Positions 1 to 64,000 of a DNA stretch of 64,000 nucleotides are shown in pieces; positions within the stretch are counted from its first letter, which is position 1; each line of letters starts with the position of its first letter. A program made the position numbers and the translations under genes. A model generated the notes under the pieces. That model did not search any database, was not told the origin of the DNA, and saw nothing but the letters and a program-made list of their open reading frames with translations. The stretch covers positions 66,985-130,984 of the forward strand of contig JAKFVA010000009.1 in NCBI GenBank assembly GCA_021732385.1, written 5' to 3'. Source of the stretch: Burkholderiales bacterium (GTDB lineage: Bacteria > Pseudomonadota > Gammaproteobacteria > Burkholderiales > Burkholderiaceae_C).

Positions 1-19
1 TACTGTTATGGAATACCCA

Positions 20-353
20 AACTGGCAGACTAAAGCTGCCAGCGGACTTGAGTGAGTTGATTGCGCCATGTTGTTGTTTTTGAACTGGATAGGCTTTTCC
101 TTGCGGAGCATCATTGCCCCGCAGGTTAACGCTTTTTCACTGTCAATCCACTCGGCGCCTGCGGTACCAGCTACTTTTTCAGTAGCATGCCAGCGTACCC
201 GCCAATTCGCCCACCTCCACGCGCCCACGCTGCCAGTACCCCGTTGACCTTGCGTCAACGCGGCTTGGCAGTTCTCCGGCAATTCCTTTCGTTTCACTGC
301 GCCAGTTTCGGCATTTTTTCGCCCTGCCCCTGGTGGCCGGGAGATGCTAGTGA
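20..353 (+). promoter_or_regulatory. Long structured non-coding leader/promoter region upstream of rne
   Basis: About 350 nt without a credible ORF precede rne. Stem-loops readable by eye: ctggcag/ctgccag (22-42), ccttgcgg/ccgcagg (99-125), gctact/agtagc nested in ggtac/gtacc (163-199), cgttgac/gtcaacg (242-260). E. coli rne is autoregulated through a structured 5' UTR, but homology cannot be judged by eye. Confidence 0.3.
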
Positions 354-371
354 ATGAAAGAGGAACGCACC

Positions 372-3300
372 ATGAAACGGATGCTAATTAACGCAACCCA
401 GGCCGAAGAACGCCGCCTGGCGATTGTGGATGGACAAAAACTGCTCGACTACGAGATCGAGATCGAAGGCCGCGAGCAGCGCAAGGGCAATATCTACAAG
501 GCGGTGGTGACCCGCGTTGAGCCGTCGCTGGAAGCCTGTTTTGTGGACTACGGCGAAGACCGCCACGGCTTTTTGCCTTTCAAGGAAATCTCCAAGCAAT
601 ACTTTGCCCAGGGCGTGTCCGTCAGCCAGGCACGCATTCAGGACGTGATTCGCGAGGGTAACGAGCTGCTGGTGCAGGTGGAAAAAGAAGAACGCGGCAA
701 CAAGGGCGCGGCACTCACCACATTTGTCTCGCTCGCGGGCCGCTACGTGGTGCTGATGCCCAACAACCCGCGCGGCGGCGGTGTGAGCCGCCGGATCGAG
801 GGCGAAGACCGGGCCGAGCTCAAAGAAAACATGGACCAGTTGGAGTACCCGCAAGGCGCCAGCATCATTGCCCGCACCGCCGGCATTGGCCGCAGCGCGC
901 CCGAGTTGCAGTGGGACTTGAACTACCTGATCAAGCTCTGGACTGCCATTGACGGCGCGTCCAAAGCCGGCAAGGGCGCTTTCCTGATTTACCAGGAATC
1001 GAGCCTAGTGATCCGCGCCATTCGCGATTACTTCTCTGCCGAAATTGGCGACATCCTGATCGACACCGACGATATCTACGAGCAGGCGCACCAGTTCATG
1101 GCGCACGTGATGCCCGAGCATGCGGCGCGCGTCAAGCGCTACCGCGACGACGCGCCGCTGTTCAGCCGCTTCCAGATCGAGCACCAGATTGCCAGCGCGT
1201 ACAGCCGCACCGTCACACTGCCCAGCGGCGGCGCGATCGTGATTGACCACACCGAGGCGCTGGTTAGCGTCGACGTCAACTCCGCCCGCGCCATCAAGGG
1301 CGGCGACATTGAGGACACCGCGACTCGCACCAACCTGGAAGCCGCTGACGAAGTGGCACGCCAGATGCGCCTGCGCGATTTGGGCGGCCTGATCGTGATC
1401 GACTTCATCGACATGGAAGAGTCGCGCAACCGCCGCGACGTGGAAAACCGCCTGCGCGATGCATTGCGCCAGGACCGCGCCCGTGTGCAATTTGGCACTA
1501 TCAGCAAATTTGGCTTGATGGAAATGAGCCGCCAGCGGCTGCGCCCCGCGCTGTCAGAAGGCGCGTCCATCCCCTGCCCGCGCTGCGGCGGTTCGGGCCA
1601 TATCCGCGACACCGAATCGAGCGCGCTGGAGATTTTGCGCATCATCCAGGAAGAGTCGATGAAGGACAACACCGCCGCCCTGCACTGCCAGGTACCGGTC
1701 GATGTAGCGAGCTTTTTGCTCAACGAAAAGCGCACCGAGATAACCAAGATCGAACTCAAGCAGCGCATGACCGTGCTGATGATTCCCAGCAAGATACTCG
1801 AGACGCCCAACTACAAGCTCGAGCGTCTGAAGCACGACGATCCGCGCCTGGACAACGTGGGTGTCAGCTACAAAATGGCCGACGAGCCCGAAGACACCGA
1901 GGTCGTTACGCGCCGCTCGCAAGAACCCACTAACAAGCAAACGCCCATCATCAAGGGTGTGCTGCCCGACGCGCCCGCGCCGATGCCGCTGGTAGCGCCT
2001 GTATTGCCTGGCAAACCCGAGCCGGCGCGCAACGCCATGCCCGCGGCACGGCCACGCGATGCGGCGCCCCTGGTGAAACCGGCTGTTGCCGCCGAGACCG
2101 GTTTTTTTGCCTGGATCAAAAACCTGTTTGGTGGCAAAGAAGACGCCGCCCCAGCCCGCCCCGCTGCCAGCGCAGCCACGCCGGCACGTGCCGATGGCCG
2201 CCTGGCACCACGTGGCGGCGAGCGCGATGGCCCGCGTGAGGGCAATCGCAACGGCGATGGCCGCGATGGCGGGCGTGACGGTGGCCGTGGTAACCGTGGT
2301 GGCCGTGGTGGCCGTGGCCGCAATGGCGAGGCCCGTGGTGGCGAAGGCCGTCGCGACGAAGGCCGGGGCGAAGTTCGCGCCGAAGGTCGTGACGAGCCAC
2401 GCAACGAGATGCGCAACGAAGGCGGCCGTGAGCCTGCGCGCGAACCCGCCCGCGATGGCGAGTCGCGTGAAAACACGGGCCGTGGCCGCCGTGGCGAGCC
2501 CCGTCAGGGCCGCCGTGATGGCACTGGCGATACCGAGCAAAAACCGGCAACGGGGCTGGCACCCGACGCACCCAGCACCGACGCGCCATCCGCAGAGCGC
2601 GGCGAGGCCCGCGGTGGCCGCGGCGAGCGCGCTGAAGGTCGGCGCGAGCGCAGTGGACGCGGGGAGCGCGGTTCAGAGCGCACAGGTGAGCGCGTCAACG
2701 AGCGTATAAACGAGCGCCCACCGCGCAGTGCCGAGGCCGAGGCTGGCACAGACACGCCCGCACCACGCAGTTATTTCAGCACGCCAGGGCAGATTGACAA
2801 TGCGCAAGCAAGCGACATGGCAATAGACGCCCGCCCCGCGGATGAAAGCGGCGACAACGCCCCGCGCAGCAATGCTGGCGGTAGAGGCCGTGGCCGCGGT
2901 CGTGACCGTGACCGTGACCGTGACGACCAGCGCAACCCGGCTGGCGGCAGCGAGCGCAGCCCCGACAACCAACCCGCAGCGCAGCAATCGGCGATGTTTG
3001 AGCCTGCCCAAGAGCCTGTCGAATTTGTGAGCCGCCTGGGCAATGCGCCAGCGCACCCCTCAAACGTCCCTGTGCAGCCCTCAGCAGAAGCTAACGCTTT
3101 GGTGGCACCCATTGTTGCGCCAATAGTCAGCGCGCCAACGCCATCCATGGCGGTGCTTCAAGCGCCAGTGGCTGTCATTGCAATGCCTGCCGTTGCAGCC
3201 CCTGTAGCGCCGTCGGTGGTATTGCCAATTGCCTTGCCCGTAGCCGATTTGGCGGCCCTGGCGGCCAGTGCCGGTTTGCAGTGGGTACAGTCTGACACGC

Positions 3301-3494
3301 AAAAAGTAGCCAGTGTGCAAGCCGCCATTGCGGCCGAGGCGTTGGCCCCACGCGTGCCGCGCGAGCGCCCTGCTTCAGTGGTGTCAAACGAGGGGCCGCT
3401 GGTTCTGGTGGAAACCCGGCGCGACCTGCGCGAACTCAAGCTGCCGTTTGATGCAGCCGCTGACGCAAACAACGCCGCCAGCAACGCCAGCTGA
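372..3494 (+). CDS. rne: Ribonuclease E
   Basis: The ORF is 354-3494. The ATG at 372 (MKRMLINATQAEE) follows an agagga SD. It has an S1 domain (GNIYKAVVTRVEPSLEACFVDYG), an RNase E/G catalytic core (DVNSARA, LGGLIVIDFIDM) and a Zn-link (CPRCGGSGH). The remaining ~550 aa form an Arg/Gly/Glu/Pro-rich scaffold tail. Confidence 0.95.
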   Translation: MKRMLINATQAEERRLAIVDGQKLLDYEIEIEGREQRKGNIYKAVVTRVEPSLEACFVDYGEDRHGFLPFKEISKQYFAQGVSVSQARIQDVIREGNELLVQVEKEERGNKGAALTTFVSLAGRYVVLMPNNPRGGGVSRRIEGEDRAELKENMDQLEYPQGASIIARTAGIGRSAPELQWDLNYLIKLWTAIDGASKAGKGAFLIYQESSLVIRAIRDYFSAEIGDILIDTDDIYEQAHQFMAHVMPEHAARVKRYRDDAPLFSRFQIEHQIASAYSRTVTLPSGGAIVIDHTEALVSVDVNSARAIKGGDIEDTATRTNLEAADEVARQMRLRDLGGLIVIDFIDMEESRNRRDVENRLRDALRQDRARVQFGTISKFGLMEMSRQRLRPALSEGASIPCPRCGGSGHIRDTESSALEILRIIQEESMKDNTAALHCQVPVDVASFLLNEKRTEITKIELKQRMTVLMIPSKILETPNYKLERLKHDDPRLDNVGVSYKMADEPEDTEVVTRRSQEPTNKQTPIIKGVLPDAPAPMPLVAPVLPGKPEPARNAMPAARPRDAAPLVKPAVAAETGFFAWIKNLFGGKEDAAPARPAASAATPARADGRLAPRGGERDGPREGNRNGDGRDGGRDGGRGNRGGRGGRGRNGEARGGEGRRDEGRGEVRAEGRDEPRNEMRNEGGREPAREPARDGESRENTGRGRRGEPRQGRRDGTGDTEQKPATGLAPDAPSTDAPSAERGEARGGRGERAEGRRERSGRGERGSERTGERVNERINERPPRSAEAEAGTDTPAPRSYFSTPGQIDNAQASDMAIDARPADESGDNAPRSNAGGRGRGRGRDRDRDRDDQRNPAGGSERSPDNQPAAQQSAMFEPAQEPVEFVSRLGNAPAHPSNVPVQPSAEANALVAPIVAPIVSAPTPSMAVLQAPVAVIAMPAVAAPVAPSVVLPIALPVADLAALAASAGLQWVQSDTQKVASVQAAIAAEALAPRVPRERPASVVSNEGPLVLVETRRDLRELKLPFDAAADANNAASNAS
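2901..2924 (+). repeat. Hexanucleotide tandem repeat (cgtgac)x4 inside the rne scaffold region, encoding RDRDRDRD
   Basis: Four perfect consecutive cgtgac units are read directly at 2901-2924. RGG-type imperfect repeats (ggtggccgtggt...) lie nearby at about 2281-2320. Confidence 0.9.
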
Positions 3495-4772
3495 TCAAAG
3501 CTGCGCGGAGCGGCGGTAGCAGTCGGCGGCCATGGCAGCGTCATCGCGCTGCTCGGCTAGCTCGCCTAGCGCCCGCCATGCCATGCGCAGCAAGCCCACG
3601 TCTTGCAGGCCTTGTGTGGCCTGCACTAGCAACTGCTGGGCCTTGCCCCAAAGCTGCCGGTGCTTGAACGCCATGCCGGCAAGGTAGTGCAGGTTGGCGT
3701 CACGCGGGTTGCTTTTTTGCGCGGCCTCTATGCGCGCCAGCCACGGGCCGTCGAGCGAATCCAGGTCGTTTTGCAGCAGGCGCACCAGCCGCAGGCGCTG
3801 CTGGTCGGTCAGGGTAGAGGGACGCGCCAGTGAACTCTCCCAGGCCGGCATCAGCCAAGTGCGCACTTGCTGTGCATCACCTTGCAAGGCCTGCAGGCGC
3901 TCGGCGGCGGCAATCACCAACACAGGCATGGCGCGCTCGGGCGGTGTCAGCATCTGCCAGGCGTGCTGAAGCTGGGCGAGGTCGTGCGCGCTGTGCAGCA
4001 GCTCGCTGGCCAGACTGCGCACAATGCCTTGCGCTGCGGCTTGTGAAAAAGCCCGGTGCCGGGCCAGCACGCGGGCGGTGTCCAGGGCCAGCTCGGTCTG
4101 GCGCGCCTGGCGCGCGGCTTTGAGTTTGAGGCGCAGTGCCAGCGTGCGCCGCGCCGCGCCGGTAGGCAGGGTGTCCAGCAAAGCCAGCGCAGCTTGCGGG
4201 TCCTGGTCTTCCAGCGCCCAGCGCGCAGCCCGCAATTGCGTGCCCTCTTGAGTTTCAGGCGAGTGCCTGAGCAATTGGCGCTGCGCCGTGGCGTCCTGTG
4301 CCATGGCCAGATGCGTCTGGCGTGCTTCAGGGTCTTGCAGCGACTGCGCGGCCTCAGCCACGAGTACATGTGCCAGTGCGCGCAATTGCAAGGCGTTATC
4401 AGGCGATTGCGCACTGGCAGCGAGCGCTTTCTCCTGGGCAATGGCCTGCAGAGCACTGGTGCGGGCACGGATAAAACGCCCCGCCAGCAGTTGCGACAAG
4501 GCATCCAGCAGTGCGCCGTACATGGCGCGCTCTTTTTGCTGCACGCGCCATTGCTGGGCCTGGCGTGGCAAGTCAAACAGCAACGCCAGGGCGCGCAGTG
4601 CCACATACACGCTGACAAACAGCAGCCCCAGCCCAAGCAGCACCAGATTGAGCGACAGATCGATGCGCCAGGGCGGCCAAAACAGCGTGACAGTGCCGGG
4701 GTTGTCACCTACAAACAGCGCCAGCGCCACCGCAGTGACAAACAACGCCAACAGCCAGAGTGCGACGCGCAT
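3495..4772 (-). CDS. hemY: HemY-like heme-biosynthesis-associated membrane/TPR protein
   Basis: 425-aa ORF with two N-terminal TM segments (MRVALWLLALFVTAVALALFV; LVLLGLGLLFVSVYVAL) and an Ala/Leu/Gln-rich helical repeat body. It is the last gene of the hemC-D-X-Y order. Its ATG shares one nt with the hemX stop (TGATG). Confidence 0.8.
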   Translation of the reverse strand: MRVALWLLALFVTAVALALFVGDNPGTVTLFWPPWRIDLSLNLVLLGLGLLFVSVYVALRALALLFDLPRQAQQWRVQQKERAMYGALLDALSQLLAGRFIRARTSALQAIAQEKALAASAQSPDNALQLRALAHVLVAEAAQSLQDPEARQTHLAMAQDATAQRQLLRHSPETQEGTQLRAARWALEDQDPQAALALLDTLPTGAARRTLALRLKLKAARQARQTELALDTARVLARHRAFSQAAAQGIVRSLASELLHSAHDLAQLQHAWQMLTPPERAMPVLVIAAAERLQALQGDAQQVRTWLMPAWESSLARPSTLTDQQRLRLVRLLQNDLDSLDGPWLARIEAAQKSNPRDANLHYLAGMAFKHRQLWGKAQQLLVQATQGLQDVGLLRMAWRALGELAEQRDDAAMAADCYRRSAQL

Positions 4773-5881
4773 CAGCGTCCCGCAGCGGCTGTGGTCAGCG
4801 CTGAAAGCGTAGCGTCAAGGCGCGGCAGCTCGGTGTTTTTAAGCTGGGCTTGGACCTGCTCAAGCAAGGCGGCACTGACTTGGGTTTTACGCGATTGGGG
4901 GTCAAAATACTTGCCCAGCGCGGTGCTTGCAGCCGTCAAGTCAGCGCGGGTAGAGTCGGTTTGGCGAGCTAGCAAGCCAAGACGCGCATTGAGCAGCTTG
5001 AGCTTGAGGTTTTCACGCAGAAAAAACGACTGCTCTGGCGTCAGCAACACCGCCTCAGGCTGGTCAATGCGGCTGACCCGAACCAGCGCGCGCGCTTCTT
5101 CGCGCAGCAACTCCAGCCCCTTGAACCAGCTTGGCAAGGCGGTGCTGGCCGCTAACTGTCCAGCTGATGCAGCGCGGCCGTCTTTGGCATCGGTTAGCGC
5201 TTTACCCGGCTTGGTTGGCAAGGCGTTGGCCAGCGGCAGTTCATCAATCTGGCGCACCAATTCATCGAGTTTTAGCAGCAGGCCCGGCGTGTCAGCGAGG
5301 TTGGTGGACTTGATGCGGTCCACGTCCTTGGCAATGGCGCGCTGCAAGGGTGCCAGACGCGGCTGCGCTGCACGCTGGATGCGCTGCTCGGCACTTTTAA
5401 GCGCGGCCAGCAAGGGCTCCACGCTGCCGGTAAGCTGCGCTTGCTGCTGGGCCAAGCGCAAGGCCGATTCAATATCGACCACCAGAGTTTCATCGCGCGA
5501 GCGCGACAGGCTCTGCATCAGTTCTTCCAGCTGGGTGCGCTGCAAACTGACTTCGCCCACCTTTAGCTCGGTAACGGCCAGACGCGCCGCCGTGTCCTGC
5601 GACTGCTCTTGCGCCTGTTTGGCCAGGGCGCGCGCCTCAACAGCGCGAGCGGCGTTGTCGGCCACCTGGCGTGCTACCTGCTCTTGAATGGCCGACAGGC
5701 GCTGCCACAGTAAGGCCGTGGACAGCAAGCCCAGCAGCGCGAGCGCGGCAACCACGGGCAGCAAGCGGCTGCGCCAGGTGCGCAATGCAGGCGCAGCGGC
5801 GGCGGGCGGCGCGGCGGCTGCGAGGGGAGACGACAGCGCAGGCTCGGCGGTGGCTGGGGGAAGTGGTGGCATGGGCTGCAT
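4772..5881 (-). CDS. hemX: HemX-like protein (annotated in databases as uroporphyrinogen-III C-methyltransferase HemX)
   Basis: 369-aa ORF with a Pro/Ala-rich N-terminus, a single TM (LLPVVAALALLGLLSTALLW) and a long coiled-coil-like Gln/Ala/Leu region. It sits between hemD and hemY. Confidence 0.8.
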   Translation of the reverse strand: MQPMPPLPPATAEPALSSPLAAAAPPAAAAPALRTWRSRLLPVVAALALLGLLSTALLWQRLSAIQEQVARQVADNAARAVEARALAKQAQEQSQDTAARLAVTELKVGEVSLQRTQLEELMQSLSRSRDETLVVDIESALRLAQQQAQLTGSVEPLLAALKSAEQRIQRAAQPRLAPLQRAIAKDVDRIKSTNLADTPGLLLKLDELVRQIDELPLANALPTKPGKALTDAKDGRAASAGQLAASTALPSWFKGLELLREEARALVRVSRIDQPEAVLLTPEQSFFLRENLKLKLLNARLGLLARQTDSTRADLTAASTALGKYFDPQSRKTQVSAALLEQVQAQLKNTELPRLDATLSALTTAAAGR

Positions 5882-5970
5882 CAGGCTGCTAGTCTAACGT
5901 TGCGGCCCGCCAGCCTTTGGATTGCAGCCAAGCGCAGCTTGATGCGCTGAAGTAAGCGCTTGACGCTATA

Positions 5971-6207
5971 AAAGGCATAGTAAAAAAACATAGCGTTACC
6001 CGCACGTAAACAAAAGGCGTAACGTTATTTTGATGCTTGAAATTAACCGATTTCTCTGTATTTTTGCCTACTGGCGGCTGTTTGGACCCGCCTGAGGAGG
6101 CGTTGGGGGTTGATTTTTACGTTTTAGAGGCTATTTTTACCATAAGAATCGGCATTAAAGCCAATATCGATTAGCGGGTAGCGCTATGCTTTTTTACTAT
6201 ACTTTTT
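5971..6207. mobile_element. MITE-like element, copy A (inverted relative to copy B)
   Basis: The left end atagtaaaaaaacatagcgttacccgc (5977-6003) matches the reverse complement of the right end gcgggtagcgctatgcttttttactat (6174-6200) with 2 mismatches. The interior is AT-rich and non-coding. In reverse complement it aligns with the interior of copy B (attggctttaatgcc..ggtaaaaatagcctctaaaacgtaaaaatc vs attggcttaaagcac..cctgaaaaatgccctaaaagtctaaaaaatc). Confidence 0.7.
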
Positions 6208-6279
6208 GAAGCAAATTACGCCCGTTTGCCGCGCCCCAAGGCCCACAGAGCGGCACATAGCCGCCACCTGGCTGGCTTT

Positions 6280-7158
6280 TCACGCGCGTGGCTGGGCTTC
6301 ACAACCTGGCATGCCGTGGAAGGCGTTGACCTGGGCCACCACATCGGCCAGCAGCGGGCGGGCTACGCGCACCTGGGCAAAACCCAGCGCGTGCGCGGCC
6401 TGGGCAATGCGCTCATGGGTGGCCACTGCCAGCGCCTGCTGCCAGCTTTGCTGCGGCAGCAAGTGGGCCAGGTGGGCAGTGGCCTCGGAACTGCTGAGCA
6501 GCCAGACCGAGCCGTCGCTGGCGGCGGCTTGCGCCAGCGCGCACTGCGCAGCGCTCCACAACGGCGCGCTGCGCTGGTAGGCCGCCACTTGCGTTACCAG
6601 GCCACCAGCAGCGGTCACCTGCTGTGCCAGCCAGTTGCGCCCGGCCAAGGGGCTGGCGTCATCGGCACCACCCACAACACCACGCACAATTAAAAACTGC
6701 TGGCCCGCCTGCACGCCCGCGCCAACTTGTTGCCACAGCGCTTCGGAGTCAAATTGCGCGGCCTGCAGGTCAGGTGCGCGGATTTGGCTTGCTGGCACGC
6801 CCGCTTGCAGCAAGGCGGCGCGGCTGCCGGGGCCGGTCACCCAGGCTTGCGGGTTGAAGTGGGCGGCAGCAGGTTGATCCGCAGTTTGTGCGGCAAAAAA
6901 ATGGGCTACCGCCGAAGCGCTGACAAACATTACCGCCTGGTAGCGTGGCAGCGCCTGCCAGGCCTGGACCAGGCCATGCGTATCGGCCAGCGGCGCAATG
7001 GCCAGCAGCGGCAGCGCCACCGCGTCCAGGCCACGGGCTTGCAAGCTGTGCAACCACGAATCGCTGGCGGCGCTCAAGGCCCCTGTAGCACTTGCAGCGC
7101 TGGCAGTATTCACCAGCAGCGGACGGGTAACGATAACGCGGCGCATGGCAGACGGCAT
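6280..7158 (-). CDS. hemD: Uroporphyrinogen-III synthase
   Basis: 292-aa ORF directly downstream of hemC, with an N-terminus MRRVIVTRP typical of HemD. An alternative ATG lies at 7146. The fold is alpha/beta and Ala-rich. The call rests on position in the hem operon. Confidence 0.8.
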   Translation of the reverse strand: MPSAMRRVIVTRPLLVNTASAASATGALSAASDSWLHSLQARGLDAVALPLLAIAPLADTHGLVQAWQALPRYQAVMFVSASAVAHFFAAQTADQPAAAHFNPQAWVTGPGSRAALLQAGVPASQIRAPDLQAAQFDSEALWQQVGAGVQAGQQFLIVRGVVGGADDASPLAGRNWLAQQVTAAGGLVTQVAAYQRSAPLWSAAQCALAQAAASDGSVWLLSSSEATAHLAHLLPQQSWQQALAVATHERIAQAAHALGFAQVRVARPLLADVVAQVNAFHGMPGCEAQPRA

Positions 7159-7164
7159 TGCGGG

Positions 7165-8151
7165 TTAGTGTGCGCCGCCAGCTTGCAATTGGGCCGCCAC
7201 TTGTTGCCCCAGCGCCTCGGCCTGATGGCGGCTGATACCTGCCAGACCAGCCGGGCTTTGCAAGCTGGCCGCAGCATGCAGCAGCGGCGCAGTGTCCTGC
7301 GGATTGCCCCAGCAGGCTTGCAGTTGCAATTGCGTGGGCTGACCCGGCGCAGCCAGCAGCTTGGCATGCGCCGCCAGCGGCATGGAGCAACTGCCGCCCA
7401 TGGCACGGCTTACCGCACGCTCGGCGGCTACGCACAGCCAGGTTTCAGCGTGCGCCAGCGGGGCCAGTAGCGCGGCAACATCGGGCATGCCCGGATGACG
7501 GTCCGCGCGTATTTCAATGCCCAAAGCGCCCTGCCCGGCGGCGGGCAGCATCTCGTGCGGCTCAAAGGTGTGGCGGATGCGCGCCGCCAGCCCCAGGCGA
7601 ATCAGCCCGGCGGCGGCCAGCACGATGGCGGCGTAGTGGCCTTCGTCCAACTTGCGCAGGCGTGTGTCGAGATTGCCGCGCAGCGGCGCAATCTGCACAT
7701 CGCTGCGGCCCAGCTTGGCCAGAGCGTCACGCAGCAGCACCACGCGGCGCAGGCTGGACGTGCCCACCACCGCGCCGGGCGGCAAGTCAACCAGGCCTGG
7801 GTAGTTGGGCGACACCCAGGCATCGCGCGGGTCCTCGCGCGCCATTACGCAGGCCAGCGCAAAGCCGGGCGGCAAATCCATCGGCACGTCTTTGAGCGAG
7901 TGCACTGCCAAATCGGCGCGGCCTTCTTCAAGCGCTACTTCAAGCTCTTTGATGAACAAGCCCTTGCCGCCAATTTTGGACAGCGGCTGATCCAGGATTT
8001 GGTCGCCCTGCGTCGTCATGCCCAGCAGTGTGACGCGGTGGCCGTGCTGCTCCAGCAGGGCTTTGACGTGATCAGCCTGCCAGAGGGCGAGGCGGGACTC
8101 GCGGGTGGCGATGGTGAGATGGCGCGGCGCGGGGGTTTGAGTCAGGGGCAT
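7165..8151 (-). CDS. hemC: Hydroxymethylbilane synthase (porphobilinogen deaminase)
   Basis: [42 protein letters not shown] and GTSSLRR match the HemC signature. The ATG at 8151 was chosen. The ORF track extends to a TTG at 8175. Confidence 0.92.
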
Positions 8152-8238
8152 GGCATCGGTGAAAAGCTGTTTCAACCGCTATTGTGGTGGCAAGTGCTGA
8201 CGGTATTTTCGCTGCTGGCCGCGTAAGATAGATTCGCC

Positions 8239-10146
8239 ATGAGCACCACCCCCGATTCGGGCCCTGCCCAACCGCAATTGACTCCATCAGCCAGCCTGCT
8301 GGCCACGCTGACGCAAGAGCTGCTCGTCTTCGCGCCTTTCTCGCAAATGGCCGCCACAGACGTGCAAACCTTTTTGCGCGCCTGCGTGCAACGCTACCAC
8401 GCGCCAGGCGAGGTGCTGCTGGAGCCCGCCTCGGGCGTGGTGCGCGAGCTGCTGCTGGTGCGCCAGGGCGCGGTGCTGGGCGAGCCTGGCTTGTCCGAGC
8501 GCGACGGCGGGGCTTTTCAGTATGAGGCGGGCGACATGCTGCCCGTTAATGCCGCCATGGCAGCGCGCCCTGTAGCCACCCGCTACGTGGCGCTGCGCGA
8601 CACCTTTGTCCTGGCCTTGCCGGTGCACACCATGCACCAGCTTGCGCAAAGCAGCGTGCCGTTTGCCGATTTTCTGAGCCGCCGCATCTTGCAGTTTCTG
8701 GCGCTCTCGCGCCAAGCCTTGCAGGCCGACTATGCCTCGCGCACGCTGGCCAGCCAGACGCTGGAAGCGTCGCTGGGCACACTGGTGCGCGGCAAGCCCG
8801 TGACCTGCCTGCCAGACACGCCGCTGCGCCAGGCGCTGCTGCTCATGCGCGAGCAGCGCGTTGGCTCGGTGCTGGTCACCGACGCCAGCGGCGCGCTGCT
8901 GGGCATCTTCACGCGCTACGACGTGCTTAGCCGTGTGGCGCTGGAGCAGGCGCCGCTGGAGCGCCCGATTGCGCAGGTCATGACGCAGCCCGTGCATGCG
9001 CTGGAGGCCGACCGCAGCGCACACGACGCGGCGCTGTTGATGTCGCGCCTGGGCATACGCCATGTGCCGGTCACGCAAGGCGGCGCTCTGCTGGGCATGG
9101 TCTCTGAGCGCGACTTGTTTGCCATGCAACGCCAAAGTCTCAAGCAAGTCAGCCTGACCATACAAACCGCACGCCATGCCGATGAGCTGCCCGCTGCCGC
9201 CCAGGAGATACGCCAGTACGCGCACAGCCTGCTGGCGCAAGGCGTGCGGGCGCGCCAGATTACGGCGCTGGTCAGCCACATGAACGACCTGCTCACGCGC
9301 CGCCTGCTGGAACTCACCGCCGCGACTGCCGGGCTGAACCCGGCGCGCTTTTGCTGGCTTGCGCTCGGCTCTGAAGGGCGCATGGAGCAAACCGTGTCCA
9401 CCGACCAAGACAACGCGCTGATTCTGGCCGACGACATGGACGACACCGAGCACGCCCGCGTGCTGGCCTGGGCGCACCAAGTCAACCTGGCACTGGACGC
9501 CTGCGGCTATCCGCTGTGCACGGGCGGCATCATGGCCGGTAACCCCCCCTGCTGCCTGCGGCTGGCGCAGTGGCAGGCGCGCTTTGCCCAGTGGATGGCG
9601 CAGGGCACGCCCGCCGACCTGCTCAACGCCAGCATCTACTTTGATTTCAGACCGCTGTGGGGCGACGCCACGCTGTCGCACCAGCTGCGCCACAGCGTAA
9701 GTGCCACGGCACGCGAGACACCGCGCTTTTTACACCAGATGGCGCTCAATGCGCTGGGCCACAGCGCGCCGCTCAACTGGATGGGCAGCATTGACACCGA
9801 CGCGCAAGGGCGCATCGACGTCAAGCTGCAAGGCACGGCCATTTTTGTTGCGGTCGCTCGCGTCTATGCGCTGGCACAGGGCCTGAGCGCCACCAACACC
9901 TGCGAGCGGCTGGAAGCCGCGGGCCGGGCTTTTGGCCTGGCCGATGCCGAGTACACCGCGTGGTCGGGCGCGTTTGAGTTTTTACAGTTGCTGCGCCTGC
10001 GCCTGCAGTTGGAGGCGCACGACCCCGAGCAGCCCAATACGCTGCCGCTGGCCACGCTCAACGACATTGACCGGCGCATCCTGAAAGAAGCTTTTCGCTT
10101 TGCCAAGCGCCTGCAACAGCGCCTGCAACTGGATTACGAGCGATGA
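8239..10146 (+). CDS. Cyclic-nucleotide-binding / tandem CBS / DUF294-type (GlnD-like) nucleotidyltransferase signalling protein
   Basis: 635 aa. The N-terminal region is cNMP-binding-like. A CBS pair follows (VGSVLVTDASGALLGIFTRYDV; IRHVPVTQGGALLGMVSERDL). The nucleotidyltransferase motif is LGSEGRMEQTVSTDQDNALIL, and a C-terminal helical substrate-binding-like domain completes the protein. Confidence 0.85.
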   Translation: MSTTPDSGPAQPQLTPSASLLATLTQELLVFAPFSQMAATDVQTFLRACVQRYHAPGEVLLEPASGVVRELLLVRQGAVLGEPGLSERDGGAFQYEAGDMLPVNAAMAARPVATRYVALRDTFVLALPVHTMHQLAQSSVPFADFLSRRILQFLALSRQALQADYASRTLASQTLEASLGTLVRGKPVTCLPDTPLRQALLLMREQRVGSVLVTDASGALLGIFTRYDVLSRVALEQAPLERPIAQVMTQPVHALEADRSAHDAALLMSRLGIRHVPVTQGGALLGMVSERDLFAMQRQSLKQVSLTIQTARHADELPAAAQEIRQYAHSLLAQGVRARQITALVSHMNDLLTRRLLELTAATAGLNPARFCWLALGSEGRMEQTVSTDQDNALILADDMDDTEHARVLAWAHQVNLALDACGYPLCTGGIMAGNPPCCLRLAQWQARFAQWMAQGTPADLLNASIYFDFRPLWGDATLSHQLRHSVSATARETPRFLHQMALNALGHSAPLNWMGSIDTDAQGRIDVKLQGTAIFVAVARVYALAQGLSATNTCERLEAAGRAFGLADAEYTAWSGAFEFLQLLRLRLQLEAHDPEQPNTLPLATLNDIDRRILKEAFRFAKRLQQRLQLDYER

Positions 10147-10787
10147 GCTGGCGCAACTGGCTGGGGCGGCGCCGGCCACTGCCCGTCAATGAACAGCGCT
10201 GGCTGGTGATTGACGCCGAAACCAGTGGCCTGGACCCGCACCGTGACCGCCTCTTGGCGCTGGCCGCAGTGGCGCTGCGGGTGGACTGGACGCGCAAGAG
10301 CGTGGCGATTGACCCCGCCGACAGCTTTGAAGTGGTGCTGCGCCAGCAGCAAGGCTCCAGCAAGGACAACATCCTGCTGCACGGCATTGGCGTGCAAAGC
10401 CAGCTGGGCGGTCTGCCCGCCGCCCAGGCACTGGCGGCATTTGCGGCTTTTATCGGCGACTCGCCATTGCTGGCGTTTCACGCGGGTTTTGACCGCGAGC
10501 TGCTGGCGCGTTACGCGCAAAATGAACTCGGCCAAGCCTGGCCCAACCCCTGGGGCGACATCGAACACCTGTGTGCAGTCACCCACGAAAAAGTGCCGGC
10601 CCGCTCGCTCGATGAATGGCTGGCGCATTTTGGTCTGGCCTGCACGCACCGCCACCAAGCCGCAGCCGATGCCATGGCCGAAGCCGAATTGCTGCTGCGG
10701 GTGTGGCCGCGCGTGGCCGCGCAATGCCGCAACTGGCGTGATGTGCAACAACTCGCCACGCACCAGGACTGGCTGCGTCGCCAGTAG
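10143..10787 (+). CDS. DEDDh 3'-5' exonuclease (DNA Pol III epsilon-like)
   Basis: 214 aa. Exo I is VIDAETSGLDP, Exo II is LAFHAGFDRELL and Exo III is HQAAADAMAEAELL. Its ATG overlaps the stop of the DUF294 gene (ATGA). Confidence 0.85.
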   Translation: MSWRNWLGRRRPLPVNEQRWLVIDAETSGLDPHRDRLLALAAVALRVDWTRKSVAIDPADSFEVVLRQQQGSSKDNILLHGIGVQSQLGGLPAAQALAAFAAFIGDSPLLAFHAGFDRELLARYAQNELGQAWPNPWGDIEHLCAVTHEKVPARSLDEWLAHFGLACTHRHQAAADAMAEAELLLRVWPRVAAQCRNWRDVQQLATHQDWLRRQ

Positions 10788-10816
10788 CCGCACGCAGCGC
10801 CCAGGGACTAGATTAG

Positions 10817-13444
10817 TCAGGCTTCCACCGTCTCCGCCAAATCCGTGAATTCCTTGACTTGGTCAAAGTTGAGGTAGTTGTAAATCTTGCCGCTCTCGGC
10901 GCTGAGCACGCCCATGTCCGCCAAATACTCTGCTTTGGTTGGGATACGGCCAAGCTTGGAGCAAATCGCGGCCAACTCGGCTGATCCCAAGTACACATTG
11001 GCTCCTTTGCCCAAGCGATTCGGGAAATTGCGGGTGCTGGTGCTGAACACCGTAGCGCCTTCTTTGACCTGTGCTTGGTTGCCCATGCACAGACTGCAGC
11101 CGGGCATTTCCATGCGGGCACCGGCGCTGCCGAGCACGCCGTAGTGGCCTTCATCGCTGAGTTGTTTGGCATCCATCTTGGTGGGTGGGGCGACCCACAA
11201 TTTCACCGGAATGTCGCGCTTGTTTTCCAGCAGTTTGCTGGCGGCGCGGAAGTGGCCGATGTTGGTCATGCAACTGCCAATGAATACTTCGTCGATCTTG
11301 GCACCGGCTACGTCGGCCAGGGTTTTCACATCGTCGGGGTCGTTCGGGCAGGCGACGATGGGCTCGTGGATGTCGGCCAAATCAATCTCGATCACGGCGT
11401 CGTACTGCGCATCGGCGTCGGCCTTCATGAGCACGGGGTTGGCCAGCCAGGCTTCCATGGCGGCGATGCGGCGCTTGATGGTGCGCACATCGGAATACCC
11501 TGTGGCAATCATCCACTTGAGCATGGTGATGTTGCTGGTGATGTATTCCATGATGGGCGCTTTGTCCAGGTGCACGGTGCAGCCGGCGGCGCTGCGCTCG
11601 GCCGAGGCGTCGCTGAGTTCAAAGGCTTGCTCCACCTTCAAATTGGGCAGGCCTTCAATCTCCAGGATGCGGCCCGAGAAGATGTTCTTTTTGCCCTGCT
11701 TGGCCACTGTGAGCAGACCGGCTTTGATGGCGTAGAGCGGAATGGCGTTGACCAGATCGCGCAAGGTCACGCCAGGCTGCATGGCACCTTTGAAGCGCAC
11801 CAGCACGCTGCCGGGCATGTCCAGCGGCATCACGCCGGTGGCAGCGGCAAAGGCCACCAAACCCGAGCCTGCCGGGAAGCTGATGCCAATGGGAAAGCGG
11901 GTGTGGCTGTCGCCGCCGGTGCCCACGGTGTCGGGCAGCAGCATGCGGTTGAGCCAACTGTGAATGATGCCGTCGCCAGGGCGCAGCGGGATGCCACCGC
12001 GGTCGGTCATGAAGGCGGGCAACTCGTGGTGCATCTTCACGTCGACCGGTTTGGGGTAAGCGGCGGTGTGGCAAAAGGACTGCATCACCAGGTCGGCGCT
12101 GAAACCCAGGCAAGCCAGGTCTTTGAGTTCGTCGCGGGTCATGGGGCCGGTGGTGTCTTGCGAGCCTACCGAAGTCATCTTCGGTTCACAGTACGTGCCA
12201 GGCAATACCCCCTGCCCTTCTGGCAAACCGCAGGCGCGGCCCACCATTTTTTGCGCGAGGGTATAGCCCTTGGTCGTAGCTGCGGGGTTTTGCGGCAGGC
12301 GAAACAAAGTGGACGTGGGCAAGCCCAGCGCCTCGCGCGCCTTGGCGGTCAGGCCGCGGCCAATAATCAGTGGGATGCGGCCACCGGCACGCACCTCGTC
12401 AAACAACACGTCGCTTTTAAGCTTGAACTCGGCAATGACCTGTCCGCCTTTGAGCGCCTTGCCTTCGTAAGGGCGCAGCTCGACCACGTCGCCCATGCGC
12501 ATCTGGCTCACGTCCAGCTCAATGGGCAGCGCGCCTGCGTCCTCCATGGTGTTATAGAAAATCGGCGCGATCTTGGCGCCTAGGCAGACGCCGCCAAAGC
12601 GCTTGTTGGGCACAAAGGGAATGTCGGCGCCGGTGAACCACAGCACGCTGTTGGTGGCTGATTTGCGGCTGGAGCCGGTGCCCACCACGTCGCCCGCATA
12701 GGCCACCAGGCTGCCTTTTTGGTCGGCCTCGGTGCGCAGAGTTTCAATGAATTTGATGGGGCCGCGCTTGCCATCTTCTTCGGGTGCGGCTTCAAACGGC
12801 ATGCCCTCGCGCTTGTTTTTGAGCATGGCTAAGGCATGCAGCGGAATATCAGGGCGGCTGAAGGCGTCGGGCGCGGGAGAAAGGTCGTCGGTATTGGTTT
12901 CGCCGGTGACCTTGAAAATGCGCACGGTAATGCGCTGTGGCACTTCAGGGCGGCTGGTGAACCATTCAGCATCAGCCCAGCTTTGCAGCACGGTTTTGGC
13001 ATGCGGATTGCCTTTGTCGGCCTTGTCCTTGACGTCGTGGAACTGGTCGAACATCAGCAGGGTTTTCTTCAGGCCGCTGGCGGCCACTTGCGCCACCGTG
13101 CCGTGCGCCGAGTCGAGCAATTCGACCAGCGGGCTGATGTTGTAGCCGCCCAGCATGGTGCCAAGCAGTTCGGTGGCTTTTTCGCGGCTGATCAAGGCGC
13201 ATTTTTCAGTGCCGTGGGCCACAGCGGCGAGGTAGCTGGCTTTGACTTTGGCAGCGGCGTCTACACCAGCAGGGACGCGATGGGTAATCAAGTCCACCAA
13301 GGTAGCTTCCTCGCCAGCAGGCGGGGTTTTAAGCAGCTCAATCAGTTCGCCAGTTTGCGTGGCCGACAGCGGCAGCGCAGGAATACCCAGGGCAGCGCGC
13401 TCGGCCACATGGGCGCGGTAAGTGGTCAAAAAGCTGGACGGCAT
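10817..13444 (-). CDS. acnB: Aconitate hydratase B (bifunctional aconitase 2 / 2-methylisocitrate dehydratase)
   Basis: 875 aa. The AcnB-specific N-terminus is [29 protein letters not shown]. Fe-S ligand contexts are [22 protein letters not shown] and IGSCMTN. Confidence 0.95.
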
Positions 13445-13485
13445 GGTTTTCTCCTAAATGGCTAGGGTCGGATGGATAAAAAATG

Positions 13486-14238
13486 TTATTTGGCAACAGG
13501 GCTGGGCTCAATGGCAGGCGCAACCGTAACAGGCGCTGCTGAACTGGCAGCTGGCGCACTGGCGGGCGCGCTGTCCGGCGCAACAATTGGTGCTGAGGCT
13601 GGCGCAGCTACCGGCGGTGGCAGCGTTACGTCAGCCTGGCTCGGCACGCGCAGATTGCTGGGTTGGGGTACGCTGTCGAGCAGGCCAATGGGCGGTGCCA
13701 GTTTCAGTGCAGCAGCCACCTGGGCCTGCTGCGGACTCATGCATTCATCTGCCAAGCGTTGGCCAAGCCGGGCGTTCATCAGCATTGATTTGTTGCCCAG
13801 TTGCAGCCAGACAGCACCGGATTTCTTATCTTCCAGCCGGATGGCTCCCGTGGTGGTGGCCACCGGAAACATGCGGAACTTGAGTTTTCTCAGCTGTACA
13901 TCAAAGTAGCCTGGGGAAGCTGGGTCGGCAGTCAAGGTGACGCTCTCGCCCAGCTCACAGGGCAGTTGACCAACGTGAACGCGGTCGGCCACCGCCAGCT
14001 CTTCAGGTGTTAACGCCAGGTCTGCGGCCACCACGGCAGCTGCCAGGCTTTTAGCCTCTGACTTGAGCTGCGCACGCTCTGGCGATACCGGCGGCCTCGC
14101 AGTCCGTTTAGGTACTGGTTTGTTGGCAATGGCGGGCGCAGCGCTGGCGGGCGTTTGGGCACGCACTGCGGCTGCCTCGCCCAACAGCAAAGCCAGGGCC
14201 AAGGGAATGGCAGCAATTGTCAATAAGGGTTTGTTCAA
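13486..14238 (-). CDS. Exported hypothetical protein (signal peptide, Pro/Ala-rich ends)
   Basis: The ORF is 13486-14433. The likely start is the TTG at 14238, preceded by ggaga. The N-terminus LNKPLLTIAAIPLALALLLGEAAAVRAQT looks like a Sec signal. I recognise no family motif. The gene sits between the citE-like gene and acnB on the same strand. Confidence 0.5.
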   Translation of the reverse strand: MNKPLLTIAAIPLALALLLGEAAAVRAQTPASAAPAIANKPVPKRTARPPVSPERAQLKSEAKSLAAAVVAADLALTPEELAVADRVHVGQLPCELGESVTLTADPASPGYFDVQLRKLKFRMFPVATTTGAIRLEDKKSGAVWLQLGNKSMLMNARLGQRLADECMSPQQAQVAAALKLAPPIGLLDSVPQPSNLRVPSQADVTLPPPVAAPASAPIVAPDSAPASAPAASSAAPVTVAPAIEPSPVAK

Positions 14239-14281
14239 ACGTATCTCCAGTTGCGTATTCAACAGTGTGCCGTTGAGCGCG

Positions 14282-15310
14282 TCAATGCGCTGCGTCAGCC
14301 ACAAAAAAAGAGCTTGCTTGAAGTGGTAAAGCCTGACCAGTTTGGTGGGCACGCTCCAACACCTGCCAGTAGTAACGGTAGCTGGCGCGGTCGTGCAGCT
14401 TGCGATTAAAACTGATGGGTTCCCAGTTTGCACTGAAGGCTTTAGCTATTATTTCAGTAGCGTCATGAATTTCAGATTCAGTTGGCGCAAACGCCGCCAA
14501 AATTGGCCTGATCTGGCTGGGGTGAATGCTCCACATGCGGGTGTAACCGAGCTGCGTAGCGGCCAGCCGGGCTGCGCGCTGCACACGGGTCAGATCGTTG
14601 AACTCAGTGACCACACAATGCGCGGGGACTTTGCCGTGCGCGTGGCAGGCAGCAGCTATTTCAAGCTTAGCACGCCGCACCAGCGGGTGGGTAAATTGAT
14701 CAAATGGCGCGTCAGCCAGTGCAGCGCCGCCAGCATCTGCCAGCGTCATGGCCGAAGCCGGAATGGCCCCGCCGTGAGCCGAAACAAAATCCATCAGGCC
14801 AAAACTCAGGGACTGCACTGCCGGGTGCGCTGCAATGGCGAAGGCGTGGTGCACGGCGGCGGCTGACTCTATCAAAACATGCAGCGGCAGGGGTTGGCTG
14901 CCAGCGGCTTGCACTGCTTGAATGGCCTGCTCCACATCGGCCACCGATTCGACCTTGGGCACCATCACATGGCACAGCCGGTGGCCCGCCCGTCTCACAA
15001 TGGTGTGAACGTCGGCCTCAAAAGCCGGGTGATCAACCGGGTGCACCCGCACAGCCACCCGGGCTCGGGGCGGCGCAGACAACGCAATTTCAGCTACCAG
15101 CGCGGCATGCTCTGCCTCGCTACCCACGGCCGCGCCGTCTTCGCAGTCTAGCGTTACGTCGAACACGCAGGCGCCAAACTCTTGTGTCATCTCGGCCTGC
15201 AATTGCAGGCTTTTGCGCATGCGCTGCTCGGTGCCGCAGTAGTGGTCGCATACAGGGATGGCAATACCACCCCCCTGTGCGCCCAGCAGAACCTCGCGTG
15301 GGTGTTTCAC
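14282..15310 (-). CDS. HpcH/HpaI-family CoA-ester lyase (citrate lyase beta / CitE-like)
   Basis: 342 aa. Motifs [26 protein letters not shown] and WSIHPSQI are typical of CitE / malyl-CoA-lyase-like enzymes. Confidence 0.8.
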
Positions 15311-15319
15311 TGAATCGGC

Positions 15320-16306
15320 TTACAGCAGGTGTTTGACGCCGTCGGCCTCACCCTGCAGCTCGGCCAGAGTCTTGTCGATGCAGGTTTGGCTGAAAGTATC
15401 AATCGGCAGGTCTTTGACCAAGGTGTACTCACCGCCAGCGCAGGTGACGGGAAAACCAAACATGACGTCTTTGGGTATGCCGTACTGGCCGTCCGATGGA
15501 ATACCCATGGTGACCCACTTGCCGTTTGTGCCGAGCGCCCAGTCGCGCATGTGGTCGATGGCGGCGTTGGCCGCCGAGGCGGCAGACGACAGGCCACGCG
15601 CTTCAATGATGGCAGCGCCGCGCTTGCCTACCGTAGGCAAGAAGGTGTTGGCATTCCACTCCTGGTCGTTGATCATCTTGGCAACGCTGTCGCCTTTGAT
15701 GGTGGCAAAACGGTAGTCTGCGTACATGGTGGGCGAGTGGTTGCCCCAGACGGCGAGTTTTTCAATATCAGCCACGGCCTTGCCGGTTTTGGCGGCAATC
15801 TGGCTGGCGGCGCGGTTGTGGTCCAGCCGCAGCATGGCAGTGAAGTTTTTGCGTGGCAGATCGGGGGCGCTTTTCATGGCGATATACGCATTGGTATTGG
15901 CTGGGTTGCCGACCACCAACACCTTGACGTTACGCGAAGCAACGGCATTCAGCGCCTTGCCCTGTGCGGTGAAGATCTGGCCGTTGATGGCCAGCAATTC
16001 GGCGCGCTCCATACCAGCTTTGCGCGGCATAGAGCCCACTAGCAATGCGTAGTCGGTGTCCTTGAAAGCGGTCATCGGGTCGCTGTGGGCTTCCATGCCA
16101 ACCAGCAACGGAAAGGCGCAATCATCGAGCTCCATCATCACGCCCTTGAGCGCTTTTTGTGGGCCCTCAACAGGCACCTCCAGCAGTTGCAGGATAACGG
16201 GCTGGTCTTTGCCCAACATTTCGCCCGAGGCAATGCGAAACAACAGGGCGTAACCAATTTGACCAGCGGCTCCAGTGACGGCAACGCGAACGGGCTTCTT
16301 ACTCAT
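15320..16306 (-). CDS. mdh: Malate dehydrogenase
   Basis: 328 aa. [50 protein letters not shown] and WGNHS identify the LDH-like MDH type. A GGAG SD precedes the start. Confidence 0.95.
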
Positions 16307-16452
16307 TGGGAAAACTCCAGAAATGAAAGGTTGAAATCAGGTGAATGTGAAGAAACTGAAATTGCAGCAGCTGCTTGGTGCCGAAAAACCAGCTTACGGC
16401 ATTGTTGAACGCTTATTTTATCCATAAAGCACTCTAATGCGTCTTGTCTTAT

Positions 16453-16466
16453 GTCTTATATAAGAT
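16453..16466. promoter_or_regulatory. Candidate GntR/HutC-type operator palindrome GTCTTA-TA-TAAGAT
   Basis: A perfect 12-bp palindrome tcttatataaga lies at 16454-16465, about 40 bp upstream of the gntR start and inside the mdh/gntR divergent region. gtctt is repeated three times at 16441-16457. The same hexamers TAAGAT (17371-17376) and GTCTTA (17394-17399) recur upstream of sdhC. Confidence 0.35.
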
Positions 16467-16503
16467 ATGATTTCGTCAGCTGACTTTTAACTTCAACGGC
16501 ACC

Positions 16504-17295
16504 ATGCAAACCACCTCCGCTCCTGCTGATGGCGCCGCCTGGGCAATGGAGAGCGGCGCGCCCGCATTCAGTCCGCTGTACCAGCAAATCAAGGCCTTGA
16601 TGGTGCAAAGCCTGGAAGCCGGTGAATGGAAGCCGGGCGAAGCCATTCCCAGTGAAATAGACCTGGCCTCGCGTTTTCGCGTTAGTCAAGGCACGGTACG
16701 CAAGGCTGTTGACGAACTGGCCGCTGAAAACTTGGTGATGCGCCGGCAAGGCAGGGGCACATTTGTAGCTACCCACGCCGAGCAGCATGTGCAATACCGA
16801 TTTTTGCGTTTGGTGCCAGACACTGCTGGCACTGCAGGCAACGACGCCATGCAACGCGAAATAGTGGATTTCAAACGCCTGCGAGCCAGCGCCGATGTGG
16901 CACGTGCCCTGGCATTGCGCACCTCGGACGCCGTATTGCAGGTGCGACGTGTGTTGTCTTTGCCGCGGCAAGGCGGCTTTGTACCCACTATTTTGGAAGA
17001 CCTTTGGCTACCCGGCAACTCATTCAAGGGTTTGACTGCGCAGCGACTAGCCGACTATCGTGGCGCCATGTACGCACTGTTTGAGCTGGAGTTTGGCATG
17101 CGCATGGTGCGCGCTGTAGAAAAAATTCGCGCTGTCTTGCCTGATAAAACGCAAACAGCGTTGTTGAAGGTCGCCCCCGGCACGCCGCTGCTGAGCGTGG
17201 AGCGCATTGCCTACACCTACAACGACACACCGATTGAGCTGCGTCGGGGCCTATACCGCACGGACGATCATCACTACCGCAACGAATTGAGCTAA
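16504..17295 (+). CDS. GntR-family (HutC/UTRA subfamily) transcriptional regulator
   Basis: 263 aa. The wHTH is LYQQIKALMVQSLEAGEWKPGEAIPSEIDLASRFRVSQGTVRKAVDELAAENLVMRRQGRGTFV, followed by a C-terminal UTRA-like effector domain. Confidence 0.9.
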   Translation: MQTTSAPADGAAWAMESGAPAFSPLYQQIKALMVQSLEAGEWKPGEAIPSEIDLASRFRVSQGTVRKAVDELAAENLVMRRQGRGTFVATHAEQHVQYRFLRLVPDTAGTAGNDAMQREIVDFKRLRASADVARALALRTSDAVLQVRRVLSLPRQGGFVPTILEDLWLPGNSFKGLTAQRLADYRGAMYALFELEFGMRMVRAVEKIRAVLPDKTQTALLKVAPGTPLLSVERIAYTYNDTPIELRRGLYRTDDHHYRNELS

Positions 17296-17429
17296 CCCCG
17301 CGTATGCACCCAACTTTAAGGTGCAAAATCCCCAAATAAACTTATTTTCGAACCCTTTGGTGCATTGCAATAAGATTACCGTATGCAGTGACAGTCTTAC
17401 TGCGCCTCTCACCCAAGAAAGCCCATGAC

Positions 17430-17867
17430 ATGACGCTCGCAGTCAAAAAAAGTCGGCCTGAGTTCCGCAACATCAACGCTTTCACCGACCTGACCACCTA
17501 CCGTTTGCCTGCGGCAGGATTTGTGTCCATCTTGCACCGTATTAGCGGTGCCATCATGTTTTTACTGATGCCTTTCATCATCTGGCTGTTTGACACCTCG
17601 GTTTCATCAGAAATCTCGTTTCAGAAATTCAAGGCCGCTTTCAATGTGGGCATGCTGGGCTTGCCTGGCGTAATTTGGAAATTGGTGGCACTGGCGCTGA
17701 TTTGGGCCTTTGTGCACCACTTCATTGCTGGTCTGCGCCACTTGTATATGGACGTGAGCCACACCGCAGTGAGCAAAGAATTCGGCACCAGTTCGGCAAT
17801 GGTGACGCTGATTAGCGGCACGCTCATTACATTGGCACTGGCCGCCAAATTGTTCGGTTTTTACTAA
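17430..17867 (+). CDS. sdhC: Succinate dehydrogenase cytochrome b556 subunit
   Basis: The ATG at 17430 begins MTLAVKKSRPEF. It carries the heme-ligand context SILHRISG and three TM segments. The ORF track starts at an upstream GTG at 17388. Confidence 0.85.
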   Translation: MTLAVKKSRPEFRNINAFTDLTTYRLPAAGFVSILHRISGAIMFLLMPFIIWLFDTSVSSEISFQKFKAAFNVGMLGLPGVIWKLVALALIWAFVHHFIAGLRHLYMDVSHTAVSKEFGTSSAMVTLISGTLITLALAAKLFGFY

Positions 17868-17882
17868 TTACAGGCAGGCACC

Positions 17883-18248
17883 ATGTCCGTTAATTTCGGC
17901 TCCAAACGCATCGTCACCGGTGCGCATTACGGTATGCGTGACTGGCTCAGCCAGCGCGTTACTGCGGCCTTGATGGCTATTTTTACTTTTATCGTCTTGG
18001 TCCAGGTCATTTTTACCAAGGGTCCTGTCAGTTACGACAGTTGGTCGGGGATTTTTTCGGCGCAATGGATGAAGGTGCTGACCTTCGTGGTAATCGTTTC
18101 GCTGCTGTATCACGCCTGGGTTGGGGTGCGGGATATCTGGATGGACTACATCAAACCCGTTGCCCTTCGCCTGTCACTGCAAATTTTGTCCATCGTCTGG
18201 CTCGTTGGCTGCGCGGGTTGGGCCATCCAAGTTCTCTGGAGGCTTTAA
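17883..18248 (+). CDS. sdhD: Succinate dehydrogenase hydrophobic membrane anchor subunit
   Basis: 121 aa with three TM helices, between sdhC and sdhA. It contains the YHAWVGVRDI motif typical of SdhD. Confidence 0.85.
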   Translation: MSVNFGSKRIVTGAHYGMRDWLSQRVTAALMAIFTFIVLVQVIFTKGPVSYDSWSGIFSAQWMKVLTFVVIVSLLYHAWVGVRDIWMDYIKPVALRLSLQILSIVWLVGCAGWAIQVLWRL

Positions 18249-18251
18249 ACC

Positions 18252-20048
18252 ATGGCTGTTGTTAGTTCTATTCCTCGCCGAAAGTTTGATGTCATCATTG
18301 TGGGTGCTGGCGGTTCGGGCATGCGTGCCTCACTGCAGTTAGCGCGCGCTGGCCTGAATGTGGCGGTTCTGTCCAAGGTGTTCCCTACCCGCTCGCACAC
18401 CGTGGCGGCGCAAGGCGGCATAGGTGCCAGTCTAGGCAACATGTCGGAAGACAACTGGCACTACCATTTCTACGACACCGTCAAAGGTTCGGACTGGTTG
18501 GGCGATCAGGACGCCATTGAATTTATGTGCCGTGAAGCCCCCAAGGTGGTCTATGAGCTGGAACATATGGGCATGCCGTTTGACCGCAATGCGGATGGCA
18601 CCATTTACCAACGCCCATTCGGCGGCCACACCGCCAACTACGGGGAAAAACCAGTGCAACGCGCCTGCGCCGCTGCCGATCGCACTGGTCACGCCATGCT
18701 GCACACCCTGTATCAGCAGAACGTCAAGGCCAAGACCAGCTTTTTTGTCGAGTGGATGGCGCTGGATTTGATCCGCGACGCCAGCGGCGATGTAGTTGGC
18801 GTGACCGCGCTGGAGATGGAAACCGGCGATGTGCACATTCTGGAAGCCAAAACCACCTTGCTGGCTACCGGCGGCGCAGGCCGGATTTTTGCAGCGTCAA
18901 CCAATGCCTTTATCAACACGGGCGACGGTCTGGGCATGGCGGCGCGCGCGGGCATTCCGTTAGAAGACATGGAGTTCTGGCAGTTCCACCCCACCGGTGT
19001 GGCAGGCGCAGGCGTTCTGTTGACCGAGGGTTGCCGCGGCGAAGGCGCGATATTGATCAACGCTAACGGCGAGCGTTTTATGGAGCGCTATGCGCCCACC
19101 TTGAAAGATTTGGCACCGCGCGATTTTGTCTCACGCTGCATGGACCAGGAGATTAAAGAAGGCCGTGGCTGTGGTCCCAACAAAGATTACGTGCTACTCA
19201 AACTTGACCATCTGGGCGCTGAGACCATCATGAAGCGCCTGCCCTCGGTATACGAGATTGGTCACAATTTTGCCAATGTGGACATCACCAAGGAGCCAAT
19301 TCCGGTCGTGCCCACCATCCACTACCAGATGGGCGGTATCCCAACCAATATCCATGGCCAGGTGGTCACGCAAAATGCCGACAACCACAGCGTGGTGGTC
19401 AATGGCCTGTATGCAGTGGGTGAATGCTCGTGTGTCAGCGTTCATGGCGCCAACCGCCTTGGCACCAACTCGCTACTGGACTTGCTGGTGTTTGGCCGTG
19501 CGGCGGGCAATCACATTGTTGAGTTCAACCAAAAAAATGCCGTCCACAAGCCACTGCCTGCCGACGCGGCAGACAAGTCCTTGGCACGCCTGGCCCGGCT
19601 GGATAACGCCAGTGGGGGGGAGTACGCGCAAGACGTAGCCAATGACATTCGCAGCACCATGCAACTGCATGCCGGCGTGTTCCGCACTCAGGCCAGCATG
19701 GACGAAGGGGTGGGCAAGATCGCGGCGTTGCGCGAGCGAGTCAATGCCATCGGTCTGCAAGACAAGTCCAAGATTTTTAACACTGCCCGGATTGAGGCGC
19801 TTGAAGTGGAGAATTTGATTGAATCTGCCCAAGCCACCATGGTGTCGGCGGCTGCAAGGCATGAGAGTCGCGGCGCGCATACGGTGGACGACTACGCCGA
19901 CAGCCCTGAGCACCCCAATGGCCGCAACGACACAGAGTGGCACAAGCACACTTTATGGCACGCGCAGGGCAACCGCCTCAGCTACAAGCCGGTGCAAATG
20001 AAGCCTCTCACGGCCGAGTCGGTGCCGCTCAAGGTACGCACCTTTTAA
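18252..20048 (+). CDS. sdhA: Succinate dehydrogenase flavoprotein subunit
   Basis: 598 aa. FDVIIVGAGGSGMRA is the FAD fold and RSHTVAAQGG is the covalent FAD His context. Also present are HPTG and ANRLGTNSLLDL. Confidence 0.97.
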   Translation: MAVVSSIPRRKFDVIIVGAGGSGMRASLQLARAGLNVAVLSKVFPTRSHTVAAQGGIGASLGNMSEDNWHYHFYDTVKGSDWLGDQDAIEFMCREAPKVVYELEHMGMPFDRNADGTIYQRPFGGHTANYGEKPVQRACAAADRTGHAMLHTLYQQNVKAKTSFFVEWMALDLIRDASGDVVGVTALEMETGDVHILEAKTTLLATGGAGRIFAASTNAFINTGDGLGMAARAGIPLEDMEFWQFHPTGVAGAGVLLTEGCRGEGAILINANGERFMERYAPTLKDLAPRDFVSRCMDQEIKEGRGCGPNKDYVLLKLDHLGAETIMKRLPSVYEIGHNFANVDITKEPIPVVPTIHYQMGGIPTNIHGQVVTQNADNHSVVVNGLYAVGECSCVSVHGANRLGTNSLLDLLVFGRAAGNHIVEFNQKNAVHKPLPADAADKSLARLARLDNASGGEYAQDVANDIRSTMQLHAGVFRTQASMDEGVGKIAALRERVNAIGLQDKSKIFNTARIEALEVENLIESAQATMVSAAARHESRGAHTVDDYADSPEHPNGRNDTEWHKHTLWHAQGNRLSYKPVQMKPLTAESVPLKVRTF

Positions 20049-20090
20049 ATCCGGGCAAGTCACATTCAAGGCTTCATTCAGGTACACACC

Positions 20091-20795
20091 ATGCAAAAAC
20101 GCACCTTCCAGATTTACCGCTACAACCCCGACAGCGACGCCAAGCCTTATATGCAAACCATTGAAATCGAACTCGATGGCCATGAGCGCATGCTGCTGGA
20201 TGCATTGATGAAGCTGAAAGCGCAAGACCCCACGCTGTCGTTTCGCCGCTCCTGCCGCGAAGGTGTGTGTGGCTCAGATGCCATGAACATCAATGGCAAA
20301 AACGGCTTGGCCTGCCTGACCAATATGCGCGCCCTGCCGGGCACCATCGTGCTCAAGCCGCTGCCCGGCCTGCCCGTGGTGCGCGACCTGATTGTGGACA
20401 TGACGCAGTTCTTCAAGCAATACAACTCGATCAAGCCCTACCTCGTCAACGACAACATTGCGCCCGACAAAGAGCGCCTGCAAAGTCCCGAGGAACGCGA
20501 CGAACTCAATGGCCTGTACGAATGCATCCTGTGCGCAAGCTGCTCCACCTCATGCCCCAGTTTTTGGTGGAACCCAGATAAATTCGTCGGCCCAGCAGGC
20601 CTGCTTCAAGCCTACCGTTTCATTGCTGACAGCCGGGATGAAGCCACCGCTGAGCGCTTGGACAACCTGGAAGATCCATACCGTCTGTTTCGCTGCCACA
20701 CCATCATGAATTGCGTTGATGTCTGCCCCAAAGGGTTAAATCCGACTCGGGCGATTGGCAAAATCAAAGAGTTGATGGTGCGCCGGGCCATCTGA
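20091..20795 (+). CDS. sdhB: Succinate dehydrogenase iron-sulfur subunit
   Basis: 234 aa. The three cluster motifs are CREGVCGSDAMNING, CILCASCSTSCP and CHTIMNCVDVCPKGL. Confidence 0.97.
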   Translation: MQKRTFQIYRYNPDSDAKPYMQTIEIELDGHERMLLDALMKLKAQDPTLSFRRSCREGVCGSDAMNINGKNGLACLTNMRALPGTIVLKPLPGLPVVRDLIVDMTQFFKQYNSIKPYLVNDNIAPDKERLQSPEERDELNGLYECILCASCSTSCPSFWWNPDKFVGPAGLLQAYRFIADSRDEATAERLDNLEDPYRLFRCHTIMNCVDVCPKGLNPTRAIGKIKELMVRRAI

Positions 20796-20796
20796 C

Positions 20797-21066
20797 ATGC
20801 TGGTTGACGCCCCCACTCTGAGCAAACTGCGCTGGCGCTGCCGCAGGGGTTTGCTTGAAAATGATTTGCTGATTGAGCGCTTTTTTAACCGCTATGCCAG
20901 CAGCCTGACACAGCAGCATGTGCGTGGCATGAACACATTAATGGAATTGGCTGACAACGATTTGTTGGATCTGTTGCTGGGCCGCACTGAGCTTGAGTTG
21001 CAGACGGAAGATCAAGCCGCCTTACTGGTACTGAATTTGCTGCGACTGCCTGCACACGCCGATTGA
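20797..21066 (+). CDS. sdhE: FAD assembly factor SdhE (DUF339)
   Basis: 89 aa. It has the RGxxE motif (WRCRRGLLENDLL) and starts 1 nt after the sdhB stop. Confidence 0.85.
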   Translation: MLVDAPTLSKLRWRCRRGLLENDLLIERFFNRYASSLTQQHVRGMNTLMELADNDLLDLLLGRTELELQTEDQAALLVLNLLRLPAHAD

Positions 21067-21096
21067 ACGACTGATTTAACTTGTAGGAAAACCCAA

Positions 21097-22407
21097 ATGA
21101 AGCTTGCTGACAACAAAGCCACCCTGTCGTTCAGTAACGGCAGCCCCAGCGTCGATTTGCCCGTGTACCACGGCAGCGTTGGGCCTGATGTCGTTGATAT
21201 TCGCAAGCTGTACGCGCAAACCGGCATGTTTACGTACGACCCTGGCTTTCTCTCAACAGCGGCAACTCAGTCGGCCATCACCTATATCGACGGTGACAAA
21301 GGCGAATTACTCTACCGTGGTTACCCCATCGAGCAGTTAGCCACCAATTGCGATTTTCTGGAAACCTGCCACTTGCTGCTCTATGGTGAGCTGCCCAACA
21401 CCGATCAAAAGAAAGACTTCACCAGCCGCGTTACCAACCACACCATGGTTAACGAGCAGATGCAATTCTTCTTGCGTGGTTTCCGCCGCGACGCGCACCC
21501 GATGGCCATCATGACGGGCTTGGTTGGCGCACTCTCGGCCTTCTACCATGACAGCACCGACATCACCAACCCCGAGCACCGCGAGATTGCCGCTATCCGT
21601 CTGATTGCCAAAATGCCCACATTGGTGGCCATGGCCTACAAATACACCGTGGGCCAGCCCTACATGTATCCGCAAAACAACCTCAGTTACGCTGGCAACT
21701 TCTTGCACATGATGTTTGCTACGCCTTGTGAAAAATACGTGGTCAACCCGGTAATTGAGCGTGCCATGGACCGCATTTTCACCCTGCACGCCGACCACGA
21801 GCAAAATGCCTCCACCTCCACCGTGCGCCTGTGCGGCAGCTCGGGCACCAATCCGTTTGCCGCCATTGCGGCTGGTGTGGCTTGCCTCTGGGGACCAGCC
21901 CACGGCGGTGCCAATGAAGCTTGCTTGAATATGCTGGAAGATATCCAAAAAATGGGTGGCGTCAGCAAGGTCGGTGAGTTCATGGAGAAGGTCAAAGACA
22001 AAAACTCAGGGGTGCGTCTGATGGGTTTTGGCCACCGCGTCTATAAAAATTACGACCCGCGTGCCAAGCTGATGCAGGAAACTTGCCGTGAAGTACTAAC
22101 CGAGTTAGGCCTGCAAAACGACCCGTTATTCAAGCTGGCTATGGCTTTGGAAAAAATTGCGCTGGAAGACGACTACTTTGTTTCGCGCAAACTCTACCCC
22201 AACGTCGATTTTTACTCTGGCATCGTGCAACGTGCGATTGGCATACCGGTACCGCTGTTTACGGCAATTTTTGCGCTGGCCCGCACTGTCGGCTGGATTG
22301 CACAATTGAATGAAATGATTGGTGATCCCGAGTACAAAATTGGCCGTCCGCGCCAATTGTTCAGTGGTTCCGTCAAGCGCGACGTCAAGCCGCTGGCAGT
22401 CCGCTGA
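21097..22407 (+). CDS. gltA: Citrate synthase (type II)
   Basis: 436 aa. Motifs [24 protein letters not shown] and [15 protein letters not shown]. Confidence 0.97.
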
Positions 22408-22435
22408 TCGCGGTTCTATTGCTTTGCCAAAGCAC

Positions 22436-22461
22436 AGCCCCGGCGTGTCCGGGGCTTTTTT
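22436..22461 (+). terminator. Rho-independent terminator after gltA
   Basis: Perfect 8-bp GC-rich stem agccccgg / ccggggct with a 5-nt loop cgtgt, followed by tttttt. Confidence 0.8.
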
Positions 22462-22497
22462 CTGACGGCCTTAAAATATATGCACAGAAGCACTTTT

Positions 22498-23919
22498 ATG
22501 CCAAGCACTCTCTACGACAAAATTTGGGACGAACACGTCGTCCACACTGAAGAAGATGGCACTACCATCCTCTATATTGATCGCCATCTGGTGCATGAAG
22601 TCACCAGTCCGCAGGCTTTTGAAGGCTTGCGGCAAGCTGGACGGCCTTTGTGGCGCGCCTCTTCGATTGTGGCCACTGCCGACCACAACACCCCCACCAC
22701 AGGATGGGAGCGGGGCTATGACGGCATTACCGACCCCACCAGTCGCGAGCAAGTGGTGACGCTTGACGCCAATATTGGGCAATACGGCGCGGCTGCATTC
22801 TTTCCTTTTCTGTCCAAGCGGCAAGGTATTGTTCATGTGATTGGGCCTGAGAATGGCGCCACCCTACCAGGCATGACGGTCGTGTGCGGCGATTCGCACA
22901 CCTCAACCCACGGCGCTTTCGGCGCACTGGCCCACGGCATTGGTACCAGCGAGGTCGAACATGTCATGGCTACGCAAACCTTGCTGGCCAAGAAAGCGCT
23001 GAATATGCTGATCAAGGTGGAAGGGGCTTTGACGCGTGGCGTTACTGCCAAAGATGTGGTGCTGGCCATCATCGGCAAAATCGGCACCGCAGGCGGCACC
23101 GGCTACACCATTGAATTTGGCGGCTCCGCCATTCGTGCGCTCAGCATGGAAGGGCGCATGACGATTTGCAATATGGCTATTGAAGCCGGTGCACGTGCGG
23201 GCCTGATCGCTGTTGATGACAAAACCATAGCGTACATCCAGGGGCGGCCTTTATCTCCCACTGGGGTTGAGCTGGAGCAGGCCATCAGCTATTGGCGCGG
23301 TCTGCAATCCGATGCCAGCGCGCATTTTGATGCCGTGGTCGAGCTTGATGCCGCGCAGATCATCCCGCAGGTCACCTGGGGCACCTCACCTGAAATGGTG
23401 CTGGGTATTGATGGCGTCGTACCCGATCCGGACCATGAAAAAGACCCCGGTAAGCGCGACGCTATCGAGCGAGCGCTCTCCTACATGAATCTGTCACCCG
23501 GCAAGGCGCTGAATGATATTTACCTCGATAAGATCTTTATCGGCTCTTGTACCAATAGCCGTATTGAAGACATGCGAGAAGCCGCGGCTGTGGTTAAAAA
23601 ACTGGGGCAACGGGTGGCGGGCACTATCAAACTGGCGATGGTTGTGCCAGGTTCAGGCCTGGTCAAGGCACAGGCCGAACATGAAGGCCTGCACGAGATT
23701 TTTAAAGCCGCCGGGTTTGAATGGCGCGAACCAGGCTGCTCAATGTGCCTGGCCATGAATGCCGACCGGCTGGAGCCCGGCGAGCGATGCGCATCCACCA
23801 GCAACCGAAATTTTGAAGGTCGCCAGGGTGCTGGTGGCCGCACCCATCTGGTCAGCCCCGCCATGGCGGCTGCCGCGGCCGTACATGGCCATTTTGTTGA
23901 TGTCCGAAAATTTGCTTAA
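22498..23919 (+). CDS. leuC: 3-isopropylmalate dehydratase large subunit
   Basis: [36 protein letters not shown] and [11 protein letters not shown]. The ATG at 22498 is preferred over the upstream ATG at 22480. Confidence 0.95.
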
Positions 23920-23932
23920 GGAGAATACTCTC

Positions 23933-24064
23933 GTGAAAAAAATTGCTGTACTTTTTTCTTTGACACTGGTGTTTGCACTGGCTGGCTGCAACACCGTCAA
24001 AGGCGTAGGCCAAGATGTGCAAAAGGCTGGCTCCGTGATCGAGGACTCGGTCAAGAAGAAATAA
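23933..24064 (+). CDS. Entericidin EcnA/B-family small lipoprotein
   Basis: GTG start at 23933 after an aaggaga SD. The product is VKKIAVLFSLTLVFALAGCNTVKGVGQDVQKAGSVIEDSVKKK. It has a lipobox LAGC and the entericidin-like CNT-x-GVG-x-D core. It lies between leuC and leuD. Confidence 0.7.
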   Translation: MKKIAVLFSLTLVFALAGCNTVKGVGQDVQKAGSVIEDSVKKK

Positions 24065-24108
24065 CTATTCAGATTGGTCATAGATTTTGATGACCAATAG
24101 CTAACACC

Positions 24109-24753
24109 ATGCAATCTTTTACCCTGCACACTGGCTTGGTTGTGCCCTTGGATCGCGAGAATATCGATACCGATGCCATCATTCCCAAGCAGTTCCTCAA
24201 GTCGATCCGCAAGACGGGTTTTGGGCAAAACCTGTTTGATGCCTGGCGCTATTTGGATGCCGGCTTTCCCGGACAAACCGTTGCCACCCGTCGACTCAAT
24301 CCGGATTTTGTGCTGAACCAGGCTCGTTACCAGGGCGCGTCGATTTTGCTGACACGCAAGAATTTTGGCTGCGGTTCCTCGCGCGAACACGCGCCTTGGG
24401 CGCTTGACCAATATGGCTTCCGTGCCATCTTGGCACCCAGTTTTGCCGACATTTTTTTCAACAACAGTTTCAAAAATGGTCTGCTGCCGATAGTGCTCAG
24501 CGAGTCGCAAATTAGCACTTTGTTTGACGAAACACTCGCCTTTCCAGGCTATCAACTCAGTATCGACCTCGAGCGCCAGAAAATCTTAAAGCCGCAAGGG
24601 GAGGAAATCGGTTTTGAGGTGCAGGCCTTTCGCAAGTACTGCTTGCTTAACGGTTTTGATGACATCGGTTTGACCCTGCGCCATGCCGAAAAAATAAAAA
24701 CTTTTGAATCTCGCCGCCTTACCAGCAAACCCTGGCTTGCCAAGGCCCTATGA
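24109..24753 (+). CDS. leuD: 3-isopropylmalate dehydratase small subunit
   Basis: 214 aa. Motifs [17 protein letters not shown] and [15 protein letters not shown]. Confidence 0.95.
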
Positions 24754-25055
24754 GCCAAGGTTACCAAAGCCTTTTTTTCAGGTGGTTGGTCACGCACTGG
24801 CTGTGCACTTACTGGCTGATGGGTTTTGGCTTTGTTGCCTTCGGCGTGTCTTCGCTGAATTTGGTGCAATTGTTCGCTGCCAATGCCAACTTCCTGTTTG
24901 AAAATGGCTGGATAGCCTTGATGGAAGACGGCCTGCTTCAATTGGTGCAGCTTGTTTTTACAGCCTATCTCGCTGTGGCTTTCTACCTGCTGTTCAAAAC
25001 CTGCGAGCACGCCTTGGTAGAGCGGCTTGCTCACCACAACAAATCCAAGGAATAA
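24750..25055 (+). CDS. Small hypothetical membrane protein (2 predicted TM helices)
   Basis: 101-aa ORF whose ATG overlaps the leuD stop (ATGA). Its stop lies 5 nt before the leuB GTG. Hydrophobic segments are [22 protein letters not shown] and [19 protein letters not shown] recognise no family. Confidence 0.45.
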
Positions 25056-25059
25056 ACGC

Positions 25060-26151
25060 GTGAAAATTGCAGTGTTGCCAGGTGATGGCATCGGTGTGGA
25101 AATTGTGGCGGAGGCCGTCAAGGTCATGCAAGTGCTGGATCTGCACTTTGAGTTGGAGCATGCGTTGGTGGGTGGTGCCGCTTACGAAGCACATGGTCAT
25201 CCCTTGCCCGAATCCACGCTGAAGTTGGCCAAGGACGCAGACGCCGTGCTTTTTGGCGCCGTAGGTGACTGGAAGTACGACACACTCGACCGCCCACTGC
25301 GCCCTGAGCAGGCAATTTTGGGTTTACGCAAAAATCTGGGCCTGTTTGCCAACTTTCGCCCCGCCATCTGTTACGAAGAGCTGGTGGGCGCCTCCAGTCT
25401 CAAGCCCGCTTTGATTGCTGGTCTAGACATCCTCATCATCCGCGAGCTTACAGGCGACATCTACTTTGGTCAGCCACGCGGTCGGCGCATCGCTGTTGAC
25501 GGCCACTTTCCAGGCAGTGAGGAAGCCTTCGATACCATGCGTTATTCGCGCCCGGAAATTGAGCGCATTGCCCATGTGGCATTCCAAGCCGCGCAAAAGC
25601 GCAGCAAGCGGGTCACCAGTGTCGACAAAGCCAATGTGCTTGAAACCTTCCAATTCTGGAAAGATGTCGTCACTGAAGTGAGCCAGCAATACCCCGATGT
25701 GGCGCTGGATCACATGTACGTCGACAACGCCGCCATGCAACTGGTCAAGGCGCCCAAGAAATTTGACGTAGTCGTAACCGGCAACATGTTTGGCGACATC
25801 CTTTCCGACGAAGCCGCCATGCTGACTGGCTCCATCGGCATGTTGCCTTCAGCCAGCCTGAACGCACAGCAGCAGGGGTTGTATGAGCCCAGCCACGGCA
25901 GCGCGCCCGACATCGCAGGCAAGGGAATTGCCAATCCGCTGGCTACAATATTGTCAGTTGCCATGATGCTCCGTTACTCACTCCACCAGCCGCTGGCTGC
26001 AAACCGCATTGAATCGGCGGTCAAGCAGGTGCTCGCGTCGGGTTTACGCACGACCGACATTTACGCTGACGGCAACACCAGGGTGAGCACCCGCCAGATG
26101 GGCGATGCAGTGGTGGCTGCACTCACCAAAACCACGATTACCAAGGGCTAG
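25060..26151 (+). CDS. leuB: 3-isopropylmalate dehydrogenase
   Basis: GTG at 25060 after an aaggaa SD gives [16 protein letters not shown]. Also present are [35 protein letters not shown] and [13 protein letters not shown]. Confidence 0.95.
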
Positions 26152-26277
26152 AAAAGCTCCGGTTCGTCGCGCCCCTCCGGCCCGCACGAGCCGGAATAAA
26201 GAAATCAACAAGTTGCGAACAGGCCCAGCCGCATTGCGCCACGGCCTATTCCATCAAGTTTCTAAAAGGCGATAGAC

Positions 26278-27408
26278 ATGACTCAACTCGTAGGACTCGT
26301 AGGCTGGCGCGGCATGGTCGGCTCTGTCTTGATGGACCGCATGGTGCAAGAGCGTGACTTTGACCTGATCGAGCCGCTGTTTTTCTCCACCTCGAATGCG
26401 GGTGGTAAAGCACCCATGCAGGCCAAAAATGAAACTGCCTTGCAGGACGCTTTCAATATCGACGCCCTCAGGCGCTGCGACATCATCATCACCGCACAAG
26501 GCGGCGACTACACCACGGAAGTTTTCCCTAGGCTGCGCGCTGCTGGCTGGAAGGGCCATTGGATCGACGCTGCTTCGACGCTGCGCATGCAAGACGACGC
26601 CGTCATCATCCTCGATCCGGTCAACCTGCCAGTTATCAAAAACGCTTTAGCCAAGGGCGGCAACAACTGGATCGGCGGCAACTGCACAGTCAGTTGCATG
26701 CTGATGGGTGTGGGCGCGCTGTACAAGGCAGGCTTGGTCGAGTGGATGACCAGCATGACGTACCAGGCCGCCTCAGGCGGGGGGGCGCAGCACATGCGCG
26801 AACTGCTAACGCAGTACGGCACATTGAACGCCGAGGTGCGCGGATTGCTGGACGACCCGAAATCGGCCATTCTCGAAATCGACCGCAAGGTCCTGGCAAA
26901 ACAGCAGTCGCTTTCGGCCAACGAGACGGTCAACTTTGGTGTGCCGTTGGGGGGTTCGTTGATTCCATGGATCGACAAGGATTTGGGTAGTGGCGTTTCC
27001 CGCGAAGAGTGGAAAGCTGGTGCGGAAACCAACAAAATTCTTGGTCAAGGTGCTGGTTTTGGCACACCCGCTGTCCCGGTAGACGGTTTTTGCGTGCGTG
27101 TTGGCGCCATGCGCTGCCACAGCCAGGCACTGACCTTCAAACTCAAAAAAGACGTACCGTTGGCTGATATTGAAGCGCTGATTGCCCATGACAACGCTTG
27201 GGTTCGGGTCGTGCCCAACACGCGGGAGGCCAGCATGCGCGACCTGACACCCGTATCGGTTACAGGCACCATGGGTATTCCCGTGGGCCGCCTGCGCAAG
27301 CTGGCCATGGGCCCCGACTATCTGGGCGCGTTCACGATTGGTGACCAACTGCTCTGGGGCGCGGCCGAGCCGTTGCGCCGCATGCTGCGAATCTTGCTAG
27401 CCAACTGA
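26278..27408 (+). CDS. asd: Aspartate-semialdehyde dehydrogenase
   Basis: 376 aa. [15 protein letters not shown], the active-site Cys context GGNCTVS, and [15 protein letters not shown]. Confidence 0.95.
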
Positions 27409-27635
27409 CAAAGCATTGGTACGGGAGATGTCTGCATTCCGGTTTCTCGTTGCCAATTGACAACATCAAGAGCTGCCAAAAACTGCAGCTATGATCGCTG
27501 ACAAGTTAAAAAGCTTCCTTAGCTTGTCAGGCTAAAACATTGATGTTAAGGTTGTTTTTTCTAAATTCGTGGTTGTGGTGACGGGCCAAAAAATAGTCAG
27601 AAACCCTGCATACCGAGCTTCGGAGGCTCACCAAA

Positions 27636-30380
27636 TTGATTCGTAAGTCACATCGTTTGCAGCGGCTTGTTACAGCCAGTGCGGTTGCTTTTTTGCTGGG
27701 TACATCGGGTTCTCACGTGTTAGCACTCGCTTTGGGCAAAGTCACCGTGCTCTCCGCATTGGGCGAACCTCTCAGAGCCGAGATTGAGGTGCCTGAGGTC
27801 AGCCCCGAAGAAGCGGCCAGCTTGCGCGCTGGTCCCGCAACGCCCGAGGCCTTCAAGGCGGCTGGTTTAGATTACAACAGCATCGTCAACAGCATCCAAG
27901 TCAGCCTGCAAAAGCGTGCCGATGGCCGCTCTTATTTGCGGCTGACTAGTGAACGCGCCATCAATGACCCGTTTATTGACCTGATTTTGGAGGCTAACTG
28001 GTCGTCTGGGCGCATTGTTCGCGACTACACCATGTTGTTTGACCCGCCCAGCTTGCGGGTACAGCCAGCGCCCGCCCCGAGCGCGCCCCAAATCTCCCCT
28101 CCTCCCGCCACTCGTGCTGTGGTGCCGCCGCCCGCTGCGGTGGCACCACCCGCATCGCGTCCTGCAGCACCCCCTGTTGTGATAGCCAGTCCACCTGCGG
28201 CCAAATCCGAGCCAGTACGTAAACCTGCCGCCCCAGCCCCAGCAACACGTGCGGGCGATGCCCGGCAAGTCACCGTGGTTACCGGTGACACAGCGGCCAA
28301 AATCGCCCTCAGCGCCAAACCTGCCAATTTGTCACTTGATCAAATGCTGGTTGCGCTGCTGCGGGCGAATCCAGACGCCTTTGTAGCCGGCAATGTGAAC
28401 CGCCTTAAAGCGGGTGCCGTGCTTGACTTGCCGGACGCTGATGCGGCTGGCCAAACACCCGCCGCCGAGGCGCGCCAAACCATCATTGCGCAAAGCCGCG
28501 ACTTCAACGAGTTCCGGCGCAAGCTGGCACAAAGCGCACCTGCGGCGCAAGTTGCTGTGGCCGAACGCCAGGCCAGCGGCAGCATCACCGCGCAAGTGCA
28601 GGACAAAAAGCCCACATCGGCTGCGCCTGACAAACTGACCCTCTCCAAAGGCGGTTCACAGGCTGCCGCTAATGAAGCGCAAATTGCCAAAGACCGGCAG
28701 GCCAAGGAAGCGGCGGCGCGCACCGCCGAGTTGTCCAAGAATATCCAAGAACTTGCCAAAATTAGTTCGGCAGCCAGCAGCGCCACTCCCGCTACAGCCA
28801 ATGCCAGCACCGCAAAAGGTGGCCTTGCTGTGGCGGTCAGCCCAGCCACAGCGGCATCCGCAATCAAACCTGCCGTGGCAGCAGCCACACCTGCCAGCGC
28901 AGTTGCAGCTGTTGTACCTGCACCCGCGACTGCCCCAGCCAGCGCGCCCACGGCAATCGCACCAGTTACAGCGAGCGCGGCACAAGCAAGCGCAACCACC
29001 AGCCTGGTTGCCCAAGCAAGTGCCACCGTCAGTGCGGTAGCACCTGCTGCCTTGCCAGCTTCTGCCTCACCAGCAGCGCCCGCGGTGGTGAGCCCAGCAT
29101 CAGCCCCACCGAAACCCAAGCCTCTGCCTGCGCCGCCACCACCACCTGAAACCAGCTTGGTCGACGATTTGCTGGAAGACCCATTACTGCCTGTTGGGGC
29201 AGGGGCGCTTGTCGCTTTGCTGCTGGGTTTGGCCGTTTACCGCTCACGCAAGCAGAAAAATACGGGCCAGATCGACAGTTCTTTCCTGGAAAGTCGACTG
29301 CAACCCGACTCATTCTTTGGTGCCAGCGGTGGCCAGCGGGTGGATACCAGCGAATCCAGCGCCACCGGCTCTTCTATGGTGTATTCACCCAGCCAGCTTG
29401 ACGCGGCTGGTGACGTCGACCCTGTGGCTGAAGCCGATGTTTATTTGGCGTATGGCCGTGATCTGCAAGCCGAGGAGATTCTCAAGGAAGCGGTTAGAAG
29501 CAACCCCACACGCGTTGCCATCCACGGCAAACTACTGCAAATTTATGCCAAACGCGGCGACGCAAAAAGCTTTGCCCAGGTTGCCAACGACGCTTACAAA
29601 CTCACTCAAGGCCAAGGCGCAGACTGGAACCAAATCTGCATGCTCGGCAGCGAGATCGATCCTGGCAATCCGCTGTACCGACCCGGCGGCGATCCTGTGA
29701 TCAGCGGTAGTGACCCTGCCTACTCTGGTGCTACGCAAAGTTTCGCTGCCAGCACCTCAGCTCAGCCCATAGAACCGGCTTATGCTGGGCCTTCCGGCAA
29801 CGTAGATCTTGACCTCGATCTGGATTTTTCCATCGGCGATGATGCGAGCGACCATGTTGCAACACAAGCCGTTAGCACCACCCCGGCGCTGTTGGAGCCT
29901 GCGCTTGCAATGGCTGGACAAATGGACGAGCCCCCCACGCTGGACATCGATTTTGGCAACGACAGCATCGACTTGACTACAGCCGCCGCGCCGGTGCAGT
30001 TGTCAGTGCCGGATCTGGCCATGTCGGATAACGGCCTGACTTTCACTCCTGACCCATCGCCTGTATCGCATGCGCCGGTCGCCACACAAGCGCCCATTCC
30101 TGCCAATGACGATTTCGGCATGATGGAGTTTGATCTGGGTGCCTTGTCGCTTGATCTTGGCGGTGGCACTGAGCTGCCCACAGCGGCGCCCACCTTGGCA
30201 GCCGCAGCCCCGGTAGAAATAGAAGAAGACAACCCGCTGGCCACCAAACTGGCGCTGGCTGAAGAGTTCAACGCCATTGGCGATCCTGATGGTGCCCGCT
30301 CGCTGGTGGAAGAGGTAGTGGCCGAGGCTACTGGGCCACTGAAAGAAAAAGCCCAGCGCTTCCTGGCTGAAATCAGCTGA
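27636..30380 (+). CDS. fimV: FimV-family peptidoglycan-binding type IV pilus assembly protein
   Basis: 914 aa with a TTG start. It has a signal/TM N-terminus, the FimV N-domain (LGKVTVLSALGEPLRAEIEV) and a LysM-like segment (VTVVTGDTAAKIAL...LVALLRANPDAF). A long Ala/Pro-rich spacer and a TM follow, then TPR and the FimV C-terminal motif (LATKLALAEEFNAIGDPDGARSLVEEV). Confidence 0.85.
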   Translation: MIRKSHRLQRLVTASAVAFLLGTSGSHVLALALGKVTVLSALGEPLRAEIEVPEVSPEEAASLRAGPATPEAFKAAGLDYNSIVNSIQVSLQKRADGRSYLRLTSERAINDPFIDLILEANWSSGRIVRDYTMLFDPPSLRVQPAPAPSAPQISPPPATRAVVPPPAAVAPPASRPAAPPVVIASPPAAKSEPVRKPAAPAPATRAGDARQVTVVTGDTAAKIALSAKPANLSLDQMLVALLRANPDAFVAGNVNRLKAGAVLDLPDADAAGQTPAAEARQTIIAQSRDFNEFRRKLAQSAPAAQVAVAERQASGSITAQVQDKKPTSAAPDKLTLSKGGSQAAANEAQIAKDRQAKEAAARTAELSKNIQELAKISSAASSATPATANASTAKGGLAVAVSPATAASAIKPAVAAATPASAVAAVVPAPATAPASAPTAIAPVTASAAQASATTSLVAQASATVSAVAPAALPASASPAAPAVVSPASAPPKPKPLPAPPPPPETSLVDDLLEDPLLPVGAGALVALLLGLAVYRSRKQKNTGQIDSSFLESRLQPDSFFGASGGQRVDTSESSATGSSMVYSPSQLDAAGDVDPVAEADVYLAYGRDLQAEEILKEAVRSNPTRVAIHGKLLQIYAKRGDAKSFAQVANDAYKLTQGQGADWNQICMLGSEIDPGNPLYRPGGDPVISGSDPAYSGATQSFAASTSAQPIEPAYAGPSGNVDLDLDLDFSIGDDASDHVATQAVSTTPALLEPALAMAGQMDEPPTLDIDFGNDSIDLTTAAAPVQLSVPDLAMSDNGLTFTPDPSPVSHAPVATQAPIPANDDFGMMEFDLGALSLDLGGGTELPTAAPTLAAAAPVEIEEDNPLATKLALAEEFNAIGDPDGARSLVEEVVAEATGPLKEKAQRFLAEIS

Positions 30381-30382
30381 TT

Positions 30383-30404
30383 GGCCAAGCAACGCGGCTT
30401 GGCC
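30383..30404 (+). terminator. Stem-loop immediately after fimV (possible weak terminator/attenuator)
   Basis: Perfect 8-bp stem ggccaagc / gcttggcc with a 6-nt loop, 3 nt after the fimV stop. Only a weak T-run (gattttgtg) lies about 10 nt downstream. Confidence 0.3.
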
Positions 30405-30448
30405 GTGAACTGGATTTTGTGCACCCGGCCTGAACTGGGTCCAGCGCC

Positions 30449-31246
30449 ATGAGGTGGGCAATGGGCCTGAGCTTTAATGGCCAGGGCTACCAAGGCTGGC
30501 AAAGCCAGTCTTCCGGTAATACCCTGCAAGACCGGCTCGAATCCGCGCTCGCCCGCTTTACCAACCAAAAGACCAGCGTGTTGTGTGCCGGCCGTACCGA
30601 CGCCGGTGTCCATGCCTTGATGCAGGTGGTGCATTTTGACACGGCGCTTGATCGCACGGCTTCCTCCTGGGTACGTGGCACCAATGCCTTTTTGCCTGCT
30701 GACATGGCTGTGCAATGGGCCTGCCTGGTGCCCGATGCCTTTCATTGCCGCGCCAGCGCCTTGTCACGCCGCTACGTTTATGTGCTGCTTGAATCGCCAG
30801 TGCGCCCCAGCGTGGAAGCCGGGCGGGTCGGCTGGATTTACCACCCACTGGACGGGGTTGCCATGCAGCAGGCCGCACAGCTATTGCTGGGCGAGCACAA
30901 TTTCAGCAGCTTTCGGGCGTCTAGCTGCCAGGCGCTGTCACCCGTCAAAACCATGCTTGGCATTGCCATCAGCCAGCGCGGCGCCGGGCCAGGTAGCCGC
31001 TACTGGCGCTTTGAGTTTGAGGCCAGCGCGTTTTTGCACCATATGATCCGCAACATCATGGGTTGCCTGGTGACGATTGGCCTGGGCAATCAGCCTGCGG
31101 CCTGGATGGGCGAGGTACTGGCCGCGCGCAGCCGCTTGGTAGCCGCCCCCACCTTCTCCCCCGACGGCCTGTACTTTCTGGGCCCCCGCTACGAAAGTCA
31201 CTGGGGCTTGCCAACGCAAACGCCTGCGTATGATTGGTTGCCATGA
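30449..31246 (+). CDS. truA: tRNA pseudouridine(38-40) synthase
   Basis: 265 aa. MRWAMGLSFNGQGYQGWQSQ, the catalytic Asp context AGRTDAGVHA, and FLHHMIRNIMG. Confidence 0.9.
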   Translation: MRWAMGLSFNGQGYQGWQSQSSGNTLQDRLESALARFTNQKTSVLCAGRTDAGVHALMQVVHFDTALDRTASSWVRGTNAFLPADMAVQWACLVPDAFHCRASALSRRYVYVLLESPVRPSVEAGRVGWIYHPLDGVAMQQAAQLLLGEHNFSSFRASSCQALSPVKTMLGIAISQRGAGPGSRYWRFEFEASAFLHHMIRNIMGCLVTIGLGNQPAAWMGEVLAARSRLVAAPTFSPDGLYFLGPRYESHWGLPTQTPAYDWLP

Positions 31247-31932
31247 GAACCCGGATAAAAATTTGCGGCCTGACGCGTGAGCAAGACGTGGATGCCGCCG
31301 TGGCCGCGGGTGCCGACGCCGTAGGCTTTGTGCTCTACCCCGCCAGCCCGCGTTGCGTCAGTGCGCAGCGCGCGGCTGCGCTGGCGCGCCGCCTGCCCGC
31401 GTTTGTCACGCCGGTATTCTTGTTTGTCAACGCATCAATTGCCGAGATAAGTACGGCCTGCGGGCTGCAAGCAAACGCCCTGGTGCAGTTCCATGGCGAT
31501 GAGACACCGCAGGACTGCTTGGCTGCCACGGCCAATGGTGCAAGGCCCTTCATGCGCGCGGCCCGGGTTCCGCTTGAGCAAGCCACGCCGTTTGACTTGG
31601 TAAAATTTGCGCAGGCCAATGCGCAGGCCCAAGCCATCTTGCTTGACACATATGCCCCGGAGTTTGGCGGTAGCGGGAAAACATTCAATTGGTCACAGCT
31701 TCCAGCCTACGTCGGCGCTCACCTCGTTTTGTCTGGTGGACTCACATCGGAAAACGTGGGCGATGGCATTGCCCAGGTGCGGCCACGCGGCCTGTCGCTG
31801 GCTGTTGATGTGAGCTCGGGCGTCGAGGCCGATGGCCCCAACAGCAAGGGCATCAAAGACGCCCTCAAGATTAAACAATTCGTCGCTGCCGTGCGTGCGG
31901 CTGACGCGTTACTTTGCAAAGACCCACCATGA
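31243..31932 (+). CDS. trpF: Phosphoribosylanthranilate isomerase
   Basis: [34 protein letters not shown]. The ATG at 31243 overlaps the truA stop (ATGA). Confidence 0.9.
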
Positions 31933-33239
31933 CCCCGTATCAGCAACCTGACGCCGCAGGCCACTTTGGTCCCTACGGTGGCAGCTTCGTCAGCGAGACG
32001 CTGACGCATGCCATTGAAGAGCTCAAAACCGCTTACGCGAAGTACCAACATGAACCCGCGTTCCTGGCTGAATTTCAGCGTGAGCTCAAGCACTTTGTAG
32101 GCCGCCCCTCGCCCATCTACCATGCCGACCGCATGAGCCGCGAACAAGGCGGCGCACAGATTTACCTGAAACGCGAAGACCTCAACCATACCGGCGCGCA
32201 CAAAATCAACAACACCATCGGGCAGGCCATGCTGGCCAAGCGCATGGGCAAGCCGCGCGTGATTGCCGAGACCGGTGCAGGCCAGCATGGCGTGGCCACC
32301 GCCACCATCTGCGCGCGTTACGGCCTGGAATGCGTGGTCTACATGGGCAGCGAAGATGTGAAACGCCAAAGCCCCAATGTTTACCGCATGAAGCTGCTGG
32401 GTGCTACTGTGGTGCCAGTCACCTCCGGCAGCCGCACCCTGAAAGACGCGCTCAACGAAGCGTTGCGCGACTGGGTAGCGAATGTGGACAACACCTTCTA
32501 CATCATTGGCACCGTGGCCGGGCCACACCCCTACCCGATGATGGTGCGCGACTTTCAAAGCGTGATTGGTACCGAGTGCATTGCGCAAATGCCAGACATG
32601 CTGATGGCGCAAAACATTACCCAGCCACAGCCCGACGCCGTGATTGCCTGCGTGGGAGGCGGCAGCAATGCCATGGGCATTTTCCATCCGTATATCGAGC
32701 ACAAAAATACGCGCCTGGTTGGCGTGGAAGCCGCGGGTGAAGGCATGGACAGCGGCAAGCATTCAGCCTCGCTGCAGCGCGGCTTGCCTGGCGTGCTGCA
32801 TGGCAACCGCACCTATGTGCTGCAAAACGATGATGGCCAGGTCACCGAAACGCACAGCATCAGCGCTGGCCTTGACTACCCAGGCGTTGGTCCCGAGCAC
32901 GCCTGGCTCAAGGACATTGGCCGCGCCGAGTACGTGGGCATCACCGACACCGAAGCGCTGGACGCTTTCCACTACCTGTGCCGTACCGAAGGCATCATCC
33001 CCGCGCTGGAATCCAGCCATGCCATCGCCTACGCCATGAAGCTGGCCAAAACCATGACCCCGCAGCAGTCGATTCTGGTCAACCTCTCGGGCCGTGGCGA
33101 CAAAGACATTGGCACCGTGGCCGACCTCAGCGGCGCCGACTTTTTCTGCCGTCCCTCATGCCAGGGCCAGGGCGTCAAAGGCGGTAACCCGGGCGGTATG
33201 GCTGCGCAAGCCATTGCGGTTTACGCCAAAACGCCATGA
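31929..33239 (+). CDS. trpB: Tryptophan synthase beta chain (with ~27-aa C-terminal extension)
   Basis: [15 protein letters not shown], the PLP Lys context [22 protein letters not shown] and LSGRGDKD. The ATG at 31929 overlaps the trpF stop. Confidence 0.95.
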
Positions 33240-34045
33240 GCCGCATTCAGGCCAGCTTCGCCGCGCTACAAGCGCAGCAGCGCAAAGCGCTGATTCCCTA
33301 CGTGATGGCTGGCTTCCCGTATGCCGACATCACCCCCGCCCTGATGCGCGGCCTGGCCGATGCCGGGGCTGACGTGATTGAGCTGGGCATGCCCTTTTCC
33401 GACCCGTCGGCCGACGGCCCGGTCATTCAAAAAGCGGGGGAAAAGGCACTCGCTTTCGGTATTGGCGTAGCGCAGGTCTTGCAGATGGTGCGCGAGTTTC
33501 GCCAGACCCACAACACCCCGGTGGTGCTGATGGGTTACGCCAATCCGCTGGAGCGCTACGACATAAAGCACGGAGCCGGGCGCTTTATTGCAGACGCGCA
33601 CCAGGCCGGGGTCGATGGCCTGCTGGTGGTGGACTACCCCCCAGAAGAATGTGTGCAATTCGCCGCCGACCTCAAGGCGCGGCAAATGGACCTGATCTTT
33701 TTGCTCGCCCCCACCAGTACCGCTGAGCGCATGGCGCAGGTTGGCCAACTCGCCAGCGGCTATGTGTACTACGTGTCGCTCAAGGGCGTCACCGGCTCGG
33801 GCGCGCTCGACGTGGGCGCCGTGGCTGCTATGCTGCCGCGCATTCGCCAGCATGTGCCCATTCCCGTGGGTGTGGGCTTTGGCATCCGCGACGCGCAGAC
33901 CGCTAAAACCCTGAGCCAGGTGGCCGATGCGGTGGTCATTGGCAGCAAGATCATTCAACTGATTGAACACCAGCCAAAAGAGAACTTGGCCGAGACTGCG
34001 GCTGCATTTTTACGCACCATCCGCGCTGCGCTAGACTCAAATTAA
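33236..34045 (+). CDS. trpA: Tryptophan synthase alpha chain
   Basis: 269 aa. [39 protein letters not shown] and GFGI. The start overlaps the trpB stop (ATGA). Confidence 0.95.
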
Positions 34046-34066
34046 TGCAATCCACAGGAGGCTTCC

Positions 34067-34939
34067 ATGTCCTGGCTTGAAAAACTGCTCCCGCCCAAAA
34101 TCCAGCACACCGACCCGGAAGGCCGCCGCACCGTGCCTGAGGGCCTGTGGGTCAAATGCCCCAGCTGCGAAGCCGTGTTGTACAAAACCGATCTGGAGCA
34201 AAACCAGAATGTATGCCCGCCCTGCGGCCACCACCACCGCATTGGCGCGCGCGCCCGCTTGAACGCTTTTCTGGATGCCGAGGGCCGCTACGAAATTGGC
34301 CAGGAAGTACTCCCCGTGGACGGCCTCAAATTCAAGGACAGCCGCAAATACCCCGAACGCCTGAAAGAAGCGCTGGAGAACACGGGCGAAACCGACGCGC
34401 TGATTGTCATGGGTGGCGCGGTGCACAGCATCAGCGTGGTGGTGGCCTGCTTTGAATTTGACTTTATGGGCGGCAGCATGGGCAGCGTGGTGGGCGAGCG
34501 TTTTGTGCGTGGCGTGGAAACCGCCATCGAGCAAAAGGTGCCCTTCATCTGCTTTGCCGCCTCGGGGGGCGCGCGCATGCAAGAAGGTTTGCTCAGCCTG
34601 ATGCAAATGGCCAAGACCAATGCCGCCCTGACCCACCTGGCCAAAAAGAACCTTCCCTACATCAGCGTGCTGACCGACCCAACCATGGGCGGTGTATCAG
34701 CCAGCTTTGCTTTTGTGGGCGATGTGGTGATTGCCGAGCCCAAGGCGCTGATCGGCTTTGCCGGGCCGCGCGTGATTGAATCGACCGTACGTGTGACCCT
34801 GCCCGAGGGCTTTCAGCGCTCGGAATTTTTGCTGCAAAAAGGCGCGGTGGATTTAATTGCCGACCGACGCGAGTTGCGCAAAACCATTGCGAACACGCTG
34901 GCCATGTTGCTGCGCCAGCCAGCCGATGCGGTGGTCTAA
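34067..34939 (+). CDS. accD: Acetyl-CoA carboxylase carboxyltransferase beta subunit
   Basis: 290 aa. The zinc ribbon is [12 protein letters not shown]...CPPCGHHHR. Also [14 protein letters not shown] and [10 protein letters not shown]. Confidence 0.95.
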
Positions 34940-34958
34940 GCCCACGCCACCTGCGCGC

Positions 34959-35516
34959 TTACAGTAGCCCAATCACGCTGGCCTGCAAATGGGCCAGCAC
35001 AATCGTCAGCACCTGCAGCAGCACCAGCAACACCAAAGGCGACAAGTCGATACCGCCCACCAGCGGCATGACCCGGCGCAGTGGACGCAGCAGCGGCGCG
35101 CACAACCGCTCAAGCAGGTCGATCATGGGTGAGTCGCTGCGCAGCCAAGATGCGATGGCATACACAATCAGCAAGCCTGTCAGCGCCGAAATAGCCAGCC
35201 GCAGCAAAGCAAACACAGCCCCCAGACTCAGCCAGAGCGGGTTCACGGCAAAGCCGCTCACCAGCAAACTCAACAGCAGCAACTTCACCCACACCAGCGC
35301 ATACGCCGCTACAGCACTGGCGGTGTCCCAGCGTCCCACGGCAGGCAACAAGCGCCGCAGCGGCAACACCAGCCAGTTGGTCAGCGCAAACACAAACTGT
35401 CCCACCGGGTTACCAAACGGCAGCTTTTGGTATTGCATATACAAACGCAACAGACAGGCGCTGGCCAACAAGCTGGCAGCAATTTCAAGCAGGAATGAGG
35501 TAATTTGAATCAGCAT
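34959..35516 (-). CDS. yggT: YggT-family membrane protein
   Basis: The internal ATG at 35516 (MLIQITSFLLEIAASLL) gives 185 aa with four TM segments. The duplicated YggT motif is visible (LPLRRLLP...; LRPLRRVMPLVGGIDLSPLVLLVLLQ). Confidence 0.8.
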   Translation of the reverse strand: MLIQITSFLLEIAASLLASACLLRLYMQYQKLPFGNPVGQFVFALTNWLVLPLRRLLPAVGRWDTASAVAAYALVWVKLLLLSLLVSGFAVNPLWLSLGAVFALLRLAISALTGLLIVYAIASWLRSDSPMIDLLERLCAPLLRPLRRVMPLVGGIDLSPLVLLVLLQVLTIVLAHLQASVIGLL

Positions 35517-35536
35517 GGGATTGGGCCTTGGAAAAC

Positions 35537-35560
35537 CCGTACGATAAAGCCGTACGATAA
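35537..35560. promoter_or_regulatory. Tandem 11-bp direct repeat ccgtacgataa x2 in the yggT / lonN-like divergent region
   Basis: Unit 1 is 35537-35547 and unit 2 is 35550-35560, with a 13-bp period. Each unit contains the palindrome cgtacg. The repeats end 2 nt before the GTG of the downstream gene. Confidence 0.3.
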
Positions 35561-35562
35561 CA

Positions 35563-36204
35563 GTGACCATGAGTTCAAAACCCTTGACCCTGTCCTCTTT
35601 GCCCCTATTTCCGCTGGGTGCCGTGCTGTTTCCCGGTGGCTTGTTGCCGCTGCGCATTTTTGAAGTGCGCTACCTCGACATGATCCGCAAATGCCACTTG
35701 GCCGGTGCGCCGTTTGGCGTGGTGAACCTGAGCACAGGCAACGAAGTGCAAAAACCCGGCGGCAAGGAAAGTTTCTCGCAAATCGGCACGCTGGCCACCA
35801 TTACCGAGTTTGAAGCCACCCAGCCTGGCCTGATGACCATTCGCTGCACGGGCGCGCAACGCTTTCGCATCACCGCCAGCAACCAGCTCAAGCACGGCCT
35901 GTGGGTGGCCAATGTGGAGCGCCTGGCCGCCGACATGGCCGTGCCTATTCCCGATGACCTCAAACCCACGGCACTGGCCCTGGGCAAGCTGATTCAAAAC
36001 CTGCAACAGCGCGAGCTAACACCGGAGCAAATGCCCTTGGCAGGCCCCTGGCAGCTTGACGACTGCGGCTGGGTGGCCAACCGTTGGTGCGAATTGCTGC
36101 CGCTGTCCATCGACGTCAAGCAGCGCATGATGGAGCTGGACAACCCGCTGGTGCGCCTGGAATTGGTCAGCGACGTGCTGGGGCGAACAGGAATTGCAGG
36201 CTAA
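35563..36204 (+). CDS. LON substrate-binding (Lon N-terminal) domain protein
   Basis: 213 aa. LPLFPLGAVLFPGGLLPLRIFEVRYLDMI is the classic Lon N-domain start. No ATPase or protease domain is present. The start is GTG 35563 or ATG 35569. Confidence 0.8.
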   Translation: MTMSSKPLTLSSLPLFPLGAVLFPGGLLPLRIFEVRYLDMIRKCHLAGAPFGVVNLSTGNEVQKPGGKESFSQIGTLATITEFEATQPGLMTIRCTGAQRFRITASNQLKHGLWVANVERLAADMAVPIPDDLKPTALALGKLIQNLQQRELTPEQMPLAGPWQLDDCGWVANRWCELLPLSIDVKQRMMELDNPLVRLELVSDVLGRTGIAG

Positions 36205-36273
36205 ACCACTGCCCTGATACCACTCACCAACAGTCGCACCGCCACTGCCGCAGCAGCCTGGCTAACGCCCAAC

Positions 36274-37599
36274 TCACCACCCAATCGCCTTGGGCAGCCA
36301 CAGCGCAATCTGCGGGTAGAAAAACACCAGGGCCAGCGTCACGCCCTGCATCAGCACAAAGGGTATGACGCCTTTGTAGATGTCCTTGATGGTGACCTCC
36401 GGCGGGGCGACGCCTTTCAGGTAAAACAGCGCCCAGCCAAACGGCGGCGTTAAAAACGACGACTGCAAGTTGACGGTAATCAGCATGGCCAGCCAAACCG
36501 GGTCCACCCCCTGAGCCAGCAGCACCGGCATGAACAACGGCACGGCGATGTAGCTGATTTCAATCCATTCAATGAAAAAACCGAGGATGAAAATCAGGAA
36601 CATCATGAACCAGATGTCGCTGTTGACGCCGCCAGGCAGCAAGTCAAACATCCGGGTGATCAGGTCTTCGCCATGCAGGCCGCGAAAGGCCAGCGCAAAC
36701 ACCTGCGCGGTCATCAAGATGAACATCATGATGGCGGTAATCTTGCTGGTATCCAGCGCCACGGCTTTGAGCGTTTTCCAGGTGAAGCGGCCCGACAGCA
36801 CGGTAATCAGCACCGCGCCCACAGCGCCCATGGAAGCCGCCTCGGTGGGCGCGGCAACGCCGCCCACAATTGAGCCCAGCACCGACACTACCAGCATGAT
36901 GGGCGGCACCACCACTTTCCAAAAGCGTATCCACAGCTCGCGGCGCGATACCAGTTGGCGCTCGGCCAGCGGAATGGGCGGCATGGAATCGGGCTTCCAC
37001 CAGGCGTAGACCAGAATGAAGATGATGTACACGCCCGACAGCAGCAAGCCCGGCCCCACGGCTGCGGCAAACAGTGTGCCCACAGACAGTTGCATGATGT
37101 CGGAGAGCAAAATCAAAATCAGGCTGGGCGGAATAATTTGCCCCAGCGTGCCCGACGCGCAGATAGCGCCACAGGCAATGCTTTTGTCATAGCCGCGCCG
37201 AATCAGCGTGGGCAGCGTCAGCAGGCCCAGCGTAATCACAGTGGCGCCCACAATGCCGGTGGTGGCCCCCATCAGCACGCCAAACAAGATAATGCCCACA
37301 CCCATGCCACCGCGCACGCCACCGGCAATGTGGCCCATGACGTCGAGCAAATCGTCGGCCAGGCGGGATTTCTCCAGCATCACGCCCATGAAAACAAACA
37401 GCGGAATCGCCATCCACTGGTAGCCCGCCACAATGCCGTAAAAGCGCGCAGGCAATAGCTGAAACAGCGTGTCGCCAAAACCCAGGTAGCCAAACACCAG
37501 GCCCACGGTAGCCAGCGTCACGGCGACTGGCACGCCAATCATCAGCATGGCAAAAAAGCCCACCAGCATGAAGATGGCGTAGGTTTGCGGTTCAAACAT
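36274..37599 (-). CDS. TRAP transporter large permease subunit (DctM family)
   Basis: Polytopic membrane protein of about 441 aa starting at ATG 37599 (MFEPQTYAIFMLVGFFAML). It overlaps the dctQ-like stop by 8 nt. Conserved DctM-like stretches include GGVRGGMGVGIILFGVLMGATTG. Confidence 0.9.
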   Translation of the reverse strand: MFEPQTYAIFMLVGFFAMLMIGVPVAVTLATVGLVFGYLGFGDTLFQLLPARFYGIVAGYQWMAIPLFVFMGVMLEKSRLADDLLDVMGHIAGGVRGGMGVGIILFGVLMGATTGIVGATVITLGLLTLPTLIRRGYDKSIACGAICASGTLGQIIPPSLILILLSDIMQLSVGTLFAAAVGPGLLLSGVYIIFILVYAWWKPDSMPPIPLAERQLVSRRELWIRFWKVVVPPIMLVVSVLGSIVGGVAAPTEAASMGAVGAVLITVLSGRFTWKTLKAVALDTSKITAIMMFILMTAQVFALAFRGLHGEDLITRMFDLLPGGVNSDIWFMMFLIFILGFFIEWIEISYIAVPLFMPVLLAQGVDPVWLAMLITVNLQSSFLTPPFGWALFYLKGVAPPEVTIKDIYKGVIPFVLMQGVTLALVFFYPQIALWLPKAIGW

Positions 37600-38263
37600 G
37601 GGGGGCCTGTTCAGTGACTTGTTCGTTAACTTTTTCAACAATCGCCGGCGGGCCGTTGCGGTACACCTGCACCACGCGCAGCAGTTCGGCCAGGGCTTGC
37701 AGCACCAACAAACCGTAGCCCAGCGGAATCAGCGACTTGACAATCCAGCGCAGCGGTATGCCGCCGGGGTCGGGCGAGCCCTCGCTGATGGAATACGACT
37801 GCGCCACATAAGCCAGTGAGAGCTTCACAAACAGCGCCGCTATGAGCATGGTGAGCACGGCCGAAGTCACATCCACCATGAATTTGCGGCGGCGGCTGTA
37901 GCCAGCGTAAAACAAGTCCACCCGCACGTTGTCGCCACGTTGCAGGGCGTAGCTCATGCCCAGCAAAATCAGCGCGGCCAGCAGGTGCCACTCAAGCTCT
38001 TGCGCCCACACCGAGCCAATGCTGAACAAGTAGCGCAGCAGCACATTGGTGGCTACCAGGGCAATCATGGCCAGCGCAATCCACACCGTGGCGTGGCCGA
38101 TGGCGTCTACCAGTTGCTCAATGCGCGCCTGCAGTTGCCACAGCCAAGAAAGTGGCCCGCGCGGCCCCGGCTCTGGGCCGCGCACAGGCCCGGCAGCCGC
38201 CGCTGGCTGCGGCGTCAAGCCTGAACCTTGTTGTGGTAGGCGGTTTCGCTGTAGGTAGACCAA
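37592..38263 (-). CDS. TRAP transporter small permease subunit (DctQ family)
   Basis: Four TM segments, lying between the dctP-like and dctM-like genes. The start is uncertain. The ORF-track start at 38263 overlaps the dctP-like gene by 49 nt and adds a Pro/Gly-rich N-terminus. Confidence 0.7.
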   Translation of the reverse strand: MVYLQRNRLPQQGSGLTPQPAAAAGPVRGPEPGPRGPLSWLWQLQARIEQLVDAIGHATVWIALAMIALVATNVLLRYLFSIGSVWAQELEWHLLAALILLGMSYALQRGDNVRVDLFYAGYSRRRKFMVDVTSAVLTMLIAALFVKLSLAYVAQSYSISEGSPDPGGIPLRWIVKSLIPLGYGLLVLQALAELLRVVQVYRNGPPAIVEKVNEQVTEQAPHV

Positions 38264-39312
38264 CGGTTGTACTTGGCCTGGAAGGCTTTGTACGAGTCGT
38301 GGACTTTCTTGGTGAGCGGGTCTTTGGCTATGGCTTCGGCCAGCACCTTGTCGGTCTCGGCGCGCAGCGCCTTGATGACGGCATCGGGCAGCGGCTTGGC
38401 AATCACCTTTTGGTTGTTGATGAGGTCTTCCATGGCGTCAGAGTTAGCCTTTTGGCACCAGCCCTCGCTGATGACGTTGCAGGCGGCGGCGGCGTTTTCC
38501 ACCACGGCTTGCAGGTCTTTAGGCAGCTTTTGCCAGGCGGCTTTATTAACCAGCAGCTCGGACACGGTGGCGGGCTCGTGCCAGCCGGTGGTGTGGTAGA
38601 ACTTGGCGGCTTTTTGCAGGCCCAGGCGGCGGTCTTGAAACGGGCCGACAAACTCGGCCGCATCAATCACGCCGCGCTCCAGCGCCGGGAAAATCTCGCC
38701 GCCGGGCAGCACTTTCACGTCCACACCCAGCGCGGCATACACCTTGCCGGCCAGGCCAGGGATGCGCATTTTCAGGCCCTTCAGGTCAGCCACGGTCTTG
38801 ATTTCTTTCTTGAACCAGCCCGTCATTTGCACGCCGGTGTTGCCGCAGGGCATGGCCACCATGCCAAACGGCTCATACACCTCGTTCCACAAATCAATAC
38901 CGCCGCCGTCGTAAAACCAGCCGTTCATGCCCTGAAAGTTCATGCCAAACGGCACGGCAGTGAAGTACTGGGCGGCAAAGGTCTTGCCCGTCCAGAAGTA
39001 GCTGTTGGCGTGATTCATCTCCACGGTGCCCGCGCGCACGGCGTCAAAGCCCTCAAAAGCGGGCACCAGCTCGCCTGCGCCAAACACCTGAATCTTCAGC
39101 CGCCCGCCCGACATGGCGTCGATTCGCTTGGCCAGGTCAGTGGCGCTGCCGGGGCCGTCAAAATAAAACGGTGAGCCCTTGGGGTAGGCGCTGGTCATTT
39201 TCCAGGTGAAGGTGGCGGACTGGGCGCGGGCCACCAGGGGCGCGGCCAGCCCCGCAGTGGCAACGCCCGCAGCGAGCCCACGGGACACGAATCGGCGGCG
39301 GTCAAATGTCAT
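38215..39312 (-). CDS. TRAP transporter periplasmic substrate-binding protein (DctP family) with Tat signal
   Basis: 365 aa. The twin-arginine signal is MTFDRRRFVSRGLAAGVATAGLAAPLVARA. The DctP-type body includes WKMTSAYPKGSPFY and GGRLKIQVFGAGELVPAFE. Confidence 0.85.
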   Translation of the reverse strand: MTFDRRRFVSRGLAAGVATAGLAAPLVARAQSATFTWKMTSAYPKGSPFYFDGPGSATDLAKRIDAMSGGRLKIQVFGAGELVPAFEGFDAVRAGTVEMNHANSYFWTGKTFAAQYFTAVPFGMNFQGMNGWFYDGGGIDLWNEVYEPFGMVAMPCGNTGVQMTGWFKKEIKTVADLKGLKMRIPGLAGKVYAALGVDVKVLPGGEIFPALERGVIDAAEFVGPFQDRRLGLQKAAKFYHTTGWHEPATVSELLVNKAAWQKLPKDLQAVVENAAAACNVISEGWCQKANSDAMEDLINNQKVIAKPLPDAVIKALRAETDKVLAEAIAKDPLTKKVHDSYKAFQAKYNRWSTYSETAYHNKVQA

Positions 39313-39355
39313 GCGAATCTCCTGAAGTTATAGGTAAGTGAGGTGGCAACTGACT

Positions 39356-39371
39356 TGCAACTTGCGTGCCC
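39356..39371 (-). promoter_or_regulatory. Candidate sigma-54 (-24/-12) promoter for the TRAP operon
   Basis: The minus strand reads GGGCACGcaagTTGCA against the consensus TGGCACG-N4-TTGCW, with correct GG-N10-GC spacing. The -12 element is about 45 nt upstream of the dctP-like ATG. Confidence 0.5.
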
Positions 39372-39402
39372 GCTGGCTTGAAATGACCACCTGACGCTCC
39401 TG

Positions 39403-39635
39403 AATAGATAGTAAAAAACCATAGCGTTACCCGCACGTCTGTATTGGCTTAAAGCACAAAACAAGGCCTGAAAAATGCCCTAAAAGTCTAAAAAATCGGT
39501 TTTTGCAGCCGCCCTTGGGCTGAAAGTGCTTGAAAATGCCCAAAAAAGACGCTTTTTGGCCTGTTTTTAACAGTCAAAACAGCCCTCAGACCAATACAGA
39601 CGTGCGGGTAGCGCTATGGTTTTTTGCTATCTATT
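39403..39635. mobile_element. MITE-like element, copy B (best preserved)
   Basis: The left end aatagatagtaaaaaaccatagcgttacccgcacgtctgtattgg (39403-39447) matches the reverse complement of ccaatacagacgtgcgggtagcgctatggttttttgctatctatt (39591-39635) with 2 mismatches in about 45 bp. The interior is AT-rich, partly self-complementary and has no credible ORF. Confidence 0.75.
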
Positions 39636-41535
39636 TTTTGCCTTCTGATGCGCCTTTTGCCACCCCGCCCGCGCTGCCCGCCGCGTACTCGGGCACCTGG
39701 GTACGCAGCCAGGTGCGCAGGGTGTCGCTGGCGGGCGCGGGGCCGGCCTGCGCAATCCAGGCCACCACGTCGGCGACGTTCAGCGCCGCCGGGCACGCCG
39801 CGGCGGCGCTGCCAGGCGGGCTGCCAGGCGAGCTGTCAAGAGCGCCGCTGGCAGCCTTGGCAATGCGCAGCTTAGGGTGCGGCGTGGGTTCGGTGGTTTC
39901 GTCGTCGGCCAGCAGTTCTTCGAACAGCTTTTCGCCAGGGCGCAGGCCAGTAAAGCTGATGGGAATGTCCTGCTCGGTCTTGCCCGACAGGCGAATCAGC
40001 ATGCGCGCCAGCTCGACAATCTTCATCGCCTCGCCCATGTCCAGCACAAAAATCTGGCCACTCTTGCCCATCAGCCCAGCCTGCAATACCAGTTGCGCGG
40101 CCTCGGGAATGGTCATGAAATAACGCACGATGTCGGGATGCGTCACGGTGACCGGGCCGCCGCGCGCAATCTGCTGGGTGAACAGCGGCACCACCGAGCC
40201 ACTGCTGCCCAGCACGTTGCCAAAGCGCACCGACAGGTACTCGGTCTTGGGGTACTCCAGCGCCACCGCCTGCATGACGCGCTCGGCCAGGCGCTTGCTC
40301 GCGCCCATCACATTGGTGGGGTTGACCGCTTTGTCAGTGGAAATCAGCACCACGCGTTTGGCGCCGCAAGCGCCAGCCACCCGCGCTACATGCAGCGTGC
40401 CCAGCACGTTGGTGCGCAGCGCCTCAATCTCGTTGAGCTCCTCCATCAGCGGCACATGCTTGTAGGCGGCGGCGTGGAACACCACGGCAGGCGCATGCAG
40501 GCGGCAAATGGCTTCCAGGCGGTCGGCCTCGCGCACATTGGCGGTGTAGTACAGGCCCTGCATTTGCGGGTGGGCGGCGCGCAGCTCTTGCTCCAGCGCA
40601 TAGGCGGCGTATTCGGACACATCCACGCAGACCAGTTTTTTCACGCCAAAGCGCGCAATCTGGCGACACAGCTCGGAGCCAATCGAGCCGCCCGCGCCGG
40701 TCACCAGCACAGTCTGGCCGCTGAGCAAATCCGACAAGCCGGCGGCATCCAGCTGCACCGGATTGCGGCCCAGCAAATCCTCCAGCTCAATCTTGCGCGG
40801 GCCAGCCGATTCGGTACGCAGCCATTCGTCAGGGCGCGGCATGGTCAGCAGGCTCAGGCCCGCGTGATGGGTTTGCAGCAGCACCGCGCGCCGCACGGCT
40901 GAACCGGCGGGGCTGGCCACCAGTACGGTACTGGCACCACTGAACTGCGCTAGCGCATTCAGCCGCTCGGTGCCGCCCAGCACCGGCACGTTTTGAATCG
41001 AGCGGCCCAGCTCAGTGACCAGCGGCGAGACAATGCCTACCGGTTGCCATTGCTGCGAGCCCTTCAAGGCGCGCAACGCGTCGGATGCGTCTTGCAGTGT
41101 GCCCACAATTAAAAGTGGCTGGCCATGCTGCACACCCAGGGTTTGGCGCTCGGCCAACGTGCGCCATGCCGCGCGCACTGCGGCCAAAAATATCAGCGAG
41201 ATCAGCGGGTGCAGGAGCAGCACCGAGCGCGGCACGGCGGTGTAGCGCAGCATGACAATGGTGGCGGTTACCAGCAGCGCACTGAACAACACCCAGCCTG
41301 CCAGCTGGCGCAGCTCTGGCAGGCCAATAAAGCGCCACACCTGGCGGTACACCCGCCCCAAACTCAGCCCCAAAGCAAAGCAGGCCAGCACCAGCGCACT
41401 GGTGCGCCACACCAGCGGCTCTACCGCTGTGGGCACGTCCAGGTTGTAGCGCAGCCACCAGGACAACCACCAGGCCAGCACTACCAGCGCCAAGTCAAGC
41501 GCCAGCAGCAGCCAGATGTCGCTACGCCAGCGCAC
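39631..41535 (-). CDS. Membrane-anchored nucleotide-sugar 4,6-dehydratase (CapD / PglF / WbpM family)
   Basis: N-terminal TM helices are followed by two Rossmann-like regions. Motifs are VLVTGAGGSIGSELCRQI, MGASKRLAE and FGNVLGSSGSVVPLF. The start is uncertain (GTG 41535 or up to 41598). The stop codon lies in the outermost bases of MITE copy B. Confidence 0.85.
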   Translation of the reverse strand: MRWRSDIWLLLALDLALVVLAWWLSWWLRYNLDVPTAVEPLVWRTSALVLACFALGLSLGRVYRQVWRFIGLPELRQLAGWVLFSALLVTATIVMLRYTAVPRSVLLLHPLISLIFLAAVRAAWRTLAERQTLGVQHGQPLLIVGTLQDASDALRALKGSQQWQPVGIVSPLVTELGRSIQNVPVLGGTERLNALAQFSGASTVLVASPAGSAVRRAVLLQTHHAGLSLLTMPRPDEWLRTESAGPRKIELEDLLGRNPVQLDAAGLSDLLSGQTVLVTGAGGSIGSELCRQIARFGVKKLVCVDVSEYAAYALEQELRAAHPQMQGLYYTANVREADRLEAICRLHAPAVVFHAAAYKHVPLMEELNEIEALRTNVLGTLHVARVAGACGAKRVVLISTDKAVNPTNVMGASKRLAERVMQAVALEYPKTEYLSVRFGNVLGSSGSVVPLFTQQIARGGPVTVTHPDIVRYFMTIPEAAQLVLQAGLMGKSGQIFVLDMGEAMKIVELARMLIRLSGKTEQDIPISFTGLRPGEKLFEELLADDETTEPTPHPKLRIAKAASGALDSSPGSPPGSAAAACPAALNVADVVAWIAQAGPAPASDTLRTWLRTQVPEYAAGSAGGVAKGASEGKK

Positions 41536-43027
41536 GCTCGTCCTCTGCCAGCACCAGCGCACGGCGCAGGTAGTCGACCACACGCTGCAACTGGGCATCA
41601 GTCAGGTTGGAGCCCGAAGGCAGGCAAATGCCCGCATGAAACAGCCCCGCCGACACATCGCCGCCAATTTCATGCGGGAAATACGCCGCCTCTTTGTACA
41701 GCGGTTGCAGGTGCATGGGCTTCCATACCGGCCTGGCCTCGATGGAGTGGCGCTCGAGCGAGCGCATGACCAGTTCGCACTTGAGCGCGGCGTTGGGGCC
41801 AGCCAGCGTGAGGCAACTGAGCCAGCGGGTGGAGTGGTAGCCCTCTGGCTCGGGCATCCACTGCACCTGCGGCAAATCAGCCAGCGCGGCGCGGTAAATC
41901 TGGTGCACCCGGCGGCGCTGCTCAACCCGCTGCTTGAGCACCCGCAACTGGCCGCGGCCAATACCGGCCAGCACATTGCTCATGCGGTAGTTGAAGCCCA
42001 GTTGTGTGTGCTCGTAATGCGCTGCCGGTTCACGCGCCTGGGTGGACAGCTTGCGCGCACGCTGCATCAACGCCGGGTCTTGCGAGACCAGCATGCCCCC
42101 ACCCGAGGTGGTGATGATCTTGTTGCCATTGAAAGAAAACACACCCACCTGGCCAAAGGTGCCGCTGGCGCGGCCCTGGTAGCTCGCGCCCAGGGATTCG
42201 GCGGCGTCCTCCAGCACCGGCACGCCGTAGCGCTGGCAAATGGGCAGCAGCGCATCCATGTCGGCGCTTTGCCCATACAGGTTGACGACGATGACGCAGC
42301 GCGGCAGGCGCTGGTGCTGCGCCGCCCAGGCCAAGGCCCGCTCCAGCGCGGCGGGCGACATGTTCCAGGTGGCGGGTTCGGCGTCAATAAAAACCGGCGT
42401 GGCACCGCAGTACAAGACCGGGTTGCAACTGGCTACAAAAGTCAGCGACGAGCAAAACACCGTGTCACCCGCCTGCACCCCCAGCAGCAGCAGGCCCAGG
42501 TGAATCGCGGCTGTGCCGGAGCTCACCGCCGCTGCGTGCCCGCTGCCCACATGCTCGGCCAGCTCGCGCTCAAAACCATCCACATGCGGGCCCAGCGGCG
42601 CGATCCAGTTGCTCTTGAAGGCGTCTTCGACAAAAGCGGTTTCCTCAATGCCCAGGTGCGGCGAAGAAAGCCAGATGCGCTGCGTGAGTTCGCGCCGCGA
42701 CACTATGTCAACCGGGTGAAGTGCCGCAGACAAAACTGGCACGTGGTCAATCTGGTGCTGGTCCATGAGTGCCAGCACCTGCGCGGCAGACGCCGACTCA
42801 CTGACCGTCAAAGGCGTCAGTTCTGGCAATGAATCGAGGCAGGCGTTTTCATTGATGTTGGCCAGGATGGCGCGGCGCAGATCGCCATCGGTCACGGTGC
42901 GGCGCAGGCGGCCGTCGGGATGCAGCGCCAGCAGCACGCCGCGCCCGCTCACATTCAGCGCGAGCAGCGCCTCGCGCAGCTTGCTGCTGGCGGGCACGCA
43001 CAAACGCGCAAATTCCTGTGCCGTCAT
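41522..43027 (-). CDS. CBS-pair domain fused to a DegT/DnrJ/EryC1-family PLP sugar aminotransferase (PglE/LegC-like)
   Basis: The ATG at 43027 (MTAQEF) overlaps the upstream stop (ATGA). Residues ~1-120 form a CBS pair (GRGVLLALHPDGRLRRTVTDGDLRR; IDHVPVLSAALHPVDIVSRREL). The aminotransferase core follows (SSGTAAIHLGL, DMDALLPI, FSFNGNKIITTSGGGML). Confidence 0.85.
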   Translation of the reverse strand: MTAQEFARLCVPASSKLREALLALNVSGRGVLLALHPDGRLRRTVTDGDLRRAILANINENACLDSLPELTPLTVSESASAAQVLALMDQHQIDHVPVLSAALHPVDIVSRRELTQRIWLSSPHLGIEETAFVEDAFKSNWIAPLGPHVDGFERELAEHVGSGHAAAVSSGTAAIHLGLLLLGVQAGDTVFCSSLTFVASCNPVLYCGATPVFIDAEPATWNMSPAALERALAWAAQHQRLPRCVIVVNLYGQSADMDALLPICQRYGVPVLEDAAESLGASYQGRASGTFGQVGVFSFNGNKIITTSGGGMLVSQDPALMQRARKLSTQAREPAAHYEHTQLGFNYRMSNVLAGIGRGQLRVLKQRVEQRRRVHQIYRAALADLPQVQWMPEPEGYHSTRWLSCLTLAGPNAALKCELVMRSLERHSIEARPVWKPMHLQPLYKEAAYFPHEIGGDVSAGLFHAGICLPSGSNLTDAQLQRVVDYLRRALVLAEDERALA

Positions 43028-43656
43028 TTTATTTTCCTGGCAGGCACGCCTGCGTATACGCCGGGCTGTGCCAGTGACTCGCACACCACCGAGCCGGCTC
43101 CCACCACCGCATCGGCGCAAATCGCCACCCCTGGCAGTACGCTGGCACCAGCGCCCACCAGCACGCCTGACCCAATACGAACCCCGCCGCCCAGCACTGC
43201 GCCGGGCGCGATGTGAGAGAAGTCACCTACGCTGACATCGTGATCCACCACAGCGCCATGGTTGACGATGACGCCAATGCCCAGCGCAGCGTTTGGTGCC
43301 ACCACGGCCTGCGCGGCAACAAAGCAACCCGCGCCCATGTGGGCATGTTCTGAAACGCTGGCCATGGGGTGAATGACGCTGACCAGGCACGCCATGCCCA
43401 CCTGCGCAGCGGCAGCCCGCCGGGCCGTGTTGTCGCCAATGGCAATGTGCACTTGCTGCGTGGCAGCCCAGACTGCGGGTGCAGCGTGCAGCGCGATGCC
43501 GGGCAGCAACTCGCCAGCGCAGCGCGCCGGGTCACGGTCGGTCGCGCTCACGCTGCGCCAGGCGGCCTGGCGCACGGCTGCATCGGCCACCACCCGGCCA
43601 TGCCCGCCAGCACCAAGAATCAGCAGCGCAGGCCGCGTTTTGTTTTCCGTATTCAA
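43024..43656 (-). CDS. NeuD/PglD-family hexapeptide-repeat sugar N-acetyltransferase
   Basis: 210 aa. The N-terminal Rossmann-like segment is LLILGAGGHGRVVADAA. The C-terminal left-handed beta-helix repeats are GVIVNHGAVVDHDVSVGDFSHIAPGAVLGGGVRIGSGVLVGAGASV. Confidence 0.8.
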   Translation of the reverse strand: MNTENKTRPALLILGAGGHGRVVADAAVRQAAWRSVSATDRDPARCAGELLPGIALHAAPAVWAATQQVHIAIGDNTARRAAAAQVGMACLVSVIHPMASVSEHAHMGAGCFVAAQAVVAPNAALGIGVIVNHGAVVDHDVSVGDFSHIAPGAVLGGGVRIGSGVLVGAGASVLPGVAICADAVVGAGSVVCESLAQPGVYAGVPARKIK

Positions 43657-44798
43657 TAGGTATTCACTTTTTCCAACAGCGCAGGCTCCAGTGGCAAGCT
43701 GGCCAGCAAACTGGCGATGCGCGGGGCTGAGTGGCCATCACCATAGATATTTTCACACGGGCTTCGGCCGCGCTGCAGGGCAACGCGCAAGGCGGTTTCA
43801 ATAGCCGCCGCATTGGCGGGAACATCAAGCACATTGGCATTGCGCTCGCGCAGCCGCTGGCGGTCGCCAATGTTCACCACCGGCGTGCCCAACGTAGCCG
43901 CTTCAATAATACCGGCCGAGGAATTTCCAGCCAGCAGTTCGCAATGCCGCAAGGCTGCTGCAAACAAAGGCCGCGCCAGATGCGTCAACTGGCGCGACCC
44001 GGCGGGCAGACGCGTGTCTTTCAATGTATCCAGCACGGCCAGCGAACCCGCATCGGCATTGGGTTCGAGCCAAACTACCGGCAGACCCACGGCGCTGAGC
44101 GCCTGCAGCAGCGCCTGCGTCTGCTCACCCGCGTGCTGCGCCTGCTGCACCACGGGGTGAAATACCGCCAGCACAAAGCGCGACGCTGGCACCAGACCCA
44201 GCGCAGCCATGCAGGCAGCGCGGGAAAGCCCGGCGCCCGCCGCCAAATCGTCCAGCCCCGGCGCGCCCGTCACGTGGATGCGCTCAGGCACTTCGCCCAT
44301 GGCAATCAGCCGCTGGCGCGCGCCTTGGGTGGCCACCAGGTGGTAACTGCTGAGTTTGCTGATGGCATGGCGCACCGGCTCGTCCACCGTGCCCGAACGC
44401 TCACCGCCATGAATATGGACACAGGCAATGCCCAGATGCAAGGCGGCGATGGCACCCGCCAGCATTTCACCGCGGTCCCCCAGCACCAGCAGCATGTCGG
44501 GCTGCTCGGCAGCCAGCACTTCGGTCACGCCACGCAAACACTCGGCAATGCCCAGCGCCATGCTGCGCTTGCTGCGCGTGTCCATGTCGAGTGGAACTTC
44601 GCCGCAGATGGCCAGGCCGCTGGCGCGAATCTCGTCAAGCGTATGCCCATGCGCATGGCTCAGGTGCATGCCGGTCACCAGCAAGCGCAGGCCAAGCCCC
44701 GGTGTGGCAGCAATACATGCCAAAGTACCGCGCAGCAGGCCAAAATCAGCGCGCGTTCCGCTCAAATAGATGATGCGGCGAACGGCAACCCCACTCAT
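43653..44798 (-). CDS. neuC: UDP-N-acetylglucosamine 2-epimerase (hydrolysing), NeuC/LegG type
   Basis: The ATG at 44798 (MSGVAVRRIIYLSGTRADFGLL) overlaps the neuB stop (ATGA). Motifs VTGMHL, LVLGDRGEMLAGAIAA, VHIHGGERSGTVDE and GNSSAGIIEA. Confidence 0.85.
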   Translation of the reverse strand: MSGVAVRRIIYLSGTRADFGLLRGTLACIAATPGLGLRLLVTGMHLSHAHGHTLDEIRASGLAICGEVPLDMDTRSKRSMALGIAECLRGVTEVLAAEQPDMLLVLGDRGEMLAGAIAALHLGIACVHIHGGERSGTVDEPVRHAISKLSSYHLVATQGARQRLIAMGEVPERIHVTGAPGLDDLAAGAGLSRAACMAALGLVPASRFVLAVFHPVVQQAQHAGEQTQALLQALSAVGLPVVWLEPNADAGSLAVLDTLKDTRLPAGSRQLTHLARPLFAAALRHCELLAGNSSAGIIEAATLGTPVVNIGDRQRLRERNANVLDVPANAAAIETALRVALQRGRSPCENIYGDGHSAPRIASLLASLPLEPALLEKVNTY

Positions 44799-45835
44799 GG
44801 CGGCCCGCCTTCTATGTGCGTCCATTGCAGCAATGTATGCGCCGTTATGGCGACCCGCGCGCGGCTGCCAATGACGCGCCCAAGCTCGCGTGGCGCAATG
44901 CCGGTGGCTGGCCGCCTGCAAACCAGCATGGTTGCCTCAATCAGGCTGCCCGCCGCAATGTCGCACGCCGCCGCAATGCTGCGCCGTGCCACTTGCGCCA
45001 CATCGCGCTCCTCGGCAGTAGGCGCTTTTACGCCATCGCCGAGCATGGCTGAAACACGGCGGATGCACTGGGTCATAAGTGCGAATTCATCCGGCTCCAG
45101 CGAGGCCGCGTGGTCGGGGCCAGGCAGCTTACGGTCCAGCGTGAGGTGCTTTTCTATCACGCTGGCACCCAGTGCCACGGCGGCCAGCGACGCCTCGATG
45201 CCCAGGCTGTGATCGGAGTAGCCCATAGCAACGCCCAGCGCCTGCGCCATAGTTTGAATGGCTTTCAAGTTGAGCGAGTCGTCGGGCGCTGGATAAGCTG
45301 AGGTGCAATGCAGCACTGTCACCTGCTGCAAGTGCCCCCTGGCGGATGAAACCCATTGCAGGGCCTCGCGGATTTCATCCATCGTGGCCATGCCGGTGGA
45401 TACCAGCAAGGGCACCTGCGCAGCCGCCGCATGCTCGACCAGTGCCCGGTGCGTGAGCTCGCCGGACGACAGCTTGAGCCTGCGTACACCCAGTGCCATC
45501 AGCAAATCCACCGCGGCCACAGAAAACGGAGTGGAGAAAAATTCAATGCCAATGGCTGCGCAGTGGGCCTTGATGGCCTGGTGGTCGGCCTGGGACAGCT
45601 CCAATCGCCTGAGCATTTCAAACTGGTCCTGCTCGCCGGTTTGCTGCGTTTGGTACCTGGCCGTGGGTGCGCCGGGCAGTACCAGGTCCTGCGCCCGGAA
45701 GGTTTGGAATTTGACGGCGTCCGCACCCGCCGCTACAGCAGCGTCGCACAGCGCCAGCGCCAGCTTGAGCTGCCCGTTGTGGTTGACACCTGCCTCTGCA
45801 ATGACAAATACGGGTGTGCTCACCATGCCGTCCAC
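44795..45835 (-). CDS. neuB: Nonulosonic acid (N-acetylneuraminate/legionaminate-type) synthase
   Basis: 346 aa. [56 protein letters not shown] and a C-terminal SAF-like domain. Confidence 0.9.
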   Translation of the reverse strand: MDGMVSTPVFVIAEAGVNHNGQLKLALALCDAAVAAGADAVKFQTFRAQDLVLPGAPTARYQTQQTGEQDQFEMLRRLELSQADHQAIKAHCAAIGIEFFSTPFSVAAVDLLMALGVRRLKLSSGELTHRALVEHAAAAQVPLLVSTGMATMDEIREALQWVSSARGHLQQVTVLHCTSAYPAPDDSLNLKAIQTMAQALGVAMGYSDHSLGIEASLAAVALGASVIEKHLTLDRKLPGPDHAASLEPDEFALMTQCIRRVSAMLGDGVKAPTAEERDVAQVARRSIAAACDIAAGSLIEATMLVCRRPATGIAPRELGRVIGSRARVAITAHTLLQWTHIEGGPP

Positions 45836-46608
45836 CCACCGTCGATGACCAGGTTGTGGCCTGTCACGTATTTGGCGGCGTCGCTTGCCAGGTAGCGCAT
45901 GCCATGCGCCATATCGGCCGCTTCAGCCATGCGGCCCAATGGCACACGGGCGGCGTAGTTGCTGGCAAAAATGTCGTTCTGGCCACTGAATACGCCGCCT
46001 GGTGTCACGCCATTGACGCGTACGCCACGGTGGCCCCAGTAGGTTGCGAGGTACAGCGTCAGCCCCCACAAGCCGGCTTTACTGGCGGCATAGACTGCCG
46101 GTGTGTTGATGGCACGCCCAAGGTATTGCGAGCCTTCGTAAATGCGCTGGTCAGGCCCCGAGATGCCGTAGATTGACAGGGTATTGACGATGCAGCCATT
46201 GCCCCGTGCTGCCATGTCGCTGCCGAAGGCCTGGGCACACAGCATCGCGCCAGTGAGGTTGACCGAAAGCACCTGGTTCCAGTCGTCCTGGGGGTAGCTT
46301 TCAAACGGCTCGAAAAAATTGTCTGACTTGGCCGCAGCGTTGTTCAGCAGTACATCGGCATTGCCCCAGCGACCAGCCAGCAACTGCTGCGCCTGTTGCA
46401 CAGATGCCTGCTGCGCTATGTCGCCAGCAAACGTCAGCAAGCCAGCGTGCAACGGGCCAAGCACATCTGCCAGCACGCCCGCGTCGCGGTCGATGGCGAA
46501 CACGCGGGCACCGGCTTCCAGGAAAATACGCACCGCCTCGCGGCCAATGATGCCGGCAGCGCCCGTCAGCACCACCACCTTGCCATCCAGCCGGAATGCG
46601 TCCTTCAT
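45820..46608 (-). CDS. SDR-family oxidoreductase (PtmA-like position in nonulosonate clusters)
   Basis: 262 aa. The TGxxxGxG motif is VVLTGAAGIIGRE. The catalytic YxxxK is YAASKAGL. NNAA is also present. Confidence 0.85.
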   Translation of the reverse strand: MKDAFRLDGKVVVLTGAAGIIGREAVRIFLEAGARVFAIDRDAGVLADVLGPLHAGLLTFAGDIAQQASVQQAQQLLAGRWGNADVLLNNAAAKSDNFFEPFESYPQDDWNQVLSVNLTGAMLCAQAFGSDMAARGNGCIVNTLSIYGISGPDQRIYEGSQYLGRAINTPAVYAASKAGLWGLTLYLATYWGHRGVRVNGVTPGGVFSGQNDIFASNYAARVPLGRMAEAADMAHGMRYLASDAAKYVTGHNLVIDGGWTAW

Positions 46609-47294
46609 GCAGCCACCTTTTTTCTCATGAGCAGTTCAACCAGTTCAAAGTCAATGGCGTGGTCGATATCAATCGACCGCTCCCGTGGCATGTCATACAG
46701 ACGCACACGCGGTGATGCCCACAGGGAGGCCGCCAGCGCCGGGCGGCGCCAGACATAAATTGAGGCGTTCATGGCGTAAACCTTGGGTGCGCCCTGGCGT
46801 CCCGCCACCTCGTGCTGCGGCACGCAAACCCGGCCAAAGTAGCCTTGGGCTTTTTCCTCCACCATGTTGAAGTAGGGATTTTTGTCTGATTCATACCCCG
46901 TAATCACCACATCGGCAGCGTCATCCAGCGCCGCCACGCAGGCCTGTATGTCCGCTACATCACGCAGGGGCGAAGTGGGGTCCAAGTCGATGACGGTGTG
47001 CACCGGGCCGGCATTGGCCTCGACCCACTCCACCAGGTGCTGGATAACGGGCACTTTTGCAGCATCAGCCGTAGCCAGCGCAGCCGGCCGCAGAAACGGC
47101 ACCTCGGCACCAAAACGCAGGGCCACGGCGGCAATCTCTTCGCTATCGGTAGAGACCAAAACGCGATCCGCCACGCCACTTTGCAGCGCCTGTTCAATCG
47201 TCCAGCCAATCAACGGCTTGCCCAGCAAGGCGCGGGTATTTTTTCCGGGCAACCCGGTTGAACCGCCACGGGCACAGATACTGATGATTTTCAC
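46605..47294 (-). CDS. Acylneuraminate cytidylyltransferase family (CMP-nonulosonate synthetase)
   Basis: 229 aa. MKIISICARGGSTGLPGKNTRALLGKPLIGWTIEQAL matches the CMP-NeuAc synthetase N-terminal signature. It has 4-nt overlaps on both sides. Confidence 0.85.
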   Translation of the reverse strand: MKIISICARGGSTGLPGKNTRALLGKPLIGWTIEQALQSGVADRVLVSTDSEEIAAVALRFGAEVPFLRPAALATADAAKVPVIQHLVEWVEANAGPVHTVIDLDPTSPLRDVADIQACVAALDDAADVVITGYESDKNPYFNMVEEKAQGYFGRVCVPQHEVAGRQGAPKVYAMNASIYVWRRPALAASLWASPRVRLYDMPRERSIDIDHAIDFELVELLMRKKVAA

Positions 47295-48256
47295 GCCCCG
47301 CCCCGTTTCATTGCCAGCATTAGGGCAGCGGTTTCCAGCGCTGCTTCGAGCGGGGATTGCACAACATGAGCGGGATCGTGAATGGCCTGGAGCCAGTCGC
47401 GCATTTCAGCGCCGTAGGTAGCGCCAACATCAAAATCCGCTGGATCATTACACAGCAGGCGTGTGCCGGCTTGCTCCTCAACCCAGGCGCGCCGCGCGAT
47501 CAGATCCCAGTGCAAAGTACCGCGCTCACAAACCATGGCGTAGCGCCGTGTGGCCTGCTGCGCCACATAGTCCAGGCTGATGGTGACGGGCGCGCCAGCG
47601 GCCGTACGCAGCAAGGCCACATGCACATCGTCACTGTCAATTGGCAAGCTGCTCAGGCGGGCATTGACGCTGGCCACCACCTCAAGCGGCCCCAGCAGCA
47701 GGCGCGCCATGTCAACCTCATGCACCAGATCAAACAAAACGCCACCACCCTGCCCGGCATGTGCGCTGTAGCCGGACGCCAGATCGCGGCCAGGCCGCCA
47801 ATGAGCCAGGTTTTGGCCCGCCTCGAACTGCGCCCGCACCAGGCGGCCCAGGCCACCGCCCTGCAGCTCCCGCGCAACATGCTGCAACGAACCCAGATAG
47901 CGCAGGTTGCAACCCACAACCACCGAGCGCAGGTTTTGCGCGCGCGCCGCCGCGCGGCGCACAGCCTCTAACTGCTGCGTGGAAACAACCAATGGCTTTT
48001 CCACCAGGCAGGGCAGGTTGCAGCCGAGAATGGCACTGAGTTCGTCTGCATGGCGCGCCGATACACTGGCCACAATCACCGCGTCGGGTTGCCAGTGCAA
48101 CGCCTGCTCCAAAGAACCAAAGCGCTCGCAAGGCGCAAGACCGCCGAGTTCAGTGGATTGGGACAGCACGCCCAGCACGACGCCTGGCACCGCATCACGC
48201 AGGTGCCGGGCATGACGCTGGGCGATGGAGCCGCGGCCAGTGACGAGAACGCGCAT
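47291..48256 (-). CDS. Gfo/Idh/MocA-family oxidoreductase
   Basis: MRVLVTGRGSIAQRHARHL is the Rossmann start. ATG 48256 is chosen, with alternatives at 48265 and 48292. It contains the EKP motif (CLVEKPL). It is the first gene of the 8-gene minus-strand operon. Confidence 0.8.
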   Translation of the reverse strand: MRVLVTGRGSIAQRHARHLRDAVPGVVLGVLSQSTELGGLAPCERFGSLEQALHWQPDAVIVASVSARHADELSAILGCNLPCLVEKPLVVSTQQLEAVRRAAARAQNLRSVVVGCNLRYLGSLQHVARELQGGGLGRLVRAQFEAGQNLAHWRPGRDLASGYSAHAGQGGGVLFDLVHEVDMARLLLGPLEVVASVNARLSSLPIDSDDVHVALLRTAAGAPVTISLDYVAQQATRRYAMVCERGTLHWDLIARRAWVEEQAGTRLLCNDPADFDVGATYGAEMRDWLQAIHDPAHVVQSPLEAALETAALMLAMKRGGA

Positions 48257-48276
48257 GACGGTCATTGGTCTCAGGT

Positions 48277-48292
48277 TTGGATGACAATCCAA
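48277..48292. promoter_or_regulatory. 16-bp palindrome TTGGATgacaATCCAA in the ~85-bp divergent promoter region of the glycan locus
   Basis: Read directly from the sequence. 6-bp perfect arms are separated by 4 bp. It lies between the Gfo/Idh/MocA start (48256/48265) and the GT-B gene start (48343). Confidence 0.3.
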
Positions 48293-48342
48293 TGGTAGTT
48301 CAGAAAATCAGCAGGGTAACCCAGCAATCGCCAGCCAAACCC

Positions 48343-49557
48343 ATGAAAAAAGCCTTGTTTGTCACCTATGGCGGCGGGCACGCAAAAATGGTTTTGCCGG
48401 TGGTGCAGCAATTCCTGCGTGACGGCCGGCTGCAAGTCCAGGTTCTGGCCCTGACCACCGCACGTGCATTGTTCGCGCGGCACGGTGTTGCCACATTGGG
48501 CTTTCATGATTTTGTTACTGCGGCAGACGCCCAGGCGCTGGCCTGGGGCCATGAACTCTGCGCCAGCACGGCGCGCCACCCGGAAATTGAGCCGCAGGAA
48601 AGCGTGGCTTATCTGGGTTTGTCGTTTGCCGATTTGGTAGCAGATGTGGGCCTGGAGCTGGCACGCAGCCGCTACGCCGCCATTGGCCGGGCAGCGTTCT
48701 GCCCAGTACACAGGCTGTCCAACATCATTGCACAACTGCGACCCGATGTGGTGGTTGCCACCAATACCCGGCGCTCTGAAATGGCTGCCATCTTGGCGGC
48801 GCGCCAGCTGGGGATTGCGGCAGTCTGCCTGGTGGACTGGTTTCCGGTTGGCGATGCGCAGGTGCTTGGCACCCCGGGTTATGCCGACCGGGTGTGCGTG
48901 CCCAACCAAGCCTCGCTTGTCCGGCTGGTTGAAGAGGGGCGGCCCGCGCGTGACATCACGGTAACTGGCAACCCGGCATTTGACAGCCTGGCAGCGCCCG
49001 GGCTGCAAAATAAAGCGCAAAAGTGGCTAAGCAACCAGCCTTGGCGAACCCGCAAAAAGATACTCTGGGCCTCACAGCCCGAGCCGATTGCGCACCGCAT
49101 CACGGGCGCGCCCGGTAACCCTGCGTTACCCGAGCAGATTTTTGACTGGCTGCGCAATATGGTGGCTCGCCACCCGGATTGGCACTTGATAGCACGGCCC
49201 CATCCCAGCGAAAACGCCAGTTTTATGCAAGCTGGCCCGCAGTGCAGCGTCAGCTTGCAAACTGAGCCGCTGCACTTGCTGCTGGCCAGCATCGACGTTG
49301 TGGTGTGCATGACTTCGACCGTCGGCTATGAGGCCGCGCTTTTGGGGAAACCACTGGTGCATATACCGCTCTCAGTGCATGGCGACGAGGCGGATTACAC
49401 CCAAATGGGTTTGGCTTTAAAGGCTGCCGAGCCTGGGCAAATTGAACAGGCGTTGGTGGCGATTCTCGAGCACCATTGGCTACCACCTCACAAGCTGCCG
49501 CCACCGGGTGGGGCCACCTCTGCCGCCTGCCAAGTCATTGTGGAGGTAGCCTGCTAG
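48343..49557 (+). CDS. Unassigned GT-B-fold protein (epimerase_2 / CMP-sugar transferase-like); candidate nonulosonate glycosyltransferase
   Basis: ATG at 48343 (MKKALFVTYGGGHAKMVLPV, a G-loop like MurG/PseG). It has LVEEGRPARDITVTGNPAFD, an E-E-G segment resembling the epimerase_2 signature. It has an HP motif (LIARPHPSE) followed by VVCMTSTVGYEAALLGKPLV. The function is not assignable by eye. Confidence 0.55.
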   Translation: MKKALFVTYGGGHAKMVLPVVQQFLRDGRLQVQVLALTTARALFARHGVATLGFHDFVTAADAQALAWGHELCASTARHPEIEPQESVAYLGLSFADLVADVGLELARSRYAAIGRAAFCPVHRLSNIIAQLRPDVVVATNTRRSEMAAILAARQLGIAAVCLVDWFPVGDAQVLGTPGYADRVCVPNQASLVRLVEEGRPARDITVTGNPAFDSLAAPGLQNKAQKWLSNQPWRTRKKILWASQPEPIAHRITGAPGNPALPEQIFDWLRNMVARHPDWHLIARPHPSENASFMQAGPQCSVSLQTEPLHLLLASIDVVVCMTSTVGYEAALLGKPLVHIPLSVHGDEADYTQMGLALKAAEPGQIEQALVAILEHHWLPPHKLPPPGGATSAACQVIVEVAC

Positions 49558-49701
49558 GCTGGCAATCAGCCGCCCCAGGCTCTCGATTGCGCGCACACCT
49601 GCATGGTAAAGTCTAAGCCGCAAAAGAAGGCTGCGCCAGTTCCCGCATGTGCGCCGCAGCACCCCTGAAAACACCCCTACCGCACTCCACAGGAAGAGGC
49701 C

Positions 49702-50928
49702 ATGACACTCTCTGAAAACGCTTTATCTGTTGTAAAAAAGACCGAGGCCGAGACCCTGGCCACTTTTCAGGAAGAAATACCCTCGATCTATTTTTCGCAC
49801 AAGGGAAAAGAAGACTACGAGACCTATGTGCAGCGTGCCGAGGTCATTTACCGCAATGACTTCAAATTTCCGCCCAAAATGTTTGACGGCGCAGAGCTGA
49901 TTGATTTTGGCGCTGGCACTGGCGAGAACACGGTTTACCTGGCCAACTGGGGCGCGCGCTGCACGCTGGTTGAAATGAACCACCTGGCGCAAAAAATCTC
50001 CAAGGACGTGTTTGCAAAATATGCCAAGCGCCCCAACGAGCACACGTTTCACCTGTCCTCAATTTTTGATTACGCACCCAATGACGGCAAGCTGTATGAC
50101 ATCGTCCATTGCCGGGGCGTGCTTTCCCACACTGCAGCCAAGGAAGAGGCGTTCCGGAAAATTTCCACCTTCCTCAAGCCCGGCGGCTTCCTGATTTTTG
50201 GCGATCCCAACAAGGCGGGCGGCTTCCAGAACATGCTGCAGCGCTTTGCGGTGTACAGCTTTGCCAATACACCCGACGAGATGGTGGACGTCAGCGAACA
50301 GCTCTTCAAGGAAGACATTGACCGCAGCGAGCGGGCGATTCCACGCACACGGCGCGCCATTATTTTCGACCGCTGGGTGATCCAGTCGCAAGACGACCCG
50401 TCCGTGGCCGAGGTCGCCTCGTGGGTCAAGGGCGCTGGCTTGCAGCTGTACTCCAGTTTCCCCAATGTCTTGCTGCCGCAAATGGGCGACTCAATTCACC
50501 ACCAGCCAAAGTTCGATCCCTTCAGCGCAAGCAATCTGTTCCCCTTGGCCGAGCTCACCTGGATGATGCAAACTGAATCCGACAGCGCGTTTTTGGGGGC
50601 CATCGACGCCAGCGCCAGCGCTTTTGCCACTGCGTTTACCGACATCAGCAGCTATGTGCAGAACTTGAACTCCAAGTCTGCGCTGGATACCCAAAAATTC
50701 AAGCAGTTGTCCCAGCAACTGGTGGCCAGTGTCAATGCCGTGCGCCCTTTCCAGCCACTGCGCGACAAACTGGCGGTTTTTGCCGCCGAGTCCTGCGCGT
50801 TCCTGGAAGTCGTCAAGGCGGGCGATCTGGCGGCTGTGCGCCGTTTCATTGAAGGCACGCAGTATCTGTTCAAAGGCGCCTGTGGTGTGCGCCATGTGGA
50901 TTTTGTGGCCTACAAGCCGCTTGCCTGA
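49702..50928 (+). CDS. Class I SAM-dependent methyltransferase with ~200-aa uncharacterised C-terminal domain
   Basis: 408 aa. Motif I is LIDFGAGTGENTVYLA and post-I is LVEMN. Also YDIVHCRGVLSHT and LKPGGFLIFGDPN. A ggaagagg SD precedes the start. GC is visibly lower than in the neighbouring genes. Confidence 0.8.
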   Translation: MTLSENALSVVKKTEAETLATFQEEIPSIYFSHKGKEDYETYVQRAEVIYRNDFKFPPKMFDGAELIDFGAGTGENTVYLANWGARCTLVEMNHLAQKISKDVFAKYAKRPNEHTFHLSSIFDYAPNDGKLYDIVHCRGVLSHTAAKEEAFRKISTFLKPGGFLIFGDPNKAGGFQNMLQRFAVYSFANTPDEMVDVSEQLFKEDIDRSERAIPRTRRAIIFDRWVIQSQDDPSVAEVASWVKGAGLQLYSSFPNVLLPQMGDSIHHQPKFDPFSASNLFPLAELTWMMQTESDSAFLGAIDASASAFATAFTDISSYVQNLNSKSALDTQKFKQLSQQLVASVNAVRPFQPLRDKLAVFAAESCAFLEVVKAGDLAAVRRFIEGTQYLFKGACGVRHVDFVAYKPLA

Positions 50929-50958
50929 TTTTTTAACCCCAATTGGAGTCACGACACC

Positions 50959-52155
50959 ATGCCACCAGTCGAAGCCGGTCGCGTTAACAGCCACAACGAG
51001 TGGGACAAGCTCAAGGAAGTCATTGTTGGCACCGCAGACGGAACCACCGCCGCACTGATCTGGATGCGCCCTGGCCCCATCCCGCCAGACGTGATGGAAA
51101 AGGCACGGGCCATTGCGGCCAAGGCCTGTCCAAAATGGTTTTACGACGAAGTGGCTGAAGACCTGCAAAACCTGGCTGACACCCTGACCAAGCTGGGTGC
51201 CAAGGTATTGCGGCCCACGCCGTACGACCAGACCCGCATGTACGGCACACCGTCCTGGACCTCCAACAGCAACAACGCCTACAACGCGCGCGATCTAAAC
51301 TTGGTGGTGGGCAACAACGTCATCGAAAGCCCCTCGTACTTGGCCAGCCGTTACTACGAAACGTCGGCGCTGTACCCCATTTGGTACCAGTACTTTGACA
51401 AGGGCTTCAAGTGGATTGCCGCGCCCAAACCAATGCTCGACTACGAGGCAAAGCTGCCCTACTTCCGCGACGAAAATGAGCGCGTGCTGACCGATGAAGA
51501 CCTCAAGCACCAGCAATTGACTGGTGGCCGGCTTGAAAAGCTGCACAAGCTAAGTGAGCAGGAAATCCTGTTTGAGGCCGCCAACACGCTGCGCATGGGC
51601 AAGGATTTGCTCTACCTCGTGTCCTCCTCGGGCAACCAAAAAGGCGCGAAATGGCTGCAAAGTGTGCTGGGTGACGAATACCGTGTGCACACCACGTCTG
51701 ACATATACCGCTCCAGTCACATTGACTCCACCTGCATGTGCCTGCGGCCCGGCCTGGTACTGCTCAACAACACGCGTGTCAGCGAGAAAAACTGCCCTCC
51801 CCTGCTTGACAAGTGGGACAAGATTTATTTTGGCGAAGTTGCCCCCACCTCAGAGGTGGAATTGAAATTCCAAAACGAGGTGCGTGATCCGCTGGGCAAC
51901 GAGCTTGAAGCGCTGGGTTTTCAAACCAACCTGCATGACATGTCTTCGCCCTGGGTAGGCATGAATTTTCTTTCGGTGGACCCGCAGACCGTGATCGTTG
52001 ACGAGCGTCAAACCGCGCTAATCAAGATGCTCGAATCGCACAAGTTCACTGTGGTGCCAATCAAGATGCGCCACATCTACACCCAGGGTGGCGGCATTCA
52101 CTGCGCCACACTCGACACAGTCAGGGAAAGCAAGCTGGAAAGCTATTTCGACTGA
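50959..52155 (+). CDS. Amidinotransferase of the arginine:glycine / inosamine-phosphate (AGAT/StrB1) family
   Basis: 398 aa. The N-terminal VNSHNEWDKLKEVIVG matches the AGAT/StrB1 signature (NEWDPLEEVIVG). The catalytic His context is SSHIDSTCMCLRPGLVLLN. The catalytic Cys near the C-terminus is GGGIHCATLDTVR. Confidence 0.85.
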   Translation: MPPVEAGRVNSHNEWDKLKEVIVGTADGTTAALIWMRPGPIPPDVMEKARAIAAKACPKWFYDEVAEDLQNLADTLTKLGAKVLRPTPYDQTRMYGTPSWTSNSNNAYNARDLNLVVGNNVIESPSYLASRYYETSALYPIWYQYFDKGFKWIAAPKPMLDYEAKLPYFRDENERVLTDEDLKHQQLTGGRLEKLHKLSEQEILFEAANTLRMGKDLLYLVSSSGNQKGAKWLQSVLGDEYRVHTTSDIYRSSHIDSTCMCLRPGLVLLNNTRVSEKNCPPLLDKWDKIYFGEVAPTSEVELKFQNEVRDPLGNELEALGFQTNLHDMSSPWVGMNFLSVDPQTVIVDERQTALIKMLESHKFTVVPIKMRHIYTQGGGIHCATLDTVRESKLESYFD

Positions 52156-52162
52156 TTCGCCT

Positions 52163-53125
52163 ATGGCCACTTACCCGGCTTCCTTTGCGCACGGCCTGAT
52201 GTTTCATCGGTTCCACCGGCAGGGGGAGCCAGCCGCCGGGCAGGGCTCAATCAGCGATGCTGCATTTGAGGCAATGCTGCGAGCCATTGGTAGCGAACGC
52301 ATCCTGGCGCCCCAGGAATGGATGTCACGGGCCAACGCTGGTTTGCTGCAACCGGCAGATCTGTGCATCACTTTCGACGACGGTCTCAAAAATCAGGTCG
52401 AGGTAGCGCTACCGGTTCTTGAACGCCTGGGGCTCAAGGCATTTTGGTTCATCTATTCGGCGGCCCTTCGTGGTAGCTATGACCGCAATGAAATTGCCAA
52501 TCTCCTGGCGACACGGTACTTTGCTTCCTTCAATGCGTATGTGCAGCAATTCGAGGCCTTGACCACGGTTTCTCCAAAGGCGTTTGAATCGGCTGACTGG
52601 CACTACTACGCGCAAGGCCTCAAGGCGCGGTTTCCCTTTTATTCAGCCAGCGACGTACGTTACCGCTACATGCGCAACCACCTGCTTTCGCTCACCGAGT
52701 TTGAAGCAGCCGTTGACCGCCTGCTGGCGTTGCTTGGGCTTGATCTGCACGCAGTCGCAGGCCAGTTGTGGATGACAGCGGACCAGGTGGGCGCACTGCA
52801 CACGTCTGGCCATGTCATTGGCATGCACTCCTACAGCCACCCTTTTTCCCTGTCCGCGCTTAGTGCCCGGGATCAGCGGGTTGAATACCAGGCCAATTTT
52901 GATGATTTGACGCAGATCACTGGCCAGCCGCCGCGGAGCATGTCGCATCCGCTCAACTCCTACTCACCTGCAACGCTGGAAATCCTGGCTAATTTGGGGA
53001 TTGAGTGTGGGTTCTGTTCGAACATGCAACCGCCCGGCGGGCATGCCTCGGTGAATCCCAGCCCGTTGGAATTCGCTCGCGAGGATTCAACCACCCTACT
53101 GGCGCTGACCGCCAGCAGCGGTTAA
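52163..53125 (+). CDS. Polysaccharide deacetylase (NodB-homology) family protein
   Basis: ATG at 52163 (MATYPASFAHGLMFHRFH). The NodB motif 1 is ITFDDGLKNQ. Also LKAFWFIY and GMHSYSHP. The stop overlaps the stop of the convergent GS-like gene. Confidence 0.8.
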   Translation: MATYPASFAHGLMFHRFHRQGEPAAGQGSISDAAFEAMLRAIGSERILAPQEWMSRANAGLLQPADLCITFDDGLKNQVEVALPVLERLGLKAFWFIYSAALRGSYDRNEIANLLATRYFASFNAYVQQFEALTTVSPKAFESADWHYYAQGLKARFPFYSASDVRYRYMRNHLLSLTEFEAAVDRLLALLGLDLHAVAGQLWMTADQVGALHTSGHVIGMHSYSHPFSLSALSARDQRVEYQANFDDLTQITGQPPRSMSHPLNSYSPATLEILANLGIECGFCSNMQPPGGHASVNPSPLEFAREDSTTLLALTASSG

Positions 53126-54423
53126 AAGAAATCCACGTAACGGCGAAATTCCGCGGGTGAAATAGCCAGTGCCAGTTCGTCACACTCCGCGCGCTTGCAA
53201 GCAACAAATTCATCCACAAAGACCTGGCCCAGACCCTCGCACAGGGGCCGGTCTGCCTCAAGCAGGTCGAGTGCATCGGGCAGCGCCTGGGGCAGGCGTG
53301 CAATGCCACGCTCGGCCAAGTCGTAGGCGCTAAGCGTATACAGGTTTTCATTGCACGGCGGCCCAGGGTCAAGTTGGCGTGCAATGCCGTCCAAGCCTGC
53401 GTAAATCACCGCTGCAGTCAGCAAATACGGGTTGGTGGAAGCATCCGGCAGGCGCAACTCCAGCCGTCCGCCCGGGCCGCGTACAAAAGCCGTGCGGTTG
53501 TTGTTGCCATACGCCACATGCACAGGCGCCCAGGTGGCCCCAGAACGCGACCCTCTGGAAACCAGCCGTTTGTAGGAGTTGACGCAGGGTGCAGCAATGG
53601 CAGTCAGGCCCTGAGCATGCGCCATTAGGCCGCCCAGAAAATAGTACGCCAGACTGCTCAGTTGCAAGCCATTGGGGTCAGATGCATCCTCAAAAGCGTT
53701 GTGGCCAAAATGCTTACCAGCCGACATGTGCATGTGCAGCCCGCTGCCGGAACGCTCGGCAAACGGTTTGGGCATAAAGGAGCACAGCATGCCGTGCTTT
53801 TTGGCAATGGCCTGCGCCGCCATCTTGAAATACGTCAGGTTGTCGGCGGTCTGCAAGCCCTGCGCATAGGTGAAGTTCATTTCAAACTGGCCATTGGCGT
53901 CCTCATGATCAATCTGGTAGACGTCGATCTCCGCGCCTTCCAGCGCCGAGCGCAGCTCCATCAGAAAGTCCGACACCGACGACAGATGCCGGAAGTCATA
54001 GCAAGGCTTGGCCAGCGACTCGGAATCGGTCGCCACCTCATACGCATCGCCGTTGCGCTTAAGCAGAAAGAACTCGGGTTCCAGGCCGGTGAAAAAATCC
54101 AGACCGGTGGCAGAACGGAAAGCCGCGAGCGCCTTCTTGGCGATCACGCGGGAATCAAGCGGGTGCGGCTTGCCATCCACATGCCCGTCACAGCTTACCG
54201 TAGCGGTGCCCGGCATCCAGGGCACCGGGCGAATGGTATTTTTGTCGCCCACCGCCATAAACTCGCGCCCGTGCGGGCCCATGCCCATGCCGGCAATGGC
54301 AAAGCCGGCAAAACCCGCACCCGCGCCAAAGATCATCTCTTTGTGTTTGGCTGGCACCAGCTTGGCCTTGGGTCGACCATGGATATCGACAAACTGGGCG
54401 AGGTAATAATCAAAATCTTTCAT
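53122..54423 (-). CDS. Glutamine-synthetase-family ligase (GS type III / gamma-glutamyl-amine synthetase-like)
   Basis: 433 aa. The beta-grasp N-domain is YYLAQFVDIHGRPKAKLVP. The catalytic domain has EPEFFLL, IDHEDANGQFEMNF, GSGLHMHMS and NSYKRL. Confidence 0.85.
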   Translation of the reverse strand: MKDFDYYLAQFVDIHGRPKAKLVPAKHKEMIFGAGAGFAGFAIAGMGMGPHGREFMAVGDKNTIRPVPWMPGTATVSCDGHVDGKPHPLDSRVIAKKALAAFRSATGLDFFTGLEPEFFLLKRNGDAYEVATDSESLAKPCYDFRHLSSVSDFLMELRSALEGAEIDVYQIDHEDANGQFEMNFTYAQGLQTADNLTYFKMAAQAIAKKHGMLCSFMPKPFAERSGSGLHMHMSAGKHFGHNAFEDASDPNGLQLSSLAYYFLGGLMAHAQGLTAIAAPCVNSYKRLVSRGSRSGATWAPVHVAYGNNNRTAFVRGPGGRLELRLPDASTNPYLLTAAVIYAGLDGIARQLDPGPPCNENLYTLSAYDLAERGIARLPQALPDALDLLEADRPLCEGLGQVFVDEFVACKRAECDELALAISPAEFRRYVDFF

Positions 54424-54452
54424 GCCGTACTCACTGCCTTGTCGTTAGTTGG

Positions 54453-56198
54453 TTACGGAAAAAATTCTTGCAACCACAGCTTGGTCATCAGCATGGTGCG
54501 CAATTGCCGCGTATGGTTGTGCAAACCGCTGCGGTGCTCGTCGAGCATCACATGCAGCTCCTTGCTGTCAAAACGTCCGCCATCGGGTAGGGCCAACACA
54601 TCGCGCGCCCAGCTGTAGAGGGGGCCCTTGATCCACTCGCCAATCGGCAGGGTGGGCATGGTCTTGGGACGGAATACAAAGTCATGGTCGAAATAATTTA
54701 CCGCGGCAGCTTTGAGGAAATGCTTGCCTGTGCCCTGGTGGTACTTGCTGGTAATCGGCAGGCGCGCAAACAGCTCGCTGACCCGGTGATCGAGAAACGG
54801 CGCGCGCCCCTCTATCGACCAGAACGCGCCCATGCGGTCGCCCTTGACGGCGTTGTTGCCAGGCAGAAGGTAATGCAGCTCATAGGCGGCCACCTGCTCC
54901 ATGGGTTCGAGGTCGGCAAAAGGCCGCACCATCTCCAAAAAGCACGCCAGCGCGTTCTGGGTATGCGGCAAGAAGCCCGGGCTCATCATGCGCTGGCGGT
55001 CTTTGTCGCTGCTGTAGCTGATCAGGTCAAAGTAGCTGTGCATGGAGAAATTGGTGCGCGGCATCTCGGAGAAAAACTGCTCGTTGTGCCTGAAGCCGAG
55101 CATCACTTCATCGGGCCCGTCGCCGGTAAACATGACGATCTTGCCCATCTCGTGCGCGCGGCGCGAGAGCAGGTAAAACAGAAAGAACGAGAAGTCGCCG
55201 TGCGGCTGTTCGGCCTGGCGCACCACCGATTGCGCAATTGCCGGGATGTCTTGCGGCGTGATGTCAAGTGCCGATAAATTGATGTTCAGTTCATCGGCCA
55301 CGCGCTGGGCGTATTGGTATTCCGAAAAGCCTTTTTCCTCGATACGCAGGCCAATCGCGTCGATTTGCGGGCGGTTCCATTGCCTGGCCAGCCGCGCGGC
55401 AATCACCGACGAATCTACCCCACCCGACAGGAACAGGCCGCCATCGACGTCAAAGCGCATTTGCGTGGTGATGGCGGCGTCCAGCGCAGCCTCCAGTTGC
55501 GCGTGGGTAGCGTCTTGGCGCTCTCCACTGATGGGCCACTGCCAGTAGGCCACCGGCTGCGAAAACGCGCCATTTTGGTAGCGGATGTAGCTGCCCGGCG
55601 GCAGTTGCTTGATGCCTTCAAAACAGGTTTCGGGTGGCGGACAGTAGTTGAACGAGAACACGTGGCCCAACGCGGCTTCGTTGACTTTTTTCTCGAAGTT
55701 GGGTAACGCCAAAATTGCCTTCATCTCGCTGGCAAACGCCAGACCGCCCTGGTAGGGCGCGTAGAAAAAAGGTTTGATGCCCTGCCGGTCACGCGCCAGC
55801 AGTGCGGTTTGGGTGCGTGTATCCCAGATACAAAAGGCAAATACGCCCACCAAGTCATCCAGCATCCTCTCGCGCTTTTCGTCCCACAGGTGCACCAGCA
55901 CCTCAGTGTCGCAGCGCGACTTGAATTTATAGCCCTTGGCCTTGAGCTGCTCGCGCAGTTCAATGAAGTTGTAGATTTCGCCATTGAAGACCACCCACAC
56001 GCTGCCATCGGCATTGCACATGGGCTGCATGCCGTTCTCGCGGTCAACCACCGCCAGGCGCGCGTGGCCCAAAATGGCTGCGCCCAGCGCCTTGACACCC
56101 ATCTCGTCGGGGCCGCGGTACTTGATGCACTCGATCATCTGCTCCACATGCGCTGCGCTGACGCCCGAGGCACCGACCACTCCCGTCATTCCACACAT
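54453..56198 (-). CDS. asnB: Asparagine synthase (glutamine-hydrolysing) family amidotransferase
   Basis: 581 aa. The N-terminal nucleophile is MCGMTGVV. The Ntn glutaminase domain has HARLAVVD and VFNGEIYNF. The PP-loop is FLSGGVDSSVIAA. Confidence 0.9.
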   Translation of the reverse strand: MCGMTGVVGASGVSAAHVEQMIECIKYRGPDEMGVKALGAAILGHARLAVVDRENGMQPMCNADGSVWVVFNGEIYNFIELREQLKAKGYKFKSRCDTEVLVHLWDEKRERMLDDLVGVFAFCIWDTRTQTALLARDRQGIKPFFYAPYQGGLAFASEMKAILALPNFEKKVNEAALGHVFSFNYCPPPETCFEGIKQLPPGSYIRYQNGAFSQPVAYWQWPISGERQDATHAQLEAALDAAITTQMRFDVDGGLFLSGGVDSSVIAARLARQWNRPQIDAIGLRIEEKGFSEYQYAQRVADELNINLSALDITPQDIPAIAQSVVRQAEQPHGDFSFFLFYLLSRRAHEMGKIVMFTGDGPDEVMLGFRHNEQFFSEMPRTNFSMHSYFDLISYSSDKDRQRMMSPGFLPHTQNALACFLEMVRPFADLEPMEQVAAYELHYLLPGNNAVKGDRMGAFWSIEGRAPFLDHRVSELFARLPITSKYHQGTGKHFLKAAAVNYFDHDFVFRPKTMPTLPIGEWIKGPLYSWARDVLALPDGGRFDSKELHVMLDEHRSGLHNHTRQLRTMLMTKLWLQEFFP

Positions 56199-56252
56199 AA
56201 CTGTCCTTTTGAATTTAGCGTCATTTTTAAACCTGTCTGCCGCCTAAAACGC

Positions 56253-57677
56253 CTAGCCTTTGGCGTCAATGCGCGCAATTTTTCGGCTGGTGGGCGCATT
56301 GTTTACCAGCGCCTCATCGTGGGCATCTTCATGGAACACCTTTCGGAAAATGCCAATCTGATAGTCCAGGCTGGCCTTGGATTCAGTCTCGGTAGGCTCA
56401 ATCAGCATGGCCGATTTGAGGTCGCCCGGAAAGTACACACAGCCGGCCCCCACCAGCGTGGGCGGGTGAATACCGTAGTCAATCAAGCGCTTGGCAAACT
56501 GGCGCGCCGACGTATTGAGCCGCTCACCCGAAAGCAGGGTTTCATGCTTGCAATGCCCGAGGTAAACCGGTGGCAGCATGGGTGCGAGCTGGTGCTGCAA
56601 ATAATTGGCATTGAGCACGGCGTTTTCAGACGCCTCGCGCAGCCCAGCTGCGCCCATGGTGCGCAAATAGCCATAGGCACGCAGTAGCACCGCCACATGG
56701 CCATGAAAGCTCTTGATTTGGCCAATCGACAAGGGGCGCTGCATGTCGGGCGCGCACACGCCGTCTGCAGCACGCACCACCACCGGGCTGGGCAAGTACG
56801 CTGCTAGCGCGTGCTTGACGGCCACCGGCCCTGCGCCTGGCCCGCCGCCACCATGCGGCGTGGCAAAAGTTTTGTGCACATTCACATGCACCACGTCAAA
56901 GCCCATGTCGCCCGGTCGCACGATGCCCATCAGCGCGTTCAGGTTGGCGCCGTCGTAGTACAACAGCGCGCCGTTGGCATGCACCAGAGCGGCAATTTCC
57001 ACAATCTGGTCTTCAAACAAACCCAGCGTGGACGGGTTGGTGAGCATGAAGGCCGCCACATCGGGGGTGAGCATGGCACGCAGCGCCGCCATATCCACCC
57101 GGCCCTGCGGGTTGCTGGGCACGATGCGGCAGACAAACCCCGCCATGGCAGCCGACGCCGGGTTGGTGCCGTGCGCGGAATCGGGCACCAGCACCACCGG
57201 GCGGTTTTGCCCGATGTGCTGAAAATGCGCGCGAATCGTCAGCAGTCCGGCCAGCTCGCCTTGCGCACCTGCGGCCGGTGCCAGGCAGCAGCTGTGCATG
57301 CCGGTGATCTCGCACACCATGGTTTGCAGGCGCTCGTACAGCGCCCAGACACCGCCCAAGGTGGCGCTGGGCTGCAGCGGATGCGCATAGGCAAAGCCAG
57401 GCAGCAACGCCAGCACGTCATTGCGCTTGGGGTTGTATTTCATGGTGCATGAGCCCAGCGGATAGGGGCCGTTGTCCACCCCGTGTGACTCTAGGCTGAG
57501 GCGTGTGAAATGGCGCACCACATCCACCTCGCTGACTTCCGGTAGGCCCATCGCCGTGCGCGCTTTGGCAAATGCGGGCAAGGCAGCCATGGCGGGTGTA
57601 TCGGCCATGCCGCCCAGCGCGTCACTGGCAGCGCCGGGGCGGTGCAGATCAAGCAGGGTTTGGGAGATGGCGCTCAT
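56253..57677 (-). CDS. gcvPB: Glycine dehydrogenase (aminomethyl-transferring) subunit 2
   Basis: 474 aa. GSCTMKYNPK, AAGAQGELAGLL and PDSAHGTNPASA. The PLP-lysine context is HVNVHKTFATPHGGGGPGAGPVAV. It overlaps gcvPA by 4 nt. Confidence 0.9.
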   Translation of the reverse strand: MSAISQTLLDLHRPGAASDALGGMADTPAMAALPAFAKARTAMGLPEVSEVDVVRHFTRLSLESHGVDNGPYPLGSCTMKYNPKRNDVLALLPGFAYAHPLQPSATLGGVWALYERLQTMVCEITGMHSCCLAPAAGAQGELAGLLTIRAHFQHIGQNRPVVLVPDSAHGTNPASAAMAGFVCRIVPSNPQGRVDMAALRAMLTPDVAAFMLTNPSTLGLFEDQIVEIAALVHANGALLYYDGANLNALMGIVRPGDMGFDVVHVNVHKTFATPHGGGGPGAGPVAVKHALAAYLPSPVVVRAADGVCAPDMQRPLSIGQIKSFHGHVAVLLRAYGYLRTMGAAGLREASENAVLNANYLQHQLAPMLPPVYLGHCKHETLLSGERLNTSARQFAKRLIDYGIHPPTLVGAGCVYFPGDLKSAMLIEPTETESKASLDYQIGIFRKVFHEDAHDEALVNNAPTSRKIARIDAKG

Positions 57678-59098
57678 GCGGGCACCCGTGCTGCCTGGTG
57701 CAGCTCGAGCAGGACGGTGCTGGCCTGCGCCGCATAGGCGTTCAGGTCAGCCTGGGTCTTGGTTTCGGTGACCGCCACCAGCAAGCCGCGGCTGTGGCCT
57801 GCCAGCGCCGGGGCCAGCGGCAGGCCGGCAAAAATTCCGCGCGCCAGCATGCGCTCACAAAAAAGCGTGGCGTCCACCGGCAGTTCCAGCGCAAATTCAT
57901 TAAAGGCTGTGCCACTGCACAGCGGCCGCACTGCGGGCACGGCCAGTAAGCGCTTTTGCAGATAAGCCGCGTTGGCGGCATTGGCCTGGGCAACGCGCAG
58001 GAGATTGTGCTCGCCAAGACAGGCCAGATGCACTGCCACCCGGATTGCGTTGAGCGCCTGGTTGGAGCAGATGTGGCTGGTGGCCTTGTCGCGCGCCACA
58101 TGCTGCTCGCGGTCTTCCTTAACCAGGGCGTAACCCAGCTGGCCATTGAGGTCATGCAGGCGGCCGACCAAGCGGCCTGGCAAAAACCGCTCCAGCGGCT
58201 TGGCGCATGCAATGATGCCGATGTAAGGGCCGCCCGCATTAAGCGGCAGGCCAAGCGGCTGGCCTTCGCAGGCCACAATGTCCGCGCCCAACTGGCCGGG
58301 CGATTCAATCCAGGCACACAGCAAGGGGTTGACGCTGACGCACAGCAACGCCTGGTGCTGTTGGCACAGTGCAGCGGCGCTGGCGACATCTTCCACCACG
58401 CCCAACGCATTGGGACTTTGCACCAGCACACCGGCCACGTCACGGGCTTGCAGCAGCTTGGCCAGCGCGGCGTTGTCAATCAAACCGGTAGCCGCGTCAC
58501 GCGGCACGCTGTCCAGCTGAACGCCGCGTGGCAGCAAATAGGTTTGCAGCACCTCGCGGTAAGTGGGCCACAGGCTTGGCGGCAGCAGCAGGCGGCGCTT
58601 GCCCGAAGCCGAGCACATCATCCAGGCGGCCTCCGCCAATGCAGTGGCACCGTCATAAACCGAGCAGTTGACGCACTCACGCCCCAGCAAACGCCCGGCC
58701 AGCACCTGAAACTCAAACAGCGCCTGCAGCAGGCCCTGGCTCATCTCGGGCTGGTAGGGTGTGTAGGCGGTGAGAAATTCGCCGCGCGAGGCCACCGCCT
58801 CGACCACGGCGGGAATGTAGTGCTCATACGCGCCACCACCCAGATAGCAGGCGTGGGTTTGCGTGCTGCTGTTGCGGCTGGCCAGCTCGCGCACATCACG
58901 CAGCAAGGCCCATTCAGACAGCGGCGCAGGCAAATCCAGCGGTCGCTTGAGGCGCACCGAGTCGGGGATATCGGCAAACAGTTCTTCAATGCAGTGCAAA
59001 CCCATGGCCGCCAGCATGGCGTCAATGTCGACCTGGGTGTGGACGTTGTAGCCCGTGGGTTTACGGGCGGGTTGCGCATCAAATCGGCTTTGATTCAC
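57674..59098 (-). CDS. gcvPA: Glycine dehydrogenase (aminomethyl-transferring) subunit 1
   Basis: 474 aa with a GTG start. YLGGGAYEHYIPAVVEAVASRGEFLTAYTPYQPEMSQGLLQALFEFQ and YDGATALAEAAWM. Confidence 0.9.
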   Translation of the reverse strand: MNQSRFDAQPARKPTGYNVHTQVDIDAMLAAMGLHCIEELFADIPDSVRLKRPLDLPAPLSEWALLRDVRELASRNSSTQTHACYLGGGAYEHYIPAVVEAVASRGEFLTAYTPYQPEMSQGLLQALFEFQVLAGRLLGRECVNCSVYDGATALAEAAWMMCSASGKRRLLLPPSLWPTYREVLQTYLLPRGVQLDSVPRDAATGLIDNAALAKLLQARDVAGVLVQSPNALGVVEDVASAAALCQQHQALLCVSVNPLLCAWIESPGQLGADIVACEGQPLGLPLNAGGPYIGIIACAKPLERFLPGRLVGRLHDLNGQLGYALVKEDREQHVARDKATSHICSNQALNAIRVAVHLACLGEHNLLRVAQANAANAAYLQKRLLAVPAVRPLCSGTAFNEFALELPVDATLFCERMLARGIFAGLPLAPALAGHSRGLLVAVTETKTQADLNAYAAQASTVLLELHQAARVPA

Positions 59099-59195
59099 GT
59101 GCTGTGAGGCGCTTTGGCGCGGGGTGTTGAGTGTGTATTGCGGTTAACACGATTATAGGAGCGGCTCTCTATACGCCGAGGCGCTGGTGGGGTTG

Positions 59196-59765
59196 TCAGT
59201 TGCCCTGCCCGCCAAACAGGCGCGCCGCCGTCCAAGCCATGATTTTGAGGTCCAGCCACAGCCCGGGCAAGCCACGCGCCTGCTGCACGTAGGCCAGATC
59301 AAGCGCCAGCCGCTGCTCGAAGCTGCCCGCCGAGCGGATGCGTGCCTGCGCCAACCCAGTGATGCCAGGGCGAACACTGCAACGCAGCAACCAGTCGGCG
59401 TCGGTATACAGCGTGCGCTGCAGCGGCACATCGGGGCGCGGCCCCACCAGGCTCATGTGGCCCTGCAGCACATTGATGAGTTGCGGCAACTCGTCAATAC
59501 TGGTGGCCCGGATAAAGCGGCCCACGCTGGTAATGCGCGGGTCATCACTGCTGCTGGTGTAGTAGGGGCCAATGCGCGCCGCATCCTTGACCATGCTGCG
59601 AAATTTGAGTATGGAAAATTCACGCCCATGCAAGCCCACGCGGGTTTGCTTGAAAAACACCGGCCAGCCGCTTTGCAGCGCAATCGCCAGCGCGGCCAGC
59701 AACAGCAGCGGGCTCAGCACCAGCAGAGCCAGCGCCGACACGCCGATATCAAGCAACCGCTTCAT
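59196..59765 (-). CDS. Small monotopic phosphoglycosyl transferase (bacterial sugar transferase, PglC/WbaP-C-like)
   Basis: 189 aa. MKRLLDIGVSALALLVLSPLLLLAALAIAL is the re-entrant helix. Also PVFFKQTRVGLHGREFSILKFRSM, DELPQLINVLQGHMSLVGPRP and PGITGLAQ. The start overlaps the upstream stop (ATGA). Confidence 0.85.
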   Translation of the reverse strand: MKRLLDIGVSALALLVLSPLLLLAALAIALQSGWPVFFKQTRVGLHGREFSILKFRSMVKDAARIGPYYTSSSDDPRITSVGRFIRATSIDELPQLINVLQGHMSLVGPRPDVPLQRTLYTDADWLLRCSVRPGITGLAQARIRSAGSFEQRLALDLAYVQQARGLPGLWLDLKIMAWTAARLFGGQGN

Positions 59766-60568
59766 GCTTGCGCCGGGAGCCGGCTGGCGATCTGCTCAAT
59801 GGTGTGCCTGATGCGCAGTCGATCTGCCTCGATTTGTGCCCCACTGCGCTCGGCCAGTGCCAGTTCAGCTTGGCGCAAGGCCGCGACTTGCCCCTCAAAG
59901 CGCTGGCTGTTTTCACTGCGATGGAAAGTGCGCGACAAGATCACGGCGCTAGAGCCCAGCCGCAGGTGCTCGGCCAGCACATCGCGGCCCGGCAGCAGGC
60001 CCTCGTTCAACTGCGCCATACCGCCAAAACCAAAGCGCAAACCCCGGGTACTGGCCGCCAGCGCCACCTGCTCAACCACGCCCTGCGCCAGCGGCTCAAA
60101 CATGAAACGCAGGCCCAGCGACAAATGCAAATCGTTCAGGCCGACATACACCTCGGCCAATCCTGGTGTGTCAATCCATTGCGCCAGCGTATCCAGCGCC
60201 CCCCCGGTCTCTAGCAGCGCTACCACCGGTGCCCGGCCCGCCACCAGGGCGCAGAACTGGCGCAGTGTGGCGGCATCGGCAAACATCGGCAGCATCAACA
60301 GGTCGGCACCCTGGGCCAGCACGGCATCCAGCTCGGCTGACGTGGCCGCGTTCAAGGGATTGACGCGCACCATCAGGCGGGTATGCCGTAACACCGCTTT
60401 GATGCGGCCCACATCGTCGATCTGGTGACTGCTGATAAAAGTATCGCGCCCGGCCTGGCGCTGGGCTTTGCCCAGGCGCTCGAGGTCGACGAACAGGCGC
60501 ATGCCGGGCAGCGCGTCGCATCGGCGCGCCATGGCGGGGTCATTGGTGATTTGCAGCAAGTCAAGCAT
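59762..60568 (-). CDS. HpcH/HpaI aldolase / citrate-lyase-like TIM-barrel family protein
   Basis: 268 aa. MVRVNPLNAATSAELDAVLAQGADLLMLPMF, ALLETGGAL and VYVGLNDLHLSLG fit the HpcH_HpaI pattern. The substrate is unknown. Confidence 0.65.
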   Translation of the reverse strand: MLDLLQITNDPAMARRCDALPGMRLFVDLERLGKAQRQAGRDTFISSHQIDDVGRIKAVLRHTRLMVRVNPLNAATSAELDAVLAQGADLLMLPMFADAATLRQFCALVAGRAPVVALLETGGALDTLAQWIDTPGLAEVYVGLNDLHLSLGLRFMFEPLAQGVVEQVALAASTRGLRFGFGGMAQLNEGLLPGRDVLAEHLRLGSSAVILSRTFHRSENSQRFEGQVAALRQAELALAERSGAQIEADRLRIRHTIEQIASRLPAQA

Positions 60569-60580
60569 GGGCGGTATAAA

Positions 60581-62137
60581 TTATCGGCGTAGCGCGGCGC
60601 GCACATCGGGGCTGGCGAGCAAGCTGCTGGCCAGCACAGCCGTAGCAGCTGCCGCGCCTGCCGCAAAACCCAGCCAGAGGTTTTTTTCAAGCCCAGCAAA
60701 GGCACCCAGGCGAGCCAGCCCATCGACAATCAACAGCAACGCCACCGGAGGCAGCAGCGCGCGTGCCCACAAGCCCCGATCACGGCTTGGCGGGTGCAGC
60801 CAGCCGCGCCGCGCTGCCAGCACGCAAACCAGCGCAACCAAGACATACAAAACATTGAGCCAGACCATCAAGCGGTCACCTTGCGATACGCCCGCTGCGC
60901 CCAACGCCAACAACGCGAGCAAAGCCAGCGCATAGGCGGCCACCGCAGCCCGCATGCGCGCTTGCGCGGCCAGCACCGTCAGCGCCACTGCAATCAACGC
61001 CTGAGGCAGCAGCCCCCAGGCACCGGCACGGCCCCACTGTGCAATCGACGCCAGTGCATCAGGCGTCATCTTGCCCCAGCCAAACAGCAGTTGCGCAATG
61101 GCCGGTGCTGCCACCAGCAGCGCGCAGGCACAGGCGCAGGCCAACCCCCAGGCCAGCGCCATGGCCCCGCGCACCGTGCTGGCCGCCGCATCGGGTAGCT
61201 GCGGGGTTTTGCCATCCAGGGCTTTGACAATGCCGGGGAAAGCCAGGGTGGCCACCAGTTGAATTGCCAGCACCAGTGGCAGCTCCACCAACTTCCATGC
61301 GTAGTTGAACATGGCTAGCGCGCCCTCGCCTTGTTGCGAGGCCAGGGAACGCGCCACAAAAGGCAAGGTCAATGGCAAACCCGCCGACAGCGCTGCCCAC
61401 AACCAAATCGCAGGGCCGGGCAAACGCGCAGTTGGCACAGGCGTTGTGGATTCCATCGCGCCAAGCAAGCGCTGCTGGTTACGCAGGCGAAGCACCATCC
61501 AGACCAGGCGCAGCAGCATGGCTAGCAGCAACCCCAGGCCCAAAACCAGCACCAGCCAGCGTGTCTGCAACAGGCTCGCCGCCACAAAAACCAGGGTGCC
61601 AATTAACACCAGATTAACCACCAGACTGGCTGCGTACATGCCGGTGAAGTCGCGCTCGTGTTGAAGCCGCGTGCTCCACAGCGCTGCCAGCAAGGCCAGC
61701 GGCACAGCCAAGGCGCTCCACATCAGCGCCTGCCCGCCAAACGACAGCAAGCCAGGCGGCAGGCCAGGCACCAAAAGACGCAGCAATAAGGCGGGCTGCC
61801 ACAGCGCAGCCAGCAGCCACGCCAGTGCCAGCAGCAAACCTCCGCCCAGCAAACCGCGCGCTACCAGGCGCTGACTGGACGCCACCTGCTGCCTGGTTTG
61901 CGCCGCCCAAGACGGCAGCAGCACAAAGGCGAGCGCACCGCTGGCCAGCAAACCGGCAAACCAGTCGGGTAGGGCAAACATAAGCACCACCACATCGGCC
62001 AGCCCCGATGTGCCAAACGCCCCCGCCATCACCGACTCGCGCAGCAAGCCCAGCAGGCGGCTAAGCAGCAACAAGGTCAGTGACACGGCAGCGGCTTTGA
62101 CAAACATGGCTGGATTATCTAGTGCCGCACCTGCCAT
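60581..62137 (-). CDS. murJ: MurJ/MviN-family (MOP superfamily) flippase, divergent paralog
   Basis: 518 aa with about 14 TM segments. The N-terminus LSRLLGLLRESVMAGAFGTSGLADVVVLMFALPDWFAGLLASGALAFVLLP follows the MurJ pattern (SR-LG--R-------FG-----DAF--AF--PN-LRR-FAEGA). The basic RR pair is replaced by WF-AG. An alternative ATG lies at 62107. Confidence 0.7.
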   Translation of the reverse strand: MAGAALDNPAMFVKAAAVSLTLLLLSRLLGLLRESVMAGAFGTSGLADVVVLMFALPDWFAGLLASGALAFVLLPSWAAQTRQQVASSQRLVARGLLGGGLLLALAWLLAALWQPALLLRLLVPGLPPGLLSFGGQALMWSALAVPLALLAALWSTRLQHERDFTGMYAASLVVNLVLIGTLVFVAASLLQTRWLVLVLGLGLLLAMLLRLVWMVLRLRNQQRLLGAMESTTPVPTARLPGPAIWLWAALSAGLPLTLPFVARSLASQQGEGALAMFNYAWKLVELPLVLAIQLVATLAFPGIVKALDGKTPQLPDAAASTVRGAMALAWGLACACACALLVAAPAIAQLLFGWGKMTPDALASIAQWGRAGAWGLLPQALIAVALTVLAAQARMRAAVAAYALALLALLALGAAGVSQGDRLMVWLNVLYVLVALVCVLAARRGWLHPPSRDRGLWARALLPPVALLLIVDGLARLGAFAGLEKNLWLGFAAGAAAATAVLASSLLASPDVRAALRR

Positions 62138-62208
62138 GAGCCGCGCCCGAGGCCACTAAAATCAGCGCCTTGCCGCACAGCCCTTGAGCGGCGCAGCCCC
62201 CACACACC

Positions 62209-63753
62209 ATGTCCGACCACACCCCTGCCAGCCCAGCCCCTGCCGCCGCGCCCGACGAAAACCAGTTGATCACCGAGCGGCGCGACAAGCTCAAGGCAAT
62301 TCGCCAAACCCAGGCCCAGGGCGGCCCGGTGGCTTTTCCCAACGACTTCAAGCCCGCCGACCGCGCCGCCGCCCTGCTGGCCGCGCACCAGGCCAGCAGC
62401 GCCGATGAACTTGCCGCACTGGCCATCCCAGCCAGCGTGGCCGGGCGCATGGTACTCAAGCGCGTGATGGGCAAGGCCAGCTTTGCCACACTGCAGGACA
62501 GCAGCGGCCGTACCCAAATCTACGTGGCACGCGATGTGGTGGGCGACGAAACCTACACCGCCTTCACGCATTGGGACTTGGGCGACATCGTGGCCGCCGA
62601 GGGCCAGCTCTTCAAAACCAAAACCGGTGAACTCTCGATTCGCGCCAGCCGTATCCGCCTGCTGACCAAAAGCCTGCGCCCGCTGCCCGACAAGTTTCAC
62701 GGCATGGCCGACCAGGAGCAAAAGTACCGCCAGCGCTACGTGGATTTGATTACCGACGAGGCCGCCCGGACGCGTTTTGTGGCGCGCAGCAAAGCCGTCA
62801 GCGGCCTGCGCGACTTTATGGTGGGCCATGGTTTTTTAGAGGTGGAAACACCGATGCTGCATCCGATTCCCGGCGGTGCCAACGCCCGGCCTTTCAGCAC
62901 GCACCACAACGCGCTTGATCAGGCCATGTACCTGCGCATTGCGCCCGAGCTGTATTTGAAGCGGCTGCTGGTGGGCGGGTTTGAGCGCGTGTTCGAGATC
63001 AACCGCAACTTCCGCAATGAAGGCATCAGCGTGCGGCACAACCCCGAATTCACCATGATGGAGTTTTACGCCGCCTACTGGAACTACCTCGACCTGATGG
63101 ACTTTACCGAGGCGCTGGTGCGCGACGCCGCGCAAAAAGCCTGCGGCACCCTGCACCTGAGCTACAGCGGCAAAGCAGTGGATTTAACGCAACCGTTTGA
63201 GCGCCTGACGATTGTGCAGGCCATTGCCAAATACACCGACGCGGGCACCCATGTGCATGACGCCGCCTGGCTCACGCAGGCGCTCAAAAAACTTGGCAAA
63301 ACCGAAGAAAAAGACCGCCTGAGCGGCGGCAGCCTGGCCAGCCTGCAAGTGCAATACTTTGAGGAGACCGTGGAAGACAAGCTCTGGCAGCCCACCTTCA
63401 TCATGGAGCACCCCACTGAAATCTCCCCACTGGCACGCGCCAACGACGCCCGCCCCGAGGTGACCGAGCGTTTTGAGCTCTACATCACCGGGCGCGAATT
63501 TGGCAACGGCTTCAGCGAGTTGAACGATGCCGAAGACCAGGCCGCCCGCTTGCAAGCGCAAGTGGACGCCAAAGACGGCGGCGACGACGAAGCCATGTAC
63601 TTCGACCACGACTTTGTACGCGCGCTTGAATACGGCATGCCCCCGGCAGGCGGTTGCGGCATTGGCATTGACCGCCTGATGATGCTGCTGCTGGATGCAC
63701 CCAGCATCCGCGACGTGATTTTGTTTCCAGCACTGCGCCGTGAGGCGCATTGA
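62209..63753 (+). CDS. lysS: Lysine--tRNA ligase (class II)
   Basis: 514 aa. [23 protein letters not shown] and the OB fold [21 protein letters not shown]. Class II motifs are [15 protein letters not shown] and [13 protein letters not shown]. Confidence 0.97.
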
Positions 63754-63775
63754 ATCACTTCACTCGATTTGCTGC

Positions 63776-63880
63776 AAAAAGCATAGCAAAAACCATAGCA
63801 CTACCCGCACGTCTTTGCTGGGTAAAAAGCAGTTTTTGCACTTAAAAAAGCCTATTTTTCTTAAAATTTCCATACCGAAC
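63776..63880. mobile_element. MITE-like element, truncated half copy C
   Basis: caaaaagcatagcaaaaaccatagcactacccgcacgtctttgctgg (63776-63821) matches the terminal repeat of copies A and B. An AT-rich interior follows. No second terminal repeat appears before the next gene's stop at 63885. Confidence 0.45.
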
Positions 63881-63884
63881 CCCC

Positions 63885-64000
63885 CTACAGCACCAGCAGG
63901 GCCCGAAAGTCGTTCACATTGGTGTGCGTGGGGCCGGTTACCAGCAAATCGTCCAGCGCGCTGAAAAAACTGTAGGCGTCGTTGCGGTCGGCATGCTGGG
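63885..64000 (-). CDS. 3' end of a MOFRL-family glycerate 2-kinase / hydroxypyruvate reductase-like gene (partial, runs off the window)
   Basis: My own translation of the minus strand gives ...QHADRNDAYSFFSALDDLLVTGPTHTNVNDFRALLVL*. The TGPT-TNVND-R tail resembles the MOFRL-family C-terminus as I recall it. Only 38 codons are visible. Confidence 0.4.
   Translation of the reverse strand, partial: QHADRNDAYSFFSALDDLLVTGPTHTNVNDFRALLVL

Follow-up and report, generated by a model that had tools for sequence, protein, structure and literature searches.

The data presented here point to a three-gene cassette of a Burkholderiales bacterium, encoding a methyltransferase, an amidinotransferase and a NodB-type de-N-acetylase, which is predicted to swap an N-acetyl for a guanidino group on a legionaminic-type nonulosonic acid (NulO) or on a late precursor of this sugar. 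We assign this reading a probability of roughly 0.6. It is the best-supported explanation of the cassette, as the preliminary description of this DNA had suggested, and it rests on the identity of the enzymes, on their catalytic residues and on the conserved gene neighbourhood.

Organisation of the cassette

The cassette lies in a window of 64,000 nucleotides, the whole stretch of DNA that was analysed, and its genes are reported in Table 1 together with those of the surrounding locus. Reading the DNA gave the same three consecutive open reading frames that had been described, separated by gaps of 30 nt (50929-50958) and 7 nt (52156-52162). A purine-rich Shine-Dalgarno-like sequence is found upstream of the methyltransferase and amidinotransferase starts; for the de-N-acetylase, a longer reading frame beginning at a GTG codon at 52088 is possible, which would overlap the amidinotransferase gene. 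The three family assignments made previously hold, as judged from Pfam profiles and, for the amidinotransferase, from a PDB search, and the motifs quoted for the amidinotransferase and the deacetylase were all found in the translations. In addition, none of the three proteins is predicted to carry a signal peptide or a transmembrane segment, and therefore they would act on soluble precursors.

Table 1. Genes of the cassette and of the surrounding nonulosonic acid locus in the window
Gene product	Position	Strand	Basis
PglF/WbpM-like membrane-anchored UDP-GlcNAc 4,6-dehydratase	39631-41598	-	Polysacc_synt_2; best NCBIfam PseB, below cutoff
LegC-family sugar aminotransferase	41522-43027	-	TIGR04181 369 bits (cutoff 420); DegT_DnrJ_EryC1
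NeuD/PglD-family N-acetyltransferase	43024-43656	-	TIGR03570 185 bits (cutoff 160.8)
NeuC-type hydrolysing 2-epimerase	43653-44798	-	TIGR03568 364 bits (cutoff 235.9)
NeuB/LegI-type nonulosonic acid synthase	44795-45826	-	TIGR03569 418 bits (cutoff 399.65)
SDR oxidoreductase	45820-46608	-	Pfam adh_short
CMP-NulO synthetase	46605-47294	-	Pfam CTP_transf_3
GFO/IDH/MocA oxidoreductase	47291-48256	-	Pfam GFO_IDH_MocA
GT-B-fold protein, NulO/ulosonic-acid transferase-like	48292-49557	+	Epimerase_2 44 bits (cutoff 30.6), weak Capsule_synth
Methyltransferase	49702-50928	+	408 aa ORF
Amidinotransferase	50959-52155	+	398 aa ORF
NodB-type de-N-acetylase	52163-53125	+	320 aa ORF, counted from ATG

The amidinotransferase belongs to the StrB1/AGAT family

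StrB1, the L-arginine:inosamine-phosphate amidinotransferase of streptomycin biosynthesis (EC 2.1.4.2), amidinates a primary amine carried by a phosphorylated six-membered cyclitol ring, a chemically close analogue of an amino sugar. In a phmmer search of the PDB, StrB1 (PDB 1bwd) was the best solved relative of the amidinotransferase (E=6.6e-77), with 40% identity over the full length, followed by SxtG (4e-47), HsvA (2e-44) and AGAT (1e-42). The window protein carries the motifs NEWDKLKEVIVG (residues 13-24), SSHIDST (His254) and GGGIHCATLD (Cys382), and belongs to the same fold family as StrB1, with which it has in common the nucleophilic Cys, the catalytic His and the two Asp residues that bind the guanidino group. 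Judged by its sequence, it is a genuine StrB1/AGAT-family member, placed in a clade associated with NulO loci. This clade is tight (55-92% identity) and forms one 50%-identity cluster (562 bits), the next relatives being found down at 360 bits.

The predicted nucleophile Cys382, the catalytic His254 and the guanidino-binding Asp112 and Asp256 are invariant across the clade. The Cys-His-Asp triad that had been anticipated was borne out for Cys382 and His254 and failed for the acid, which is Glu206: Asp179 of StrB1, in FDAAN, aligns with the Glu of FEAAN, a residue likewise invariant in the clade. With respect to StrB1, the clade also shows extra segments of ~18-23 residues around 161-187 and of ~23 residues within 295-327. 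Names in databases, for instance 'inosamine-phosphate amidinotransferase 1' (UniProt A3PE84), reflect homology transfer and not orthology.

The Pfam search returned no above-threshold match for the amidinotransferase; its C-terminus gave weak matches to ADI, DDAH and PAD models, and many of its homologues are labelled dimethylarginine dimethylaminohydrolase by JGI. The weak matches and the JGI label, together with the Glu replacing the triad Asp, would fit an enzyme that works in vivo as a hydrolase or deiminase, or that acts in reverse by removing an amidino-type group from sugar or arginine derivatives. We regard this as highly improbable, because the full-length similarity is to transferases (E ~1e-77 to 1e-42, against ~0.6 for DDAH), a triad Glu is also seen, sporadically, in further representatives of the amidinotransferase family, and the pairing with an amine-producing deacetylase fits transfer rather than hydrolysis.

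The de-N-acetylase and the methyltransferase

The de-N-acetylase matches Polysacc_deac_1 with 62.4 bits (Pfam cutoff 23.1) and contains the ITFDDG and GMHSYSHP motifs. Specifically, D72/D73 (TFDD), H222/H226 (HSxxH), H262-P263, R306 and D308 are invariant, and the N-terminal MFHRFH motif is also kept. The best Foldseek matches of its AF2 model (pLDDT 91.3) are PplD, PgaB, IcaB and BpsB. These features identify it as a cytoplasmic CE4 (NodB-fold) enzyme with a complete set of metal-binding and catalytic residues, whose predicted role is to expose the acceptor amine for the amidinotransferase.

The methyltransferase matches Methyltransf_23 over residues 56-184 (60.6 bits, cutoff 27), and Methyltransf_11, 31, 12 and 25 are likewise above their Pfam cutoffs. 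The family search gave no known family for its C-terminal ~220 residues, a helical domain conserved among the homologues. Full-length homologues, 58-96% identical, occur across phyla on contigs carrying the amidinotransferase. On the basis of the profile matches the protein is classed as a class-I SAM-dependent enzyme; within the cassette it is the optional third member. Its AF2 model (pLDDT 82.7) retrieved only generic class-I methyltransferases with Foldseek (CmoM, UbiG, PKMT1, RebM), a fold which does not discriminate N- from O-methylation.

The cassette is embedded in a legionaminic-type locus

The window region from 39.6 to 62.1 kb encodes a complete legionaminic-type NulO pathway. A UDP-GlcNAc 4,6-dehydratase performs the opening step of the di-amino-sugar/NulO pathway, and a LegC-type aminotransferase adds the 4-amino group which later becomes N7 of the NulO. 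The window NeuB scored only 270 bits with the PseI model. The GT-B-fold gene, on the same strand as the cassette and 144 nt upstream, also matches the NCBIfam BFO_1060-family glycosyltransferase model and TIGR04396, both below cutoff; its product is tentatively a candidate transferase of the modified NulO.

Gene neighbourhood across the clade

Neighbourhoods were counted at 33 reference-genome loci of the amidinotransferase clade, the window's own locus being kept apart, from many phyla, including SAR11, Prochlorococcus MIT 9301, Acidobacteriota and the candidate phyla radiation (CPR). The gene adjoining the amidinotransferase is NodB in 29/33 loci, and the methyltransferase likewise adjoins it in 18/33; in the reverse search from NodB homologues the amidinotransferase was adjacent in every case sampled. 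The co-occurrence with neuB/neuC that had been proposed as a check was found elsewhere, with NulO core genes (NeuB, NeuC or CMP-transferase) within 10 kb at 23 of the 33 loci. The cassette lies inside NulO operons at L008, L013, L015, L022, L027, L038 and L054, and the SDR/CMP-transferase/GFO trio stands beside it at L008, L009, L013, L015, L022, L025, L054 and L058. At no fewer than six loci it sits between NeuB-NeuC and GFO-CMP-transferase-SDR, with NulO-specific genes on both sides and on the same strand. Among the synthases neighbouring the cassette, 9/10 are of the NeuB/LegI type. Close homologues therefore occur in surface-glycan loci, mostly of NulO, rather than in toxin or antibiotic clusters, and the cassette is most likely a widely shared, horizontally mobile tailoring unit of nucleotide-sugar/NulO pathways.

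No NulO core gene falls inside the 10 kb limit at the remaining 10/33 loci. At L060 and in Prochlorococcus MIT 9301 the amidinotransferase-NodB pair is part of a glycan locus, and the nearest 7-10 kb contain no NulO synthase; in the SAR11 locus L030 the amidinotransferase, without NodB, is found in an NDP-hexose cluster that also encodes DegT aminotransferases, a nucleotidyltransferase and an NDP-sugar dehydratase; and at the Acidobacteriota loci L007 and L010 sugar genes were not found next to it. The acceptor, therefore, cannot be a NulO everywhere. The 10/33 count and the settings of MIT 9301, L060 and L030 would suit a cassette acting on a non-NulO amino sugar of the same glycan (a UDP-sugar of the bacillosamine type, for example, or a 2-acetamido hexose), the proximity to NulO genes reflecting shared glycan islands. 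This explanation is unlikely, given the loci with NulO-specific genes on both sides, the position of the outgroups exactly between PseI and the cytidylyltransferase, and the window locus, where no second amino-sugar pathway was found besides the Leg one.

The nearest outgroups (41-45% identity) share with the clade the same 33-residue insertion, and occupy that slot in PseB-PseC-PseG-PseI operons from which both the PseH acetyltransferase and NodB are absent. Their presence in operons lacking PseH provides an independent argument that the amidinotransferase caps a sugar amine. Taken together with L030, they indicate that wherever the deacetylase is absent, the pathway amine is directly available. 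More distant amidinotransferases (30-39% identity) had no NodB, methyltransferase or NulO neighbours.

A further explanation is that a free guanidino acid (guanidinoacetate, homoarginine or, if methylated, a creatine-like compound) is made and then joined by a ligase, as an N-acyl substituent, to the amine that NodB exposes. A methyltransferase alongside an amidinotransferase follows the creatine logic of AGAT-GAMT, the weak best NCBIfam match of the methyltransferase is sarcosine/dimethylglycine N-methyltransferase, and two ATP-dependent amide-forming enzymes, a type III glutamine synthetase (GS-III, 525 bits) and an AsnB-like protein (398 bits), adjoin the cassette region; they and the glycine-decarboxylase genes of the window would be involved. 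Nevertheless, GS-III, GcvPA/PB and HpcH accompany the cassette at 0/33 other loci, as do Bac_transf and MurJ, while AsnB does so at 1/33, and no ligase is conserved with it among the 33. The glycine-derived guanidinoacetyl donor that had been tied to the neighbouring GcvP genes is thus unsupported. Moreover, the closest characterised relative is StrB1, with its ring-amine acceptor, and not the glycine-specific AGAT or CyrA. Hence, ligation of a guanidino acid appears quite improbable.

Proposed pathway and comparison with known systems

For the guanidino-NulO reading, the following is predicted with regard to donor and acceptor, modified position, sequence of steps, methylation site and hence product. 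The CE4 enzyme would strip one N-acetyl group to leave a primary amine. The simplest guess is that it acts after NeuB, on the NulO in its free form or activated with CMP, and that the acetyl lost is the one inherited from GlcNAc, at what becomes N5. Cys382 would then accept the amidino group of L-arginine as a covalent thiouronium, with release of ornithine, and the group would be passed to the sugar amine to give a guanidinium. The gene next to the amidinotransferase at L007 encodes an ornithine carbamoyltransferase, in agreement with arginine as the donor and with ornithine being released. The methyltransferase, found at about half of the loci, would methylate the product, possibly on a guanidino nitrogen, and the modified CMP-NulO would be consumed by the transferases of the locus. 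As calculated previously, the acetyl/amidino exchange is nearly isobaric, the difference being 0.0112 Da. Our literature search found no description of such a guanidino-sugar or NulO modification.

The acceptors of AGAT, CyrA, SxtG, HsvA and AmtA are small free amines (glycine, lysine, polyamines, a polyketide-like amine). These enzymes belong to the same family with lower similarity than StrB1 (E=1e-42 to 1e-47) and, unlike the window cassette, have neither a glycan context nor a deacetylase partner. StrB1 itself works in an aminocyclitol antibiotic cluster, whereas the window enzyme is found in a NulO/glycan locus, with the CE4 partner conserved in its clade.

A functional analogy is offered by Campylobacter jejuni, in which the amidotransferase PseA/PtmG and the methyltransferase PtmH give rise to acetamidino (Am) and N-methylacetimidoyl groups on Leg/Pse (10.64898/2026.04.20.719630). 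In that system, tailoring genes of the Leg operon first convert the N-acetyl to a cationic group of the amidine type; N-methylation follows, and the NulO is left net-neutral. The chemistry differs: there an ATP-dependent amidotransferase keeps the acetyl carbons and replaces O with NH (-0.984 Da), whereas in the proposed route the acetyl is removed and an arginine-derived amidino group is added through a Cys-thiouronium (+0.011 Da relative to acetyl). The Leg cluster of Ca. Kuenenia stuttgartiensis contains a deacetylase and a formyltransferase and yields free-amine CMP-NulOs (SugarBase preprint, 10.64898/2026.04.20.719630). It shares with the cassette the logic of deacetylation in the Leg pathway, exposure of an amine on the CMP-activated sugar and re-capping by another enzyme, which in Kuenenia is the formyltransferase, with a product seen by MS, and in the window the amidinotransferase, with a predicted product.

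If the proposed modification takes place, it would convert an anionic sugar into a zwitterion, altering the surface charge and the epitopes that phages and predators meet.

Family and active site of the amidinotransferase

The three genes lie at the positions and on the strand originally described, with gaps of 30 and 7 nt read from the DNA itself, and all the peptide motifs quoted in that preliminary description were recovered in the encoded proteins. Shine-Dalgarno-like purine runs precede the starts of the methyltransferase (MT) and amidinotransferase (AmT) genes.

A sequence search of the PDB with AmT returned StrB1 (E=6.6e-77), SxtG (4e-47), HsvA (2.3e-44) and AGAT (1.1e-42); the E values of DDAH structures were only ~0.6-0.7. 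Identity to StrB1 is 40% across residues 9-396, and this full-length similarity to characterised amidinotransferases bears out the family assignment proposed earlier. Judged by its sequence, AmT is a member of the AGAT/StrB1-type amidinotransferase family of the guanidino-group-modifying superfamily. A role as a hydrolase (arginine deiminase, DDAH or PAD) is echoed by Pfam matches to ADI (PF02274, 21.2 bits, cutoff 22.8) and PAD_porph (PF04371, 19.9 bits, cutoff 25). These matches span only the C-terminal ~55 residues and, like those in NCBIfam, stay below threshold; given also the DDAH E values, we rejected this identity and regard a hydrolytic role as highly improbable. For this protein Pfam and NCBIfam are by themselves misleading, and the PDB search was decisive.

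In an alignment of AmT with StrB1 and 80 family representatives, Cys382 (GGGIHCATLD) and His254 (SSHIDST) fall on Cys332 and His227 of StrB1, and both are invariant in 25 of 25 sequences of the clade, that is, the close AmT homologues of 55-92% identity. The guanidino-binding residues Asp112 and Asp256 are also kept. Of the Cys-His-Asp triad previously predicted, the first two members were confirmed, whereas the acid is Glu206 (FEAAN) in place of an aspartate (Asp179 of StrB1, FDAAN; Asp254 of AGAT), with the carboxylate retained. Glutamate at this position is invariant in the clade and sporadic in several other representatives of the family. In addition, two segments are longer in AmT than in StrB1 and HsvA, the first at 161-187; the second, 33 residues long (295-327), is otherwise found only in the nearest outgroups. 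AmT and StrB1 thus have the family and the catalytic Cys and His in common, and differ in the triad acid and the two segments. StrB1 orthology (EC 2.1.4.2) was rejected on the basis of the 40% identity, the insertions, the score gap and the lack of an aminocyclitol or aminoglycoside cluster; the window AmT and the large majority of those in 33 clade loci lie in nonulosonic acid (NulO) or glycan loci.

The flanking deacetylase and methyltransferase

The NodB protein matches Polysacc_deac_1 of Pfam with 62.4 bits (cutoff 23.1). In 26 homologues the TFDD (D72, D73) and HSxxH (H222, H226) motifs are invariant, as are H262-P263, R306, D308 and an N-terminal MFHRFH motif, whose H15 is placed where circularly permuted CE4 enzymes hold the catalytic-acid His. 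The AF2 model (pLDDT 91.3) is nearest to the circularly permuted de-N-acetylases PplD (best Foldseek match, E=2e-11, TM 0.77 on the target), PgaB, IcaB and BpsB, with BC0361 also among the matches. The Pfam match, the catalytic and metal residues and the modelled fold all indicate that NodB is a CE4/NodB-homology enzyme and a predicted de-N-acetylase.

Residues 56-184 of MT match several class-I methyltransferase models of Pfam (Methyltransf_23, 60.6 bits, cutoff 27), and the glycine-rich motif DFGAGTGE is invariant. The structural model (pLDDT 82.7) has a class-I fold of generic type and, after it, a helical domain; the C-terminal ~220 residues had no Pfam match and this domain no structural one. 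Taken together, the Pfam matches, the motif and the modelled fold identify MT as a class-I SAM-dependent methyltransferase. The structure search returned only generic class-I methyltransferases at low TM-scores, and the attempt to read the substrate from it was abandoned.

Neither a signal peptide nor a transmembrane segment was found in MT, AmT or NodB. The cassette proteins, including a presumably cytoplasmic NodB, should therefore act on cytoplasmic precursors and not on an exported polymer.

A legionaminic-type pathway beside the cassette

The cassette lies in a glycan locus with a G+C content of 0.57-0.58, lower than most of the window, and diverges from a complete legionaminic (Leg)-type pathway on the minus strand (see the table). 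By the composition of this pathway, the locus is of the legionaminic-acid type, a label that here covers Leg and its epimers alike, as these are not told apart by sequence. The exact AmT protein was also found, in an identical neighbourhood, in Burkholderiales metagenome-assembled genomes. As a separate observation, a second part of the window, upstream of a FimV-like gene, has a G+C content of 0.53-0.58 compared to 0.60-0.68 elsewhere, and may be another horizontally acquired island.

Downstream, a convergent block carries a glutamine-synthetase-like ligase (GS-III), an AsnB-like amidotransferase and the two P-protein subunits of glycine cleavage (GcvPA/GcvPB), near which neither a T nor an H protein was seen. 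A PLP-dependent glycine decarboxylase is unusual company for glycan genes. The preliminary description had considered, as an alternative, a small acyl donor made from glycine, which would link the cassette to this module. More generally, AmT could make a free guanidino acid that a ligase later attaches, and in the window ligase and glycine genes do lie next to the cassette. Across the 33 other cassette loci, however, GS-III, GcvPA/PB, the HpcH-like protein, the sugar transferase and MurJ never accompany it, and AsnB does so once. We therefore do not count the block as part of the cassette, the proposed link to glycine decarboxylation is not upheld, and a free donor appears improbable. The block itself may represent a second, different N-substituent pathway.

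Features of the window and of the compared loci (reference-genome loci carry L numbers)
Feature	Sequence	Position	Strand	Remarks
Methyltransferase (MT)	window	49702-50928	+	408 aa
Amidinotransferase (AmT)	window	50959-52155	+	398 aa
De-N-acetylase (NodB)	window	52163-53125	+	320 aa
Glycan locus	window	~39.6-62.1 kb		left edge TRAP-transporter genes, right edge lysyl-tRNA synthetase
PglF-like dehydratase	window		-	Leg-type pathway; Polysacc_synt_2
LegC-family aminotransferase	window		-	LegC best match, 369 bits, below cutoff 420
NeuD/PglD acetyltransferase	window		-	185 bits, cutoff 160.8
NeuC-type hydrolysing epimerase	window		-	364 bits, cutoff 235.9
NeuB/LegI-type synthase	window		-	418 bits, cutoff 399.65; PseI model 270
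CMP-NulO synthetase	window		-	PseF-like cytidylyltransferase best match, 121 bits, below cutoff 206
SDR and GFO/IDH/MocA oxidoreductase	window		-	same pathway block as CMP-NulO synthetase
GT-B protein resembling NulO transferases	window	144 nt upstream of cassette	+	same strand as cassette
Convergent block	window	53122-60568	-	downstream of cassette
Type-III glutamine-synthetase-like ligase (GS-III)	window	in 53122-60568	-	TIGR03105, 525 bits
AsnB-like amidotransferase	window	in 53122-60568	-
GcvPA and GcvPB	window	in 53122-60568	-	both glycine-cleavage P-protein subunits
Small Bac_transf sugar transferase; HpcH/HpaI-like protein	window	in 53122-60568	-
MurJ-like flippase	window			among convergent genes downstream of cassette
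Low-G+C stretch	window	16000-28000
FimV-like gene	window	27636-30380
Outgroup Pse operon	L055	3633-9900
Outgroup Pse operon	L056	456-5557
Outgroup Pse operon	L057	785-5886
AmT and convergent NodB	L050 (Prochlorococcus marinus MIT 9301 island)	10001-12164 and flanks
Ornithine carbamoyltransferase	L007	11313-12272		directly after AmT
364-aa protein	L053/L054	6029-7123		between SDR and NeuB
Carbamoyltransferase	L058	8060-9865		Carbam_trans_N/C
Carbamoyltransferase	L056	10869-12482		Carbam_trans_N/C
Phage AmT-family gene	PQ898602.1 (S-SCSM2R, cyanomyovirus)	234561-235523
Phage AmT-family gene	NC_027997.1 (CP220)	76082-76969

Conservation of the cassette across unrelated lineages

AmT has ~1,500 homologues at E<=1e-10, the best 120 of which, from unrelated lineages, share 71-100% identity with it. 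An exhaustive search over 1.8 billion cluster representatives found the whole clade united in a single cluster at 50% identity (562 bits); no relative outside it scored above 360 bits. Scanning one genome per GTDB species, with >=55% identity as the limit of the clade, we obtained 33 clade loci and about ten distant homologues at 30-39%. The carriers include SAR11/Pelagibacter, Prochlorococcus, Acidobacteriota, Planctomycetota, Leptospiraceae, Gemmatimonadaceae, Lentisphaerae, Actinomycetota, Saccharibacteria and Komeilibacteria.

The proteins of the window locus were then searched against all ORFs of these loci, and apparent exceptions were checked with Pfam. A NodB homologue lies on the same strand within 3 kb of AmT, or adjacent and divergent, in 29 of the 33 clade loci, and MT is nearby in 18. 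Within 10 kb of AmT, NeuB and the CMP-transferase were each found in 19 loci and NeuC in 16, so that 23/33 have at least one of the three. The expected co-occurrence of the cassette with neuB/neuC in other genomes was thus observed. None of the distant homologues has NodB, MT or NulO neighbours. When sampling started from NodB, AmT was the adjacent gene every time. MT is conserved along with AmT: homologues encoded on the same contigs align over the whole protein at 58-96% identity.

In six loci (L008, L013, L015, L022, L027 and L038) the cassette stands within the NulO operon, for example in the order NeuB-NeuC-AmT-NodB-(MT)-GFO-CMP-transferase-SDR, and L054 is laid out alike. Nine out of ten synthases near a clade AmT score as NeuB/LegI-type and not as PseI. 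Two further observations concern the accompanying genes. Between SDR and NeuB, a Leg operon that also holds the cassette (L053/L054) encodes a conserved protein of 364 aa for which neither Pfam nor NCBIfam gave a match. Carbamoyltransferase genes lie directly after the NodB gene or near AmT in two unrelated loci (L058 and L056), which hints at further nitrogen-rich tailoring, by carbamoylation, of the same glycans.

Loci that depart from the common arrangement

The nearest outgroup AmTs, P0363 (45% identity) and P0365 (41%), both carry the 33-residue insertion, and their genes are placed immediately after PseI and before a cytidylyltransferase. These operons, of the pseudaminic acid (Pse) type, run PseB (513 bits), PseC (538 bits), PseG in a strongly diverged form (33-112 bits, cutoff 153.6), PseI, AmT and cytidylyltransferase. 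Every ORF slot in them is accounted for, and neither NodB nor an acetyltransferase of the PseH or hexapeptide type is among the genes. PseH acetylates the 4-amino group in the canonical Pse pathway; here AmT stands in operons from which the acetyltransferase is missing. Gene content thus suggests a form of Pse in which the 7-amino group would always stay unacetylated. One of these loci, L056, additionally holds a second NeuB homologue besides its carbamoyltransferase.

A SAR11 locus (L030) also does without NodB; there the genes around AmT encode two DegT aminotransferases, an NDP-sugar dehydratase, a nucleotidyltransferase and a sugar C-methyltransferase. In an Acidobacteriota metagenome-assembled genome (L007), an ornithine carbamoyltransferase gene directly follows AmT, and the surroundings consist of genes for large Ig-like surface proteins instead of sugar genes. 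Such an arrangement fits arginine as the donor and ornithine as the by-product, which the carbamoyltransferase may recycle. All together, the Pse outgroups, L030 and L007 indicate that AmT adjoins whatever supplies the sugar amine. The simple rule would be a deacetylase beside AmT where the pathway acetylates, and an aminotransferase where it does not.

Prochlorococcus MIT 9301 and locus L060 keep the AmT-NodB pair in glycan islands with no NulO synthase within 7-10 kb. Specifically, the MIT 9301 LPS/glycan island, with none within 10 kb, contains GDP-mannose dehydratase-type enzymes, a WbpM-like dehydratase, a radical-SAM/SPASM protein and a His_biosynth+GATase pair. Two Acidobacteriota clade loci have no sugar genes adjoining AmT. 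On account of these four loci, the acceptor is probably best described as "an amino sugar", not always a NulO; that the cassette modifies another amino sugar of the same glycan in place of the NulO is a reading we consider unlikely.

Proposed mechanism

AGAT and StrB1 follow a ping-pong mechanism through a Cys-S-amidino intermediate. From this established chemistry and that of CE4 enzymes, and starting from what was read directly (family identities, conserved catalytic residues, cytoplasmic location and conserved synteny), we infer a guanidino-sugar modification, to which we assign a probability of about 60%. NodB would take off one N-acetyl group, Cys382 of AmT would be loaded from L-arginine with release of ornithine, and the amidino group would pass to the exposed sugar amine to give a guanidinium. 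MT would add a methyl group, possibly on a guanidino nitrogen, in parallel to the PtmG/PtmH acetamidino and N-methylacetimidoyl route of C. jejuni. As a low-confidence working guess, N5 would be modified in the window after the NeuB step, the GlcNAc-derived acetyl being the sole one common to all these pathways; with similarly low confidence, N7, whose amine is installed by PseC, would be the more likely position in the Pse-type outgroups.

The near-isobaric relation pointed out earlier is arithmetically right: acetyl contributes 42.0106 and amidino 42.0218, so that the two differ by 0.0112 Da. For Leg5,7Ac2 the computed mass is 334.1376; with one guanidino group it is 334.1488, and 348.1645 after methylation.

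Comparison with known systems

The SugarBase preprint (10.64898/2026.04.20.719630) covers the PtmG/PtmH route of C. jejuni and reports, in Ca. Kuenenia, CMP-NulOs with a free amine and a Leg cluster holding a deacetylase and a formyltransferase. Deacetylation and re-capping at the nucleotide-sugar level therefore have a precedent. The likeness to PseA/PtmG and PtmH is one of analogy only, AmT belonging to another superfamily than the ATP-dependent amidotransferases PseA/PtmG/WbpG. The NodB homologue P0359 was considered as the published Kuenenia deacetylase and set aside, as it lies in a plain AmT-NodB-MT Leg locus with no formyltransferase nearby.

A cyanophage paper (PMC12801897) describes an "inosamine amidinotransferase" beside a DegT-like gene, read there as an antibiotic-synthesis gene. 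By tblastn, the AmT-family proteins of phage S-SCSM2R and of Campylobacter phages CP220 and F379 are only ~28% identical to the window AmT and were not counted as clade members. The UniProt entry A3PE84 of Prochlorococcus MIT 9301 is named "Inosamine-phosphate amidinotransferase 1", although members of the clade are not StrB1 orthologues. In full-text literature searches, which covered few subscription-journal papers, none paired amidinotransferases with nonulosonic acids, or guanidino groups with Leg, Pse or NulO.

Implications

None of the three enzyme families is itself new; the novelty, judged by the literature searched, is their fixed association with one another and with NulO pathways. 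Families already known have thus been combined into a cassette for glycan tailoring that is widespread and so far undescribed, and the product predicted for it would be chemically new. In its broadest form, the proposal is that a natural guanidino (and N-methylguanidino) NulO or amino sugar exists, the product of a deacetylase-amidinotransferase(-methyltransferase) cassette passed horizontally between the surface-glycan islands of very many bacteria, among them CPR and, with SAR11 and Prochlorococcus, the most abundant lineages of the sea, and overlooked since its mass agrees with that of the N-acetyl form to within 0.011 Da; to this we give even odds. The question lends itself to direct testing: one carrier, Prochlorococcus marinus MIT 9301 (ABO18059.1), is in culture, and E. 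coli can serve as a host for reconstituted Leg pathways.

If the proposal holds, AmT would be the first amidinotransferase to serve a glycan and not toxin, antibiotic or creatine metabolism. Many low-resolution "di-N-acetyl" NulO mass assignments could be wrong. The ~1,500 homologues are now named "inosamine-phosphate amidinotransferase", "glycine amidinotransferase" or "dimethylarginine dimethylaminohydrolase", and the close clade members among them would need re-annotation. A new class of cationic sugar decoration would add guanidinium to the short list of N-substituents on bacterial sialic-acid-like sugars. It would turn an anionic sugar into a zwitterion, with a bearing on phage adsorption, grazing, lectin recognition, and resistance to serum and antimicrobial peptides. 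In nitrogen-poor oceans, where SAR11 and Prochlorococcus have the cassette in their glycan islands, arginine nitrogen would go into diversifying the cell surface.

What the first reader, a model, noticed from the sequence alone, without database searches (positions are those of the whole stretch)
53122..59098. Orphan split glycine decarboxylase (GcvPA/PB) co-transcribed with an AsnB-type amidotransferase and a GS-like ligase, without gcvT/gcvH, inside a glycan locus
**Seen in the sequence**
- Four same-strand genes run from 59098 down to 53122.
- gcvPA and gcvPB overlap by 4 nt. Gaps of only 54 and 29 nt lead to the asnB-like and GS-like genes.
- All four look catalytically intact. GcvPA has TAYTPYQPE..SQG. 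GcvPB has the PLP-Lys context NVHKTFATPHGGGGPG. AsnB has the MCGM nucleophile and the SGGVDSS PP-loop. The GS-like protein has GSGLHMHMS.
- The obligatory partners of a P-protein (T, H, L) are absent from this window.
- Genes upstream on the same strand are a PglC-like phosphoglycosyltransferase and a MurJ-like flippase.

**Established knowledge**
- Proteobacterial housekeeping GcvP is normally a single ~950-aa chain encoded next to gcvT and gcvH.
- GS-like enzymes include gamma-glutamyl-amine ligases such as PuuA and the gamma-glutamylmethylamide synthetase of methylotrophs.
- AsnB-like amidotransferases make amides and amidines on glycans.
- N-methylacetimidoyl and glutamyl-type N-acyl legionaminic/pseudaminic acids occur in Legionella, Campylobacter and Clostridium glycans.

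**Inference (untested)**
- This is a tailoring module, not glycine catabolism.
- One coherent scheme has three steps. The P-protein decarboxylates glycine to a methylamine equivalent. The GS-like enzyme traps it as gamma-glutamylmethylamide. The AsnB glutaminase domain then delivers methylamine instead of ammonia, giving an N-methyl amidine or amide on the sugar.
- An alternative is glycyl or glutamyl N-acylation.
Basis: partly seen in the sequence, partly recalled or inferred. Interest (0 to 1): 0.88.

Follow-up and report, generated by a model that had tools for sequence, protein, structure and literature searches.

The report
Glycine-to-methylamine cassette in a glycan locus
A split glycine decarboxylase and a methylamine-trapping ligase travel together around an amide-forming enzyme in many bacterial surface-sugar loci, which suggests cells make methylamine from glycine to put an N-methyl amide on a rare branched sugar.

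Summary
Four tightly spaced minus-strand genes (53122-59098) encode GcvPA, GcvPB, an AsnB-type amidotransferase and a GS-like ligase, inside a legionaminic-acid-type glycan locus.

New findings:
- The GS-like protein is a gamma-glutamylmethylamide synthetase (GmaS) by signature. It is 55% identical to a solved glutamate-methylamine ligase, keeps all methylamine-pocket residues, and lacks the two ammonium-handling residues of true GS.
- The PA-PB-AsnB-GmaS block recurs in at least seven lineages, always next to nonulosonic-acid or bacillosamine-type genes. These include Comamonadaceae, Verrucomicrobiales, Nitrospina and a Rhodobacterales MAG.
- P and GmaS are gained and lost together around the AsnB gene. 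One AsnB residue (Asn383) co-varies with their presence.
HpcH-PGT-AsnB-PglF loci without the cassette occur in a Shewanella genome.

Best model (inferred): PglF, the aldolase and AsnB build a shewanellose-type C-branched sugar carboxamide. The P-protein and GmaS supply methylamine as gamma-glutamylmethylamide, so AsnB makes the N-methyl amide.

Nothing here is biochemically tested. The P-protein looks fully canonical in sequence. Whether the genome also has gcvTHP could not be checked.

The parts
60581..62137 (-). MurJ/MOP-family flippase, first gene of the same-strand run
   Evidence: PF03023 E=2e-24, well below housekeeping MurJ scores. It is conserved upstream of HpcH-PGT in Comamonadaceae, Verrucomicrobiales, Shewanella and an assembly labelled E. 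coli.
59762..60568 (-). HpcH/HpaI-type (class II, metal-dependent 2-oxoacid) aldolase/lyase-like protein. Proposed to add pyruvate to a 4-keto sugar.
   Evidence: PF03328 at 32 bits against a cut-off of 25. A family profile hits YfaU and HpaI aldolases at E=4e-7. The AF2 model has pLDDT 93.8 and Foldseek top hits are HpcH/HpaI and CitE-like lyases with TM about 0.62. R68, E120 and D146 are invariant in 30 homologues. The gene overlaps the PGT gene by 4 nt.
59196..59765 (-). Small PglC-like polyprenyl-phosphate phosphoglycosyltransferase
   Evidence: PF02397 E=7.5e-61. In cassette-less loci it directly abuts the AsnB gene.
57674..59098 (-). GcvPA, glycine decarboxylase P-protein subunit 1
   Evidence: NF001696 at 507 bits; 317 bits to Thermus 1wyt_A. 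All 73 columns that are at least 90% conserved in other split P-proteins are kept in every cassette-linked P-protein compared.
56253..57677 (-). GcvPB, glycine decarboxylase P-protein subunit 2 (PLP-lysine subunit)
   Evidence: NF003346 at 600 bits; 404 bits to 1wyt_B, with the HKTF lysine motif. All 111 conserved columns are kept.
54453..56198 (-). AsnB-type glutamine-hydrolysing amidotransferase, proposed to use gamma-glutamylmethylamide as N donor
   Evidence: PF00733, PF13537 and TIGR01536. Cys2, R47, N72-G73-E74, D97 and the PP-loop S258GGVDSS are invariant. The best PDB hit is the hydroxyamidotransferase 7ylz. The orthologue group is sharply bounded: at least 48% identity, then 36% or less. 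Asn383 co-varies with the cassette.
53122..54423 (-). GmaS-type gamma-glutamyl-(methyl)amine ligase
   Evidence: 497 bits and 55% identity to 9qur 'glutamate--methylamine ligase', against about 227 bits to true GS. All RhGmaS methylamine-pocket and catalytic residues are kept. GS Asp50' is replaced by Ala and the flap Glu by Trp.
48265..49557 (+). Epimerase_2-fold, BFO_1060-like glycosyltransferase, candidate nonulosonic-acid transferase
   Evidence: PF02350 and NF046086. Homologues follow GmaS or AsnB in Comamonadaceae, Verrucomicrobiales, Shewanella and the assembly labelled E. coli.
39631..48292 (-). Legionaminic-acid-type pathway: PglF-like 4,6-dehydratase, CBS-PglE-like aminotransferase, PglD-like acetyltransferase, NeuC, NeuB, SDR, CMP-transferase and GFO/IDH/MocA oxidoreductase
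   Evidence: Pfam hits; PseF-like cytidylyltransferase.
49702..53125 (+). Window-specific accessory genes: SAM methyltransferase (49702-50928), arginine-deiminase/DDAH-superfamily protein (50959-52155), polysaccharide deacetylase (52088-53125)
   Evidence: Pfam and NCBIfam hits, weak for the ADI-like protein. These genes are absent from Polaromonas and Acidovorax loci, which instead carry HisF/HisH-like genes plus an unannotated protein of about 430 aa.

Best explanation
The seven same-strand genes from 62137 to 53122, together with the NulO genes, encode a short undecaprenyl-linked glycan made of a legionaminic-acid-type sugar and a C-branched 6-deoxy-HexNAc of the shewanellose type.

Proposed steps:
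1. The PglF-like dehydratase makes UDP-4-keto-6-deoxy-HexNAc.
2. The HpcH/HpaI-type aldolase adds the C3 of pyruvate to the C4 keto group. This leaves a CH2-CO-COOH branch.
3. The AsnB-type enzyme adenylates that carboxylate and amidates it.
4. GcvPA/PB and GmaS are an add-on that changes the nitrogen donor. The P-protein decarboxylates glycine to methylamine.
5. GmaS ligates the methylamine to glutamate, giving gamma-glutamylmethylamide.
6. The AsnB glutaminase domain hydrolyses this in place of glutamine, so methylamine rather than ammonia reaches the acyl-adenylate. The product is an N-methylcarboxamide.

Shown: gene content, family signatures, and cross-phylum synteny and co-variation.
Inferred: every chemical step, the acceptor, and whether the P-protein acts without H-protein.

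My sub-probabilities:
- GS-like protein is a GmaS-type enzyme: 0.8.
- P and GmaS form one functional unit serving AsnB: 0.8.
- Methylamine relay to an amide: about 0.5.
- Shewanellose-type acceptor: about 0.4.
For: GmaS identity:
- 497 bits and 55% identity to a solved glutamate-methylamine ligase, against about 227 bits to GS.
- All seven RhGmaS methylamine-pocket residues plus R312 are kept. GS Asp50' is replaced by Ala and the flap Glu by Trp.
- RhGmaS has its lowest Km for methylamine and a much higher Km for NH4Cl.

Function, not lineage, is conserved:
- The cassette GmaS proteins come from two GmaS subclades. The window type is 55% identical to 9qur. The Nitrospina, Rhodobacterales and L169 types are 56-59% identical to RhGmaS (L092 57%, L170 61%; L175 is more divergent at 50%).
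- The two types are only about 40% identical to each other.

Recurrence:
- PA-PB-AsnB-GmaS occurs in 12 Comamonadaceae species genomes, Nitrospina, a Rhodobacterales MAG, Verrucomicrobiales, and four further metagenomic lineages.
- It is always beside NulO or PglF/E/D genes.

Gain and loss together:
- AsnB orthologues without P also lack GmaS (L091, L093, L094, L171). No locus had one without the other.
- Cassette-less members are scattered through the AsnB tree, which implies several independent events.

Insertion point:
- In cassette-less loci, PGT abuts AsnB within 0-2 nt.
- In cassette loci, PA-PB sits exactly at that junction and GmaS sits right after AsnB.

Asn383 co-variation:
- Asn383 of AsnB is invariant in 13 of 13 cassette-linked proteins and replaced (R/E/T/T) in all 4 cassette-less orthologues.
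- About 0.001 such columns are expected by chance.

Precedent:
- TsnB9 and SaHAT are AsnB-like enzymes that transfer hydroxylamine from glutamyl hydroxamate to an ATP-activated carboxylate. TsnB9 (7ylz) is the best PDB hit of this AsnB.

Acceptor:
- Shewanellose is 2-acetamido-2,6-dideoxy-4-C-(3'-carboxamide-2',2'-dihydroxypropyl)-D-galactose. It was found together with an 8-epilegionaminic acid derivative.
- Its branch is what a pyruvate aldolase plus an amidotransferase acting on a PglF product would give.
- A Shewanella genome carries MurJ-HpcH-PGT-AsnB-...-PglF next to Leg-type and HisH/HisF amidino genes.
- Two non-orthologous AsnB lineages occupy the same slot after HpcH-PGT.
Against: - The cassette P-proteins keep every residue conserved in other split P-proteins. 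They sit in a clade with P-proteins of Verrucomicrobia, Sorangium and Methylococcaceae that have no AsnB or GmaS nearby. So nothing in the sequence says they release methylamine or work without H-protein.
- To my knowledge, methylamine release by an isolated P-protein is only a very slow side reaction. I could not retrieve the source.
- HpcH was not found within the fetched flanks of two cassette loci, L092 and L170. The acceptor may therefore differ or vary.
- Foldseek cannot separate a pyruvate aldolase from a CitE-like acyl-CoA lyase for the HpcH-like protein, with TM about 0.6 for both.
- No glycan with an N-methylcarboxamide is known to me, and none was found in the literature search.
- The O-antigen of Shewanella sp. 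3B26 is not known, and the shewanellose genes have never been identified.
- The Shewanella and 'E. coli' AsnB proteins are only 33-34% identical to the window's.
Confidence: 0.45

Rival explanations
1. This uses the same methylamine relay, but the AsnB-type PP-loop domain activates the N-acetyl carbonyl at N5 of legionaminic acid. The product is an N-methylacetimidoyl group (Leg5AmNMe7Ac type).
For: - N-methylacetimidoyl legionaminic acids exist in Legionella and Campylobacter (my own knowledge).
- The window locus lacks the HisH/HisF-type amidino genes seen in Polaromonas, Verrucomicrobiales and Shewanella.
- Cassette loci L092 and L170 have no HpcH in range.
- PP-loop enzymes can make amidines (established for TilS and argininosuccinate synthetase).
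Against: - AsnB-family enzymes characterised so far adenylate carboxylates.
- In many loci the cassette coexists with a separate HisH/HisF amidino set.
- AsnB is positionally tied to HpcH-PGT, not to the NulO genes.
Confidence: 0.15
2. This is a nitrogen-supply module. A canonical P-protein works with the cell's own H, T and L proteins to cleave glycine. The GS-like enzyme captures the ammonia as glutamine, and AsnB uses glutamine to make an ordinary carboxamide.
For: - The P-proteins look fully canonical.
- RhGmaS accepts ammonium as a poor substrate.
- The known sugar, shewanellose, carries a plain carboxamide.
Against: - The ligase lacks both ammonium-handling residues of GS and keeps the full GmaS pocket in two independent subclades.
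- Cassette-less loci make do without any dedicated nitrogen supply.
- Glutamine is abundant in cells.
- Asn383 co-variation implies that AsnB itself differs when the cassette is present.
Confidence: 0.1
3. The GS-like enzyme gamma-glutamylates another amine, such as an amino sugar or a different small amine. The P-protein decarboxylates a glycine-like moiety and AsnB amidates the glutamyl carboxylate. The result would be a glutamyl- or glutaminyl-type N-acyl sugar.
For: - GS-like ligases for diverse amines exist, and GmaS is promiscuous for small alkylamines.
- Legionaminic acid with an N-methylglutamyl group occurs in C. botulinum flagellin.
Against: - The amine pocket is identical to that of methylamine-specific GmaS, which leaves little room for a sugar.
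- The P-protein active-site columns are unchanged from glycine-specific enzymes.
Confidence: 0.08
4. The P-protein genes are the organism's housekeeping glycine decarboxylase that happens to lie in the glycan locus.
For: - Related split P-proteins in Verrucomicrobia, Sorangium and Methylococcaceae also lack adjacent gcvT and gcvH.
- The rest of the genome could not be searched.
Against: - The same PA-PB-AsnB-GmaS order occurs in at least seven distant lineages, with PA-PB placed between PGT and AsnB.
- P is lost together with GmaS.
- Betaproteobacteria normally have a single-chain gcvP next to gcvT and gcvH (established knowledge, not tested here).
Confidence: 0.03

Closest known systems
Glycine cleavage system P-protein, two-subunit form (GcvPA/GcvPB, EC 1.4.4.2; Thermus thermophilus 1wyt)
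   Same: Full-length homology above equivalog cut-offs, the PLP-lysine motif, and every widely conserved residue.
   Different: No T, H or L genes or glycine riboswitch in the window. The genes sit between a phosphoglycosyltransferase and an amidotransferase in a glycan locus, and they are gained and lost with a GmaS gene. The proposed product is free methylamine rather than aminomethyl-H-protein.
Gamma-glutamylmethylamide synthetase of the N-methylglutamate pathway (GmaS; RhGmaS 7cql, 9qur)
   Same: 44-55% identity, the same methylamine pocket and catalytic residues, and the same loss of GS ammonium residues.
   Different: No N-methylglutamate synthase or dehydrogenase genes nearby. The context is anabolic (glycan tailoring) rather than methylamine assimilation. 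The methylamine is proposed to be made in the cell from glycine.
TsnB9 / SaHAT hydroxyamidotransferases (AsnB-like, trichostatin and benzohydroxamate pathways; 7ylz)
   Same: An AsnB-family enzyme encoded beside the enzymes that make a gamma-glutamyl-X donor. It transfers X-NH2 to an ATP-activated carboxylate. TsnB9 is the best PDB hit.
   Different: About 226 bits only, so this is a different AsnB subfamily. The donor here would be gamma-glutamylmethylamide made by a ligase, not by N-oxygenation. The acceptor is a sugar, not a polyketide or aromatic acid.
Shewanellose-containing O-antigens (Shewanella putrefaciens A6; also Morganella morganii by my recollection)
   Same: A glycan pairing a Leg-type nonulosonic acid with a 6-deoxy-HexNAc. 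The locus encodes a 4,6-dehydratase, a pyruvate-aldolase-like enzyme and an amidotransferase. The same core locus occurs in a Shewanella genome.
   Different: The genes for shewanellose are unknown, so this is a proposal and not a match. The cassette predicts an N-methylcarboxamide, which has not been described.
AsnB-type amidotransferases of cell-envelope polymers (XrtA/PEP-CTERM EPS amidotransferase TIGR03108; peptidoglycan mDAP amidotransferases)
   Same: The same two-domain architecture and catalytic residues. The N-terminal 380 aa score 401 bits to TIGR03108.
   Different: The score is below the TIGR03108 cut-off of 817. The protein belongs to a separate orthologue group with at least 48% internal identity and 36% or less to generic members.
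Use of the aminomethyl-lipoyl-H-protein in [FeFe]-hydrogenase maturation
   Same: A glycine-cleavage component is diverted to supply a C1-N unit for biosynthesis (abstract of PMC11736057).
   Different: That route needs H-protein and builds a metal-cluster ligand. Here no H-protein gene is linked, and the C1-N unit would end up on a sugar.

Membership tests
GcvPA/GcvPB glycine decarboxylase P-protein | Full-length match to the subunit-specific equivalog HMMs above curated cut-offs | tested here: met
   NF001696 at 507 against 364; NF003346 at 600 against 441.
GcvPA/GcvPB glycine decarboxylase P-protein | PLP-binding lysine motif and family-wide conserved residues | tested here: met
   The HKTF motif aligns with 1wyt_B. 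73 PA and 111 PB columns that are at least 90% conserved in 30 other split P-proteins are identical in all 9 cassette proteins.
GcvPA/GcvPB glycine decarboxylase P-protein | Works with lipoyl-H-protein, T- and L-proteins (genes usually linked, often behind a glycine riboswitch) | tested here: not met
   None in the 64-kb window and no riboswitch. None in the flanks of about 25 related loci. Genome-wide presence is not testable with these tools.
GcvPA/GcvPB glycine decarboxylase P-protein | Catalyses glycine decarboxylation | not testable with these tools
   Needs an enzyme assay.
GmaS (gamma-glutamylmethylamide synthetase) | Closer to characterised GmaS than to GS I/II/III | tested here: met
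   497 bits to 9qur and 326 bits to 7cql, against 227 bits or less to GS. TIGR03105 at 525 against 470.
GmaS (gamma-glutamylmethylamide synthetase) | Lacks GS Asp50' and flap Glu; has the Y147, Q175, D177, E179, E186, N188, K30' pocket and R312 (RhGmaS numbering) | tested here: met
   All are identical in the window protein and in 7 other cassette proteins.
GmaS (gamma-glutamylmethylamide synthetase) | Encoded with N-methylglutamate synthase/dehydrogenase genes | tested here: not met
   No such genes in the window or in related loci.
AsnB-type (class II, Ntn) glutamine amidotransferase with PP-loop synthetase domain | N-terminal Cys nucleophile, Arg/Asn-Gly-Glu/Asp glutamine-site residues, SGGxDS PP-loop | tested here: met
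   C2, R47, N72-G73-E74, D97 and S258GGVDSS are invariant. Pfam and TIGR01536 scores are above cut-off.
TsnB9-type hydroxyamidotransferase | Uses a gamma-glutamyl-X donor other than glutamine | not testable with these tools
   Only context evidence (adjacent GmaS, Asn383 co-variation) and the best PDB similarity.
HpcH/HpaI class II aldolase / CitE-like lyase superfamily | TIM-barrel fold with a Glu/Asp metal site and a catalytic Arg | tested here: met
   PF03328 is above cut-off. The profile hits YfaU at E=4e-7, with E120 and D146 aligned to the metal ligands. AF2 pLDDT is 93.8 with Foldseek probability 1.0 and TM about 0.62. R68, E120 and D146 are invariant.
HpcH/HpaI class II aldolase / CitE-like lyase superfamily | Pyruvate-dependent aldol addition (as opposed to acyl-CoA lyase chemistry) | tested here: inconclusive
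   The sequence profile favours aldolases (4e-7 against 2e-3 for acyl-CoA lyase). The structural search ranks both alike.
Shewanellose-type branched-sugar pathway (proposed, not a defined family) | 4,6-dehydratase, C3 donor enzyme and amidotransferase encoded together with Leg-type NulO genes; present in a producer genus | tested here: met
   Seen in the window and in Shewanella sp. 3B26 locus L172. The structure is given. Whether these strains make shewanellose is unknown.

The most novel reading that the evidence does not exclude
A glycine decarboxylase P-protein has been recruited, without the rest of the cleavage system, as a dedicated biosynthetic methylamine synthase. The methylamine is carried as gamma-glutamylmethylamide to an AsnB-type amidotransferase, which writes an N-methylcarboxamide onto a pyruvate-branched (shewanellose-type) sugar. 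That would be a new physiological reaction for the P-protein and an anabolic role for GmaS. It would also be a previously unseen sugar modification and give the first genes for shewanellose biosynthesis.
Probability: 0.35. Interest if true: 0.88.

Novelty: new variant of a known kind. Interest (0 to 1): 0.8.

Why it matters
- No dedicated enzyme is known that makes methylamine from glycine. Showing it here would add a reaction to central C1/N biochemistry and give GmaS a role outside methylotrophy.
- The cassette would be a second, independent example of AsnB-type enzymes being reprogrammed by a gamma-glutamyl-amine donor, after the hydroxamate-forming TsnB9 system. That would point to a general way of installing substituted amides.
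- The linked HpcH-PGT-AsnB-PglF core offers the first testable gene set for the C-branched sugar shewanellose.
- The cassette is present in cultured isolates (Polaromonas aquatica 36b22, Acidovorax sp. D2M1), so all of this can be tested directly.

Tried and rejected
- Neofunctionalised P-protein: I looked for positions conserved in other split P-proteins but changed in cassette proteins. There were none in PB. In PA there were only three partly relaxed surface-type positions, so I make no claim of an altered active site.
- A distinct 'orphan' P clade: the cassette proteins share a clade with non-cassette P-proteins of Verrucomicrobia, Sorangium and Methylococcaceae. Those loci have neither T/H nor AsnB/GmaS nearby. 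Missing T/H neighbours alone is therefore weak evidence.
- Promoter and terminator scan of 52.5-62.4 kb: nothing above the shuffled expectation. Co-transcription rests on spacing only.
- Literature: no paper links P-protein, GmaS or AsnB to nonulosonic-acid loci, none identifies shewanellose genes, and none describes N-methylamide glycans. The C. botulinum and Y. ruckeri papers held nothing relevant.
- The 'E. coli' HpcH-PGT-AsnB locus has no match in 5,426 complete RefSeq E. coli genomes.
- The 236-aa ORF 62119-62829 is an antisense shadow of lysS.
- I could not retrieve the Kikuchi review to document methylamine release by isolated P-protein.

Full report
**Observation.** The four ORFs exist exactly as described: 57674-59098, 56253-57677, 54453-56198 and 53122-54423, all on the minus strand. 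PA and PB overlap by 4 nt, and the next two gaps are 54 and 29 nt. Curated HMMs name them GcvPA (507 bits, cut-off 364), GcvPB (600/441), a glutamine-hydrolysing asparagine-synthase-type enzyme (TIGR01536, 398/267) and a 'type III' GS-like ligase (TIGR03105, 525/470). All the quoted motifs are present.

**The locus.** The same strand continues upstream with a small Bac_transf phosphoglycosyltransferase (59196-59765) and an HpcH/HpaI-like gene (59762-60568). Next comes a MurJ-family flippase (60581-62137). Downstream lie a candidate NulO glycosyltransferase, a methyltransferase, an ADI/DDAH-superfamily protein and a deacetylase. A complete legionaminic-acid-type set follows: PglF, CBS-PglE, PglD, NeuC, NeuB, SDR, CMP-transferase and GFO. 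The rest of the window that I scanned is housekeeping: rne, hem genes, acnB, mdh, sdhAB, gltA, leuCDB, asd, fimV, truA, a TRAP transporter and lysS. None of the ORFs I scanned is a T-, H- or L-protein, and Rfam finds no glycine riboswitch. The organism is a Burkholderiales MAG.

**The GS-like protein is a GmaS.**
- Its best solved relative is a 'glutamate--methylamine ligase' (9qur; 497 bits, 55% identity).
- Next is the biochemically characterised RhGmaS (7cql, 326 bits). True glutamine synthetases reach only about 227 bits.
- The RhGmaS paper defines the methylamine pocket as Tyr147, Gln175, Asp177, Glu179, Glu186, Asn188 and Lys30', with Arg312 as a catalytic residue.
- It also shows that GmaS replaces GS Asp50' by Ala and the flap Glu by Trp, and that Km is lowest for methylamine.
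- All of these residues are identical in the window protein.

**Recurrence.**
- A scan of one genome per species with GcvPA returned 12 Comamonadaceae species (Acidovorax, Polaromonas including the complete P. aquatica genome, and Ramlibacter). All have lysS / MurJ / HpcH / PGT / PA / PB / AsnB / GmaS / GT followed by NulO genes.
- The same PA-PB-AsnB-GmaS block, at 46-61% identity, is present in Nitrospina sp. 32_T5, embedded in PglF/PglD/PglE.
- It is also in a Rhodobacterales MAG, where PA and PB are fused, beside NeuB and NeuC.
- Further look-ups added a Verrucomicrobiales MAG with the full Comamonadaceae-like order, and four more metagenomic lineages.

**P and GmaS behave as one add-on to AsnB.**
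- The AsnB protein belongs to a sharply bounded orthologue group. Identity is at least 48% within the group and then falls to 36% or less for generic AsnB-like proteins.
- Four members of this group (L091, L093, L094, L171) lack P, and they also lack GmaS. No locus has one without the other.
- These four are scattered across the AsnB tree, so gain or loss happened several times.
- In cassette-less loci the PGT gene abuts AsnB within 0-2 nt. In cassette loci PA-PB sits at exactly that junction and GmaS follows AsnB.
- The cassette GmaS proteins come from two different GmaS subclades that are only about 40% identical to each other. All carry the full signature. What is conserved is the function, not a lineage.
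- One AsnB column co-varies perfectly. Asn383 is present in 13 of 13 cassette-linked proteins and is replaced by R, E, T or T in the four cassette-less orthologues. About 0.001 such columns are expected by chance if sites are independent.
- Asn383 lies in the variable segment after the conserved acidic loop of the synthetase domain, which does not align to E. coli AsnB.

**Mechanistic reading.** There is a direct enzymological precedent. TsnB9 and SaHAT are AsnB-like enzymes that move hydroxylamine from glutamyl hydroxamate onto an ATP-activated carboxylate. TsnB9 is the best PDB match of this AsnB.

**The weak link is the P-protein.**
- Every column conserved in 30 other split P-proteins (73 in PA, 111 in PB) is unchanged in all cassette proteins.
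- In trees they share a clade with non-cassette P-proteins of Verrucomicrobia, Sorangium and Methylococcaceae.
- Nothing in the sequence shows methylamine release or independence from H-protein.
- Those non-cassette relatives also lack neighbouring T and H genes, so missing neighbours is not decisive by itself.
- Whether the host has a separate gcvTHP could not be tested.

**The acceptor.**
- The HpcH-like protein retains the Arg/Glu/Asp catalytic set of class II pyruvate aldolases.
- It models confidently (pLDDT 93.8) as a member of that TIM-barrel superfamily. The fold search cannot separate aldolases from CitE-like lyases.
- It accompanies the cassette in Comamonadaceae, Nitrospina, the Rhodobacterales MAG, Verrucomicrobiales and L175. 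It was not found in the fetched parts of L092 and L170.
- Homologues lie in MurJ-HpcH-PGT-AsnB-GT-PglF loci without the cassette in Shewanella sp. 3B26, in an assembly labelled E. coli, and in metagenomes.
- There the AsnB belongs to a different AsnB lineage (33-34% identity). Two unrelated amidotransferases therefore fill the same slot.
- This gene set matches the chemistry needed for shewanellose, 2-acetamido-2,6-dideoxy-4-C-(3'-carboxamide-2',2'-dihydroxypropyl)-D-galactose. Shewanellose was found in Shewanella putrefaciens A6 together with an 8-epilegionaminic acid derivative.
- The route would be a 4,6-dehydratase product, addition of pyruvate C3 at C4, and amidation of the branch carboxylate.
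- The Shewanella locus also has HisH/HisF-type genes that would fit an acetamidino group on the partner sugar.
- I therefore propose that the window encodes a shewanellose-type sugar whose carboxamide is N-methylated through the cassette.
- This is inference. The shewanellose genes are unknown, and no N-methylcarboxamide glycan turned up in the literature search.

**Rivals.**
- The relay could instead make an N-methylacetimidoyl group on legionaminic acid.
- The module could simply supply ammonia or glutamine. The GmaS signature and Asn383 co-variation argue against this.
- The ligase could glutamylate another amine.
- The P-protein could be housekeeping. Cross-phylum synteny argues against this.

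**Verdict.** The tailoring-module interpretation is strengthened and sharpened: the ligase is a GmaS, the cassette recurs widely, P and GmaS are linked, and a fifth gene is usually associated. All chemistry is untested. The finding is a new combination of known enzyme families with a specific, testable prediction in cultured strains.

Noticed in passing
window 49702-53125 (+): A methyltransferase, an arginine-deiminase/DDAH-superfamily protein (only its C-terminal catalytic region scores) and a polysaccharide deacetylase sit here. In Polaromonas, Acidovorax, Verrucomicrobiales and Shewanella loci this position holds HisF/HisH-like genes plus an unannotated protein of about 420-440 aa. This may be an alternative route for modifying an N-acyl or amidino group of the nonulosonic acid.
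   Followed up: partly
window 48000-56000: GC content is 0.57-0.60 across the GT, methyltransferase, ADI-like, deacetylase, GmaS and AsnB genes. It is 0.63-0.65 over gcvPA/PB and the flanks. This suggests a mosaic origin for the locus.
   Followed up: no
L036 7395-10142; L175 10365-13056: In a Rhodobacterales MAG, GcvPA and GcvPB are fused into one ORF of about 915 aa. A second metagenomic locus shows a fused or frameshifted PA-PB. The cassette P-protein therefore occurs in both split and single-chain forms.
   Followed up: partly
window 41522-43120 (-): The PglE-type aminotransferase carries an N-terminal extension of about 150 aa with a CBS domain. The same architecture occurs in the Rhodobacterales and Verrucomicrobiales loci.
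   Followed up: no
L173/L174 (assembly GCA_048234355.1, labelled Escherichia coli): A MurJ-HpcH-PGT-AsnB-GT-PglF and legionaminic-acid-type locus lies directly upstream of wza-wzb-wzc. It has no megablast match in 5,426 complete RefSeq E. coli genomes. It is either a rare surface-polysaccharide type or a mislabelled assembly.
   Followed up: partly
L021-L030 (Limisphaerales, Cerasicoccus, Methylococcaceae, Sorangium): These are the closest non-cassette relatives of the window P-protein (49-56% PA identity). They are split gcvPA-gcvPB pairs with no gcvT or gcvH beside them. In Verrucomicrobia a response-regulator gene follows them.
   Followed up: partly
window 62119-62829 (-): This 236-aa ORF has no family hit. 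Its tblastn matches in related loci fall inside lysS on the opposite strand, so it is most likely a spurious antisense ORF.
   Followed up: yes
L031 1125-6831: The Nitrospina cassette locus is flanked by four consecutive genes for MORN-repeat proteins. Two of them carry caspase (Peptidase_C14) domains.
   Followed up: no
L171 9001-19249: One metagenomic glycan locus carries three AsnB-family genes, one of them a clade-I orthologue without the cassette. MurJ, Wzy_C, PGT and NulO genes are alongside.
   Followed up: no
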